Assembly: GCF_006345805.1 (NCBI RefSeq)
Contig: NC_043016.1
Span: 20,770,001-20,834,000, forward strand
Origin: Octopus sinensis
Lineage: Eukaryota
Length of the DNA: 64,000 bases
Direction: 5' to 3'
Part shown: piece after piece, positions 1 to 64,000 of the stretch
How the letters are laid out: each line of letters opens with the position of its first letter
How positions within the stretch are numbered: the stretch's first letter is position 1
Program-made: the position numbers and the translations under genes
Notes under the pieces: model-generated
The model's database searches: none
What the model was told of the DNA's origin: nothing
Seen by the model: the letters and a program-made list of their open reading frames with translations, nothing else

Positions 1-10
1 AAATATAACA

Positions 11-55
11 AAAGCTGTTACTCAGAGTTTCGCATTCCCATTCATCGGACAGTTT
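11..55 (-). ncRNA. Degenerate hammerhead-like motif
   Basis: Minus strand AAA-A-CTGT CCGATGA atgggaatgc GAAA CTCTGAGT A ACAG-C-TTT: stem I 7 of 8 pairs, near-palindromic stem III, weak stem II. Confidence 0.35.
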
Positions 56-578
56 TGTTAAAATGGAACAGAAATAACAATATAATCAAAATTAGTTAAA
101 GGATACACCTTTAAAAATGGATTTGTTTCATTAGTCCTTTCAATTAACAGTCTTAAGCATGCAATGAACAAAATAAATGAATCCAATATAAATTCATCCT
201 ATTGCAAAATTGAAGAAAACTTTAAATCGAAGAGTAAATTCAAAATACATATTGTAAATAATTATATACGAAATACAAGTCAATAAATTAAAATTTTCAC
301 TTTGTATTACATTAATATTTTACAACAGTATATACCCATACTAGACCATCTATAATATACATATATACATCAAAAGACACAGATGCATAATAGGAAGAAT
401 CCTAAAAGTAACAGCTAGCAAAAGAAAGAGGGAAGTAAGGGGGGAGGGAGAAGAGGAACGCATTGTTTAAGGACGCTATCAAAGTAATGAATAGGGAGAG
501 AAAGTATACTTTGCGTAAGGAAAGAAAATGAAAGAGGGATAGGTGACGGAATATGTGTAACAAACGTACACATAAAAT

Positions 579-614
<36 letters not shown>

Positions 615-1409
615 CAAATAAGAAAATGTAGAAGCACACTAGTTAGTTCATCAACTGTAGGATATTAAAATGTTGACTTATCTATTTATCAAAACGACAA
701 CCATAATAACATACATACATATCGTATATTATTCTATGCATATGAGATAAGAATACAAGCAGTTATTAAAAAACATGAATATAAATTATTAAAATCACTT
801 ACGGCTGTTTCAGATAAAAGCATCTCATTCTGCCTATATTAGCCAAGTGTATTGAGGTGATAGGCAGTTGAAAAGGATATATATATATATACATAAGTAT
901 ATATTAGCATATAAATACACATATAAGATCACGTATATAAATATACGGAAATATGCATGTAAATACATATCCACACAAATATAAGTGTATACATGCATAT
1001 ATATATATACATCCATGTATGTATGTTTATAAATATAAACATACACGCTTACTTACACATATACACAAACGCATACATACAAATACATATGCATGCCTAC
1101 AATACAGACATCCACATAAAAACATATCTAGATCTTTTTTTTAAAAATTGCTAAGTGTATAATAATAAAAATCAGATAAAAGACATGCAAAATGAAACAC
1201 CATATATCGAATTATCTATACATATAGCAATTAAATGGGTTTATAAAATACAATAAAATGATATAAAAATAAAATCTTAAACATGAAAATAATATATACA
1301 TATAACAGTTGAAGGTTTTCTTAAGAAATACGTCAAAATATATACAAAATCTTTGCAATGCAAAATAAATCATGCATATATATATAAAAATGAAGCGAAG
1401 AATCGAAAA

Positions 1410-2408
1410 AAACGCAATGATCACCAGAAAGGAGTTGCAAGAAGATTTGTTAGCTTCAGGGACTAGTGTTAAACTATGAACAATCAGCAATGAACTTCAT
1501 AGGAATGAACTGAAGTCACACTCTCCTAGAAAAACTCTGCTGTTGACTATTTAAAATTTGTTTATGAACATAAAGATAAATCTGATACATTCTGGGAAAA
1601 CGTTCTATGGACAGACGAGTTGAAAATTGAATTGTTTGGACAAAATTTGCATAGGCATGTTTGGAGGAAAGATGGTACCACCTATTTGCCAAAAATTACA
1701 ATTCCTACAATAAGGTTTGGAGGTGGCAACATCATGGTGTGGGGGTGTTTCTCTGCAAATGATACTGGCAATTTACATGTGATAGATGGTAGAATGAATG
1801 CAGAGATGTACCAAAATATTTTGAACAATAATTTATGGGACTCTGTAGAAAAGCTCCAGTTTTGTGAAGAGTGGGTTTTACAACAGGGTAACAACCCTAA
1901 GCACATAACGAAGTCTACCAAAAAATGGATTGACAATCACAATATAAAATTATTAGAATGGCCAAGCCAGTTACCTGACTTGAACCCCATTGAAAATTTG
2001 TGGCGTTATTTGAAAATTAAAATTCATTCAAGAGCCCAAACATGCATTGCAGATTTGAAGAAAATTTGTCAAGAAGAATGGGAAAAAATTCCTAAAGAAA
2101 CATGCGAGTCATTGATTAAGAACTACAAGAAGAGATTGGTTGAAGTGAAACTGAATAATGGTTATGTTACGAAGTATTAAATCAGAATTATCAGTTATTT
2201 ATGTTCTGTACGAATACTTTTTTCACCCCTAAATATTTATAATTGAATATAAATTCCTTAGTTACTATAATTTATTAGTGTCTTTTGCATATTCTTAGTT
2301 TATGCATGTGTATGCAAATATAGTATTGGTGTATATCCCATTTATTTTCATTAGAAATTAAATAAATAAAGAATTTTGACATGTACAAATATTTATTTCC
2401 CCCCACTG
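1410..2408 (+). mobile_element. 5'-truncated Tc1-family DNA transposon (DD34E type, inactive) with IR/DR-type right end
   Basis: ITRKELQEDLLASG...VLWTDELKIELFG...GGGNIMVWGCF...QQGNNPKH (second Asp changed to Gly)...WPSQLPDLNPIENLW. Stop at 1477, frameshift ~1550. Right end ...CCCCACTG at 2408, with an inner direct repeat at 2207-2230. Confidence 0.9.
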
Positions 2409-2463
2409 TGTATGTGTGTGTGTGTGTGTGTGTGTATGTGTGTGTATGTATGTATGCATGCAT

Positions 2464-2494
<31 letters not shown>

Positions 2495-2599
2495 CATTGG
2501 GCTTCATTTCCATCTACCAAACCCACTGACAAGGCTGAGACTAGGAAAATTAAAGTCCCCTGCTAAAAGTACTTTGGCCTGTGGGTTGACCTCATTCGT

Positions 2600-2900
2600 G
2601 GTTTGACTTATGAGCAACAAAGCATCTTTTGTGATCTCCTTGGCTAGCTGCATCAGGAAGACTGTAGGTAATGCCTATGATCAAATTGAGGTCAATCACA
2701 TGTATTATTAGCATATAATACACTGTGTTGGAGTGGGTGAGGAGGACATTTGTTGCCAGGTCTTCTTGGATGAAGATCACTATTTCTCCTTGTTTCTGTA
2801 TTCTGTAGTCAGTTCTGAGTAGTACATAACCTGCCATATGTACATATAACTTCCACAACCAATATGTCTGGGGTCAGGTGCATCTCACTTAGTGCTGCAC
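2600..2900 (-). mobile_element. Decayed APE-endonuclease fragment of a CR1/Jockey-type LINE, next to the assembly gap
   Basis: GYVLLRTDYRIQKQGEIVIFIQEDL...LIIGITYSLPD resembles the GY-x-L-x-R-x-DR..GGV..Y and IYRPP motifs. Confidence 0.5.
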
Positions 2901-2927
2901 ATATTGTCTTTCACTTGTACAAGGTCA

Positions 2928-3027
2928 NNNNNNNNNNNNNNNNNNNNNNNNNNNNNNNNNNNNNNNNNNNNNNNNNNNNNNNNNNNNNNNNNNNNNNNNN
3001 NNNNNNNNNNNNNNNNNNNNNNNNNNN
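2928..3027. other. Assembly gap (100 N)
   Basis: Run of exactly 100 N, typical of a placeholder for a gap of unknown size. Confidence 0.99.
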
Positions 3028-3469
3028 AGCTTAGAGTGTATATATATAAACAACGGTAGGATGAATTGATATATATAGCCCTAAATTTATTTGTTGTAGA
3101 ATCATGATCGCCAATCGACAGCTGATGAAAGGGAGTGTCCAACAGTGACTAATAATTATTGCCAAGTATAAAAAAGAACCATGTAGGGTGGTTATATATA
3201 CACGACAAATGTATGTGTGTATGTACGTACACGCACATACCTATATTCTATTATTGAAGAAACTATTCTGCTATCTGAGTACTATATGAAAACCACTTCA
3301 AAGCCTCGTACGAATTAATGCGCTTACTTGTTGAAATTTACCCATCTAATAATGGACAGATACACATACGAACATCCCTTCCTCCTAGGCATATATAAAT
3401 AGGTAATTAAATATACATTCAGATAGAAACAGCATGATAGTTAATGTATAGTGCCCGTTAGCCCGTTAT

Positions 3470-3514
<45 letters not shown>

Positions 3515-3878
3515 ATAATAGAAGCACTGAGCAGTTGAAGTGTACAATATAAATTTGTTACCGGTTCAAATTTATTTGAGGCATATTTTGAGAAATAGTG
3601 AATGTCTGACGGGGTTTATTAGAACTGGTAGCAGGATACCAACACACACACACATATATATTATCACTTACGTGCAATACGCATCTATATGTATATATAT
3701 ATCTATATATATATATAATATATATATATATATACCACACATACATACATATATATATATCTATATACACACATACATACATATATATAATATATATATA
3801 TATACACACATACATACATTATATATATATATATACACACATACATACATATATATATATATATAACACACATACATA

Positions 3879-3915
<37 letters not shown>

Positions 3916-4722
3916 GTATGTATATATATATTCACTCGCCTGCAATACGCATACGGAGAGAATATACGCATATCAGTGTTATAATTGTCTTCCTCAAAGA
4001 ACTACACTCTCACGCATACACATTTCCCTCCTATAAGTCAAGTGCAATATGAATATGTGCATATTCGTTTTTGTAGGTGTATTGCATGTGAGTGAATAAT
4101 TTAGGAATGCATATGTATGTATGTGTGTGTGTGTGTGTGTGTATGCATATACACATGTCGATGTGTGTGTAGGATGAAGACATTTGTTGAACACAAGATA
4201 TTTACGTCTTTACTGTAAGACAAATATATACAATGTAGTAACCAATTAGCTGGACGTTTCACTTGCTCACTCACACGCGTGTGTATATGTGTGTGTGGTG
4301 TGTGTGTGTCTGTCTATGTCTTAATACCGCCGTTCGCTCTCGTGTTTGTGGGTTCGATCTCAAACCTAATATCCTTGATGAGCAATAATAGCTTCCAAAC
4401 TTTCCTCTTTTTCTTTTCTTCTCCCTTTCCAACAACAGATCACGTCCTCCCCTCCCCCCCATCCCATTCATCTTTTATTTTTATTTTTGTGTTCAACGCT
4501 TATATTATTAACCGAGATTCTTTTGCTTCGAATGACGAAATCGGGAAAGACTTCCGTCCGTTCTCCCCATCAAAACCACCCTTAAATTTTTTTTTTTTGT
4601 GCTTCTCCGGATTTTTGCTTTCTACAAACGATATATACATATATATATATGAAAAGTATATGATGGGCTCTCCTGTCGGTTTCGACGTATGTGTGAGTCA
4701 TAATGCTATATACATACATACA

Positions 4723-4758
<36 letters not shown>

Positions 4759-4876
4759 TATATATACACACACACGAGATATATACATATATTATATATA
4801 TGTATATGTAGCATATATGTACATAGCATAATATATAATGTATGTATATACATATAGCGTATATATATAATGTGTG

Positions 4877-4908
<32 letters not shown>

Positions 4909-4999
4909 ATATTATATATATATATGCAATGTATATAATGGCGGTGCCCCAGCATGGCACAGCTCGTGAGCTGAAACTAGATAAAATTAAAAAAAAATT

Positions 5000-5037
<38 letters not shown>

Positions 5038-5304
5038 TATATAATACAATGTATATAAATATAATGTGTTGTGTGTATATATATATATATATATTATATT
5101 ATATATATTAATACATGAATATATGAGTCAACGACTATAGCAAATGTTACAAAACGTAACGAAAATTTTAGAAAGAATAAATAACTAAATGGGTGGAAAT
5201 CGAACCGGTGAGTGTGTTAAATAATAAGGCACTAAAAGAGAATGACTCTTCCCAGACACAATAATATACATAACATATATAAAACGTATATATAAATAAT
5301 GTGC

Positions 5305-5338
<34 letters not shown>

Positions 5339-5619
5339 CATCATCATCATCATCATCATCATTTAGCGTCCGCTTTCCATGCTAGCATGGGTTGGACGGT
5401 TCAACTGGGGTCTGTGAAGCTGGAAGGCTTCGTCAGGCCCAGTCAGATCTGACAGTGTTTCTACGGCTGGATGCCCTTCCTAACGCCAACCACTCCGTGA
5501 GTGTAGTGGGTGCTTTTATGTGCCACCAGCACATATATATATATGTATATATAGTATATATATATTTATATATATATAAACACACACATATATATATATA
5601 TATATCAAATGTGACCGCG

Positions 5620-5836
5620 TGTGTACCGTTGGGGATTTTTTTTCCTCTGTCTTCCCTTCTCTGGATCTTTCCTTCTATTTTCCGACGAAGAGCTCCGCTT
5701 TAAACGTTAAACCCTCCTTCTTCCCTTCTTTCCTGAGCGTCCAATAATACTATATTTGTTCCACGTCCTCGTGTTGTGTTTTTTTGTGCTTTCTTGTTTG
5801 GATTAACTTTATATATATATATATATATATATAATA

Positions 5837-5867
<31 letters not shown>

Positions 5868-6010
5868 AGTGAGAATATCAAAAAACAAAGACGATGACAG
5901 GTTTGTAAAAAACAGATGTATTAGTTTAACACTCGAGAAGTGAGACATTTCGAGCCTATGCTCTTCAACAGAAAGGATAACAGAAATAACAGGGAGAGAA
6001 AATGGAAAAG
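5620..6010. mobile_element. Two Penelope-like terminal-repeat fragments in opposite orientation, each with a decayed hammerhead core
   Basis: Plus strand 5682-5708: CCGACGA A GAGC TCC GCTT TAAACGT. Minus strand 5944-5971: CTGTTGA A GAGC ATAG GCTC GAAA TGTC. Confidence 0.35.
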
Positions 6011-6296
6011 GTTTAGTGGCTAGCGATCTATCATACACACACACATATATATAATCTATCTATAGTCTATATATACTGGAGTAAACACATAAATGTGAAA
6101 CAAGGTGGAAAAAAAGAGTACTCAAATACCAGTGGTAGAGTAATATGCTTTATTAAAAGCCGCAAATTCAACAAATTTTGTTTGTTAATTTTCTGCTGCT
6201 TTAAATAAAGTATAGTCTATATATATATTTATACACATATATGTATTATCTATCTATCTATTTATATCTATCAATATATATATATATGTATGTATG

Positions 6297-6367
<71 letters not shown>

Positions 6368-6436
6368 TATATATATATATATATTATAATTATAATATAT
6401 ATATATATAATATATATTATATATATTATATATATA

Positions 6437-6466
<30 letters not shown>

Positions 6467-6467
<1 letters not shown>

Positions 6468-6975
6468 AAGCAAGAGAGAAGATGGAGATAATATAATTAA
6501 GAATTTATTAATACATTGACAAGACCTACAATTATTCCAATTCATTGCTTAAAGCATAAAATTAATTAAATTAATTTAATTAAATCAAAATATCATCAGG
6601 GAAGAACATACAACGAAATTTATATATAACATATTGAAAACAAAATGAAAAACATTAAATAAGCAAACAGGAAAACTACAGTATACCCATTAAAATTAAT
6701 ACATAATTTAAAAATATATACAGTTATATTATGTATTAATTTTAATGGGTACACTGTATTTTTCTTGTTTGTTTATTTAATGTTTTCAATATGTTATATA
6801 TAAATTTCTTTGTACGTTCTTCCCTGATGATATTCTGGCTTATAATAATTAATCAAATTGATCTAATTAAATTAAATTTGATTGATTTTATGCTATAAGT
6901 GAGGAATTGAAACAATTGTAGGTCTTATCAATCTTTTGATAAATTTTTATTAATCTTATCGCCATCTCTCTTCAT
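6467..6975. repeat. ~500-bp imperfect foldback (two ~245-bp inverted arms)
   Basis: e.g. GACCTACAATT..TCATCAGGGAAGAAC..CCCATTAAAATTAATACATAAT is mirrored by ATTATGTATTAATTTTAATGGG..GTTCTTCCCTGATGA..AATTGTAGGTC. Confidence 0.85.
6822..6922 (+). ncRNA. Hammerhead-like motif with a long AT-rich stem II, in the right arm of a foldback
   Basis: CTGATGA 6824-6830; ~78-nt self-complementary stem II; GAAA 6909-6912; palindrome ACAATTGT; GTA triplet. Only 2 proximal bp of stem I. Confidence 0.4.
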
Positions 6976-7938
6976 TTTTATAATAATAATATATTTGGGT
7001 TCAGTTCCACCACGTGGCACCTTGGGCAAGTGTCAGGCTGACCATAGCCTCAGGCTGGCCAAAGCCTTCTGAGTGGATTTGGTAGGCAGAAACTGAAAGA
7101 AGCCTGTTGTATATATATGTGTGTGTGTGTGTGTTTGTCTCCCCCAACATTGTTCGACAACCAATGCTGGCATGTTTACATCTCCGTAACTTAGTGGTTC
7201 AGCAAAAGAAACTGATAGAATGAGTACTAGGTTTACAAAGAATAAGTCTTGGGGTTGATTTGCTCGACTAAAGGCAGTGCTCCAGCATGGCCACAGTCAA
7301 ATGGCTGAAACAAGTAAAAGAATAAAAGAATATGTGTGCCTATATTATAAGGTATTCAACCAGAGTAATGTTGGATACTTCTATCCCTCTGAGGTAGTCA
7401 TGATGGGTATACTGGGCTTCGTATATTTTACCCCAGTGTCACTTTGATGGCATGCACTGCTCTCTCAATAATAATAATGAAAAAAAAGGCATAGGAGTGG
7501 CTGTGTGGTAGGTAGCTTGCTTACAAATCACATGGTCCCGGGCTCAGTCCCACTGCGTTGCACCTTGGGCAAGTGTCTTCTTCTATAGCCTCGGGCTGAC
7601 CAAAGCCTTGTGAGTGGATTTGGTACACAGAAACTGAAAGACACCTGTCATATATATGTATGTATGTGTGTATGTATGTATGTATATGTATGTATGTGTG
7701 TGTGTATGTATGTATGTAAGTTTAATAGAAAAGGAAGACAGAGGAAAAAATTGACAATTAACATGTTACATTTTATGTGTATGTGTGTGTGTATATATAT
7801 ATATATATTCATTCTGCCTCAAAAATGGATCTACAACTTCAATATCCCTACATATCTTTACATATATTCGTTTCTCCACCTCACTCTCTATTTTGTATCA
7901 CATCTAAACTAACTATTACTTAACCATCCTCTCACACC

Positions 7939-7990
7939 GTCTCCAATGAAGGCATATAAGTAATAAATATCCTGGAAACAGCTGTAAGAC
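7939..7990 (+). ncRNA. Degenerate hammerhead-like motif (Penelope pLTR-type repeat)
   Basis: GTCT CCAATGA AGG(C)ATAT..ATATCCT G GAAA CAGCTGT A AGAC: stems I, II and III are all recognisable; core has 2 mismatches. Confidence 0.45.
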
Positions 7991-8203
7991 CTATCTATTA
8001 ATGTTCTATCTACACAGCCTTGTTTTCTTTTATCAAATTATGCAAAAAATTCTTATATATATACACATACACACACACACATAATATATATAATATATAT
8101 ATATATAATATATATATATATATTATATATATATAATATATATATATATATTATATATATATATTATATATATATATATATTATTTATATATGTATATAC
8201 ATG

Positions 8204-8204
<1 letters not shown>

Positions 8205-8261
<57 letters not shown>

Positions 8262-8282
8262 TAGATAGATAGATAGATAGAT

Positions 8283-8380
<98 letters not shown>
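8205..8380. repeat. (ATAG)n tetranucleotide array flanked by (TA)n and (CA)n
   Basis: Directly visible. Confidence 0.95.
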
Positions 8381-8381
<1 letters not shown>

Positions 8382-8404
8382 TGTGTACACACACACACAC
8401 ACAT

Positions 8405-8525
8405 ATGTGTAAAAACCGAGAGAGAAGATAGATGTAAGATTAATAAAAATTTAATTGCATGTCTTGTCTATGTATTAATAAATTTTTATCAATCTTATCT
8501 CCATCCTTTCTCTTGGTTTTTATAA
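8405..8525. repeat. Short palindromic derivative of the 6.5-kb foldback family (termini only)
   Basis: AAACCGAGAGAGAAGATAGATGTAAGATTAATAAAAATTT ... AAATTTTTATCAATCTTATCTCCATCCTTTCTCTTGGTTTT shares its ends with 6467-6975. Confidence 0.6.
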
Positions 8526-9004
8526 AAATAATGTGTGTGCCCATATTATTAGGTATTCAACCAGTCTAATCATGGATATTTCTATTCCCTTGAGGTTTAT
8601 ATATCCTCACTTGTACTTTAACGTATGTATGCATGCATGCATATATGCATGTATGCATGTTTGTGTACAAACACACACGTCAATTGTTCGATCAACTGAA
8701 TTATCTGCTCCTGAATTAACATAAGCATTCTACAGACACGTGTCTTCTTGACGTAATTCTCAGGCAGGATCAGTCTGACACGGGCTGTACCATTTTTTTA
8801 AAATTACAAGTACAGCGCGCACTCGACGGGTTTTTCTACATTTTCTTTTGACCTGTAGTTACAGAAAATGATATTCGCCCAAAATCCCCACATAATGGGT
8901 TCGAGACCATCAAACTTAATCATTTGGTCATATTCCGCCTACCCACACGTGTGTATGTGCGTTTATTCATGCATGTGTGTGTGTCTATGTATGTATTTGT
9001 GTGC

Positions 9005-9045
<41 letters not shown>

Positions 9046-10949
9046 TATATATATATACACACATATATATATATACACGCACACACAATTACTTTATGGT
9101 AGAGATTGGAGTCGTTAGGATATTCGCCGAAATAATTGTCGGCTACTGTACATCTTTTTCTTTCGGTTAATCAATGAAAGAAGACGGCCAAGGGATGAGT
9201 CAGTTTTCATATATACTGAATCATCCAACCTGTAGAGCTAATCGACATATGAACTTTAGTATATAATGCATATGCAAGAAACGAATCAATCGCTATCGGA
9301 CGAGCCATTGTATTTTAATAAAATAAATATTATTCTAGTCTGAGAGAAAAGGAAACAAAGAAACATCTGTTCTTTGTAATCTAGCTTTAAACAATTATAA
9401 ATTCAACCAGCCAGTGCCAAATTAAACAGGCCAATTGATTTTTACATGTAACTTAGGATCGTGAGAAAATTTCATCCACGCCCTAAACAATATATTTAAC
9501 TGAAAAGCTAAAGAAAGCCGTGTATAATGGAACAAAAGGCCAGCTGAAATTTCGTAGAAGTTCTATAATATTACATTGTATTAAATGAACAAAGAAACAA
9601 TGCTTCAACAACATTTTATACACAACTTGTTTTTCAAAGCTAGATATGTAAATGAGGGAAATATTAATGCAAATTTTTATATACTCTCTCGAAATGCAAG
9701 ACACAAATGCCTATAAAGAAAGTGTGATATATATTTTGTTTAAATTTTCTTGTCATTTCTTCAATTATTTCCTTTCTTTTGTGGCTGAAACAAAAGTAGC
9801 CTCACAGAGCGAGCAACGAGAGAACCTGTATATGGTCGTTCGGCCTGCTAGAAATAGCAGACAAATCTTCAACCCACTCCACCCCACCCCGTTCCCTACA
9901 GTATAAAATAGAGGACACATTTGATGATGTAATCTTTAAAAAGGGTGGGTGGCTATGGTTAGCCTGCATTTAATTATAGGTTCACTTAATAAAAATTCAC
10001 TTGATGCTTAGCAACACAACAAACCTTAAAAAAAAAATTAGGAAACAACATCAAAATATGCAGAATTCAACTACACCGCAATTCCCAATGTAAACATTTA
10101 TTACTGAAATATCCTAAAATATCCCAGAACTACATAAAAAGTATAGATCCTCCACACACAACAGAACTATCCAGCCTGATTTAAACTAGGGATTAACTTA
10201 TACCATGCTCAGTAGATATATATAACCCACCGCTATTATACAATTAAACAAGAAAATAAACTTAAAAACGCCCCAAAATTTGGCAAACATTTAAATCATA
10301 CGTAAAGCACAGGGTAAATTCTAAAACACTATTTAGAGGAATTAACTAGATTTAAACAATAATAATGCTAATACTACACCCCATATTAATATCGGTCTCA
10401 ACATATTAGGCAAACACTGTTGTCGAACATTTCTTGAAATTCAGCAAAAAAAAAAAAAGACCATGTTTTTTAAGTGAAAAATACATATCTTTGTTTCATC
10501 CAGCTCATGATTTTGGCCCCTTTCCTTCCATCAGACGCACAAAAAAATCAATAGAATAATCTAAAAACTAAAACCCTTTGGAGTTTGATCAAAATCATAA
10601 GCATAAACCTTATGGATAATGAAGTAATCACTGCTCTCACCACATCAACTGCTCAAGGCAACAAAGGAGCATCTTTGTGGTTGCTTGACCTGTTAGAAGC
10701 AGTAGCCAAATCTCCCTCAAATCACACATTGTCTTTAAAAAAAAAAAGAGCACATTGGAGAGTGTAGTCCTGGATAACTTATGCATGAGGTGGGTAGCTA
10801 GAAAGACTTTTTGATTCTAGGTCTGCTCAACTACTGTTTATAAACAGGTAAACAACATATAGAAATGTCATTAGACAATATTTCCATAAATATCATCAAT
10901 TTCGTGAAGTGTGGCAGAAGGGGGAAATCCTAACAGTTCAAAAGCATAA

Positions 10950-11300
10950 GTGAAACAGTATCATACATATCGTTCATCCTCAGAAAGACTTGTCCTTAAT
11001 ATCACTAACCATTACATTTTTTCCAGATCAAAACACATTCTGACCAGTACACATAATCTCCACACTATACATGAACTTAACACAGGGCATATGTTTCAAC
11101 AATGAAAATACCTCCCATTCACATTATTCTTATTACTACCAAACTAATACTTGCAAAGCAGAATTTCATGAATGGAGTACTTCAAGGATCCATCTTCCTA
11201 CCCATTCTTTTCCACTTGTTCAAACATGACCTACTCACACCTCAGAAATACAGTCTCATATGCACATGACATCACACTCACAGCCTCACCCTTTTCTCCA
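10950..11300 (+). mobile_element. Highly decayed non-LTR reverse transcriptase fragment
   Basis: NGVLQGSIFLPILFHLFKHDL...SYAHDITL resembles GVPQGSVLSP and YADD. Confidence 0.45.
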
Positions 11301-12387
11301 AGTACAGCTGCATAACTACTTCATGTGGAAACCTGGTTCCACAACAGCTGACATAATGTAGCATCAGTCAGTGCCGTCTCCTTTCTTATCAGCAACACCA
11401 GAGAATATCAAATACCTCCAACCCTCTCACTCAACAACATAAATATTACACACATACATGCAAAAAACAAAAGAAATTACATGCAACGCTGATACAAAAT
11501 TCACAATACGCATAAAAGACATACTAAAGAAAGAAAAATGGCACACAGACATATTCTTGGTAAGAAAAAAAGAATTGGCTGCAGTTTGGGAGGTGGGAAG
11601 GCTTGACGACTGTACAATGCCCCAAAGCATCCTTTGTGTTTCATATAATGGTCTTGCCAGGGTTGTGGTGCTGGGTAAGAGCTGTCTAATTTATAAGGAT
11701 AAATCTCAGGTCGAAAGAGGAATGATATAACTGACCCAACAAATCTGTGAGTCATGATGAGTCATTCAGCTATGTACATCTTATAGGATTGCTGAGTCAG
11801 AGCAATCTGGAGCTACACAACAATTCAGATCTTTATATAACCAACAAGGGCAAGTCTATACAGTTACTTTGTGTGAAAAATAGCAACCAACTTTTCCTCA
11901 GATCTTATCTTATTGCTTTAAATGTAGAATACATCGTAAAATATATTTGAATTAAAACGAAAGAGAGGATCGTGTCTAGAATGACTTTCATAATAATTCT
12001 GCAAGTTATATTCTAATAACCTAAATCTATGAACTAGAATTAATTTTAACATAAACTAAAATTAATGTCAAATTTGAAATTCTAGCTTTGTGATTATTTA
12101 ACTACTAGAGATGATACCTAGAATTTCTTAGGGACTTTTTAACTATATAAACCATAATTTAGTTTGTTTATGTAATTTGTTTCTGAGTGTTTTTAGTTAA
12201 GAGAGGTGGAAGTGACCAAGACCTACACAGGCTCTCCACTAGGGATAAAATTGATATGGTTGTTCTATTTTTAACTTCGGTATGTTAAAACTGTTGTAGG
12301 TAATAAAAAAAAAACCTACTATAGATGAGAAGGGGATCCCAGATGATCGATATTCTAGAAAAAAAAAGAAAGATTGGGCAAAGTAAT

Positions 12388-12792
12388 TTACTCTTTTTAC
12401 TTGTTTCAGTCATTTGACTGCGGCCATGCTGGAGCACCACCTTTAGTCGAGCAAATCGACCCCGGGACTTATTCTTTGTAAGCCCAGTACTTATTCGATC
12501 GGTCTCTTTTGCCGAACCGCTAAGTGACGGGGACGTAAACACACCAGCATCGGTTGTCAAGCAATGCTAAGGGGACAAACACAGACACACAAACATGTAC
12601 ACACACACTTATATATATATACATATATACGACAGGCTTCTTTCAGTTTCCGTCTACCAAATCCACTCACAAGGCATTGGTCAGCCCGGGGCTATAGCAG
12701 AAGACACTTGCCCAAGGTGCCACGCAGTGGGACTGAACCCGGAACCATGTGGCTGGTTAGCAAGCTACTTACCACACAGCCACTCCTGCGCC
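12388..12792 (-). mobile_element. Near full-length tRNA-derived SINE (family B; CORE-like ACCTTGGGCAAGT) with an internal microsatellite
   Basis: Head GGCGCAGGAGTGGCTGTGTGGTAAG (A box) ... GGTTCAGTCCC (B box). Other copies at ~6997-7330, 7487-7650, 37345-37500, 38240-38435, 43240-43520, 61798-61990 and 63148-63480. Confidence 0.85.
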
Positions 12793-13294
12793 GATTTGTG
12801 GAAAAGTTTGAGAGTGGAACATTGAGAAACAGTTGGAGTAATGAAAGGAAGGGAAACATGCTAGCTGAGATTAGATGAAGGTGGTATATAACTAAGCAAT
12901 TAAGAGAAGTAGCTGTAGATGTAATGAAAGGAAGCAGTATATCTGTGATGTGTCTATGGATGAATATTTTTGAATCACTGAGGTGGCTTTTAAATATCGT
13001 CTTGGATATTTTTGTGTGTAGTAGTAGTAGTAGTAGTAGTAGTACATAGTTTCATTTTGAAAAGGATCAGTAATTGACCAAAGCTTAAGTATTTTCTAGT
13101 CCTGGACAGAAATGATAACTTTTGTGATGTAGTTTTGTTATCTATGTGGATTGACCAAGCAAAATCATCAGGGATTGTGAAGTCTGGCATAAGTTGCTCA
13201 AGATTACAGATCAGGAATCAGCAATTTTTTTTTTTGTAATGGCCTGCTTTTAATTTTTTTAATAACCCACGGTTCAAAAATATATTAAATTATA

Positions 13295-13630
13295 TCTTTA
13301 TATATATAAACGACAAAATGTCTGTCTGTGTGTGTATCCTTTATACAAATCCACAATTTTTCAGTTAGAGGGCTCGCACTTTCTAGGGTCATTCAAAACC
13401 ATCCAAAGGTGGTCGTGCACTTCCCCAGTCACCCCGCAAAGCCATTAAAAAATCAATAGAAGTGACTTTTTTTTGTGAATTTTCTATCCAAATCCCAATC
13501 AAAATGCCTGAAACTTGATACGCCAATTGAATGCCAGCTAGCTGTATGTGATTGGTCGGACAGTACTCGCGTGTATGTGCGCATGCATGCACTAGCACTA
13601 TGACCCCACGTTGCCGGGTCATAGTGCTAG
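13295..13630 (+). mobile_element. Non-autonomous Helitron-like element
   Basis: A|TC...TATATATAAAC start, CTAG|T end, perfect 15-bp hairpin ACTAGCACTATGACC/GGTCATAGTGCTAGT at 13591-13631. Second copy at 56004-56382. Confidence 0.7.
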
Positions 13631-13677
13631 TCTTAGATATAAAAATACTCCCCCCACACACAGACACACATATGTGT

Positions 13678-13830
13678 GTGCATGGCTTAGTGGTTAGGGT
13701 GTTGCACTCGTGATTGCAAGATTGTGGTTTCAATTCCCAGACTTAGCATTGCGTTGTGTTCTTAAGCAAAACACTTCATTTCACATTGCTTGGTAATCAT
13801 TTCGCCATCTGATATGTGGCACATGCTGCA
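13678..13830 (+). mobile_element. tRNA-derived SINE fragment (family D)
   Basis: A box TGGCTTAGTGG and B box GGTTTCAATTCC, followed by GTGTTCTTAAGCAAAACACTT. Confidence 0.55.
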
Positions 13831-13889
13831 CCTGTACAGGTAATGATAATTTGTGAGCACCAACATTTTGATCATTATAAACAGTTCAG

Positions 13890-15705
13890 CAAGAAATTTC
13901 AGAATCCTCATACGTTGTCCAATGACAAAAGAAAATTGTGATGTCATAGGAGAGAAATGTGCCTGCATGGATGATGGTGCACTTGCATTTAATGATTCTG
14001 CAAAGAAAGAGGCTTAGAAATTCCATTATAAAAGACTGCTGAATGTGGAGAATGAATGGGAGGAGGAAGGCCTGCCAAATGTTGACATAATTTAGGGAAC
14101 AGCTATCCAAATTGACAGTACCTTATTAATAAAGCAATTAAGGATATGAAGACAAGGGAAGCTCCCAGCCCATCAGGAATCATCGCTGAGATGCTTAAAA
14201 TATCTGGCAGTGTCAGTTATGGTCTGGTCACCCATATAGTAAATCAGGTTGTTCATGAAGGAGTCATACCCAGTGACTGGTGTAGCAGCAACATAGTTAA
14301 CTGCTACAAGGGTAAAGGTGATGCTTTAGATAAAAAATAATTACAGAGGTATCAAATTGTTGGATCAGGTGATGAAAGTTACAGAGAGAGTCATAGCCCA
14401 ACTAATTAAGGAGAGATGCAGTTTAATTTTGTGCCAGGGCGAAGTGCCACTGATGCTATATTTCTGGTAAGGCAGTTGTAGGAGAAATACATAGCTAAAG
14501 ATAAACCCCTATACTTGGCTTTTGTTGACTTGGAGAAAGCCTTTGACAGGATCCCCCAGTCCCTTATATGGTGGTCAATGCAGAAATTAGGGATAAACGA
14601 GTAGTTGGTGAGAGTTTTTGTACAAGCCATGTACAGGGATGCTATCAGTAGTGTGAGGGTTAGCAATGAGTACAGCAAAAAATTCAGGGTAGAAGTAGGG
14701 GTTCACTGAGGGTCAGTCTTCAGCTCCCTCTTGTTCATCATAGTCCTCCAGGCAATAACAGGAACTTAAGACAGGCTGCCCCTGGGAGATCTTCTATGCT
14801 GATGACCTTGTTCTTACTGCTGAATCACTACCAGAACTAGAGAAGAAGTTCCAGGTAAGGAAGCAAGGTCTAGCAAAAACCAAAGTCTTGGTAAGTAGGA
14901 AGGCAGACAAATCACAAATCCCTTCAGGTAGATGAACCTGCTCAATCTGTAAAAAAGGCATATGTAGAAACTCCATGAGATGTACCTGGTGCAAGCAATG
15001 GATACATATGAGGTGCAGCAATATCAGAAGAAGGTTAACAGGAAAAATAGCTTTTGTATGTGTAAGAAGCACAGGTACAAGAAACACTGAAAATGTACAG
15101 AAAATAGACTCCATCAACTGCCAGGGTGGTAAGTTAGAGGTAGTAGTTAGCTTCTGTTATCTAGGTGATCAAGTTAGTAGTGGAGGTGGATATTCCAAGA
15201 GCATTTCTGTGAGAATAAGATTAGGCTGGGCAAAGTTCAGAGACTCCTACCTTTGCTGGCAACAAAGGACCAGAGTGAAAGGCAGATTGTATGATGCCTG
15301 AACATCTATGCCATACAGCAGTGAAACATGAGCTGTGACAGCTGAGGACATGTGTAGGCTTGAAAGAAATGAAGCCAGAAAGCTTTGCTGAATGTTCAAT
15401 ATCAGTGTACATGTACAACAAAGTGTAAGTGTCTCGAGAGAAAAGTTGGGCATAAGTGGCATCAGATGTGGTGTGCAAGAGAGACTGCACTGGTATGGTC
15501 ATGTGATGTGTATGGACAAGGACAGCTGTGTGAAGAAGCAATGATCTCTAACTGTGGAGGGAACCTGTGGTAGAGGGAGACCCAGGAAGATATGGGATGA
15601 GGTGGTGAAGCATGATCTTTGAATGTTGGGCCTCACAGAGGCAATGACTAGTAACCGAGACCTTTGGCAATATGCTGTACTTCAGAAGACCTGTCAAGAT
15701 ATAAT
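13890..15705 (+). mobile_element. Decayed RTE-clade LINE (RT region with many stops and frameshifts)
   Basis: APSPSGIIAEMLK; YRGIKLLDQVMK; FVDLEKAFD; FYADDL; RCTWCKQWIHMRC; FCYLGDQV; GRLYDA. Same family as 16663-18545. Confidence 0.9.
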
Positions 15706-15788
15706 GGACAACAAGAGGACATGCACAAGGAATGTATTAGCTTGATGCTTGGTGGAAAAAGAAAGATTTTGATATTGAATTGACTATA

Positions 15789-15820
<32 letters not shown>

Positions 15821-15824
15821 AGTA

Positions 15825-16101
15825 GTTGAATGAATTATCCTAGTATGGATAATTCGGTTAACCGATACCCGGGTAGAAAATTCACATCAGAAAACACGGT
15901 TGAAGCTACATGCCAAGGGCAGAGATCACGTGCTTTTGTGTGAAAATTGTGTGTTTTTTTACTATAAATAAGTTCCTTGTCTTTCCTGATGAGAAGGCAG
16001 CATAATGCACCCCTTATTCCTTTGAAATTATGAATATGCAGTCTTCGAAACATATGTCGAGAATAAAGGAATTTTGTTAAATCGTCGTTCGACTCCATTC
16101 T

Positions 16102-16108
<7 letters not shown>
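15825..16108 (+). mobile_element. ~280-bp hammerhead-bearing repeat (Penelope pLTR or retrozyme monomer) between two (TA)n tracts
   Basis: Non-microsatellite island containing the intact hammerhead, flanked on both sides by (TA)n. No ORF. Confidence 0.5.
15971..16073 (+). ncRNA. Type I hammerhead ribozyme (Penelope/retrozyme-like) with intact core
   Basis: CTGATGA 15986-15992; stem II GAAGGCAGCATA/TATGCAGTCTTC; GAAA 16047-16050; palindromic stem III ACATATGT; GTC cleavage triplet (cut after 16058); stem I 15971-15985 pairs with 16059-16073 (4 bp + 3x3 internal loop + 8 bp). Confidence 0.75.
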
Positions 16109-16146
<38 letters not shown>

Positions 16147-16414
16147 GAGCGTGGTCAATGCCAGTGCCAGCTGACTGGTCCCATGTGGGTGGCACATAAA
16201 AAGCACCATTCAAGTGTGGTCAATGCCAGTACTGCCTGACTGGCCCTCGTGCTGGTGGCACGTAAAATGCACCCACTTCGCTCTTGGAGTAGTTGGTGTT
16301 AGGAAGGGCATCCAGCTGTAGAAACTCCTAACTTCTCTTCTGCTTCATTGGAAAAGTTCAAAGACAGAAAACAAATCACCAACTGCATGTGTGTCATATA
16401 TATATATATGTATA

Positions 16415-16659
16415 TCGTTGCTATTATGTTAAATTGTAGTATGTTCAAATTTAGCTAAATGTGTTTCTTTCAATATTTATTTTTGCAATAGCCAGATCTT
16501 TTGGTCAAACTATTGTATCTCCAGCTGCTTCAGATGTCAAGATATCAGAAATTGTCTAAGTGTAGTACAACAGTTTTGCTATGGAATGGTGAAACTATTT
16601 TTTCGTTTTCTGAAAAAGCAACATTTTGTACTTACAACACTTTTGCATAATAGCAACAA
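16415..16659. mobile_element. Candidate 245-bp MITE (14-bp TIR, TA flanks)
   Basis: TA|TCGTTGCTATTATG ... CATAATAGCAACAA|TA, with one mismatch. Confidence 0.4.
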
Positions 16660-16662
16660 TAT

Positions 16663-18544
16663 ATCATCATCATCATCATCATCGTTTAACGTCCGTTCTC
16701 CATGCTAGCATGGGTTGGACGGTTCGACCGGGGTTCTGGGAAACCAGGAGGCTGCACCAGGCTCCAGTCTAATCTGGCAATGTTTCTACAGCTGGATGCC
16801 CTTCCTAACGCCAACCACTCCGTGAGTGTAGTGGGTGCTTTTTACGTGCCACCTGCACAGGTGCCAGGCAAGGCTGGCAACGGCCACGGTCAGATTGGTG
16901 TATTTTATGTGCCACCGGCACGGAAGCCAGTCGAGGCGGTGCTGGCATCGGCCACGGGTCGGATAGTGCTTTTTACGTACCACCAGACCAGGGATCCTGG
17001 CTGGTTCAATTCGATTTCGATTTCGCTTGCCCCAACATGTCTTCACAAGCAAAGGGGGTTGGCATGGGTGCCTGTCGTACGGTCGCATTGGAGTATTTTA
17101 CGTGCCATGGCCACGAGTCGGATAGTGCTTTTTACGTACCACCAGACCAGGGATCCTGGCTGGTTCAATTCGATTTCGATTTCGCTTGCCCCAACATGTC
17201 TTCACAAGCAAAGGGGGTTGGCATGGGTGCCTGTCGTACGGTCGCATTGGAGTATTTTACGTGCCACGGCCACGAGTCGGATAGTGCTTTTTACGTACCA
17301 CCAGGCCAGGGATCCTGGCTGGTTCAACTCGGTTTCGATTTCGATTTCGCTTGCCCCAACATGTCTTCGCAAGCATGGGGGCTTGGCATGGGTGTCTGTC
17401 GTCGGATGAGGTTCTATATCGACTTCGCTTGCCTCAACAGGTCTTTGTGTCCAAGGGAGGAAAGGCATTCATAAGTGGGCTGGGCTCACTTGTCCTGCCT
17501 GGTCTTCTCACGTACAGAATATTTCCAAAGGTCTCGGTCGCTGGTCATTTCCTCAGTGAGGCCTAAAGTTCGAAGGTCGTGCTTCACCACCTCGTCCCAG
17601 GTTTTCCTGGGTCTACCTCTTCCACGGGTTCCCTCAACTGCTAGGGATTGGCACTTTCTCACACACCTATCTTCATCCATTCTCGCCACATGACCATACC
17701 AGCGCAATCGTCTCTCTTGCACACCACAACTGATGCTTCTTAGGTACAACATTTCTCTCAAGGTGCTAACGCTCTGTCGAGTATGTACACTGACATTACA
17801 CATCCATCGGAGCATACTGGCTTCATTCCTCACGAGCTTACGCATGTCCTCAGCAGTCACGGCCCATGTTTTTCTGCCATGTAGCATGGCTGTTCGTACA
17901 CACGCATCATACAGTCTGCCTTTTACTCTGAGCGAGAGGCCTTTAGTCACCAGCAGAGGTAAGAGCTCCCTAAACTTCGCCCAGGCTATTCTTATTCTAG
18001 CAGTTACACTTTCAGCGCACCCACCCCCACTACTGACTTGGTCACCTAGATAACGGAAGCTATCAACTACTTCTAGTTTTTCCCCCTGGAAAGTGACGGA
18101 AGTTGTTTTCTGCAGATTTTCGGAGGTTAATGCTCCCGAGCATCTGCCACATACAAAAACTATCTTCCCAGTTAGCCTACCTTTGACATTGCTGCACCTC
18201 TTATGTGTCCATAGCTTACACTGGGTACATCTTATAGAGTTTCTACCTACACCTTTTCTACAGATCGAACAGGGCCATCTTCCTGAAGATATTTGTGGAT
18301 TGTCTACCTTCCTACTTATTAGTACTTTGGTTTTAGCTAGGTTGACTCTAAGGCCCCTTGATTCTAAACCCTCCTTCCACACCTGGAACTTCTCCTCCAG
18401 TTCTGATAGTGACTCAGCAATAAGAGCAAGGTCGTCAGCGTAGAGGAGCTCCCAGGGACAGCCTGTCTTGAATTCCTCCGTAATTGCCTGGAGTACTATG
18501 ATAAATAGGAGGGGGCTGAGTACTGAACCCTGGTGGACCCCAAC

Positions 18545-18545
<1 letters not shown>
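16663..18545 (-). mobile_element. Young 5'-truncated RTE LINE: open C-terminal ORF (17486-18545), ~820-bp 3' UTR, (GAT)n tail
   Basis: GVHQGSVLSPLLF, LYADDL, C4HC3 finger, FRYLG, RLRWYGHV, RGRGRPRKTW are uninterrupted. 3' UTR contains GGCGTTAGGAAGGGCATCCAGCTGTAGAAAC. Both ends abut ATATAT. Confidence 0.95.
16951..17400. repeat. 159-bp tandem repeat (~2.8 copies) inside the RTE 3' UTR
   Basis: GCCACG(G/A)GTCGGATAGTGC starts at 16951, 17110 and 17269. Confidence 0.9.
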
Positions 18546-18576
<31 letters not shown>

Positions 18577-19439
18577 TCAGACACACACATATATACATAC
18601 ACACACACACACACGTGCGCATATATATATATATATACATACATACAAGCATGCACACACAAATTTTAAGACACTACATAGAAAGCAGTTCTGGAAGATT
18701 TCATGTCTAAGTAAATTGATATACATTCAAAGAAGAAGTCAACAATTTAACCAGTGGCAGTATTTTTCTAATGTTTCTCATTTTTATATTATTTTCTTTC
18801 TGTTATTTTATACGGAAATTTTTAATGAAAGAAACCAACAATAAATTTAAATGTGTTGGAAGAGGAGAGAAAAAAACAGAACAAATTTTTTTTCTCTGAA
18901 TATACTCTTATAATTAATCTACAAAGAGTTCCATATTTTCGAGCATACATCATCATCATCATCACTCTGCAAAAAAAAAAAAAATTGCAGCTAACCCTGA
19001 AAACTTCAGCTGAATGTCACACATTTTCATGTTTAGGAACCATGGAAATTTAGACTAACATCCTTTAGTAAACTATTAGGCTAACTTACAATACTTCCCT
19101 TAACACTACCAAATATCACCACTGATCTCCACCATCACCTGTATTGGCCATCTTTAATAACATTAACCAAGTCTGTCCAAAACTTGATCTTCAGCATATA
19201 AAGTGCAATGGGGACATTTGGGGAAAATTTTGGGTGGGAAAAAATACACCTTATATTGTCAGAAAATACTATATTTTCCATCTAAGAAACACAAAACCGT
19301 TAGATTCACTTCAACATTTAAATTTAATTTGCCAAAATATTTTCGGCACTTTGAGACCACGACCTGTTCACTGACAAAATTCCGTGCTGCATCTCGAGAT
19401 ATAAACAGTGCATCTTCGAAATCGATCAATGGAAATTGC

Positions 19440-19960
19440 AGATGTGTTACCAGTGCCGATGGCATGTAAGAGAACCTTCCGTTTCGCGACCGTTGCCAGC
19501 GCCGCCCCGTTTGCCAGCTCTGTCTGGCACCTGTGCAGGTGGCACGTAAAAAGCACCCACTACACTCACGGAGTGATTGGCGTTAGGAAGGGCATCCAGC
19601 CATAGAAACACTGCCAGATTTGACTGGGCCTGATGAAGCCTTCTGGCTTCACAGACCCCAGTAGAACCGTCCAACCCATGCTAGCATGGAAAACGGACGC
19701 TAAACGATGATGATGATGATGATGATATATCATCATCATCATCACTATTATTTAACACCTGTTGTCCATGCTGGCATGGGTTGGACTGTTTGACCAAAGC
19801 TGATAAGCTGGGAGGCTGCACCAAATTCCAGTCTGATTTGGCATGGGCTTCTACAGCTGGATACCTTTCCTATTGCCAACCATCACGAGAGTGTAATGGG
19901 TGCTTTTACATGCCACCAGAAAGGTGTCATTTACGTGACACCAGTATCTGCCATGGCTGC
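19440..19960. mobile_element. Tail-to-tail pair of RTE-3'-end elements (plus ~19440-19726, minus ~19730-19960)
   Basis: ...AAACGATGATGATGAT-ATAT-CATCATCATC...CATGCTGGCATGGGTTGGAC. Further single copies at ~5339-5530 (-), 16150-16325 (+), 37640-38205 (+), 43632-43883 (+), 58312-58640 (-) and 63497-63670 (+). Confidence 0.85.
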
Positions 19961-20631
19961 GATTTTGCTCAGCTTGATGGGTCTTGACAGAGGAATTAAG
20001 TGATTATCTTATGGACTTCATTAGCTTACAGCTGTTTCCGCTATAAGATACAGAATAATAATAATAATAATAATAATAATAGAGCAGAATAATAATAATA
20101 ATGATAAAATGTCCTGATGCAGTACCAGACAGTGGTGTGGCTCTCATGGCTTCTGATTTTAACTGATTGGAAGTGTTATCTGTACATTGTTTTGTCTTGG
20201 TATAAAAGATGGGCTACAGCAAATATTCTGCTCAATACCACAGATTTGCTTATCAGTTGGTTGACAATAGCCAGTTAGTGGCTGACAATATGTATATCTC
20301 TGATCACAAGCAGAAGTAGTGGGGGAGCATGTTGAGAGGAATTCTTTTATTGTTTGAATAATTTGCTCCTGGAAACATGGCTGTTTTGTTTGTTATCCTA
20401 ACAAAACATGGCTGTTTTGTTAGGATAAAGAAGAAAACTAACTGAGCCCCACCTGCAAGGTCATGTGCTGTTTATCTTGATATTAGATCACTATGTCATA
20501 GATATATGATTGTGATGCATGTGCTTTATGTGTCTTTATCAGATGGGAAGTCATGATGTGTATATTGGGCTTTGTATATATGTACCCCAGTGTTACTTTG
20601 AAGGCATGCATTGCTTTCTCACCTAATAATA

Positions 20632-20666
<35 letters not shown>

Positions 20667-21099
20667 AGATGAGAGATAGGAGATGATGGGTGGGGGCAGG
20701 CAAAAGTTGCAAGAGTGTTGGTAGAAGAGAGTAAGAGGTGTACAATAACAACTATAGGTTTTAGATTAATTAGAGGCAAATCTTGTGAGTTGCAAACAAA
20801 AGTGGGAAGGTCATCAAGATCAGATATAAGGATTTGTTAAGAATGAGATGTGGATTTCAATAGGATTTAGTTCATGGTTGTGAAAATAAATAACTGGTAG
20901 CACAAAATGGAATAAAATATGTAGTTTTATTTCTCATTTAATTACTATAACAGAATAATGCTGTAGTTAGGAGAGCAATGAAGGATTAGGAATAGGAAGA
21001 TGATAGGGTGTTGAAGGTTTGACAGGGGTAAAATGTGTTTGCACAGAGCTGGGCCCTGAACTGTGACAAACAGGCTTTCACAAGCACAGCAAATTGACA

Positions 21100-22150
21100 A
21101 TCATCTTACTTCTTGGCCATCTCCTCTATGAAGGTCAACAGCTTGAGAACAGCCTTCACAGCTTTGTCTCACATCTTTCTTTTCTATAGATTTCATCTAT
21201 ATTAAGCAATTGGCACTTCTTTTTACAGCTGTCCTCAACCATATATATCACATACTCATGCCAATGCAATCTTCTCTTTTGCACACTATGAACTGCTAAT
21301 TTCTCTTATGCAACAATTTTTCTCTCAACACATTTATGTACAGCATTTATCTATACTTTCACCACACATCCTCTTTCTGAACTTTGCATGCCCTCTGCAT
21401 TCAAGTAACATTGCAGTTCATATACAAGCTGCCTTTTACTCTGAGAGAGAAACCTTTTGTTTCTGTGGTAATAAGTTTCTGAAATTTCTCCAGCTTATTC
21501 TTACTCTGGTTACTATAGTTTCAGAGCATCTCCTTACACTGCCAGTTAAGTCTCCTAGATAGCAAAAGCTATCTTTCTATCTATGGGGATCCTCCTGGAC
21601 ATTCAAGAAAATCTATTTCCTCCGTGTTCTTAGAATTTATTGCTCCTGTGTATCTGCCACATATGAAGATTCCTAAATCTGTTAATCTTGCTGTGATTCT
21701 ATTGTGTCCCTGGTTTGTACTGGATGCACTGTATGATGTGCCCAGTGCTCTCTGGGTACCTTTTCTGCATATTGTGCTGCACTATTTTCCTGAAAAGTGT
21801 GAAGTCCTGACTGGTTCCCTGTTTTCTAGAACTTTGGTGATTTTTGCTAAGTTAATTTTAAGACCCTTTAATTCCAAGTTTTGTTTCCACGCTTGAAATT
21901 ACTTTTGTAATTCTATTACTAATTCTTCTATGAGAATAAGGTCATCAGATATTTTAAGCATCTCAGCAGTAATTCTTGATGAACCAGGGGTTTTTTCTGT
22001 CATCATTTCCCCAATTGCTTAATCCATCATACTGCAGCTAGCTAGGATAGCTAGTCCCTCTGTTGGGTCCAAAATAAGCAGGCTCTCTTTCTCTCATGCA
22101 TTGCCCACATTTAGTAACATTTCATGCCTCTTTTCTTTTCATGATCATTA
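21100..22150 (-). mobile_element. Old RTE LINE copy with an internal deletion
   Basis: Homologous to 13890-15705; the EMLKIS region is fused directly to the (YA)DDL region. Confidence 0.7.
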
Positions 22151-22163
22151 AGTGCATGTGTAC

Positions 22164-23660
22164 ATGGCTCCGGTCATCTGCAAACCTTTAACACTTCTAT
22201 TCAATATGTCATTGGCAACGGGTGTTGTACCTGCAGACTGGAGAACAGCGATAATCTGCCCGATTTTCAAGAAAGGGAGCCGCGAAGACCCACTTAATTA
22301 CCGACCGGTTTCCCTTACTTCAATAATCAGCAAGATGTTCGAAACCATCCTCAAGAAAAGTATGTTGCTCCACCTCCAAAACACAACCTCTATCTCTGAT
22401 TCCCAACACGGCTTTGTGCCGAAGAGATCATGCTTGACCAACTTACTGGCAATGGAAGAATTGGTGACGCGTATCCTGGATGATGGTGATGCTGTTGACA
22501 TCGTTTTATTGGACTTTGCCAAAGCTTTTGACTCGGTTAACCACCAGCTATTACTTGTCAAGCTTCAAGCATATAGTTTCCATCCAGATATTGTACGATG
22601 GGTTGGTGCTTTACTCTCAGATCGACCCTTCCAAGTCCAAGTTAATGGTTTGCTGTCCGACATCTCCAGTGCAAGCAGTGGCGTGCCTCAAGGTTCAGTG
22701 CTTGGGCCGTTATTGTTTTTAGTCTTCATAAATGACTTGCCCAACGACCTCACGCAACACACCCTTCTATTTGCCAATGATGTCAAACTGGTTGCTCCTC
22801 GCAGTGATATAGCTGATCTTTGTCGATGTCTCCACCAAGTTTGGAGATGGTCTAACGAATGGGACCTGTGTCTGAACATGTCAAAGTGCTGTCATCTGCC
22901 TGTTGGCTCCTCTTCTGCAACTCAACTTGATTTCGGGCCAGGTTGTCTGCTGCTGGAGAGGACCGACCAGGTAAAGGACCTGGGTATCTTGATGGATTCT
23001 TCCTTTTTGCCTTCGGCCCAATGCGTCCATGCTGCCAACAAAGCATGCGGAGTTCTATTTTTGATTTGACAGTCATTCGGAATGCTCACAGCAGCCATAT
23101 TCCTACTGCTCTATGTCACGCTGGTGAGACCCTTATTGGAGTACAGGATTCAAGCCTCTTCTTATCTCCTCAAAGACATACATCATCTCGAAAGAGTCCA
23201 GAAGCTGGCTACCCACATGGTTCTTGGTCTTCATTAACTTTGTCTTATGAAGAAAGGCTGAAGACGCTTGACCTTTATTCTCTAGAAAAACGACGATGCC
23301 GTGGTGATCTCATTCTCGCTCACAACATCATAAGCGGAAAGTGTAACCTCTCGAAAGAGCTGTTCTTCACTCCTGCTCCAGAGCGTCAGCTGCAGGGTCA
23401 CTCCGAAAAGCTCTATCTGCGTCGATTTCATCTCAATCGAAGGAGAGGGGCTTTCTCCGTCCGGGTTGCAGATCCGTGGAATAAGCTGCCAGATGAGATG
23501 GTGAAGATGCCGACGACCGCTCGGTTCAAAGACTCTCTTGACCAGAAATGGCCTGAACTCTTTGCATGAACACCCTCCCTGTACATAACTCCATGTCCCC
23601 CTACATGGCCTTGCTTTTGCTTTTTGAGCCAAAAAATTAACTTAACTTAACTTAGCTTAC
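22164..23660 (+). mobile_element. 5'-truncated CR1-clade LINE (RT plus C-terminal domain, (CTTAA)n tail), inactivated
   Basis: IICPIFKKG, NYRPVSLTS, QHGF, DFAKAFDSV, GVPQGSVLGPLLF, FANDVKL (YADD variant), YEERLK, RRCRGDLI, WNKLP. TGA at 23067, frameshifts, tail 23637-23660. Confidence 0.92.
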
Positions 23661-23724
23661 AATCCTCCAGCCATTCACATTTCACTCTCACAACATCATG
23701 ATATTTTCTAATACATTGTCCTGA

Positions 23725-24683
23725 AGTCTTTACATGCGACAGATGCACAGGTACATTAAACACCAGGCATGTACAAAAAATAGACTCCCTCATATGCCAG
23801 GCAGGGTCTCTAGAAGTAGTAGACTGTTTCCATTACTCAGGAGACCAAGTTAGTAGGGGTGGCTGTTCCAAAAACATAGCTGCTAGAATAAGAATAGGCT
23901 GGGCAATGTCCAGAGAGCTACTACCTCTGTTAGTAACAAAAGGCCTCTCCCTCAGAGTAAAAGGCAGATTGTTCGATGCCTGTGTACAAACAGCTATGCT
24001 ACATGGCATTGAGACATGGGCTGTAGCTACTGAAGATATGCAAAGACTTGAAAGAAATGAAACCAGTATGCTTCACTGGATGAGTAATGTCAGTGTGCAT
24101 ACAAGACAGAGTGTAAGTGATTTGAGAGAAAAACTGGGCATACTTGGCATCAGATGTAGTATGCAAGAGAGCAGACTGCACTGGCATGGTCATGTAATGT
24201 GTATGAATGAAGACAGTTACATCAAAAGGTGCTGATCTCTAATTGTAGAGGGAACATGCATGTGAAAAAGGAAGGCATGGGACGAATTGGTGAGAAAGGA
24301 TTTACAGGTGTTGGAACTCACAGAGGGGATGACAGTGGACTGAGACTCCTGGCAGTTTGCTGTGCTGCAAAGGACATCTCAAACTAAGTAAAAGCATGGT
24401 TACTTTTGCATACTGGCTCATTCCTTGCAATCCTCTCCAGCTGAGCATCCCTAATCTTGTGGGCTCATAAATGCTGGTACCATGTAAAAAGAACCTGTGC
24501 CAGTGCTATGTAAAAGCACCCAGTACACTCTGTAAAGTGGCTGGCATTAGGAAGGGCATTCAGCTGTAAAAACCAGGCCAAAACAGACAGGGAGCCTGAA
24601 CAACCCTTCAGCTGGCCAGCTCTTGTCAAGCCATCCAACCCATACAAGTATGGAAAATGGATGTTAAATTATGATGATAATGA
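23725..24683 (+). mobile_element. 5'-truncated RTE LINE copy including 3' UTR and tail
   Basis: RELLPLLVTKGLSLRVKGRLFDAC...RLHWHGHV, then GGCATTAGGAAGGGCATTCAGCTG and a GATGAT tail. Confidence 0.85.
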
Positions 24684-24697
24684 TATACATGTATATA

Positions 24698-25856
24698 CGA
24701 GGGGTGTTCATTAAAGGTTTCCTCTAACCCACCTCCCAAGGACTGGGATAAATGAAACTTGGCGTAATTATTAGTCCTTTTCTACATAGCCACCACCAAC
24801 GATGACACACTTCTCCCATCGTTTTATGCAGTTGTGAAGGCCTCGTCTGTAGAAGTTGGTAGGTTGCTTCTGGAGCCTAGACTTTACCTCAAAAAATAAG
24901 TTCATCATCATTTGAAAAGTGTTTCCCCTTAAAAAAAAAACTTCATGGTTGGAAAGAGGTAGAAGTCAGATGGTGCAAGGTCAGGAGAGTAAGGGAGATG
25001 AGGAAGGATTTCATAGCCACAATAGTGTGCTTTCATCTGGGCAACGTGCATTGTGAACTGGGGTGTCGTCTTAGAAGAAGTGGACTCCTTTGGTCAGCAT
25101 GTCACGCCTCTCTGCTTTGATACATCCCACAATTTCTGCAGCAGAGAAGCATAATATGCCTTGTTAATTGTGGTGCTCTTAGTCAGAAAATCCATCATCA
25201 CTGCTCCACACTGGTCTCAAAAGACTGTGAGCATCACCTTGGACATCCTGTGTGATAAGTCTACCGAAAAAGTCCTCCTTGTTTTCTTGGCACATTGCCA
25301 AAAGAGCCTGGGAGCAATTGACTCGTTCCTCCTTCTGAAAAGATGTGAGCAACTTCCACATGTGCAAATGGTCATGAATGATTTTTTTTCCATAGACCCT
25401 ATACTTATCTTCACTTCTTGTTAATTACTGTATAGTTATGCGGTGATCCTCCAAAATGGTGGCTTCCACTTTATGGATGGTGTCATCATCAATGCCAGAA
25501 TGTGGTCATCCAGGAGCAGTTTCCACTGAGGTCTGACCACATTTGAACTGGCGATTCCAGTACTTGACTATGTCATATGATGATGCATCATCTCTATAAA
25601 CTTTTTTGATCTCACCGAAAGTCTCTTTTGGTGTACAACCTTTCAAGTATAAGAACCTGATCACCGATCTGTATTCAACTGCCTCCATTATAACACCCTA
25701 GTCCACTTCAGCAGCCATAAAAGACAAATGAATATTTGTGGAAAGCTGCAATTTACAATGTGACATGTAAAGACATGTATGATTATACTTGTACAAGTTC
25801 CATTTCTTGCAATAACTGGAAGTGAATCAGGGGAAATCTTTAATGAACACACCTCG
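24698..25856 (-). mobile_element. Mariner element (D34D type) with both TIRs and TA TSD, internally deleted
   Basis: TA|CGAGGGGTGTTCATTAAAGGTTTCC ... GGAAATCTTTAATGAACACACCTCG|TA. MEAVEYRSVIRFL N-terminus; ITQD fused to KVMLTVF; PYSPDLAPSDF; RWEKCV..GGYVEKD*. Confidence 0.92.
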
Positions 25857-26140
25857 TACACGCATTTTTAAAAATACAGCTCCATATTAAGCATGATTAG
25901 TTTAAGGAGATTATTTTATGTGGGATCATGTATTTTTATATTTTTTCCATTTATTATATTGACTAATGGTTACCCAGTTTTTGGTTTATTTATTTTTCTT
26001 ATATTATTTTTTTACAGGGTGTGAAACCCTTTTGGAACGAGGTATGACCAATTTCATGCTCAAGGCAAAATGTGAGCTTTCTCACAACCTACTCTGATCA
26101 TAGTTACTTTTCCCACTTTTTACAGGTGAGCCTTTTCCAT

Positions 26141-26189
<49 letters not shown>

Positions 26190-26393
26190 TCCTTTAAGTA
26201 TGTGAATTGAAATGATTAAAATGTAATTCTTTGAAACACACTCAAGTTTATCTTTCTTAAGGATCAATATTTTCCTTTTCCTAGATATGTAATTTATTTT
26301 TCTTTTGTAGTAACATGACCCATTGTAATCTTTGAGATCTGATCTCTAGTTTCTCATCTTTAAGATCAACTTTTTTTTTTCTTTTGTTTGCAG

Positions 26394-26670
26394 GTGTGAA
26401 CTTTCAAAACAATATCTGGGTTTTAACTCTTTTTTTTATGCTCAACAAACACTTTTTACCAGACTGTAAAACTCTTGAAGTGAGACATGATCCACTCTAA
26501 AATTAACTCTGCACACTGACCAACTGTTTTTTTTTTCATGCACATATACATACCAACACAAGATATATGTATCACTCTAACAACACACACACACTCTTAC
26601 ACATATCCCCTCCCACTTTCTCACTTCTTCACCATATATATATATATTTGTACATACATATACAACAAAT
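26394..26670 (+). other. ANKRD50: Probable 5' UTR part of the giant first coding exon (implies an unidentified upstream non-coding exon)
   Basis: Strong polypyrimidine tract plus CAG at 26371-26393, followed 277 nt later by the ATG (A at -3). Confidence 0.5.
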
Positions 26671-29600
26671 ATGTCTCATTGCCTTCTCCAAGGTAAGCGC
26701 TTCTATGGGCGTGAATGGGCCTATGCAAAGATCCTCAGCTCACTTGAACGCCATGAAGGGGCAATATCTTCTTCATCTGTTGTAGTTGCCCATAGTAACA
26801 ATGAAATTGAATCTGTGCACCATCCAGGAGGAGAACATGCCCTGACAACAGCAGCGGCAGCTGCCCCAGGAGGTGGTGTGTTAGTTACTGGGGGAGCTGG
26901 GTGTGGAAAGTCTGCACTGCTCTGTGAACTGGTGTGGCCAGCTGGTGGTGCCACAACAGCTACAGGATCGAACAGTGATAGTGGCAGAGACCGAGATGGC
27001 TGGGTCATGGTTTCAAACTCTACTGTAAGCAATGTTGGTATTGGTGGTGTTGTTTATGGTTCTGGGATCAGACCTGGTGTCGGATTTGGCTCTAATGATG
27101 GTGATAGTGGTATTGGATCCACTCGAGACAGAGATAGAGACAGGCATGGACGGGTTGCAGTTTCAAATCCACCTTTAAGTAGTTCTGTTGCTTGTGTTTC
27201 TGGGACCAGACCAGGTGTTGTTAATGTTGCTGTTGGGGGTGGCTCCAGTGCTAGGTTTGGTTCCAATGATGGTGATAGTGGTATTGGAAACAGTAGATGT
27301 AAAGATAGAGATACTCAGGTCACAGTTTCAAATTCTGGTCCCATTGTTGGAGGTGTTGGTAATGTCATTTGTCATCCTGGATTTGGCTCTAACGATGAAG
27401 ACAGTGGTACTGGATCCACAAGAAATAAGGATAGCCGTATCACAGTTGCTGGTGGAGGTGTTATCCGTGGTCCTGGGATTCGATCGGGTGTTGGATTCAG
27501 CTCCCCTGATGGTGATAGCGGAACTGGACCAAGTAGAAATAAAGAAACAGGTACTGGGATTCCTGTTTCAAATCCAGGTGATAGCAGTGGTGGCTATGGT
27601 GATGTCAGTTGTGGAATTGACAAAGACAGAGATGGCCACCGCATCACAGTTTCAAATTTAGCCACTGATGGTAGCAGTGGAGTTTGTGGAAAAGGAACAG
27701 AAGAAGGGCCAGGATGGCGACAACAGCAGCGAGGAGAAGGGAAAGAAGGAAGAAGAGATGGAAGTAGTGGAGGTGGAGGAGGACGTTTCAATCCCAGTTG
27801 TGTCCCTACCTTTGTCTGTGTCTCAGCTGATGCGGCTGCAAAGACAACAACAGGTGGTGATGATGAGCTCAGCATGAACACCACATCAACAAACAACAAC
27901 TATGATCACAGCATGAAGCTCACAACATCACCAAAAAATAACGATGACATTAGCATGAACGTCACATCACCAAACAACAATGATGACCTAAGCGTGAAAA
28001 CTACATCATACCCCAAAAACATTAATCTTTGCATGAACACCACGGCAGCAAACAACAATGATGATGAGGTCAGCATGAGTGCCACAACTTCACCAAAGAA
28101 CAATAATCCTACTGTGAACACCACTAATTCAACAAACAACAATGATGAACTCAGTATAAATGCTACACCAGGAAGGAATAACGATGGTGTTATTATGAAC
28201 ACCACATCACCAGCAGATGACTCCAAGTCCTCAGTGAAAGTAACCACTGTTACTTCCACTGAATCCAACACCATAAATAATGCAATTCACACTCAACCTC
28301 ACACACAAACTCAACCCCACAGTCACCCTTATCATGCTCAAACTCAAACTCACACTCAACCCAAGCCTCACATTCAGTCTCAGTCTCATGTGCAATCTCA
28401 GTCTCACACTCACGCGCATGCTCATCCTCGCCCTCACAGGTCATGTGTGCCTTCACGTTGCTGCTGCTGTCGGCGCTGGCGTTGTTATAACAACACTACC
28501 ACCACGACCAACAACAACAATGATAACAACAACAACAACAACAACAACAACAATAATGATGATGACGATAATGATGATGATGGTGTTGGTGATGGTGATG
28601 ATGTTGATGATGATATGACCAACCTGAATTCACTGCAGGATTCACCACCACCACTACCAGGAGCATCACTGTCCACACCAGTACTACCACAGCCTTCTAC
28701 TGTTTCCTCACCCCTTCCACTGAATGTGTGGCATGAACCTCTTGTCAATACTACTGCCGCTACTTCTGCGCTGTCCCCACCAGTGCCACCAACAACGGTC
28801 CGCACCACCTTAGCAGGCCCAGCAGCTGCATCGTCTCCCCTAGTGACAGGGTCTGTGGCCCCACCAGAGGAGGGCAAAATGAAAAGGCAGCATGCCTTAA
28901 ACAGGCGTGTGCTTGCTTATCACTTCTGCCAAGCACATGATGCACGCACACTGTCGCTCTCAGGCTTTGTGTTGAATGTCGTCGAGCAGATCAGGAGATC
29001 TAACCTGATTGAGGGCTATGCTGAGTTTCTTGAACATGCCATGGCAGAAATTGATGACAAGGTAACATGTTGTGCCAGTGGATGTAGTAGTTGTTGTTGT
29101 GGTGATGGTGGTGGTTGTAGTAGTTATAATTGTTATAGTACTGGTTGTGGATTTTGTTGCTATAGCAACAAAAATGACAATGGTGATGACAATGGTGGTG
29201 ATGACAGTAACAATGATGGAAACCATGATGATGAATATTATTACTGCAGTCATAATGTGAATGATGATGATGACAACGGTGAAGAGGAAAAAGTAGAAAA
29301 ACATGTTGATCAAAATGTTGCCAATCACTGTTGTCACAGAGATGAAGATAGAGATGATGACGATGGAAATGAAGAATCAGTCACCATAGCAACAAGAAAT
29401 AAAAATAAACAAATGGAAATGACAGCCCCAATGGCACAATATGGGCTTGGAGAACATGAACAACAGCAACAAGCAGCAGACAAAAAAGAAGTAGAAGATG
29501 ATGATGATGAGTTGTTATTTGGGACAAGAGATTATTTTGTTTTGGAGAATAGACATGATTATGACGATCAAGCTGCTGGGGTTGAGGTTAATACTGGAGT

Positions 29601-32600
29601 AGGGTTTGAAGAAACATCTAGAGCCAATGATTTTGCTGCTCTCGGGTTGTGTGTGACACGGAAGAATGGACATGGCCAAAACAACAGCCATTGGATGACA
29701 GGCAAGAGTGAGAGTAATGTCAAGAATGAGAAGTTAGGTAATAGTAAGACTGTGAAAGGAATGGTTAACACTGGTGTGGATCAAGTTCAGACAAAAGATG
29801 TTTTGATGCCACCAACACAAGATTCATCACATGAGGTGTTAGCATTGGCAGCAAAAGAGGCGCCTGGAAAGAAAATCAAGGTACAAGAAGAAAAAAAGAA
29901 AGAAATGGAGAAGAGGGATAAGTTGCATTTGAAGAAAGAAATAGAACAGGAAGATAAGAAAAAGATAAAGAGAGACAAGCAGCAGTTGAAGAAAGAGACC
30001 GAACTGGAGAAGAAAAAGATAAAGAAGGACAAAGTACAAGTAAAGAAAGAAGTGAATGAAAAGAAGGAAAAACTGCAAGTGAAGGAGAAAGAACAGGAAA
30101 AGAAAAAAAAAGTTGAGGAACAAGTGCTTGAAGACGACAACAATGACCGCCAACATCACCAAAATGATGAGGATGTTCTTAATCCTATTACGACATCTAA
30201 GGTGCCTCCCCATAATTCTGACAATATAGCGGTGACAACATTGACAGCATTGGAAGAGAAAATGGAGTTAAACAAGGAAGATAAGAATAAAAAGATGGAA
30301 AACAATACAGGACTGAGCCCAAGGAGGGAAAACATTAAGAAAAAATGCAGTAGTAGTAGTAGTAAAACTTGTCGTAATTGCTGTAGTGGAAGTTGTCTGG
30401 CAGTTCATTCTAACAACAATTCCAGCAACAGTGACAGGGACCAGAGCATATTGCCAACTGCTGCCTACCTTCGAGCAGAAACGATTGAGAGTGATGCAGT
30501 TGAGGCATTCCGCCGTCTTGTGCTGTTACCACTTTCCACAGTTGTATCACCACCGCCACATAGCCTCCTCTTGGTTGTCGATGCACTTGATGAATCTTTC
30601 TTGCGTCCTGGTTGGTTAGCACCTCCCGACGATGCTAGCGTTAGTGTTGTTGATGATGACAGGGACCATGTTAGAGATAACAGTTTGCAAGGCCAACAAC
30701 ATCATCACCGTCAACAGCAGCTGGGGCAGAGTAACAACAGCTGTTGTCAACACCACGGCAACTGTAATCATCATCGTCGTCATCGTCGTTGTCCTCCTCA
30801 TCAGCATCATCATCCTCATCATCATTATCCCCATCACAAACATGGAAATTGCCATCACCAAACTAACACCAACATTGGTGTTGTAGTGGAAGGGGGCAAA
30901 CATTCTTGTGATGACCCTAATCATCATTATCATCATCATCATCATCATCACCATTGTTCTTATAGTCATCATCATTATTGTGGCAATTGTCATCATGGTA
31001 ATGGTGATAATAATTATTATGGTGATGGTGTTGGTGGTGGTGGTGGTGGTGGTGGTGGTGGTAATGATCTTGAAAAAGAGAAGATAGTAGTTGTAAAAGA
31101 TGAAAACATTAACGATGATGTAAAGATGGTAGAGGATAAAGTGAAACAATTTCAAAATTTAGAGAACGAATATGATGCTTATAAGGGTGAGGATAGTTAT
31201 TTCGTTGATAGTAGAAAGAAGACCGAAGAGAACAAAAAGAAAGTAGCACTAGTGGATAATAAAGCGAAACATTTAGTAAAATTAGAGGATAATTATGCTG
31301 ATTGTAAGGTTGAAGGTTTTGATGTTTATAATGATAAAAAGAAATTAGAAGAGAAAAAGAAAGAGAAATTGAAGATGGTGGATCATAAAACAAAATGTTT
31401 GCAGAACATAGAGAATGACTATGATGATTATAAAGGTGAGAATTATTATTATGATGGAAGTTGGAAGAAAGAAAAAACTGAGAGAGAGGAGGAAATGAAA
31501 AACTTTAGAAAGGATGAGCATAAAGTGAAATGTTTGAAGAATGTAGAAAGTGATTATGATGTTTATAAAAGTGAAAATTTTGGAGATGGTGATGATGATG
31601 GTGGCGATAGTGGTGGTGATGATGATGATGATCGTGATCATGATGATGATCATGATGATAATGTTGTTGATAATGACTCTAAGAATAGAACAGAAAAGAT
31701 GAAAAAGAAGAGACTGAAAATGGTAGATCATAAAGCAAAATATTTACAGAATTTAGAGAAAGATTATGATGATCGTAAGGGTGAAGATTATTATTATGTT
31801 CGTAAGAAAAAAGATAGGAAAAAAACAGAGGAAGAAGAAGAAGACGAAATTAATAGGAAGCTAATTATGTTAGCAAATAAGACGAAATGCTTGACAAAAG
31901 TACAAGATTACTATGATGATAGTAAAGGTGATCATGATTATAATAATGATTATTTGTATGATGATGGGAAGAAGACAGAAGTAGACGATAAAAAAAAGAA
32001 ACAGAAAGGAAAGACATGGAATGATTATGGGAATTATAGTGGTGGTTATGATGATGACGATGATGATGGTGATGATGATGAGGAAGAGGATGATAATGGA
32101 AAGAAGACTAAAGATGAGAAAAAGCAGAAGACTGTGGAGGATAAATCAAAACATTTGCTAAATGTGGATGAGTATAATGATTATTATAACGATTATTGTG
32201 ATTATTATTATGATGACGATATTGATGATGATGAGGATGTTGATGATGATGTGGATGATGTTAGGATGAAGAGAGCAGAAGAGGATAAGAAGATAGAGAA
32301 AGAAGAAAAGAAAAGAAAACTGAAGTTGCAAATTGACCGGGACAAAGTGAAATGTTTGGCAAATGTAAAAGATGATTATAATGATGATGACAATTATTAT
32401 TATTTGGAGGATGAAAATAAGAAGGATAAAATAAAAAGGCTGGAGGAATTAGAAGTTAAGAAAAAAAAGCAAATGCTGAAGATTTACCAGGACAAAGTAA
32501 AGCATTTGCCAATTGCAAAAGATGGTTATGATGATGATAATGATGATTATTATTATGATAGTAAGAAAAAAGAAGAAATAAAGAAAGCAGAAGATCAAGA

Positions 32601-35600
32601 AAATAAGAAAAAGCAAAATCTAAAATTGGGCCAAGACAAAGTGAAGCGTTTGCCAAATGCAAAATATGATTATGATGATGAAGTTGATGAGTATTCTCAC
32701 TATAAATATCATGATGAAGAAGAGAAAAAGATGATAGAAGATGAAAAGAAAAAGAAAAGTCTGGCTGTGAACAAGGAGAAACCTAAGCATTTGCTAAATG
32801 CAAAAGAGGATGAAGATTTTGATGAAAATGATGATTATTATTGTTATTATCATAATGAGGAACAGAAGAAAGCAGAAGATGAAGACATGAAAAAACTGAA
32901 GACAGGTAAGTTCAAAGCAAAACATTTACTGATGGCAGAAAACGATGAAGACGATAGTTATTATTGTCATGATGATGATAATGATGATGATGATGATGAT
33001 GATGATGAAGACTATTATTATTATTGTTATAGAGATGGAGATGGGGAAAAGCAACAGCAGCACCATCATCTTCATAAATCCAACATGAGTCAGTTGGTAA
33101 ATCATGATGAAGAAAAATCAGAGACAAGCCCTTACCACCAACAAGAAAAACAACAAAAACAACAGCAGCAACACCATTTACAAAGGCCAAGTTCAGGTCA
33201 AGCAGTGAATTATTCTCATCAGAATGACAACAACAAAGAAGCAGAAACAGGAACAAAGGGTAGCCCTTCTCGGCGACAACAACGTCAACACTACTTATCT
33301 GGGATTCGAACATCAACCTCAGAATCAAAAGGCAAAACAACATCTGTTTTATCCAGGATTCAAAGCACAACTTCAACACCAGGAAAAACATCAAAAAGTA
33401 GCGGGACTCGAGTGTCAACTTCAGAAACACAGACAAAATCAAAAACAGCTTCTCCTTCTGCTTCTAGAATTCGAACTTCTGCAGCAAAGACAGCATCATC
33501 TCCATCAGTGACCAGGATTCAAAACCCAACATCAGTAACACCAGAAAAGACAAGAAAAACAAAAAGAACAGCCTCTCCACCTGTTGCCCCTGGTATTCAA
33601 ATCTCATCATCACAAACAACAACTAAAACAACAGCAACATATACTGTGCCTGGGATTCAAAAACCAATCTCAAAACAACAAACTACAGAAAGCACAGCTA
33701 CGTCATCCACACCTCCAATGCCCGGAATTCAGGCTTCTCCTTCAACAACAATACCTACACCCAATCAAACTATTAGTACAATTGCTGAGCTACTAGCTGC
33801 CACACGATCACTGTTTCCCGATTGGTTATTCCTTCTTTGCTCAGCACGTGAGCATTGCAAACCTGTGACAAAACTCTTTGCTGGTTCTGGTCTACGTCGT
33901 ATTGCACTCGACGATCTCCGCCGCTCACATGTAGTGCGTGATGTTCAGCGATACATCCTGTGCCGGTTAGATGCTGAGCCAGCTTTACGGCGCCATCTCA
34001 GCCGGCAGGCGGCACACACACTCAACCAACTACACATCAAGAGCAATGGCTGCATGCTGTACCTAGAGACAGTGCTTGATGGAGTTGCCGATGGCTCAGT
34101 GAGTCTGGCTGAAGTGCGACACATTCCACCTACACTTAATGGCCTCTACCTGTGGCTCTGCCAGCGTCGCTTTGCCCATGCTCCACGTCGCTTTGCTGAA
34201 GCACGCCCTCTGCTTGATGCTGTACTTGCAGCTGCTGCTGCTGCAGCACGACCTCTCACCATTGACCAGCTCTATTTGTGTGCTGTTGTACGTGATGCCC
34301 ATCTCACTCGCCATGACTTTGAGCGTCGGCTTGCTTCATTGTCTCGTCTGCTTGTTGGTATTCGTGTGGGAGAAGAGGGTAGTGTAGATGTTCTGCAAGA
34401 AGTCATACATCAACAGGTGCGGGGATCCACTGGCAGTCTAGAAGAAAATGGGCATCGTGGCCTAGAGCCTTGGCCCACCAGAATGGTAGGCCGAACTGGT
34501 TTGGCAGAATGTGGGCGTGGACTCTTAAAATCTCGTGCTGCCCAGTTAAGGAGACTTGGCAGTTTGGAGGATGTTGGGCGTGACCGCAAGGAACCTAGAA
34601 TCACTCAGCCAGCAGAGATTGGCAATCTGGAAAATGTGAAGCATAGCCATACAGAACCTAGCTTTGCTAAGCTCAGAAGTGTTGGTGTCCAAGAAGAGAA
34701 TGGGCATGATCACATACCACCCAATACCGTCCATACCCATCTAAGAGGTATAGACAGCCTTGAAGATGAGGAGCCAAGTTTGAAGGAATCTGGGCATGGT
34801 GACACCAAACTTCCTCTTGCTCAAATGGCAAGTCATATGCCAAAGTCTACCACCACTGATGCCGTAACTATTCCCTCTTACTCTAGTTATTCTACTACCT
34901 CCTGCCAACCCTTCTGCAATTTTTGTTCTCATCATTCTTGTTCTTCATGTGCTTGTTCTAACATTGCACCTTGCTTCAGCACTACCAATACTACTACTAC
35001 AAGACCTGCTACTTCTGTGCCGACAGCATCTCCTAGTCATCATTATTGTCACAATCATTACAGTTATCATCCTTGTCATCATAATCATCGCAAGAGCTAT
35101 CAGCATTGTCATTGTTGTCAGCATTTCAGCAAATTGCCTTCATCATCGAGTTTCTGGTCTTCACCATGGTCATCATGGTCAGCACTCAATCTAAATCTGA
35201 CTTTCAACAGTGATGGTCAAGTATCATCTAGTCTTGGCTCTTTGTCTGGGTCAGTAATAAGAGGAGATTGGAGAGCAGCTGTAGCGAGAGGAGATAGAGA
35301 AGGTAGATTGGGGGAGGTGGTTGTATCGTCACGGGGAGAAGAAGCTGGAGTGGGAGAATTAAATGGTAGAGGAGCTGGAAGAGGTATGGGAAGATTAGGA
35401 GAAAGTAATAGAAGAGGAGAAAGTAGAAGGCTAACATCATCAGTGATGGCTGCTCCACATCGACGACAACACCACTACCATGAAGTACAACAGCAACAAT
35501 ATCATCAAAATCACCAAAAGCAATACCACCCTGACCAACACCATCACGTCCCTTTATGTCAAAGTAATAAATCCAATCAGCATCTCTCCTCAGCACAGTT

Positions 35601-36864
35601 ATATGAAAGTTCACCAGCATGCATCTTTTTCCATCACAGCTTTGCTGAATGGCTTCTTGATGTGAAACACTGCACACCAAGGTTTCTGTGTTCAGCTGGT
35701 GAAGGTCATGGAGCACTTGCTCTGGCCATGATGGCTTCAACATCACTCATGATTCCTAGTAAATGTCCGTCTCTGGTGCCAAACAATGGCCAGTTAGTTA
35801 AAAATATTAATGGTAGCAGATGTTGGAGAAAGACAGATGTAGGACAATACCATCAATCAGCCCGGAGTTGTGGTCATAATCGTGGTTGGCTTACTGCAGC
35901 CGAGGTGCAGGAACTTGGCTGGCATCTTGTTCAAGCCAAGTTTCCTCCTTTGGGAATGGCAACAACATCAACAACAACAACAGTAAATGTTTCCACCAGT
36001 GGTGTTGCACGTTCTCCAATGGTCACCACCACCAACACTGTTACAGCCACTGCAACGACCTCTCTCCCATACCTGCTGAATCAAACTACCAGCATGCTAG
36101 CTGGACAGGGTTCAACCTCTGCTAATACAGCCGATACTGTTCTTGCCCCACCCCCACCTTGTCATGACATTATTTCCCCATCCGTCCATAAGGGAATCCT
36201 TACCACTGCAAGTCCTATGACAACTACTATTGCAGAAGCCAAACCAAAACCGACAGCAATAACTACATCAAAACAACACCGCCTTCTACACCTCAAGCAA
36301 CAATATCAACATCAACACCAACATTACACCCAACAATTACAACAGCAACCAAATTCATTGCAGGGTCACATGACTCACCATGAGCATCTTGTGCTCTGGC
36401 TGCTTGCATCAGGTATCAACCTGGAAAACTGTTTACGAATAGGAATTCCAGCAGACCAGAGATTGCTGCATCTTCTCGTAGATGCAGGAGCAACAGCCAC
36501 AAGGTCTACCCCTGACAACACATCTGACAGTGACTTTGACCACTGCTCCTGCAATCATGTTGCAACTCATTTTGCAGTTGAGACTCACTATCATAGTGAC
36601 GACAACAAAAATACCTGTACTGATAGGACTGTTGACATCGAACACAGGACTCATTACCTTGATAGTGACACACCTTTCAATGACAGTCATTACATGGATG
36701 ATGATGCCACATGTGCAGCTGTTATTGATGAAGCCATCAACGATGTCACCTCTACCAAAGGAAGATCCGATATCAGAATTGATGCAGGTAGTTTTCAGAA
36801 ATTATCCAACAGACCTGTACACTATGCTGGAGATCATCAAGAAAATGGAAAAATTCCTGGAAAG
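26671..36864 (+). CDS. ANKRD50: ANKRD50 orthologue, coding exon 1 (3,398 codons): N-terminal P-loop/NACHT-like domain fragmented by low-complexity inserts
   Basis: Blocks match recalled vertebrate ANKRD50 in order: LLQGKRFYGREW; Walker A GGAGCGKS (26890-26913) + ALLCELVWP; VLAYHFCQAHD; EAFRRLVLLPL; Walker B LLLVVDALDE; LFPDWLFLLCSAR; LDDLRRSHVVRDVQRYIL; LNQLHIKSNGCMLYLE; TLNGLYLWLCQR; FHHSFAEWLLDVKHCT; LLVDAGA. Phase-0 donor AAG|gtaagc after 36864. Upstream acceptor (T)n-gcag at 26393. Confidence 0.92.
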
Positions 36865-37573
36865 GTAAGCAAAAATTTTCATTTCCATACTTATGTATGA
36901 GGCAGTCCCTTTATGTGTAACATTCCTCTCTTTGAACTTGAAGATCTGTTGTTATTTCATATTCAATACCATCTTGTTTTCCTTCTCTTCTTCTTGTCCT
37001 TTTCAATTTGTTGTAAATTGTTTATAATATTTGCTTATAACAAGGCAATCAGCTGGTAGAATCATTAGCACACTAACTAAAATGCTTAGTAACATTTCAC
37101 CTGTCTTCACATTCTGAGTTCAAATTTTGCCAAGGTCAACATTGCATTTCATCTTTTGGGGTTGATGTAATTGATTTATACCCACCCCAAAATTGTTTGG
37201 CCTTGTGCCAAAATTTGAAATCAATATTTGCTTATAAATTGTATATTAGATTCCAACTACTTTTACATTGTTTTCAAAGCTAATTATTTTTTGGTTTACA
37301 AACTTTTTAAAATTATAAAATAAAAACTACATATATATATATATATATAAGCACAGGTGTGGCTATGTGGTAAGAAGTTAACTTTCCAATCACATGGTTT
37401 TGAGTTCAGCCTCACTGCAAGGCACCTTAGGCAAGTGTCTTCTACTAAATGTCCAGCCTTGTGAGTGGATTTAGTAGAAGGAAACTGAAAGAAACCCATT
37501 ATATATGTGTGTTTGTGTGTGTATGTATTTATATATATGTATGTGTATGTGCATGTATATATAAATGTATATG

Positions 37574-37611
<38 letters not shown>

Positions 37612-38669
37612 TGTGTGTGTAGAATTGTAAGGCAATGACAAGTGACCAACACCTTTGGAGATATGCCATGCTTGAGCAGACCCAGCATGTCAAATGAGAC
37701 TGTAGTTATGGCCAATGCCAGTGTCGCATAACTGGCCCATTTGAAAAAGCACCCTTTAATCGTTGGGCAATATGCTGTGCTTGTGAAGATCTGTTGAACT
37801 GAGTGACTTGCACCCATGCTGGTGGCATGTAAAATGTACCATATGAGCATGACCGACACCAGTGCTGCCTGACTGGCACCTATGCCAGTGACATGTAAAA
37901 CACATCATTTGAGTGTGGGTAATGCCAGTGCCACCTGACTGGCACTTGTGACAGTGGGATGTAAAAAGCACCATTTTGAGTATGGTCGATGCCAGTGCTG
38001 CCTAACTGGCTTCTCTACTGGTGGCACATAAAAGCATCCACTATACTCTCAGAGTGGTTGGCATTAGGAAGATCATCTAGCTGTAGAAACTTTGCCAAAT
38101 CAGATTGGAGCCTAATGCAGCCTCCTGTTTTATCAGTTCTCAGTCAAACCATCCAACCTATGCCAGCATAGAAAGCAAATGTTAAACGATGATGATGACG
38201 ACAATGATATATATATATATATACATACCGATGTGTGTGTTTTTATTTGTGTTTGTCCCCCACAGTTGCTTGACAATTGATATTGGTTTGTTTATGTCTC
38301 TGAAACCTACTGGTTCAGCAAGGGACTGATAGGATAAGTACCAGATAAGTACTGACATCAATTCATTCAGCTAAAACCCTTCAAGGTGGTGCCTCATCAA
38401 GGCCCCAGTCAAATGACTGAAACAAGTAAAAGAATAAAAAATATTATCATCATCATTTAATGTCTACTTTCCAATGCTTTCATGGATCAGATTGAATTTG
38501 TTGAAGTAAATTTTTCTAAAACTCGATGTCCTCCCTGTCACGAACCCTCACCTTTTACCATGACCAAACATATTTTTCTACAGAAACATGAAAGCAAACA
38601 ACAATGCTTGTATTAAGGTGATTTACATTTACAATCATTACATGATGTCAAAACAAGGGTACATATATA

Positions 38670-39262
38670 TGAGGTGCATTCAAAAAGTATTTGACTTTAT
38701 TTTTACCTGCCAAAACTAATGCCGTGAGGCAAAGTCCTTTGGATGGAAGGTGATGCCACCCTTCCTACACATGCATGAAAATTTTTGTGCCAGTAGGCCA
38801 CCTCAGTTCCCAACAGTTACACCTAGAGCACAGATGTGTTGTGCATGCTCATCAGATTTTTGTTTACATGCAAGATGACTGAACCCATTGACCAGAGACC
38901 ATAAATCCATGTCTCATCACCAATGATGATAGTCTTCATGAAGTCTGGATCATGGTTTTGCACAGTCCAGCACCCTCTGCATACACAAATTCTCCATTGA
39001 AATGGAACACACTGACTGAGTGCTTATTCTCACTTTATGAGCAGTTTCTTGGGTTGTTATGTGACAGTCTTCCATGACTATTTGCTGAACCTTCTCAATC
39101 ACATCCTCGTTTGGGCTTGTGGATGGCCTGTCTGAATGAGCCTCACTCTTCAATGAAGCACAGCCATGTTTGAAACAGCTGTACAACTCCTTTATCTGAA
39201 TGTTTCCCATGGCATCATTGCCAAAGCCCTGCTGAATCTTCTGGATGCTTTGAATTGTATGA
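38670..39262. mobile_element. Mariner fragment with an internal inversion
   Basis: Plus strand TA|TGAGGTGCATTCAAAAAG TIR through ATG MTEPIDQR (38875-38898), then minus-strand transposase ...GNDAMG..RPSTS..IEKVQQIV..DPDFMKTIIIGDETWIYG (39262 down to 38899). Confidence 0.75.
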
Positions 39263-40058
39263 GTGAATATAAGTACATGTTATCATAAATGTTCTTGTTT
39301 GATGGTCTATAGGTTAGCAGTAATTTCTCTTTCAACATCAGGAAATGTGTCTTGACTACACTATGCTGATAACCCTTAATCTAGCCTCTCTTACTTTCTC
39401 CTCCTCCCTATTTCTTTCTCTCTGTCTTCCTCTTATCTCTTATCTCTGACCATCTATTTAAAGAAATTATTTAATGTGACACTGTCCATTGATTGCTTTA
39501 TCAACCATAGGCCTATGAAATCTGGCTAAACCTCAATGTGTTTTCATTTTCTTTGTTGATGCCAAAATGAGAGAGTCAGTTTATATTCCACATCTTAATA
39601 TTTTTTCTCTGAACCAAATTTTATATTTTAATTCACCTGAAGAAAACGTTTATTTTTTCATGATGTAATCAAATTATTCATCAATAAAAAAAATACATCT
39701 GAAAGAGCTGTAGTGAATCTTTAATTCATCTATGCTCTTTCTTTGTGTAAACACTTCACCCGGAACCTTCTTCATGTTCAATCTGGAACTTACATTGGAT
39801 CATGAAACAGCATGTTGGTATGCATGGGTATATAATTTAATGTACATGTATATCTATATGTTTGTGTATATTGATGTGTTCATATACAAGTATATGTAAG
39901 TGTATGAATATGTCCATATATGCATGGGTATATGCAAGCATGTTTATATATGGTATATACACAGATGTGAAGATCTCATCCCTTACTTAGTGTTCTTAAT
40001 ATTAAAATACCTTGATTCTAATGAACCCTACAGATAATTAATTAATTATATATATATA

Positions 40059-40442
40059 ATATTAATAGTTATTGCCAAGCTAATATGGCAGTCCAGAAAT
40101 ATAGGACAAATGCTGCCGTTGATTAGCTCCAAGAGGCCATCACCTCTAGCTAGCTATGTGACACACAAACATTTGAACAGGGGAGGTCAGCCACTTCCCC
40201 TTGCTGGTCAGGTATCTGCAGACTAGTTTCAGGGTATTTACCCCTTATCAATGTAGAGCGGCCGAACCCAGCAAGCATCGCTACCGACCATCTGTTTGAA
40301 GGATTATTTACCTAAATTCAGTGGACACAGGTTCATGAGTCACATAGCTAGCTAGAGGCGATAGCCTTTTGGAGCTAATCGGCAGCAGCATTCGTCCTAT
40401 ATTTCTGGACTGCCATATTAGCTTGGTGATAACTGTTAATAT
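40059..40442. repeat. Foldback element: ~104-bp inverted arms around a ~175-bp spacer carrying a hammerhead motif
   Basis: 40059-40162 is the near-perfect reverse complement of 40339-40442. Confidence 0.9.
40215..40257 (-). ncRNA. Minimal type I hammerhead-like motif with U3/A8 core variant
   Basis: Minus strand reads TCTACA TTGATAA GGGGT AAAT ACCCT GAAA CTAGT C TGCAGA: palindromic stem III ACTAGT, GTC triplet, stem I 5 of 6 pairs. Confidence 0.55.
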
Positions 40443-40476
40443 CCAGTACCGCTTCTTTTCTGATATATGTCTTATT

Positions 40477-40522
<46 letters not shown>

Positions 40523-40658
40523 TAAATATTAGGGAATAAATCCAAATTTACAGGGAAAAAATCAGATTTAGGATTAAATCGATTTTATAGTAAAATATTA
40601 TAAAATATTATTCGAGACAAAACCACTATTTTGCAAAATAGTGGTTTTGTCTCGAATA

Positions 40659-40706
<48 letters not shown>

Positions 40707-40865
40707 TATGCATATATATATGTGTGTGTGTGTGTATGTATATAGTTCATAGATGAGATCCAAAGATTCTCCATATGTACATACATACATACATACAGAC
40801 AGACAGACAGAGAACAATGGTATATAAGTGTGCACACTCCTGCAATATTCTCTTTTCTTTTTCAG

Positions 40866-42702
40866 TATGAAAAACCTGTATCAAACACTCCACCAACAAT
40901 CATGATCACAAGCACCATCGCTCCAGTAATGTAAGCATGTCACCTCACAGCCAAAGTGAAAGCTCTCCTCACAGTGTTGTCCTAGATGAAATACCTAGCA
41001 CAGTGGCACCAACTTCCCAATCACCCACCTTAGCAACCCCGACTATATCATCCATTCGTAATCGTGACAACAACAACAACAATGATGATAATGATGATGT
41101 TGATGATGATGGTTTCAGTGGTGTCAGCGATAGCAAAAACAACCTCGCCTGCACCAATATTAGTCCCACCACTGCCACCAATGTCAATGTACCTTGTGAT
41201 ATAGAAGATGAAGCAAAAGTAGAAGATGATCCCATCTCCCTTGCAAATAATGATGCTGAAGAAGATTTCATATACGAGCATCGGCTGAATGCAACTCTGG
41301 AGAGACTTCGCCAACTTCGCAGCAGTGGTGAAGCGATGGAAAGTATAGGGACAACTGATGCAGAAAATGAAGCTGCAGACCTTTCTGCCATGCTGCATGA
41401 ATGCTCGGCACGTGGAGATGCTAAAGCTACTGTTGAACTACTTGCCCTAGGAGCCAATCCTTGCATTTCAGATGTTTACGGCCAGACTGCACTAAATATA
41501 GCTGCCCGTCAGGGACATCTGCAGTGGTGGAAGTGCTTCTGGGTTCACCTCAAGCTCCAGAGCTCACTGATGCAGCTGATAATGATGGCTGGACACCTCT
41601 CCGTTCTGCTGCCTGGGGTGGCCACACTGGTGTTGTTGAAGCTTTATTAGCTGCTGGTGCCCAGGTTGACCGTTGTGATGCTGGTGGAAGAACAGCATTA
41701 CGTGCTGCTGCATGGGGTGGCCGAGAATCTGCTGTCCGTTGTCTCCTTGCACATCATGCTGATGTGAACCGCTGCGACAGCGAGGGACGAACTGCTCTCA
41801 TTGCTGCTGCATACATGGGACATGCTTCCATTGTAGAACATCTCCTTGATGTTGGTGCATCTGTAGACCATGAAGATGCTGATGGCCGAACTGCCCTCTC
41901 TGTGGCTGCTTCACTTTGTGGCACAGGTTTTGTTGCATTCGTTTCTCCTGGAACAGTCAACCAGGATGCCGATGAGTGTGAATTTGATACTCAGCTTGGG
42001 AATGTAAATATTCGGGATGATGATGAAGACAATGATGATGGTACAAGGGGTGGTTTAGAGGCAGGAACAAGGGGGAAAAAGAAATACCCCACTGTCAATG
42101 ACAATGATCTTGGCACAGAGGGAGAAATAGTGGATGATATAAGCAAACTAGAGAGACAAAAGGAAGGACGAGCAAGTGCATTCAGCCAACAGCAAGGACA
42201 TGATCAAAGTTACCCACCCCAGAACGTTTCCTCTGCTGCCATCAGCAATGGCATGGCACAAGAAGAGCAACAGCAACAGCAATACCAGCATCAAAACCAT
42301 GATGCAGTCGTAGCATTGCTGCTTGCCCGGGGTGCATTTGTTGACCACAGAGACCTTGATGGTGCCACTCCTTTGCTGGTAGCTGCTCATGAGGGTCGCG
42401 AAGAAGCATGTGAGCTGCTTTTAGAATGGGATGCAGACGTTGATGCTGCCGACACAGCTGGACGTACACCACTGCTAGCAGCTGCAGCAGCTGGCCATGC
42501 AGGTGTGGTTCGTCAGTTGCTTTACTGGAATGCTGCAGTTGATGCCATTGACGGGGAAGGACGCACTGTGCTGAGCGTGGCTGCTGCCCAAGGTGATGCA
42601 GATGTTGTGGGGCTTCTACTGGAGCGAGGACTGGATGAAATGCATAAAGATAATGCTGGGTGGACTCCTTTACACATGGCTGCATACGAAGGACATAGAA
42701 AG
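40866..42702 (+). CDS. ANKRD50: ANKRD50 coding exon 2 (ankyrin repeats); two apparent 1-nt deletions at ~40870-40874 and ~41518
   Basis: Acceptor tcttttctttttcag at 40865; donor AAG|gtgaga after 42702. Ankyrin repeats [82 protein letters not shown] are spread over ORFs 40937-41650 and 41461-42714. The 5' boundary is less certain. Confidence 0.85.
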
Positions 42703-44345
42703 GTGAGAGACTGACTCATTCTTTTCATTTTTCTATTTTAACACCTACTATTTGTGTTGGTGGTGCCATTGTCAGTTTTGATTTGATTGTTTGAGTCATT
42801 GTTGCTGTTTCTGTTGGTGGTGCTATTGTTACTTACATTTGTCAGAACTCCCACCATTTACTTAATTTAAAGTACTTGAATATTGAATAGTAAGTATATT
42901 TTATATTTAGGAGACTGTATTGTGATTTTTTCTTGGTTGGAGATCACTTAATCCAGTAGGTACAGAGTCAATGACGGCTGGTTAGGGATAGGTTTCTAGG
43001 TAAGAAAAAAGATTATGCATATTTAGTGTTAGTGTGTCTGTCATGGCTGTGAACTGGTGTAGATAAGTTAGGTGTTGGGGGATGATTTGGACTTAGGTGG
43101 TATCTATAAAGACTGATACCTGGTATTAACTACAGGAATATTGAGACCATAGAATATGCAAACTATATATTAATTATAAACTAAGAGGTATGATATAAGC
43201 TTTAAAAGTTACCAGTATTAATGATAGTATACTTGAGCAAGTATTTTCCACTATAGCCTCGGTCGACCAAAGTCTTATTTGGTAGACAGAAACTGAAACT
43301 CGTTATGTGTGTGTGTGTGAGTGTGTGTGTGTGTGTATGTGTGTGTGTATGTGCCTCTGTGTCTGTGTTTGATCCTTAAACACTGCTTGACTACCGGTGT
43401 GAGTGTGTTTACGTTCCCAACAGAACAAGTACCTACCTTTAAAAAACAAGTGCTGGGATTGATTTGTTCGACGAAAATTCCTTAAATCAGTGCTCCAGCA
43501 TGGCCGTAGTCCCATGACTGAAACATATATATATTTTGCAGAATCAGTGTGGGATAAGTATAAAAGCCTAGAGGAGTAGTATACAAAAAGTTATTTAAGA
43601 TGATGGCTTTATATAAGATGTAGTTGTGATATCAGTGCCGGTGGCACGTAAAAAGCACCAACCGATCGTGGCCATTGCCAGCCTCGCCTGGCACCTGTGT
43701 CGGTGGCACGTAAAAAGCACCCACTACACTCACAGAGTGGTTGGCGTTAGGAAGGGCATCCAGCTGTAGAAACACTGCCAGATCAGACTGGAGCCTGGTG
43801 CAGCCTGCTGGCTTTCCAGACCCCAGTTGAACCGTCCAACCCATGCTAGCATGGAAAACGGACGTTAAACGATGATGATGATGTTTGATGTACAGAAACT
43901 GAGATGATCAAATAGCTGATAGTGTTTGGAGAGTGATAGAGGCATCAGAGTAGAGGAATCAGAAGTTGATCATAAAAAGACTTTGTTGTTGATGAACTTC
44001 AGGTAAAAGAGATAAAATGCAATGAATGGATTTTATAGCATGCATATATATTTCTGAATAAAGTTAGAATATAGAGTGTAATGTGAACATTATAGAGGTA
44101 TTAGAGACTGAGTGTTGAAGATTTATGACAAAGAATGTTTCTATGTTACTTGGTGGTGAATAGGGTTGAAGCTAGACCAATGTCTATGTATGCTTGTGAA
44201 GAGGAAGAAGGGTTGTTCAAAGTGTTTTTGTTTCATATATTTGATCTGTGCTTCATACATACATATGTGCATGTGAGTGTATCTGTGAGTGTATTTCATA
44301 TATATACATCTACACATATTTATCTATATCTCTATCTATTTGCAG

Positions 44346-46460
44346 GTCTGTGACATACTGATTGAACACGGTGCAAAAGTGAATGAGACAGACAATGACG
44401 GTCGCCATGCCCTCATACTAGCAGCCCAGGAGGGAAATCTCTCTGTAGTGGAGGGTCTGCTACGACATGGTGCTAGTGTGGATCAGCGTTCACATGATGG
44501 CAAGACAGCACTACGAGTCAGCTGCCTGGAAGGCCACGAAGCTGTAGCCAGCCTTTTGCTGCTTGGACACCCTTATCCTCCCGAACGAGGCTGTGGTCTC
44601 ATTTTGGTTGGTGGGGGAACTGGGGGTGTAGGAGAAGGTGGGGACGGTGAACCGTTTTCTTCATCCCCTCCATTGCCACCACAGCTAGGCGTTCGCAGGC
44701 GCCGGCGCCGTGGCTACAATCCTCAACCACAGCCTCACTCTCGAGCACTCCACTCACCAGAGACATTGTTGCTTCACTCTCCATCACACTCACCCACACA
44801 GTCACCCTCACACTCACAACTACACACACAGACACATTTGCAACTGGACCCAGATTCTGAATTACAGTCACCTTCACAGCATTCACATTCGACACCACCA
44901 CCACCAACACAAGTACAAGGAGCAGATGAAGAAACTGATACCTGCCGTAACTTCTCACCCTCACCACCACCACTGCCTCCACGTCACCGCTCTCCAACCC
45001 GAATTCGACATCGGAACTCTGCTTCTGCCATACCTTCTTCTGTTGCCAATTTTGCAGCAGACTCTACACCTTCTGCATTTATTGCTGCTACTAGTTCTGC
45101 TTTCAGTGCTGCTGTCACCTCTACTCCTTCCACTGCTATTGCAGCATCTGCTCCCATCCCCACCGTTGCCAACACTACATCTGTTGCTGTACCTCTTCCC
45201 ATCAAGAGAAAACAGCGGTTATGTGGTGGACCCATTAGCTACAGTGTTGGTGGTGGCGGTGGCGGACCATTGGGCTCAATTCTGGGAACTGGATGTTTGG
45301 CTGATCCAAATTACCATGATGCCGATGGCCGCTCAACATTGTATGTATTAGCACTGGAGAACCGTGTGCGCATGGCTGCCTTTTTGCTGGCCAATGGCGC
45401 TGACGTAGAAGGTGTTGACCCAGAAGGACGAACTGCATTACATGTGGCTGCCTGGCAAGGTCATGTTGACATGGTACGCCTACTTGCAGATGTGGGTGGT
45501 GCAGATTTAGACGCCGCCGACAATGAGCAACGCACACCACTGCAATCAGCCGCTTGGCGTGGCCACGCAGGTGTGGCGCGCGCGCTATTGAGACGTGGTG
45601 CTGCTGTAGACCGTGCTTGCAGCCAGGGAGCGACAGCATTGTGTGTAGCCTCACAAGAGGGACATGCTGGCGTTGTGCGCACTTTGCTTGCGCATGGAGC
45701 TGACCCATCACGTGCTGACCGCTACGGTCGGACACCCCTGCGTGTTGCACTGAAAAGTGGACATCGAGAGGTCTATGCACTGCTCATGCATGCTGCTCGG
45801 CATGGCCGGATAGGTCATACTGACCAGGCAGTACCCCCATTGCCAGGTGGTGGAGAACATGATGATGCAGAATATGGAGAATTTTATGACTATGATGACG
45901 CAGAAGCACATGCTGACAATGATTATGATGATTATTATGATTATTACAATGAAGAGAATGATGAAGAGGGCAAAGAGCGTCATCGCAGTCATACTGACTA
46001 CCAGTATCACCCCAATGATAACAGCAATGGTAGAAGACATGGCAGTTACATGGTGGAAGCGGCACCTGCAACACCTCAAGAACAACCAGCATCTTCATCA
46101 GCTTCACCAACACCACCACCACTCCCTCCACGATCTCGTGTTGATGTTGATGCTGCTGCTGATGCTGATAGAACTATGACAACTGATGCTGGTCCTACAG
46201 TAGTTGTTGATGCTGCTGATGTTAACAATGTTAAGTATGATAAGCATGTCCAGCAACATCGTCCTCACAAACAACAGCACCATCAGCATCAACGTCGCCT
46301 TCATCATAATAGTGACCACACTGGTGGTGGTGGTGGTGGTGGTGGCTCTAGCATTGCCCCTAGTGGAGGCAGCAACGATGTAAACTATCAGCGCCGCCAA
46401 AACCGCCATCGACATTCCCGACAACAGGAAGACAAGGTGCGCCGTTCACGTCAACAATAA
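44346..46460 (+). CDS. ANKRD50: ANKRD50 coding exon 3 (C-terminal ankyrin repeats and low-complexity tail), stop TAA
   Basis: Acceptor tttgcag at 44345, in frame with the exon 2 donor: GHRK|[10 protein letters not shown]. Repeats [56 protein letters not shown] are colinear with vertebrate ANKRD50. Confidence 0.9.
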
Positions 46461-49400
46461 AAACACACATTAATACAAGATTGACAGTGATTTGAACTCT
46501 CAACCTTGATCACTGACTCAAAAAAAAAAACAAAGTAAAAAATGAAATTGACTTCCCTACTAGCATGTAAATGACTAACTCTAACAACAGTTATGAATCT
46601 GAAACTTAAGCTGGCTATAAACCCTGCTCTAACTTAACTTAACAAAAACCTCTATCTTAACCCTTAACCTGAAGTCTAACCTTAATACTAACCCTAAATT
46701 TAACTTGCCTTATTATTCATCTTTCTGTGAAACCAAAACTAGACTAGATGTGACCATGCATGACATTTTGGTTTTCAAACTTAATTCCAAATTATCTGTT
46801 TAACTTTCGACCTTAGTTTTCTGACTACTAGCATCAATCTCTGCCACTGTAATTAAAGGGGACTACTAATTAACCTCATTTAACTTCCAACTTACGTTCA
46901 CACTTCTAATTTTCCCTCAACTTTTTCCTTTGCCTTTGGCTTTTGCTTTTTTTTCATTCTAACTTCAATCTCTATCTTTTGATGGATAAAAATAGGAACA
47001 CTATTAACCAGAAGTAATTAATCAGCTTTGATTGATTTGTAAATTAGTGAGCAAAAGAAAAATTATGTATGAATTTCATCTTTGTTTTTTAATACTATAA
47101 AAAAAATTTAAAAAAAGGTTCTCTCATAACCGAAAATGAACCACAGATTGAATGGTAGATACTAAATGTAACTAGTATTAAGGAATGGTGACAAAAATAA
47201 CTACTTATGACCTATGATTATTGATTTGCTTCAAACTTTTCAATTTTAAAACTTCTCAATTTTTATCAACTTCTACCTTTCTCCCCTTCATTTCACCTAT
47301 TCTGACCAAAAGAAAACTATGGATTGACTGGAAATATGACTGGAAAAATGGGAATCACATATCAACTTGATCTTCAATTTTAGCTATTACAGCTTTAATT
47401 GGCTGGAAGTTACCGTAATTTTTGATGAAAAACAATTTTTAAAATTTGCTCATCTGTGAACTCAAGTATAGAACAGGAGTGATGGACATATAATTAACCA
47501 TCATTTTGGAAGAAAGTAAATTGGAAAGAGAAATAAAGAATCATGTAAGAACTATAACTCAAAGCGATGCACTAGATATTCTCTACAATTTTTGAGGTAT
47601 ATAACATCAAAGAAAATTATGCATGCACTTTGATCTTTGAATTTGACCTTTGTTTTTGTTATTGTTGTTGTCCTAAAGAAATTCAATGTTGTAATTTATT
47701 TGAAGAGGCAGAATTGCTTCAGCTTGGATTTACTTGAGATTTGAAACTTCTCAGGAGAACTTTGTCATGGGGACTGTGCCTCAAGCAAGTTTAGTACAGC
47801 AATATGCCTTCCTGTTGGTATATAGGTTCTATATCAAAAAGGCTGCTCTGTTGTTAACACTTTATTTTTTATAATTTTGTTCTTTGAATTCAACCTCAAA
47901 TTATTTTTAGGAATTTTGCATGACAGTTGGCCAGAATTAAGGAAGTTATTGTCATTTTGTGGGAATGTAGTTTAAAAAATGAATAATTTATCAGCTTTGA
48001 GCTTTAAACTTCTAACTGACCTAAAATAATTAAGTATTACAAAAAAAAATTGTATCATGTATGAGCTGTGACTTTTGAATTCAACTGCAACTGGAGTTAA
48101 TTTTTTCCTGTCTTTGATTTTTTTTTTTTACATATCTACATCTTTCTCATCCTTACTGCTATTAAAATTAAAATTAAAAATTAAAACCACAGTTAAACCA
48201 GAAAGAATAAACAATGATTTTGTGGTGGAACCCCCCTCCCCCCACCCCAAATCTTTTGACTACTGTTTGATCCCATCGCAAATCAAAAATAGTGGCAAAT
48301 GACATCAGGAATATGATATGTGACTTACAAATTTCACTTGAAGTGTTTTTCACTTTGGATTTTGTTTCTTGACACCCAACTCTTAAACATTTTTCTGTGA
48401 CAAAAATGGAACTGGAAGCTATTTTGGGTTAAGACGTTATAAAAAGAAAATAGGAATTATGTATGGACTTCAAGTCACATTTGGACAAAAGGTGTGGTCA
48501 TTCATGGGGAGACTAGTGGAAATGAAAATAAATAAATTATGTATGAACTTTCAAATTAGACCAGAAGTGATAAACCAAAAGTTACCCTTATTTTGACCTC
48601 AAAAGGTCAAAAATTGGTTATTTGTTTCTGACTTCTCTTCCTTCTTAATACAGACTGGATGTATTAGATCAAAATAAGACTGAATGACAAACAATCTTGT
48701 AATTGGCATCAACCATCAAATTTTAGTTTTGATTCTAGTTTTGATTCTTGTTCTATTCTGCAACTTCTGAATAGCCAAACTAGAAGTGATGAAGCCAAAT
48801 ATTCCTTATATAACAAAAACTCCTGATTTGTTTTGGAATAGAGTAACAGATTAACTAGAAATTTGAATTTGGGGGATAATGGAAAAGAAATAAATTTTGT
48901 ATAAAGTGTGACCATCAAATTTAATTTCAGTTTCACACTTACTTTTCTGTTTCAAAACAAATTCATTAAAGGGGAAAAGAAGACATACAATCCATGTAAA
49001 AACTGAACTGAAATTTTTTTTAAATCAGATCTCTGATTTTCGGTTTTGATTTTAACTTTTGATGTCTAAATAGAAAAGAAGAATACATCAACACACACAC
49101 ACACACAAGTACATATAATATCCTGACCCCTCAAAAAAAAATGTATGGATTGATTATAACCAGAAATTGCCTGTACCCTCTCACTTCAGAATTTAGGGAA
49201 CAAAATGTAAATGCTAACAGTAGAATTTTTTAAATATCAAACTGCAAAAAAGGATTTAGAGAAATTTTATCAAATGAACCAAGTGTAACTGTTCACCTTT
49301 GAAATTTTGACAGTTACTTGACCTTTGTTTTTGGTCCTACCCTTTCTTTTGACTTCTTTTAAAAAAGTCAGTGATATAACCAGATAAAACCAAATCAACT

Positions 49401-50100
49401 ATGACCAGGATTTTGTAAAATTCATGATATTAGGTATTAGGTGTTACAGTTACATAGAGGGTAAAACTTTTGCTTGTTTTTTCTGGAAAGATTTCTTTTA
49501 TTCATGCATTCATTCATACACACATGCATATACACACATATGCTTACATGTACACATACTGAGTAGTATTTTAATTTTTATTTTTGATATATGTATAAGA
49601 ACTACAATAGTAACTCATACCTCAAAGACTATATCAATCTGTTACCATTTTTTTTAAAGTTAGATCCTTAAAAGGGACACTTCAATTAAATCAAAGAATT
49701 TTTTTTTTTTTTTAATAATCAAAACAGAACCCTTAAGATTTGTACAAAAGAGGCACAATAAAGCACTGATAAAGAATCGTAGGAAAAACCATAAAGAAAT
49801 CCTTTACTTTTCTCAGATTATCTTGATCTCATGATTTGTGCTAAGAATCCCAAAACAGGACAGCCAGAAAATTATACAATACCAGTTATGTATTTCAATG
49901 TGAAACACTTTATAATCTTTTCATGAATCTGAACTATTGTATAATAATCCTTTTATGACTTTTCCATTCATATTGTTTACTTTTCTTGTTAATTAATTAT
50001 AATTAATTGTACATTGAAAATTAAATTTGTGCATGTACAGGTTACTAGCAGATTGGAAACAATTCTGCTTCTTATAGTTTGGGTCATGCAAAGAATTTTT
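46461..50100 (+). other. ANKRD50: Probable long AT-rich 3' UTR of ANKRD50 (end uncertain)
   Basis: Follows the stop codon and lacks the SINE/RTE copies and long microsatellites that fill the rest of the window. Several AATAAA/ATTAAA hexamers are present. Confidence 0.4.
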
Positions 50101-50849
50101 TTTTTTCATTTGATGTAATTTTTTTAAAAATCACTTTGCAAACCCCTTTTTGTCTCAGATTTTTGTTTTACATATGATCCCTTGTATGGTATTTTCATAC
50201 TCTGGACTCTTTAAAAAGCAAACTTTGAACATTGGATCCTGGTAAAGAAAATACTGTTTTAATGTAGAAATTGAGTGCAAAGTAGTGGGTATATATATTC
50301 TACAACAGAATATATTGGGTGCATACCGTCCTGATATTGAATAGCCTTGAAACTTAGTTTTATGGGTTACACTCCCAGATTTTCAAAACTGATTACCTGT
50401 ATGGCATAGGTTTATCTAATAAACCAGAGACCTAGAAGGTGTGTAATATCATAGCAACAACTACAGGGATCAAACAAACTAGACTTAATATAGTCCTCAA
50501 GAAAAGAAGAACATGGAGTATCCCAACTATGGACAACTGAAATCAGCTACCTATATTATAAAACATCACAATAAACCAGTTTCTATAAACTCCACAGAAA
50601 GACACATGACAGAATATCCTGAATGCACTCTGCTTGAACAAGTTACATAGATGGCTTAGGCTTGTGAGTTTGAGTATGGTTGACATTATGGAATGGAAAG
50701 AGCAACACATGCTATTACACAGAAAAAATAAGCTAGACATACTACAGTCCTCAATGAAGTCAGGGTTTGCAAAATATATATCAAGTGCTGAATCTGTGAC
50801 TCACATTACTAAACATTCAAACTATCTACCAACTTTTATTTTTTGAGCA

Positions 50850-51560
50850 GAGCTGAACATGGTCTATACAATATGAACAATAATATACTGGGCATAGCAC
50901 TCTCATCAACATGAAGAAGGCCATAGTCATGAACTTCTAAATCTGTCGAGTACACTGCACAAGAGATTCAAGACAGCTATGTACACATCATGGGTATCTG
51001 TCTTCTTTACTAGGACACATATAGGACTTCACAACACCAGAGGATATCACCATAGAACACCATCTGGAACACACAATTTGCAAACAAATCCTAGGTGTTG
51101 AACCAACCAACTGTATGACATGAGTGAGTCTGAACAGTACTCACTGTACACTATACACCAGATATGGTTATCCATTGTTCAATCCTGGTCACATTAATGG
51201 ATACAAAATACCCTGTAGTGACATTATATACCCTACCACGATGTCAAAGGAGATTACTTTAGAAAGATAAAAAAAAAAATTAAACATCCATTACCTGTAC
51301 AAAAGTATCAAATGAGATGGACTGGACACCAGATTAGAATGAATGATGTCTGTATGGCCAGATAGTTATTTTACTGTGAATTAAGTCAAATCGGGCGTTT
51401 TGTTGATAGAAGAAGAATCATTTCAAAGATCATCCCAAAATCTTGCATCAACATGCAAGATTGAAGAAATTTACAAAGATGCCCTGACTATTCTTGTCAA
51501 AGCAAGAACATAACAATTTAACCAGAATTCAAGAGGAAACAGAATGAATCTTTGATCAAA
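50850..51560 (+). mobile_element. Very decayed RTE-BovB-like LINE fragment
   Basis: QMRWTGHQIRMND...LFYCEL resembles QLRWAGHV.RM...LFYGEL; INMKKAIVM resembles INLKKTEVM. Confidence 0.5.
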
Positions 51561-53755
51561 TGTCAATAAAAAGACCAACTTATTTAATATGTGAAAGAAT
51601 GCTTTCAAAAATTATACAGATGAAATAATAAAGTGTCAACAAAATAACATGCAGCAATAGAATGTCAAACTACATGTAGCAAACAAGTAGTGGGCCACAT
51701 TTCTATAATGATTCAAACTAAAACTATTTTCATGGGATATGTGTTTGCTTGACATTGGGTAACACCACATCAGCTATAAACTCATTAACCGCAACGAAAC
51801 ATTGCCAAGCTCTGATTTAGTCTATGTTGATCATTCTATGCAATCAGGATTGATCTGAGGAATATATATATGAAAAATATATAAAATTTCCAAAATGCTG
51901 TATCTGTGGTTCACATCCATAGATGTTTGAAACCAGTTTCCAATATGTTATGAGTATTGTTTTAATTGGGATATATTGATGGCAACATAGCAACAACATG
52001 CTGGACTTCACATTTTTCTTAGCAAGACAACAAAGGACATAGGATTTCTCAGTGTTTGTTCTGTGGATCATGTTACACTAGATAGTCAAACCAACTGCAT
52101 TGCATGATTACTTGTTTGACCTGGGATGACCTAAAACACCACAAAACATATAGAGCATTGAATCTGTGGATTAAATACCCAATTATTTGACTTGGACTAA
52201 ACTCAATATTAACAAGGACCGGTGGGAGTTATGGTTTGTATCACTTGGCCTACTAGAAATAGTAGCAAAATATCTTTCATTTTGTACTCTGCCATATTAA
52301 AAAGGAAATGATGACACACTGAGTGATGTAGTCTGAGGTACACCACAGAAAAGAAATTACTAGAATGCTTTCTTTTTTTCACTATAGATTTGCTCAGTGC
52401 AAGCTTCCCTGGAGCTAGACCACAACATCAATAATCATGAGCTGTACTCAAACAACTATCACATTACAACCAAGTCCATATTGAAGTCTTTCTCTTTAGG
52501 GCTAAACCTGGGACTGCACTAACCAAATGATCATTAATAACTTCATTAGCCCCATTAAACACTGCTCTTGGATGCATGTTACCAATGATAAGTACGAATA
52601 AGCATGCAAATGTGCTTTGACAGAGCTTACCACTGTAGTGACCACCAGCATATAAACCTACTGCTGTATAATACAAACAGTCCTCAAAAAGATAAAAGAA
52701 CTTAAAACAATGGACCAGTGACTCATTATTCTATATCATTCAAAACCAACCAGCTGTATGTTACAAGTAAGGCTTACCTGAATGAGGACATACCACACCC
52801 TATGAGCAGACCTATGAGTCTGCTCATACAAATATTATACTCTGATAGAGTCCACTTTGTTATCAGTTTAATTGAGTGGGGCTAAATCTGAATTTATGTA
52901 GCAACAATAATCTCATAACATCATTAGCCATATACGCCAGTACCACCACGACAAATGACTGTCATGCTTTAACTGAGTCCACAACATTTCTTTTATATAC
53001 ATCAGTCTACCCAATACCAGATCTTAAAATTGAAGTGATACAGGAACAAACTGCATAATGAAGGTAACATACAATGTAAATTCCTTCTTTCTGATATTGC
53101 CAGCACAAATTACACTGCATCACCATAAAACAATGCCAATGGGTCTAGTTCTGAATTCAGATGGATATATAGAGAATATGGTCTATCTGATGTCAGTGGT
53201 CCAATGACATGTAATTGTGTTATATAAGCTTTTTGCCCTGGCCTAACCTCCAACTACATAGCATGTTTATATCTTTGTATGTGTGTGTATGTATGTACAC
53301 ACACATACAAATATACACAATGATTTTATATGTGTGTGTGTGCATGTACTGTTATATATACATGTATAAGATCACATTCACCACTTGTTAATAATAAAAT
53401 CTAGTGTCTAATTTAAATATAGCTGATTTAGGATATACTCATGTTGGTGTGTTTGATAAATCTAGTTCTGATAGAAATAGGATATATATATATATAAAAT
53501 GTATTTCTGTGTTAATGTATGTATTCATGTATGTATATACTTTAAATATATGTTTGTAAAATTCTGGCCATATATCATGTTTCTTTGTATTTTTCTTTTT
53601 TTTTTTTAAATATGAACTGATAAATATGCCACCGGGCTCATTTCAAATGTGCAATAACTATCAGCTTCCAATCTGTTTATAAAAATATATATATGCGTAT
53701 ATATAACCTTCTGTTTGAACAAATATGTATATGTATGTCCTTATATATATGTATG

Positions 53756-53792
<37 letters not shown>

Positions 53793-56003
53793 CATATACA
53801 TATTCATGTATACATATGTGTATATAGATGACTATTATTTATGCAAATTTATGTTAATAAATACAAATAAATAAAACTTCAAAAAACATTTTCATTTACT
53901 CTCTGTGTATATATTAGCAAAATTTTATTTATTTCTGTCTATCTATTTATTTATTAAATGTAGCTATTTATTTGACTGTATAGGAGTGGTATGGCATGGC
54001 CTTGCACAGCCACATGGTTCTATTCTTTTTTTGTAGTATCTTAGGAATTTGTGTTCTACTATAGTCTCAGTTTGACCAATAACTCTTGAGTGGAACACAG
54101 TAATCAGAAACTGCATTAAAGCATGTGTGTGTGTTTGTTAATAATTTCTGTTATGTCCTGTAATGAGCAGTCTGAGAAATAGAGATTGATAGAAAAGTAT
54201 GAAACTGGAAAATGTCTTGGGATCAATATGATAGATAGCAATGAAGGTTGTGCTCCAGTTTGAACATAGCTCATGGTTGAAACCAGCAAAAGAATAAAAG
54301 TCTTTCGCTTCCTTCTATTTCTCGTGAACACTTCTTTCTGTTTATCTCTAGCTCTCTACACAAAAATATTTTTCTTGAATCAATGATTAATAAAGAAATG
54401 ATTATCAATTAAAACTAGGAAATTATTCACAATACACAACAAAAAGGGTGTGAACTAAATAATGTTCTGATGTCTCAGTTTGGAATGGTGAGGTTTGATG
54501 AAAAATTAGAGATCTTTGTAATGATATAGTAAATAAGGTTTTTAAAAACTATTGGTGGCTATCACCGACATACTATTATAAGCAAATTTGGGGTTAGATT
54601 TTTGTATAAGTTTATTGTTAAAATCATTGAAGTATCTACAAAAACTATGTTTAAATTAGTTATAATAGTTTTTTTTTTTTTCATTTTTTCAAATATTATT
54701 GAATGTATAAATCTGTCTTAAAGTACCTAAAGTATGTACATTGGCATACTGAGCTATTGCTAAGCCACTATTAAGCGAACTTTGAATATATAGTTCAACA
54801 AAAGTGCATATCTCTGTACTATTGTACAACCCCATACATTGGTAGAAACTTTGAACCTGGCTTTCTGATCCAAGTAAAATCTTTATTATAAGCTAGTATG
54901 TATAATCTCTATTTCATTACATCCTATGATATATATCTTAGCAGATCCTAGGCAGGACACTGGTGAAAAAAATTAAAGTTAGAAGGTTAAATTCACCTAT
55001 ATAGATTGGATAAATTTTGAGTCTCTTTTATTAATATTATTAAACCAACTAATAACTGTTTTGCAATTGTTCCATAGGTGGAAGTTGGTTATCTTTTTGT
55101 TACAAATATTACTTTAAAATTTTCTTGTTAATTAATTCAGTAAGGTTGATTAATCTACATTTGGGATTAGAGTTAAAAATTTCCCGTGTTGTCCATAAGT
55201 ATGACAAACATCTTACATCTATTTAAACAGTGTAATTTATTGTCTAATTTTATTTATGAGCCATATTTTTTGCCTCTTTATTGTATTTTATTAATTAGTC
55301 TTTGAATTATTATGGGTTTAATTAGAAGTTGATTGTAGGTACCATTTTCTACTTCATAATAGCCTATTGTTTTATAAGTAAATCTAAATTTTCCTTGGAT
55401 GGTGCTAGTGTAATTACAGAACTTTATGTTGTATACAATGTCTGAAAGGTTGAATTCAAAGGATATTAGGTCCTTCATTCAGTTACATGCTATTATATCA
55501 GAGATGGATGCTTTCAGAATCAAAGAAGAAACTTTTTAGCGCACGCATTTTACTACATCTTAAGCTTCCTCCAGTAACTTCTTAATTTACTTCTTGCTAG
55601 AGAGAGTGAAAATATTCTTTATAGTTTAGATCCATAGCTGATACTCTTGCTTTTGTTTGTAAAAAGTACTCTACAATACATTGTACTGAAATATATCACA
55701 AATCATATAACAACATATCCTCTTGGTAAAACATTGCATGTGATAACATCATCAGTGTAATGTATAAACACAGATTATGGAAACAGAAATAATGTACTTG
55801 ATACACAAGTAGGAAGAAATATATATGTAATGTAACATAGTCTGTTATAGCTTCATAATATAGTCCATTATGGGTTTCATATCCAATTAGTTGAACAATT
55901 AAGCATTCATCTGATAATATACCTTCATCAACAGTTTTGAAAAATTCAAAATGAATAATGTTACTTTCAGCATACTGAGATGGTGAATGTAAGGAGTATC
56001 TCA

Positions 56004-56382
56004 TCTCTCTATATATAAACGACAAAATGTCTGTCTGTCTGTGTGTGTGTGTGCGCGTGTCCTTTATACAAATCCACAATTTTTCAGTTAGAGGGCTTGC
56101 ACTTTCTAAGGTCATTCAAAACTGTCCAAGGGTGGTCGTGCACATCTTTACATTTGCCCAGTCACCCCGCAAAGCCATTAAAAAATCAATAGAAGTGACT
56201 TTTTGGGAATTTTCTATCCAAAACCCAATCAAAATGCCTGAAACTTGATACGCCAATTGAATGCCAGCTAGCTGTATGTGATTGGTCGGAGATTTGGAGA
56301 GTACTCGCGTGTATGTGCGCACGCACGCAGTTGTATATGCATGCACTAGCACTATGACCCAGCAATGCCAAGTCAGTGCTAG
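56004..56382 (+). mobile_element. Non-autonomous Helitron-like element, same family as 13295-13630
   Basis: A|TCTCTCTATATATAAACGAC ... GTGCTAG|T; body nearly identical to the 13.3-kb copy apart from two short indels. Confidence 0.7.
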
Positions 56383-56700
56383 TCTATAATATTAATGTTG
56401 TTCCTGTCAATTTTGTTAGTGTATTATACTTACACCAAGGGAGGTAATAACCCAAATGGAAAAATATTTATGAGAGAAAGGGAAACGAGAATGGAAATAG
56501 TAGAATCGAAATCAATGTAAAAAGTAGAAAAAAAACACAATTGAGAGAGAGAGAGATTCTGTATTTATGTGTTCAAATTACAAGGCACAGTTGAAATGTT
56601 TAACATAATGAAAAAATGTCATTAAAGGTCTATAAATTAAAAGATATAAAAGTGAAATAACTTTAGCAAATAGCTGTGGTTGTTACACTTTTATCATTTA

Positions 56701-57096
56701 CTAGCAGTATCGCCCGGCGTTGCTCGGGTTGTAAGGGAAATAACTATATAAGCATTTTTAGAGAGTTATAGCCAAAAAATAGCAAAAAAATGCATTAAAA
56801 ATTGAAAAAAAATTAAGGTAAATTTTTTTTTTAAATCGTTGACACATCGTAGATATTTTTAGAGAGTTACTTCCCTTATATAAAAGCGAAAAAAATGCAT
56901 TCAAATGGAAAAATATGATGGTAAATTTTTTTTAAATCGTAGACTCATCGTAGACACGCGCTAATACCCAGAAGGGCTCGATATGAATCACGACTATAAG
57001 ATACCCGCTTTTGGTTAAACTGCACGGCAAAATGTGGGAGTAGTTACGAATCTAAATCGAAGGGGACAGACACACAACTTCACTCTTATATAAAGA
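56701..57096 (-). mobile_element. Non-autonomous Helitron-like element, second family
   Basis: Minus strand A|TCTTTATATAAG ... CCCGAGCAACGCCGGG-CGATACTGCTAG|T. Confidence 0.7.
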
Positions 57097-58039
57097 TGCT
57101 TATTTTTTTTCAGTCATAGAGTTAGATTTATGAAGGTCTTCAGTAGAAAATCCTTCGAATTCTGACTCGCTGCTTGATATAATGAAATTCGTATCCATTT
57201 TTTGTCAGAATTAGAAATTTTGAAAACACAATAGGAACAAATTTCGGAAAAAAATCTCCCATAATTCACGGAATTAAAATTACACTTCGATTTTTGTACA
57301 AAACTGTATTTGAAGTGTTTACGAAGTATAATACGTGTTTTCACGAATGTACTAAAGAGATTTACTCTGATATTCTCATTTAAATATGAATAGGTAAATT
57401 CGGGCGGTTTGGTAACGAAAGGGTTTATATAAGTGTCGTCTGTTTATACATAAACACTGTTTCATACTTTCAGTTTAGTCTTGCTCAAATCACTCTGTCG
57501 CTAATTTACTCTCTTCCAAGAACATTTTCACTCACTGTTATCTGTTAGCTTCCCATACATTTTACTCATGTATCTATCAGCGTGATAGACAGAAACAAAT
57601 ATTACATTTACTTTCATTTTATTTGTCGCACACTGTGTGTGTGCGTTTGCGTGTGGTGTAAACCAGACTAAGAAAAGCATTTGACACACACACCAGAATG
57701 TGAGTTTTCTGTAAATTTTGCTTAATTGGAGTTTAAATTTTAAAAACTGGACCTGGCATGACGCGATGCATTGTACTCTCAAAAATGCTAGGTAAATTGT
57801 AATTGAAGAAATCCTATATTGTAGATTTGTATAACTCCCAAAGGGAGGCAGATAAAATCTGCCTTTTATAATAAGAGATGTATTCCAGAGCAAAGGTTGT
57901 GGCCATGCTGGACCAAAAAGTGAATGCTAAGTTCAAAGCCATTTAATCTTGTGATTATACTAAATTCCAACTTTTCAGTAAATATAGTTAAAGGTGTATT
58001 GCTATGTAACATGTTAATATGATTTGTTAAGCCTGGCAG

Positions 58040-58260
58040 ACTTGATTACAAGTTTTGCACTTGGAAACGTTTGACTGCCTCACATTCATCATATCTAACT
58101 TCTTGCTCAAAACCACATTGGCTTCCCACTATGACAGACTGACACATGAAGTTATTCAGAAGAATCACTGAAAATATCTTCCCAATAGATAAATGAAGAG
58201 AAATACCATGATAGTTTCCACATTCCTTTTTCTTAGCCTTATCCTCATATAGCAACAACA
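58040..58260 (-). mobile_element. RTE-BovB-like RT fragment
   Basis: ECGNYHGISLHLSIGKIFSVILLN...SQCGF resembles DCGNYRGISLLSIAGKI...SQCGF. Confidence 0.7.
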
Positions 58261-59410
58261 TATAGCTTTATAAGGATAAGACCAATGCTGACGGACAGAT
58301 AATCTGCCAAGTCATCATCATCATCATCATCGTTTAACGTCCGTTTTCCATGCTAGCATGGGTTGGACAGTTCGACTGGGGTCTGGGAAGCCAGGAGGCT
58401 GCACCAGGCTCCAGTCTGATCTGGCAGTGTTTCTACAGCTGGATGCCTTTCCTAACGCCAACCACTCCGTGAGTGTAGTGGGTGCTTTTTACATGCCACC
58501 GGCACAGGGGCCAGACGAGGCTGGCAAACGGTCATGATCAGTTGGTGCTTTTATGTGTCACCAACACAGATGCCAGTCAGGCAGCAATGGCAACTGCCAC
58601 GTTCGGATGGTGCTTTTAACGTGTCACCAGCACGGGTATCTTAACTACAATTTCCATTTGATTTTCATTTTGATGTTGGTGTTAACATAGTAATTCATTA
58701 ATTGACTAATTGTACCAACCAGCTTAATATTTTATTTAGAAGTACAGGTGATATACAGCTCAGATAATTCTATCTATGCCAGGATCTGATTGATCAACTT
58801 CTGCACTTCTTCCAGAGTTAGAATAACATTTTTTAAATGATGGTTGATTTAGAAAGTGAACAATTAATGTCCTCATTCATGAGTGAAGGATTCCTAAAAA
58901 TATCTATGAAGCATTCATCTCAGATGAATTTAATCCTTCTTTAACAACCACAGATGAAATGTGTGTGTATGCTGGGGTCCATATACCTACTTCATCGGTA
59001 ATGCAAGTCAACATCCTCTCTTTCTGCCACTGTCTCTATGTTAACAGCTTTTCCTATCCATCTGCTATCTTTATCAATCTAAACTTACAGTACAAGTTAA
59101 ATGTTGCAACAACAAACTGTATTCTCAATGTGATTTTTCTGTGCTACAGGAATAATGTGTTGCAGAATTTTAGCAAACAATTTTTTCTTTTGCTTGAGTA
59201 TTGCTTCAATTTCGACATCCTTATATCTCAAACCAATTTGATGTACTTGTTTCTCATAACTGAGCATATCTTCTACCACAAAGACCATTTCCTTAAAGTC
59301 TGTATCCATATCATCCAATTTTTCCTTTGGTTATTTAGCAACTTTGAGCTCAGATACATCAATGTATCCAAGCTATAGCATCCAGACTGCAGTTATGTCC
59401 TTAATGCATC

Positions 59411-59441
<31 letters not shown>

Positions 59442-59719
59442 CATGCATGCGTGTGTGCATGCATGCGTGTATGCATGCATGCGTGTGTGCATGCATGCGT
59501 GTGTGCATGAGTGCATGTATGTACATCCATGATTGCACTGTTCATATTGTATTATTTTGCCTCACTTTATTTTCACTGGAACTAATACTTCTATTGAAAA
59601 AGACTTGTGTTAATTTAATTTTATTGTAAATAGACAAATATATTTGTTTTCCCTTTTTCAGTTCAAATCAGTCGTATTAATCCGTTCTTCATCTCAGTGG
59701 CTAGGACTCTACAATATAT

Positions 59720-59950
59720 ATTTCTTTACTACCCACAAGGGGCCAGACACAGAGGGGACAAACAAGGACAGACAAACGGATTAAGTTGATTATATCGACC
59801 CCATAGCATAACTGGTACTTAATTTATCGCCCCCGAAAGGATGAAAGGCAAAGTCAACCTCAGCGGAATTTGAACTCAGAACGTAGCGGCAGACGAAATA
59901 CTGCTAGGCATTTCGCGCAGCGTGCTAACGATTCTGCCAGCTCGCCGCCT
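59720..59950 (-). mobile_element. tRNA-derived SINE (family C, Nin/Deu-like central domain) with 11-bp TSD
   Basis: GGCGGCGAGCTGGCAG..GTTCAAATTCC..GACTTTGCCTTTCATCCTTTCGGGG..AAGTACCAG. TSD CTACAATATAT at 59709-59719 and 59949-59959. Other copies at 62229-62466 (+) and ~37045-37240 (+). Confidence 0.85.
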
Positions 59951-60904
59951 ACAATATATTTTACCTGTTTCTCTGTTTCCTCTTCACTGTATTAACTGCT
60001 TGACAAGTATGCCTTAGCCTGTTGGTGCCACTTAGGTGAGTGCTCTTAGTGAACTAGCTGATGTAGATTAAGTTTTCATTTGTTCATATATGTTGCAGTG
60101 TTATATCCTTTGATGATGATACACTTGCACTTGTATTTGCTAGCCTTTAGTGAATTGGAGAACTTAAAATTGATGTGTACATTAAATCTATCTGTATATT
60201 GTTAACTTTTTAGCATTCAGATTATTCTGTCAAGCTTAATGTTTATTTATTCAAATTGGCTTGAATTAATCATACATTATCTCATTGTGTGAGAGGCCAA
60301 ATTTGGCCAATTTGGACATAAAACATGTAGAATATTTGGGCCTGATATGGCTGGTTTAATTTCATAATACCCAACTTATTTTTGGAAGTTTCATCCTTTA
60401 GTGTTCTTCTGTATGAGGAATAGCAAACTTCACTTATTTGGACCTCCTTGACAAAAGGGGCTTCAAAGACACTTAGTGCAGGTGGCAAGTCCACTGTTTA
60501 CGGTAGCATTGTTGATGTAAACATTGCTTGTAATCAGTTTTAAACTGCATCCACAAAATTTGTCTTGCTGCTTGAATTAAAACCAGCTTATATGTCATAC
60601 TCAGCAACAGCTCAGCACTGATCTGGTCAGCTACTAAAACTGTCACATTACTACTGATTCTAAATGAAGAAAAAAATGAAAAACAAAAAGAGGAAATAAG
60701 TGAAAAAGAGAAATTATATGAAAGAGGAAAATAAACAGGAATAGTAAGAGGCAGAAAAAAGATAAAGAAAATGCCTGAAAGCACAAAGCTTTCAGTAAGA
60801 AACAGGAAGAGGGATAAAATAATACAAAGACACAGCAGGTGGTGAAAGTGAAAGAGTTAATAGCTACATACAAAAGAATGGTGGGGAGAAGAAAAGAGAC
60901 AAAC

Positions 60905-60955
60905 TCACACATTACATATACACATTACACACACAGATATATATATGTGTATGTG

Positions 60956-60991
<36 letters not shown>

Positions 60992-61033
60992 TACACATAT
61001 ATATATCTGTGCGTGTAATGTGTATATATATAT

Positions 61034-61085
<52 letters not shown>

Positions 61086-61162
61086 TACACATATATATAT
61101 CTGTGTGTGTAATGTGTATATGTAAATCTATTATTTCTCTGTATGTGTATAATATATATATA

Positions 61163-61207
<45 letters not shown>

Positions 61208-61263
61208 TACACATATATATATCTGTGTGTGTAATGTGTATATGTAAATCTATTATTTCTCTG

Positions 61264-61315
<52 letters not shown>
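60905..61315. repeat. Compound minisatellite (3 direct units plus 1 inverted) built from TA/CA microsatellites
   Basis: CTGTG(C/T)GTGTAATG anchors at 61007, 61101 and 61223; inverted copy at ~60920-60955. Confidence 0.8.
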
Positions 61316-61317
<2 letters not shown>

Positions 61318-61477
61318 TCAAGATTAAACAGCTGAAATTGCAAAGATGATCCAGGTTCCAACTGAAGATTAGAGGCTTCCAGTGACCCAGTGACCCGTCT
61401 GTTTTTTTGTGTTGTCTCTTTGTGTGTTTTTGCGTTCTTGTCCCACTTTGTAATTTATATTTTATATTTTATATTTG

Positions 61478-61520
<43 letters not shown>

Positions 61521-62679
61521 AACATCCAGACAGACAATACAAAGAAATCAAGGAGCCGATGCCTAATTGGCCTTAAGTATGCATTTATTTTTCTTCACTT
61601 TTACTTTTTGCTTTCTTTATTTTTTATCCTTAATATATCTTCTGTCCTCTCCTAGCTACCCACTTCTCTAAGCCTACTATAATAAAATATCACCTACTCC
61701 CCACTCTAGCCTACCAAAAAATCTATCTCACCCAGGTTGCTGACCTTAAATATCATATTACACCCTTTCCCAAACTATATTCTTAACCTAACCTATAGGC
61801 GAAGGAGTGGCTGTGTGGTAAGTAGCTTGCTTACCAACCACATGGTTCCGGGTTCATTCCCACTGCATGGCACCATAGGCAAGTGTCTTCTACTATAGCT
61901 TTGGGCTAACCAAAGCTTTGTGAGTGGATTTGGTAGACGGAAACTGGAAGAAGCCCATCATATATACATGGCCACAGTCCAATGACTGAAGGTAAACTAA
62001 AAGGTAAATGATAAAAGATAAGACAATTCTCCAGCATTATGTCTTCTAAATGGTGTGTAAATATTTATTGATACACAAATGGTGATTTTAATTTAATGCT
62101 GCATATGCTAAAGTTTTTATGTGGCCTGGCAGGCTGTTGCAATACCAATGTGTATTTTATTCCCTGTTTCCTTTATATCGATGTGCAAATATCATTTACT
62201 TCCAGCAATCTATATCATTATACCTTCAAATGGCGGTGAGCTGGCAGAAACGTTAGCACGCCGGGCGAAATGCATAGCCGTATTTCGTCTGCCGCTACGT
62301 TCTGAGTTCAAATTCCGCCGAGGTTGACTTTGCCTTTCATCCTTTCGGGGTCGATAAATTAAGTACCAGTTACGCACTGGAGTCAATGTAATCGACTTAA
62401 TCCGTTTGTCTGTCCTTGTTTGTCCCGTCTGTGTTTAGCCCCTTGTGGTTAATAAAGAAATAAATATTATTACCTGTTTGCCTACTGTGATTTCTACTTC
62501 CATTCAACTGTACTAGTAACTTGCATTTTATGTGCATTAATGATCTGTGCTGTAGGTAAGCTGCTTCTTTTTCTTTTAGAATTACAATATTATCAAAAAT
62601 GCTTTTTCCTGCCACCCTAGTTGCACATTTTATTTTTAACGATATACACTGGATATTGCTATGCTAGTCTTTGGGCATA

Positions 62680-62960
62680 ACGTCTTTCTGTACTACATGG
62701 TGGACAATGAATCGGGTGGTGAGCTTGAGCCATAGTTTGCCAGACATTTTCAATGTCTCAGCCGTAATTCCTGGTGGACAAGGTACCTTCCTTTCATATC
62801 CTTAATTGTTATAGCTATTATACTGCTGTCAATCTGGATTGCAGGTTCTGTTGAGAACACATGCATTCTTCACATTGAGCAACATCTCAAAACAGATTTC
62901 TGTGCTTCTTTCTTTTTAGTAATAAAGTCTGCCTTTCATTCTAATCACACTTTTTCTTGA
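62680..62960 (-). mobile_element. Decayed RTE fragment
   Basis: AATTAAGGATATGAAAG..GGAATTACGGCTGAGACATTGAAAATGTCTGG is homologous to 14135-14210. Confidence 0.6.
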
Positions 62961-63669
62961 GTTCATGATTTTATGTAGCACACAGCATTGCAATCCAGAA
63001 CACCAGGCATATACACGTGTGCATACTACTGCTCATATGTACATACATATCATACATATACATCAGTAGAGGTTACCAGTAATTCCTGGGTAAGGTTTTT
63101 AATTGAGACAAAAGGATTGGTGGTAAGGATAATTAGGTGCTGCACATCTTTATCGCTTACTTGTTTCAGTCATTAGACTGTGGCCATATCGGGGTATGGC
63201 CTTGAATTTTAGTCAAACAAATTGACTCCAGTACTTTTTTTAAAGCCTGGTACTTATTTTATTGGTTTGTTTTGCTGAACTGCTAAGTCTTTGGGATGTA
63301 AACACAGTAACACTGGTTGTCAAATGGTGGTGGTGAAGGGGGCACTATATATACAGACACAAAGACACACACACACACATACAACAGGCTTCTTTGTTTT
63401 TGTCTACTAAATCCATTCATAAAGCTTTGGTTGGCCCAAAGGTAGGACTGAACCCAGACAACCACATCTGCACCTATATAAATAAATATACACATGGCAT
63501 GTAAAAAGTACCCGCTACACTCTCAGGGTGGTTGGCAATAGGAAGGACATCCAGCTGTAGAAACATTGCCAGATCAGATTGGAGCCTGGTGCAGCCTTCT
63601 GGCTTGCCAGCCCTCAGTCAAACTGTCCAACCCATGCCAGCATGTAAAGCAGATGTTAAACGACAATGA

Positions 63670-63716
<47 letters not shown>

Positions 63717-64000
63717 CACACATATGCACACCCCTTATCAAAAATGGGTTTTTATTGAATTTCTCATTAAAATTGGATGTCAACAACAATACTCTTTATA
63801 CCACAATAATGTTAACAACTAAAGCACAAATTTTGCCAAAAGAGGACATCTGGTGATATCATTGATGCTCATACTGCAGGAGATTGGTATAAGACAATAT
63901 CTAAGAATTTCAATATGGCTAGATCAACTGTTTGTAACATAACCATGGAACATTGAGATACCAGTTGGTTGGAGAACAAACTACCTCCACCAAGAAGCTC

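What the first reader, a model, noticed from the sequence alone, without database searches (positions are those of the whole stretch)
26671..46460. A ~4,700-aa ANKRD50, about three times the vertebrate length, with only three coding exons
Seen: 3,398 + ~613 + 704 codons. The NTPase domain is cut into about 7 blocks by inserts of roughly 640 aa (after ELVWP), 470 aa (after GYAEFL) and 1,050 aa (right after Walker B). Established: ANKRD50 is a retromer/SNX27-associated endosomal recycling factor of about 1,400 aa in human (from memory). Inference: lineage-specific inflation with disordered sequence at loop positions, retaining catalytic motifs. This could add scaffolding or condensate-forming behaviour.
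Basis: partly seen in the sequence, partly recalled or inferred. Interest (0 to 1): 0.72.

Follow-up and report, generated by a model that had tools for sequence, protein, structure and literature searches.

The report
Giant octopod ANKRD50 with loop inserts
This is the octopus-lineage copy of the endosomal recycling factor ANKRD50, grown to about 4,700 codons by translated, mostly disordered inserts in surface loops, but in this assembly two one-base frame breaks interrupt its second exon.

Summary
The observation largely holds. The gene has three coding exons.
- Exon 1 (26671-36864) is one open frame of exactly 3,398 codons.
- Exon 3 (44346-46460) has 704 codons.
- Exon 2 (40866-42702) is 1,837 nt, not a multiple of three, and changes frame twice relative to the intact Argonauta hians orthologue. 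So the window does not literally encode one 4,715-aa protein.

The core is ANKRD50. It is 55-62% identical to gastropod, bivalve, brachiopod, arthropod and vertebrate ANKRD50 (about 1,290-1,660 aa). It keeps 75 of 83 family-invariant residues, including Walker A, Walker B and the sensor-1 arginine.

Inserts of 34, 646, 477, 1,050, 421, 47, 140 and 120 aa all fall at loops of a confident model of the limpet orthologue. They are translated sequence, not introns:
- no in-frame stops, against roughly 200 expected from shuffles;
- collinear with a 4,525-aa Argonauta orthologue;
- dN/dS 0.23-0.31;
- 80 of 86 indels are multiples of three.

Insert 3 holds 12 tandem units of about 47 aa, predicted as isolated helices in low-confidence linkers. 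The inflation is shared by at least two octopods and absent from other molluscs. The state in squid and Nautilus could not be tested. Any scaffold or condensate function remains inference.

The parts
26671..36864 (+). Coding exon 1: 3,398 codons, start ATG, donor AAG|gtaagc. It encodes the whole STAND-type NTPase module (nucleotide-binding domain, lid, winged helix) split into 8 core blocks by inserts.
   Evidence: collinear with Argonauta exon 1, a 3,214-codon open frame
26875..26946 (+). Core block aa 69-92 with Walker A (GGAGCGKS) and helix ELVWP. It is preceded by core block aa 1-34 (26671-26772, LLQGKRFYGREW motif) and a 34-aa insert (26773-26874).
26947..28884 (+). Insert 1, 646 aa, rich in S/G/N/T/D. 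It contains FGSNDGDSGIG...RDRDR repeats, 13-aa NNDD..SMNTT repeats (39/81-nt tandem repeat), CAA/GAT trinucleotide runs, and the fully conserved island HRSCVPS.CCCCRRWRCYNNT (28426-28497).
28885..29031 (+). Core block aa 739-787 (RVLAYHFCQAHD...GYAEFL), dN/dS 0.02.
29032..30462 (+). Insert 2, 477 aa, rich in K/E/D/N. It starts with a Cys-rich stretch, has a 57-nt tandem repeat (29896-30032), and a conserved island DELLFGTRDYFVLENRHDYDDQ (29497-29577).
30463..30606 (+). Core block aa 1265-1312 with Walker B (LLLVVDALDES).
30607..33756 (+). Insert 3, 1,050 aa, placed in the loop straight after the Walker B strand. It has a His/Cys-rich start, poly-Gly, a repeat array and an S/T/P/K-rich end.
31090..32994 (+). 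Array of 12 tandem units of about 47 aa inside insert 3 (consensus ..KKKLK....K.K.L.N.E.DYDD.K.E..Y..). Charged-residue fraction is 0.53, tyrosine 8.6%, and charge is blocky (z = 7.5). Each unit is predicted as one isolated helix separated by low-confidence acidic/Tyr linkers.
33757..34359 (+). Core block aa 2363-2563: sensor-1 strand (FLLCSAR), AAA+ lid (Pfam AAA_lid_TANC1, aa 2414-2498) and the first part of the winged helix. It is 98% identical to Argonauta over aa 2401-2500, with dN/dS 0.04.
34360..35622 (+). Insert 4, 421 aa, at the tip of the winged-helix beta-hairpin. It contains the conserved island LKSRAAQLRR.GSLED (34519-34572).
35623..36504 (+). Core blocks aa 2985-3025 (Pfam HTH_TANC1), 3073-3094 and 3235-3278, separated by insert 5 (47 aa, 35746-35886) and insert 6 (140 aa, 35953-36372).
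36505..36864 (+). Expanded linker (120 aa) between the NTPase module and the ankyrin array, at the end of exon 1.
36865..40865 (+). Intron 1 (4.0 kb; 16 kb in Argonauta), with microsatellites and a 66-nt tandem repeat.
40866..42702 (+). Coding exon 2, 1,837 nt: a low-complexity linker, then ankyrin repeats with an insert of about 130 aa (roughly 41914-42297). It is read in three frames relative to Argonauta: frame 0 at the acceptor, frame 2 for 40871-41521, frame 1 for 41524-42702.
40866..40873 (+). Frame break 1. A net -1 shift at the A-run just after the acceptor, within a 76-nt (25 codons + 1) length difference to Argonauta. Frame 0 then stops at 40932-40934.
41518..41524 (+). Frame break 2. 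One base fewer than Argonauta, inside the first full ankyrin repeat (ARQGHL / VVEVLL).
42703..44345 (+). Intron 2 (1.6 kb).
44346..46460 (+). Coding exon 3, 704 codons plus stop: ankyrin repeats, a P/S/T-rich insert of about 260 aa (roughly 44559-45333), and a low-complexity C-terminal tail of about 220 aa (roughly 45804-46457). dN/dS against Argonauta is 0.08.

Best explanation
The locus is the orthologue of ANKRD50 in an octopod-lineage cephalopod. ANKRD50 is a STAND-type (NACHT/Apaf-1-like) P-loop NTPase module fused to about 20 ankyrin repeats. In human cells it associates with retromer (VPS35) and is needed for SNX27-retromer recycling of cargo such as GLUT1.

In this lineage the three-coding-exon gene kept every core element but grew from about 1,400 to about 4,500-4,700 codons. 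The growth came from in-frame expansion at surface loops of the nucleotide-binding domain, the winged helix, the linker, two inter-repeat loops of the ankyrin array, and the C-terminal tail.

Shown:
- The inserts are protein-coding and under purifying selection.
- They predate the split from Argonauta.
- They grew partly by trinucleotide slippage and tandem duplication (units of 39, 57 and about 141 nt).
- They contain no known domain.
- They sit only where the predicted fold has loops.

Inferred:
- The NTPase switch and ankyrin platform still work as in ordinary ANKRD50.
- The inserts act as long flexible, highly charged, multivalent appendages carrying a few conserved short motifs.

The two frame breaks in exon 2 are most likely consensus errors of the assembly, or a very recent haplotype-specific lesion. 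Everything downstream is still open and strongly constrained.
For: Family:
- The lid/winged-helix piece (aa 2380-2620) hits 282 proteins. All named ones are ANKRD50, at 51-62% identity.
- Pfam finds AAA_lid_TANC1 (54.6 bits) and HTH_TANC1 (67.7 bits) above their cut-offs, plus ankyrin families.
- 75 of 83 positions invariant in 50 ANKRD50s are kept, including Walker A Lys, both Walker B Asp and the sensor-1 Arg.
- The AF2 model of the limpet orthologue (pLDDT 80.5) is closest to NLRP, NOD2 and Apaf-1.

Inserts are coding:
- 0 in-frame stops against about 200 expected.
- The Argonauta exon 1 is also open, for 3,214 codons, and collinear.
- dN/dS is 0.23-0.31 in inserts against 0.02-0.04 in the best core blocks.
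- In a DNA alignment made without any frame information, 80 of 86 gaps are multiples of 3. Identity at codon positions 1/2/3 within the inserts is 0.71/0.74/0.59.
- No in-frame consensus donor/acceptor pair brackets any large insert.

Loop placement.

Lineage specificity: gastropod, bivalve, brachiopod and vertebrate orthologues are 1,366-1,426 aa.

Gene structure: the same three exons in Argonauta.

Downstream constraint: dN/dS is 0.18, 0.10 and 0.08 for exon 2 part A, exon 2 part B and exon 3.

Human function: PMC4231307.
Against: - No transcript or peptide evidence was available for this species.
- As assembled, exon 2 is out of frame twice. Exon 1 has 51 homopolymers of 5 or more bases without a single frame error, so a uniform assembly-error model does not predict two errors within 650 nt.
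- The Argonauta annotators spliced a 174-nt in-frame piece out of insert 3.
- The dN/dS values come from a protein-guided alignment at near-saturated dS (about 1.0-1.2), so they are approximate.
- Retention of NTPase activity and of retromer binding is inferred only from motif conservation.
Confidence: 0.8

Rival explanations
1. The frame breaks in exon 2 are real. In the sequenced haplotype or species the gene makes a protein that ends 22 codons into exon 2 (the NTPase module with its inserts but no ankyrin repeats), or it is a very young pseudogene.
For: There are two independent -1 shifts within 650 nt. The rest of the gene shows an accurate consensus: 51 homopolymers of 5 or more bases in exon 1 and no frame error. 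The strong, conserved acceptor at 40865/40866 leads to a stop in every frame within 70 nt.
Against: All frames downstream of the breaks stay open for 217, 393 and 704 codons with dN/dS 0.08-0.18, so any lesion must be very recent. Both are single-base losses, the commonest long-read consensus error, and the first lies at an A-run 145 nt from a (TA)28 microsatellite. ANKRD50 is conserved across Bilateria.
Confidence: 0.2
2. Most inserts are removed from the mature mRNA as internal introns ('exitrons'), so the main protein is close to ordinary length and the giant ORF is only a minor isoform.
For: Every insert is necessarily a multiple of three. The Argonauta annotation contains one in-frame 174-nt GT-AG intron inside insert 3. 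Exon 1 contains 17 donor-like and 17 acceptor-like sites.
Against: The inserts have zero stops, 3n indels, a third-position excess of change and dN/dS of about 0.25 over dS of about 1.2, which is not expected of sequence that is usually spliced out. No in-frame donor/acceptor pair brackets an insert while sparing the core blocks. The Argonauta 'intron' has a purine-rich acceptor with no pyrimidine tract, and it removes one of the most conserved stretches of insert 3. Inserts 2-3 are strongly purine-rich on the coding strand.
Confidence: 0.07
3. The extra length is an assembly artefact: collapsed or expanded repeats, or foreign sequence joined into the gene.
For: The inserts contain microsatellite-like and tandem-repeat DNA.
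Against: An independent assembly of another species (Argonauta hians, GCA_054771915.1) has the same inserts in the same order, at 40-68% amino-acid identity and in an equally open frame.
Confidence: 0.01

Closest known systems
ANKRD50 of other animals (human about 1,429 aa from memory; here Pecten 1,366, Biomphalaria 1,426, Lingula 1,423, Chiloscyllium 1,390 aa)
   Same: The N-terminal LLxGKRFYCREW motif, Walker A and B, sensor-1 Arg, TANC1-like lid and winged helix, and a collinear ankyrin array are all present. The lid region is 51-62% identical, and 75 of 83 invariant residues are kept.
   Different: It is 3.3 times longer. Eight inserts (34-1,050 aa) lie inside the NTPase module, two lie inside the ankyrin array, and the tail is longer. 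Pfam NACHT, AAA_16 and PF24883 models that hit ordinary orthologues no longer detect the split nucleotide-binding domain (against 23).
Argonauta hians 'uncharacterized protein LOC115222487' (4,525 aa, P0001)
   Same: It is the direct orthologue, with the same three coding exons, the same inserts in the same order, and a 12-unit repeat array. Identity is 52% in exon 1 and 77-85% in the ankyrin exons.
   Different: Its exon 2 is in one frame throughout. Its annotated model omits a 174-nt in-frame piece. Its introns are longer (16 kb and 3.3 kb). It is deposited without a family name.
Moderately inflated ANKRD50 in other lineages (Glossina fuscipes 2,237-2,259 aa; Cydia amplana 1,866 aa; trematodes 1,681-1,978 aa)
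   Same: They are named ANKRD50 and carry inserts of 25-310 aa. Several map near the same loops, around limpet residues 28-36, 56-62, 97-110, 163 and 451-460.
   Different: The added sequence is several-fold smaller (about 450-850 aa against about 3,300 aa). There is no kilo-residue insert after Walker B. Insert sequences are unrelated, so the expansions are independent. These alignments are rough.
STAND NTPases with solved structures (NLRP3, NLRP7, NLRP9, NOD2, Apaf-1, CED-4)
   Same: The predicted core fold (nucleotide-binding domain, helical lid, winged helix) matches them best. Foldseek E-values are 1.5e-5 to 2e-4 at probability 1.00, with TM up to 0.39 to Apaf-1.
   Different: Sequence identity is only 11-13%. 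The effector and sensor parts differ (ankyrin repeats instead of LRR or WD40). Nothing here tests oligomerisation or signalling.

Membership tests
ANKRD50 (TANC1-like STAND NTPase plus ankyrin repeats) | P-loop NTPase core with Walker A GxxGxGK[ST], Walker B hhhhDxxDE and a sensor-1 arginine | tested here: met
   GGAGCGKS, LLLVVDALDES and FLLCSAR align with the family-invariant G40/G41/G43/G45/K46, D155/D158 and R197. The invariant S156 is Ala in both octopods.
ANKRD50 (TANC1-like STAND NTPase plus ankyrin repeats) | TANC1-like AAA+ lid and winged-helix domains after the nucleotide-binding domain | tested here: met
   PF25520 scores 54.6 bits (cut-off 29.1) and PF25521 scores 67.7 bits (cut-off 27), both on exon 1.
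ANKRD50 (TANC1-like STAND NTPase plus ankyrin repeats) | A long C-terminal ankyrin-repeat array collinear with other ANKRD50s, with no TPR domain (which would indicate TANC1/2) | tested here: met
   Ank_2, Ank and Ank_4 hits reach E = 2e-49 to 2e-59 in exons 2 and 3, with no TPR family reported. The Argonauta orthologue aligns repeat for repeat with six ANKRD50s. The window is 77-85% identical to it there.
ANKRD50 (TANC1-like STAND NTPase plus ankyrin repeats) | Closest relatives are ANKRD50 rather than TANC or other STAND proteins | tested here: met
   Every named hit among the best 120 is ANKRD50 or ANKRD50-like (or uncharacterised), at E = 1e-61 to 1e-52. Named hits down to 37% identity are still ANKRD50. 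No formal tree or reciprocal search was run.
ANKRD50 (TANC1-like STAND NTPase plus ankyrin repeats) | One uninterrupted coding sequence | tested here: not met
   Exon 2 is 1,837 nt with two -1 frame breaks relative to Argonauta. This concerns the integrity of this copy as assembled, not family assignment.
ANKRD50 (TANC1-like STAND NTPase plus ankyrin repeats) | Association with VPS35/retromer and a requirement for SNX27-retromer cargo recycling | not testable with these tools
   Known only for human ANKRD50 (PMC4231307).
STAND / NACHT-like NTPase fold | Three-layer nucleotide-binding domain, then a helical lid, then a winged helix | tested here: met
   This was tested on the limpet orthologue, not the octopod protein. 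The AF2 model has pLDDT 80.5 and pTM 0.71. Its best PDB matches are NLRP7, NOD2, NLRP3, NLRP9 and Apaf-1.
Intrinsically disordered, low-complexity loop insertions | Located at loops of the parent fold, with no domain match, biased composition and low predicted order | tested here: met
   All insertion points map to non-helix, non-strand positions or helix ends. No Pfam family is found in the inserts. Composition is biased to D/K/E/N/S/G/T. Insert 3 has mean pLDDT 43 and pTM 0.18, although it contains 11 predicted isolated helices, and that alignment had only 2 sequences.

The most novel reading that the evidence does not exclude
The inserts are not passive filler but new functional modules. 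Under this reading three elements turn a retromer accessory NTPase into a giant membrane-tethered multivalent scaffold, possibly condensate-forming, in octopod cells:
- a fully conserved CCCC-R-R-W-R-C cluster, a candidate lipid-anchor or metal site;
- His/Cys-rich stretches;
- a 12-unit array of lysine-rich helices alternating with Asp/Tyr-rich linkers.

The reading would also show that a STAND NTPase tolerates a 1,050-residue loop directly after Walker B.
Probability: 0.15. Interest if true: 0.6.

Novelty: new variant of a known kind. Interest (0 to 1): 0.4.

Why it matters
- It is an extreme natural case of a conserved molecular switch, a STAND NTPase, carrying kilo-residue inserts inside its catalytic domain under purifying selection. 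It maps which loops of this fold tolerate expansion, and several of them were also expanded independently in insects and flatworms.
- It is a practical warning for annotation. Domain models for the split nucleotide-binding domain fail, and the deposited Argonauta protein is labelled 'uncharacterized'. Gene predictors may also cut spurious in-frame introns in such exons.
- If the inserts prove functional, they would link endosomal recycling machinery to lineage-specific disordered scaffolds in cephalopods.
- Otherwise this is an ordinary gene with unusual padding.

Tried and rejected
- **Other cephalopod orthologues.** Three word-indexed protein searches (length ranges 1,875-5,966, 560-1,783 and 248-788 aa) and one exhaustive representative search found only Argonauta. 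The state in squid, cuttlefish and Nautilus stays unknown.
- **Source species and independent reads.** Exact look-ups of the window's own ORF products returned nothing, so the frame breaks could not be checked against other data.
- **Literature.** Searches for LOC115222487 and for ANKRD50 with octopus found no papers.
- **Solved structures.** A PDB sequence search with the lid domain found no relative.
- **RNA genes.** Rfam and tRNA scans of the whole window found nothing.
- **Rescue of frame break 1 by another splice site.** Only the AG at 40911-40912 is phase-compatible. It lacks a pyrimidine tract and lies downstream of a strong conserved acceptor, so I rejected it as the main route.
- **Rescue of frame break 2 by a small intron.** Homology to Argonauta is continuous across the site, so I rejected this.
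- **TANC1/2 identity.** Rejected: there is no TPR domain and all close relatives are ANKRD50.
- **Handling of the broken exon.** Exon pieces were searched and analysed separately.


Full report
**1. What is in the sequence**

The + strand carries an ATG-initiated ORF at 26671-36900 (3,409 codons).
- A strong acceptor (ttctcttttctttttcag|) opens exon 2 at 40866, and a donor AAG|gtgaga closes it at 42702.
- Exon 3 runs from 44346 (tttgcag|) to the stop at 46460, giving 704 codons.
- Pfam finds AAA_lid_TANC1 (aa 2414-2498) and HTH_TANC1 (aa 2982-3023) in exon 1. It finds strong ankyrin-repeat families in exons 2 and 3, and no other domain.

**2. Exon 2 is not intact**

Exon 2 is 1,837 nt, which is 612 codons plus 1 nt.
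- From the acceptor, frame 0 reads 22 codons and stops at 40932.
- tblastn with the Argonauta orthologue matches frame 2 from 40874 to 41521, then frame 1 from 41512 to 42720.
- At the DNA level the window differs from Argonauta by 76 nt (25 codons + 1) just after the acceptor. Frame-2 homology starts at 40871, right behind an A-run.
- The window also has one base fewer at 41518-41524, in the middle of an ankyrin repeat (ARQGHL / VVEVLL).
- Both are net -1 shifts.
- Each piece was searched and analysed separately.

**3. Identity**

- The uninterrupted core stretch (aa 2380-2620) finds 282 relatives of 560-1,783 aa. Every named one is ANKRD50 or ANKRD50-like, at 51-62% identity. Examples are Biomphalaria (1,426 aa), Pecten (1,366), Tegillarca (1,388), Mya (1,402), Lingula (1,423), sharks and amphibians (1,388-1,390), and insects and spiders.
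- An exhaustive search of 1.84 billion representatives gives the same picture. In ordinary members the lid starts near residue 185, against residue 2,380 here.
- Of 83 positions invariant in an alignment of 50 ANKRD50 proteins, 75 are kept. These include Walker A Gly/Lys, both Walker B Asp and the sensor-1 Arg. Seven of the eight changes are identical in Argonauta.
- No solved structure is related by sequence.
- An AF2 model of the Lottia orthologue (pLDDT 80.5, pTM 0.71) is closest to NLRP7, NOD2, NLRP3, NLRP9 and Apaf-1. The core is therefore a STAND-type NTPase module.

**4. The inserts**

Against six ordinary orthologues, exon 1 consists of 8 core blocks totalling 463 aa. They are separated by inserts of 34, 646, 477, 1,050, 421, 47, 140 and 120 aa. 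The ankyrin part carries two more inserts (about 130 and 260 aa) and a long tail.

Mapped onto the Lottia model, every insertion point lies in a loop or at a helix end:
- before the first strand;
- between the Walker A helix and the next helix;
- between helices at residues 110-116;
- in the low-confidence loop after the Walker B strand;
- at the tip of the winged-helix hairpin;
- in two inter-helix loops;
- in the linker to the ankyrin array.

**5. Are the inserts coding?**

Four lines of evidence say yes.
- In-frame stops are 0, whereas shuffles of each insert give 23-88 stops for the large ones. The other five frames carry tens to hundreds.
- The only long relative in the databases is the 4,525-aa Argonauta hians 'uncharacterized protein LOC115222487'. 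Its locus (L001) has the same three exons and an exon-1 ORF open for 3,214 codons. It aligns collinearly through every insert at 40-68% identity.
- dN/dS is 0.26, 0.28, 0.23 and 0.31 for inserts 1-4. It is 0.02-0.04 for the best core blocks, at dS of about 1.0-1.2.
- A DNA alignment made without any frame information has 80 of 86 gaps in multiples of three. Identity at codon positions 1/2/3 is 0.71/0.74/0.59 within the inserts.

A consensus splice-site scan finds donor-like and acceptor-like sites, but no in-frame pair that brackets any large insert while sparing the cores.

The 174-nt in-frame intron in the Argonauta annotation has a purine-rich acceptor. It also removes a stretch that is nearly identical at the nucleotide level in the window. 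I regard it as a probable annotation artefact, though an alternative isoform is not excluded.

**6. What the inserts are made of**

- Composition is biased: S/G/N/T in insert 1, K/E/D/N in insert 2, and D/K/E/Y in insert 3.
- Tandem-repeat DNA lies inside them. This includes 39/81-nt and 57-nt units and CAA, GAT, ATC and TGG triplet runs, which points to growth by slippage and tandem duplication.
- Insert 3 contains 12 tandem units of about 47 aa. Each has a lysine-rich stretch, a K.K[HC]L.N.E motif, then DYDD..G.DYYY. All 12 are present in the same order in Argonauta.
- That array has a charged-residue fraction of 0.53, 8.6% tyrosine, and charge blockiness 7.5 SD above shuffles.
- AF2 gives no compact fold for it (mean pLDDT 43, pTM 0.18). 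It predicts 11 isolated helices, roughly one per unit, with pLDDT 50-75, separated by low-confidence linkers. The alignment held only 2 sequences, so this is weak evidence.
- About 10% of insert residues lie in islands at least 87% identical between the two species. Examples are HRSCVPS.CCCCRRWRCYNNT, DELLFGTRDYFVLENRHDYDDQ, KSKHLLNVDEYNDYYNDYCDYYYDD and LKSRAAQLRR.GSLED. This is the usual pattern of a disordered region carrying short functional motifs.

**7. How it most likely works**

Established for the human protein: ANKRD50 co-purifies with VPS35, and its depletion phenocopies loss of SNX27-retromer in recycling GLUT1, MCT1, CD97 and TRAILR1 (PMC4231307).

Shown here: the octopod gene keeps the nucleotide-switch residues, the lid/winged-helix unit (98% identical between the two octopods over aa 2401-2500) and the ankyrin platform.

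Inferred: the same switch-plus-platform function is retained, and the inserts project from the surface as long, charged, multivalent appendages. Whether they add tethering, membrane anchoring or condensate behaviour is untested speculation.

**8. The frame breaks: error or real?**

For consensus error:
- Both are single-base losses.
- The first sits at an A-run 145 nt from a (TA)28 microsatellite.
- All downstream frames stay open for 217, 393 and 704 codons, with dN/dS of 0.18, 0.10 and 0.08.
- The gene is conserved across Bilateria.

For real lesions:
- Exon 1 has 51 homopolymers of 5 or more bases and no frame error.
- Two hits within 650 nt are unexpected under a uniform error rate.

My estimate is about 0.8 error and 0.2 real. 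If real, the lesions must be very recent. Only reads can decide.

**9. Scope and novelty**

The inflation is absent from gastropods, bivalves and all other phyla sampled. It is shared by the window's species and Argonauta, so it predates their split. No squid, cuttlefish or Nautilus sequence was in reach.

Smaller independent inflations exist in tsetse flies (2,237-2,259 aa), a moth (1,866 aa) and trematodes. Several of their inserts map near the same loops, though those alignments are rough.

The thing is therefore a member of a known family and an extreme variant of a recurring tendency. It is deposited for Argonauta without a family name, and I found no paper describing it.

**10. Surroundings**

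- Upstream lie transposon remnants: a DDE_3 transposase fragment at 1620-2180, and reverse-transcriptase fragments at 17486-18658 (-) and 22152-23569 (+).
- ORFs tested in intron 1 and downstream have no family match.
- The window contains no Rfam family or tRNA.

Noticed in passing
window 28447-28494, 32158-32220, 32803-32856, 35623-35673: Four stretches of 48-63 nt are at least 94% identical at the nucleotide level to Argonauta, although synonymous sites elsewhere differ at about 60% (uncorrected). Three lie inside inserts (CCCCRRWRC, DEYNDYYNDYCDYYYDD, DENDDYYCYYH). Constraint at synonymous sites might reflect an RNA-level function, for instance structure around editing sites in cephalopods, or simply AT-biased two-fold codons.
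   Followed up: partly
L001 8234-8407 (Argonauta hians locus): The deposited Argonauta gene model removes a 174-nt in-frame GT-AG 'intron' from the middle of insert 3. Its acceptor has no pyrimidine tract, and the removed piece is conserved and open in both species. It is probably an annotation artefact or a rare isoform.
   Followed up: partly
window 1620-2180 (+), 17486-18658 (-), 22152-23569 (+): Transposable-element remnants lie upstream of the gene: a DDE_3 transposase fragment (E = 1.9e-11) and two reverse-transcriptase (RVT_1) fragments (E = 1.3e-14 and 5.1e-30). The first RVT fragment also has a weak PHD-finger match.
   Followed up: partly
window 37804-38010 and 37499-37620, 40480-40721, 43306-43368: The introns hold a 66-nt tandem repeat (3.1 copies) and long TG, TA and TATGTG microsatellites. 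The (TA)n runs end 145 nt upstream of exon 2, where the first frame break lies.
   Followed up: no
window 38950-39210 (-): An 86-aa ORF in intron 1 looks by eye like the N-terminal helix-turn-helix part of a mariner-type transposase. Pfam gave no match at E <= 0.01, so this is unverified.
   Followed up: partly
proteins P0161/P0272 (Glossina), P0147 (Cydia), P0002 and P0198 (trematodes): ANKRD50 of tsetse flies, a moth and flukes also carries inserts of 25-310 aa in the NTPase module. Several map near the same loops that are inflated in octopods, which suggests recurrent expansion hot spots in this fold.
   Followed up: partly
window 26671-36864 and P0001: Pfam families that mark the nucleotide-binding domain of ordinary ANKRD50 (PF24883, PF05729 NACHT, PF13191 AAA_16) are not reported for either octopod protein, because the domain is split by inserts. 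Automatic annotation therefore misses the NTPase.
   Followed up: partly
window 26690-26698: A perfect donor-like site (CAAGGTAAGC, 10.98+ bits, as strong as the real donors) lies at codon 8 inside the conserved LLQGKRF motif. It is presumably unused.
   Followed up: no
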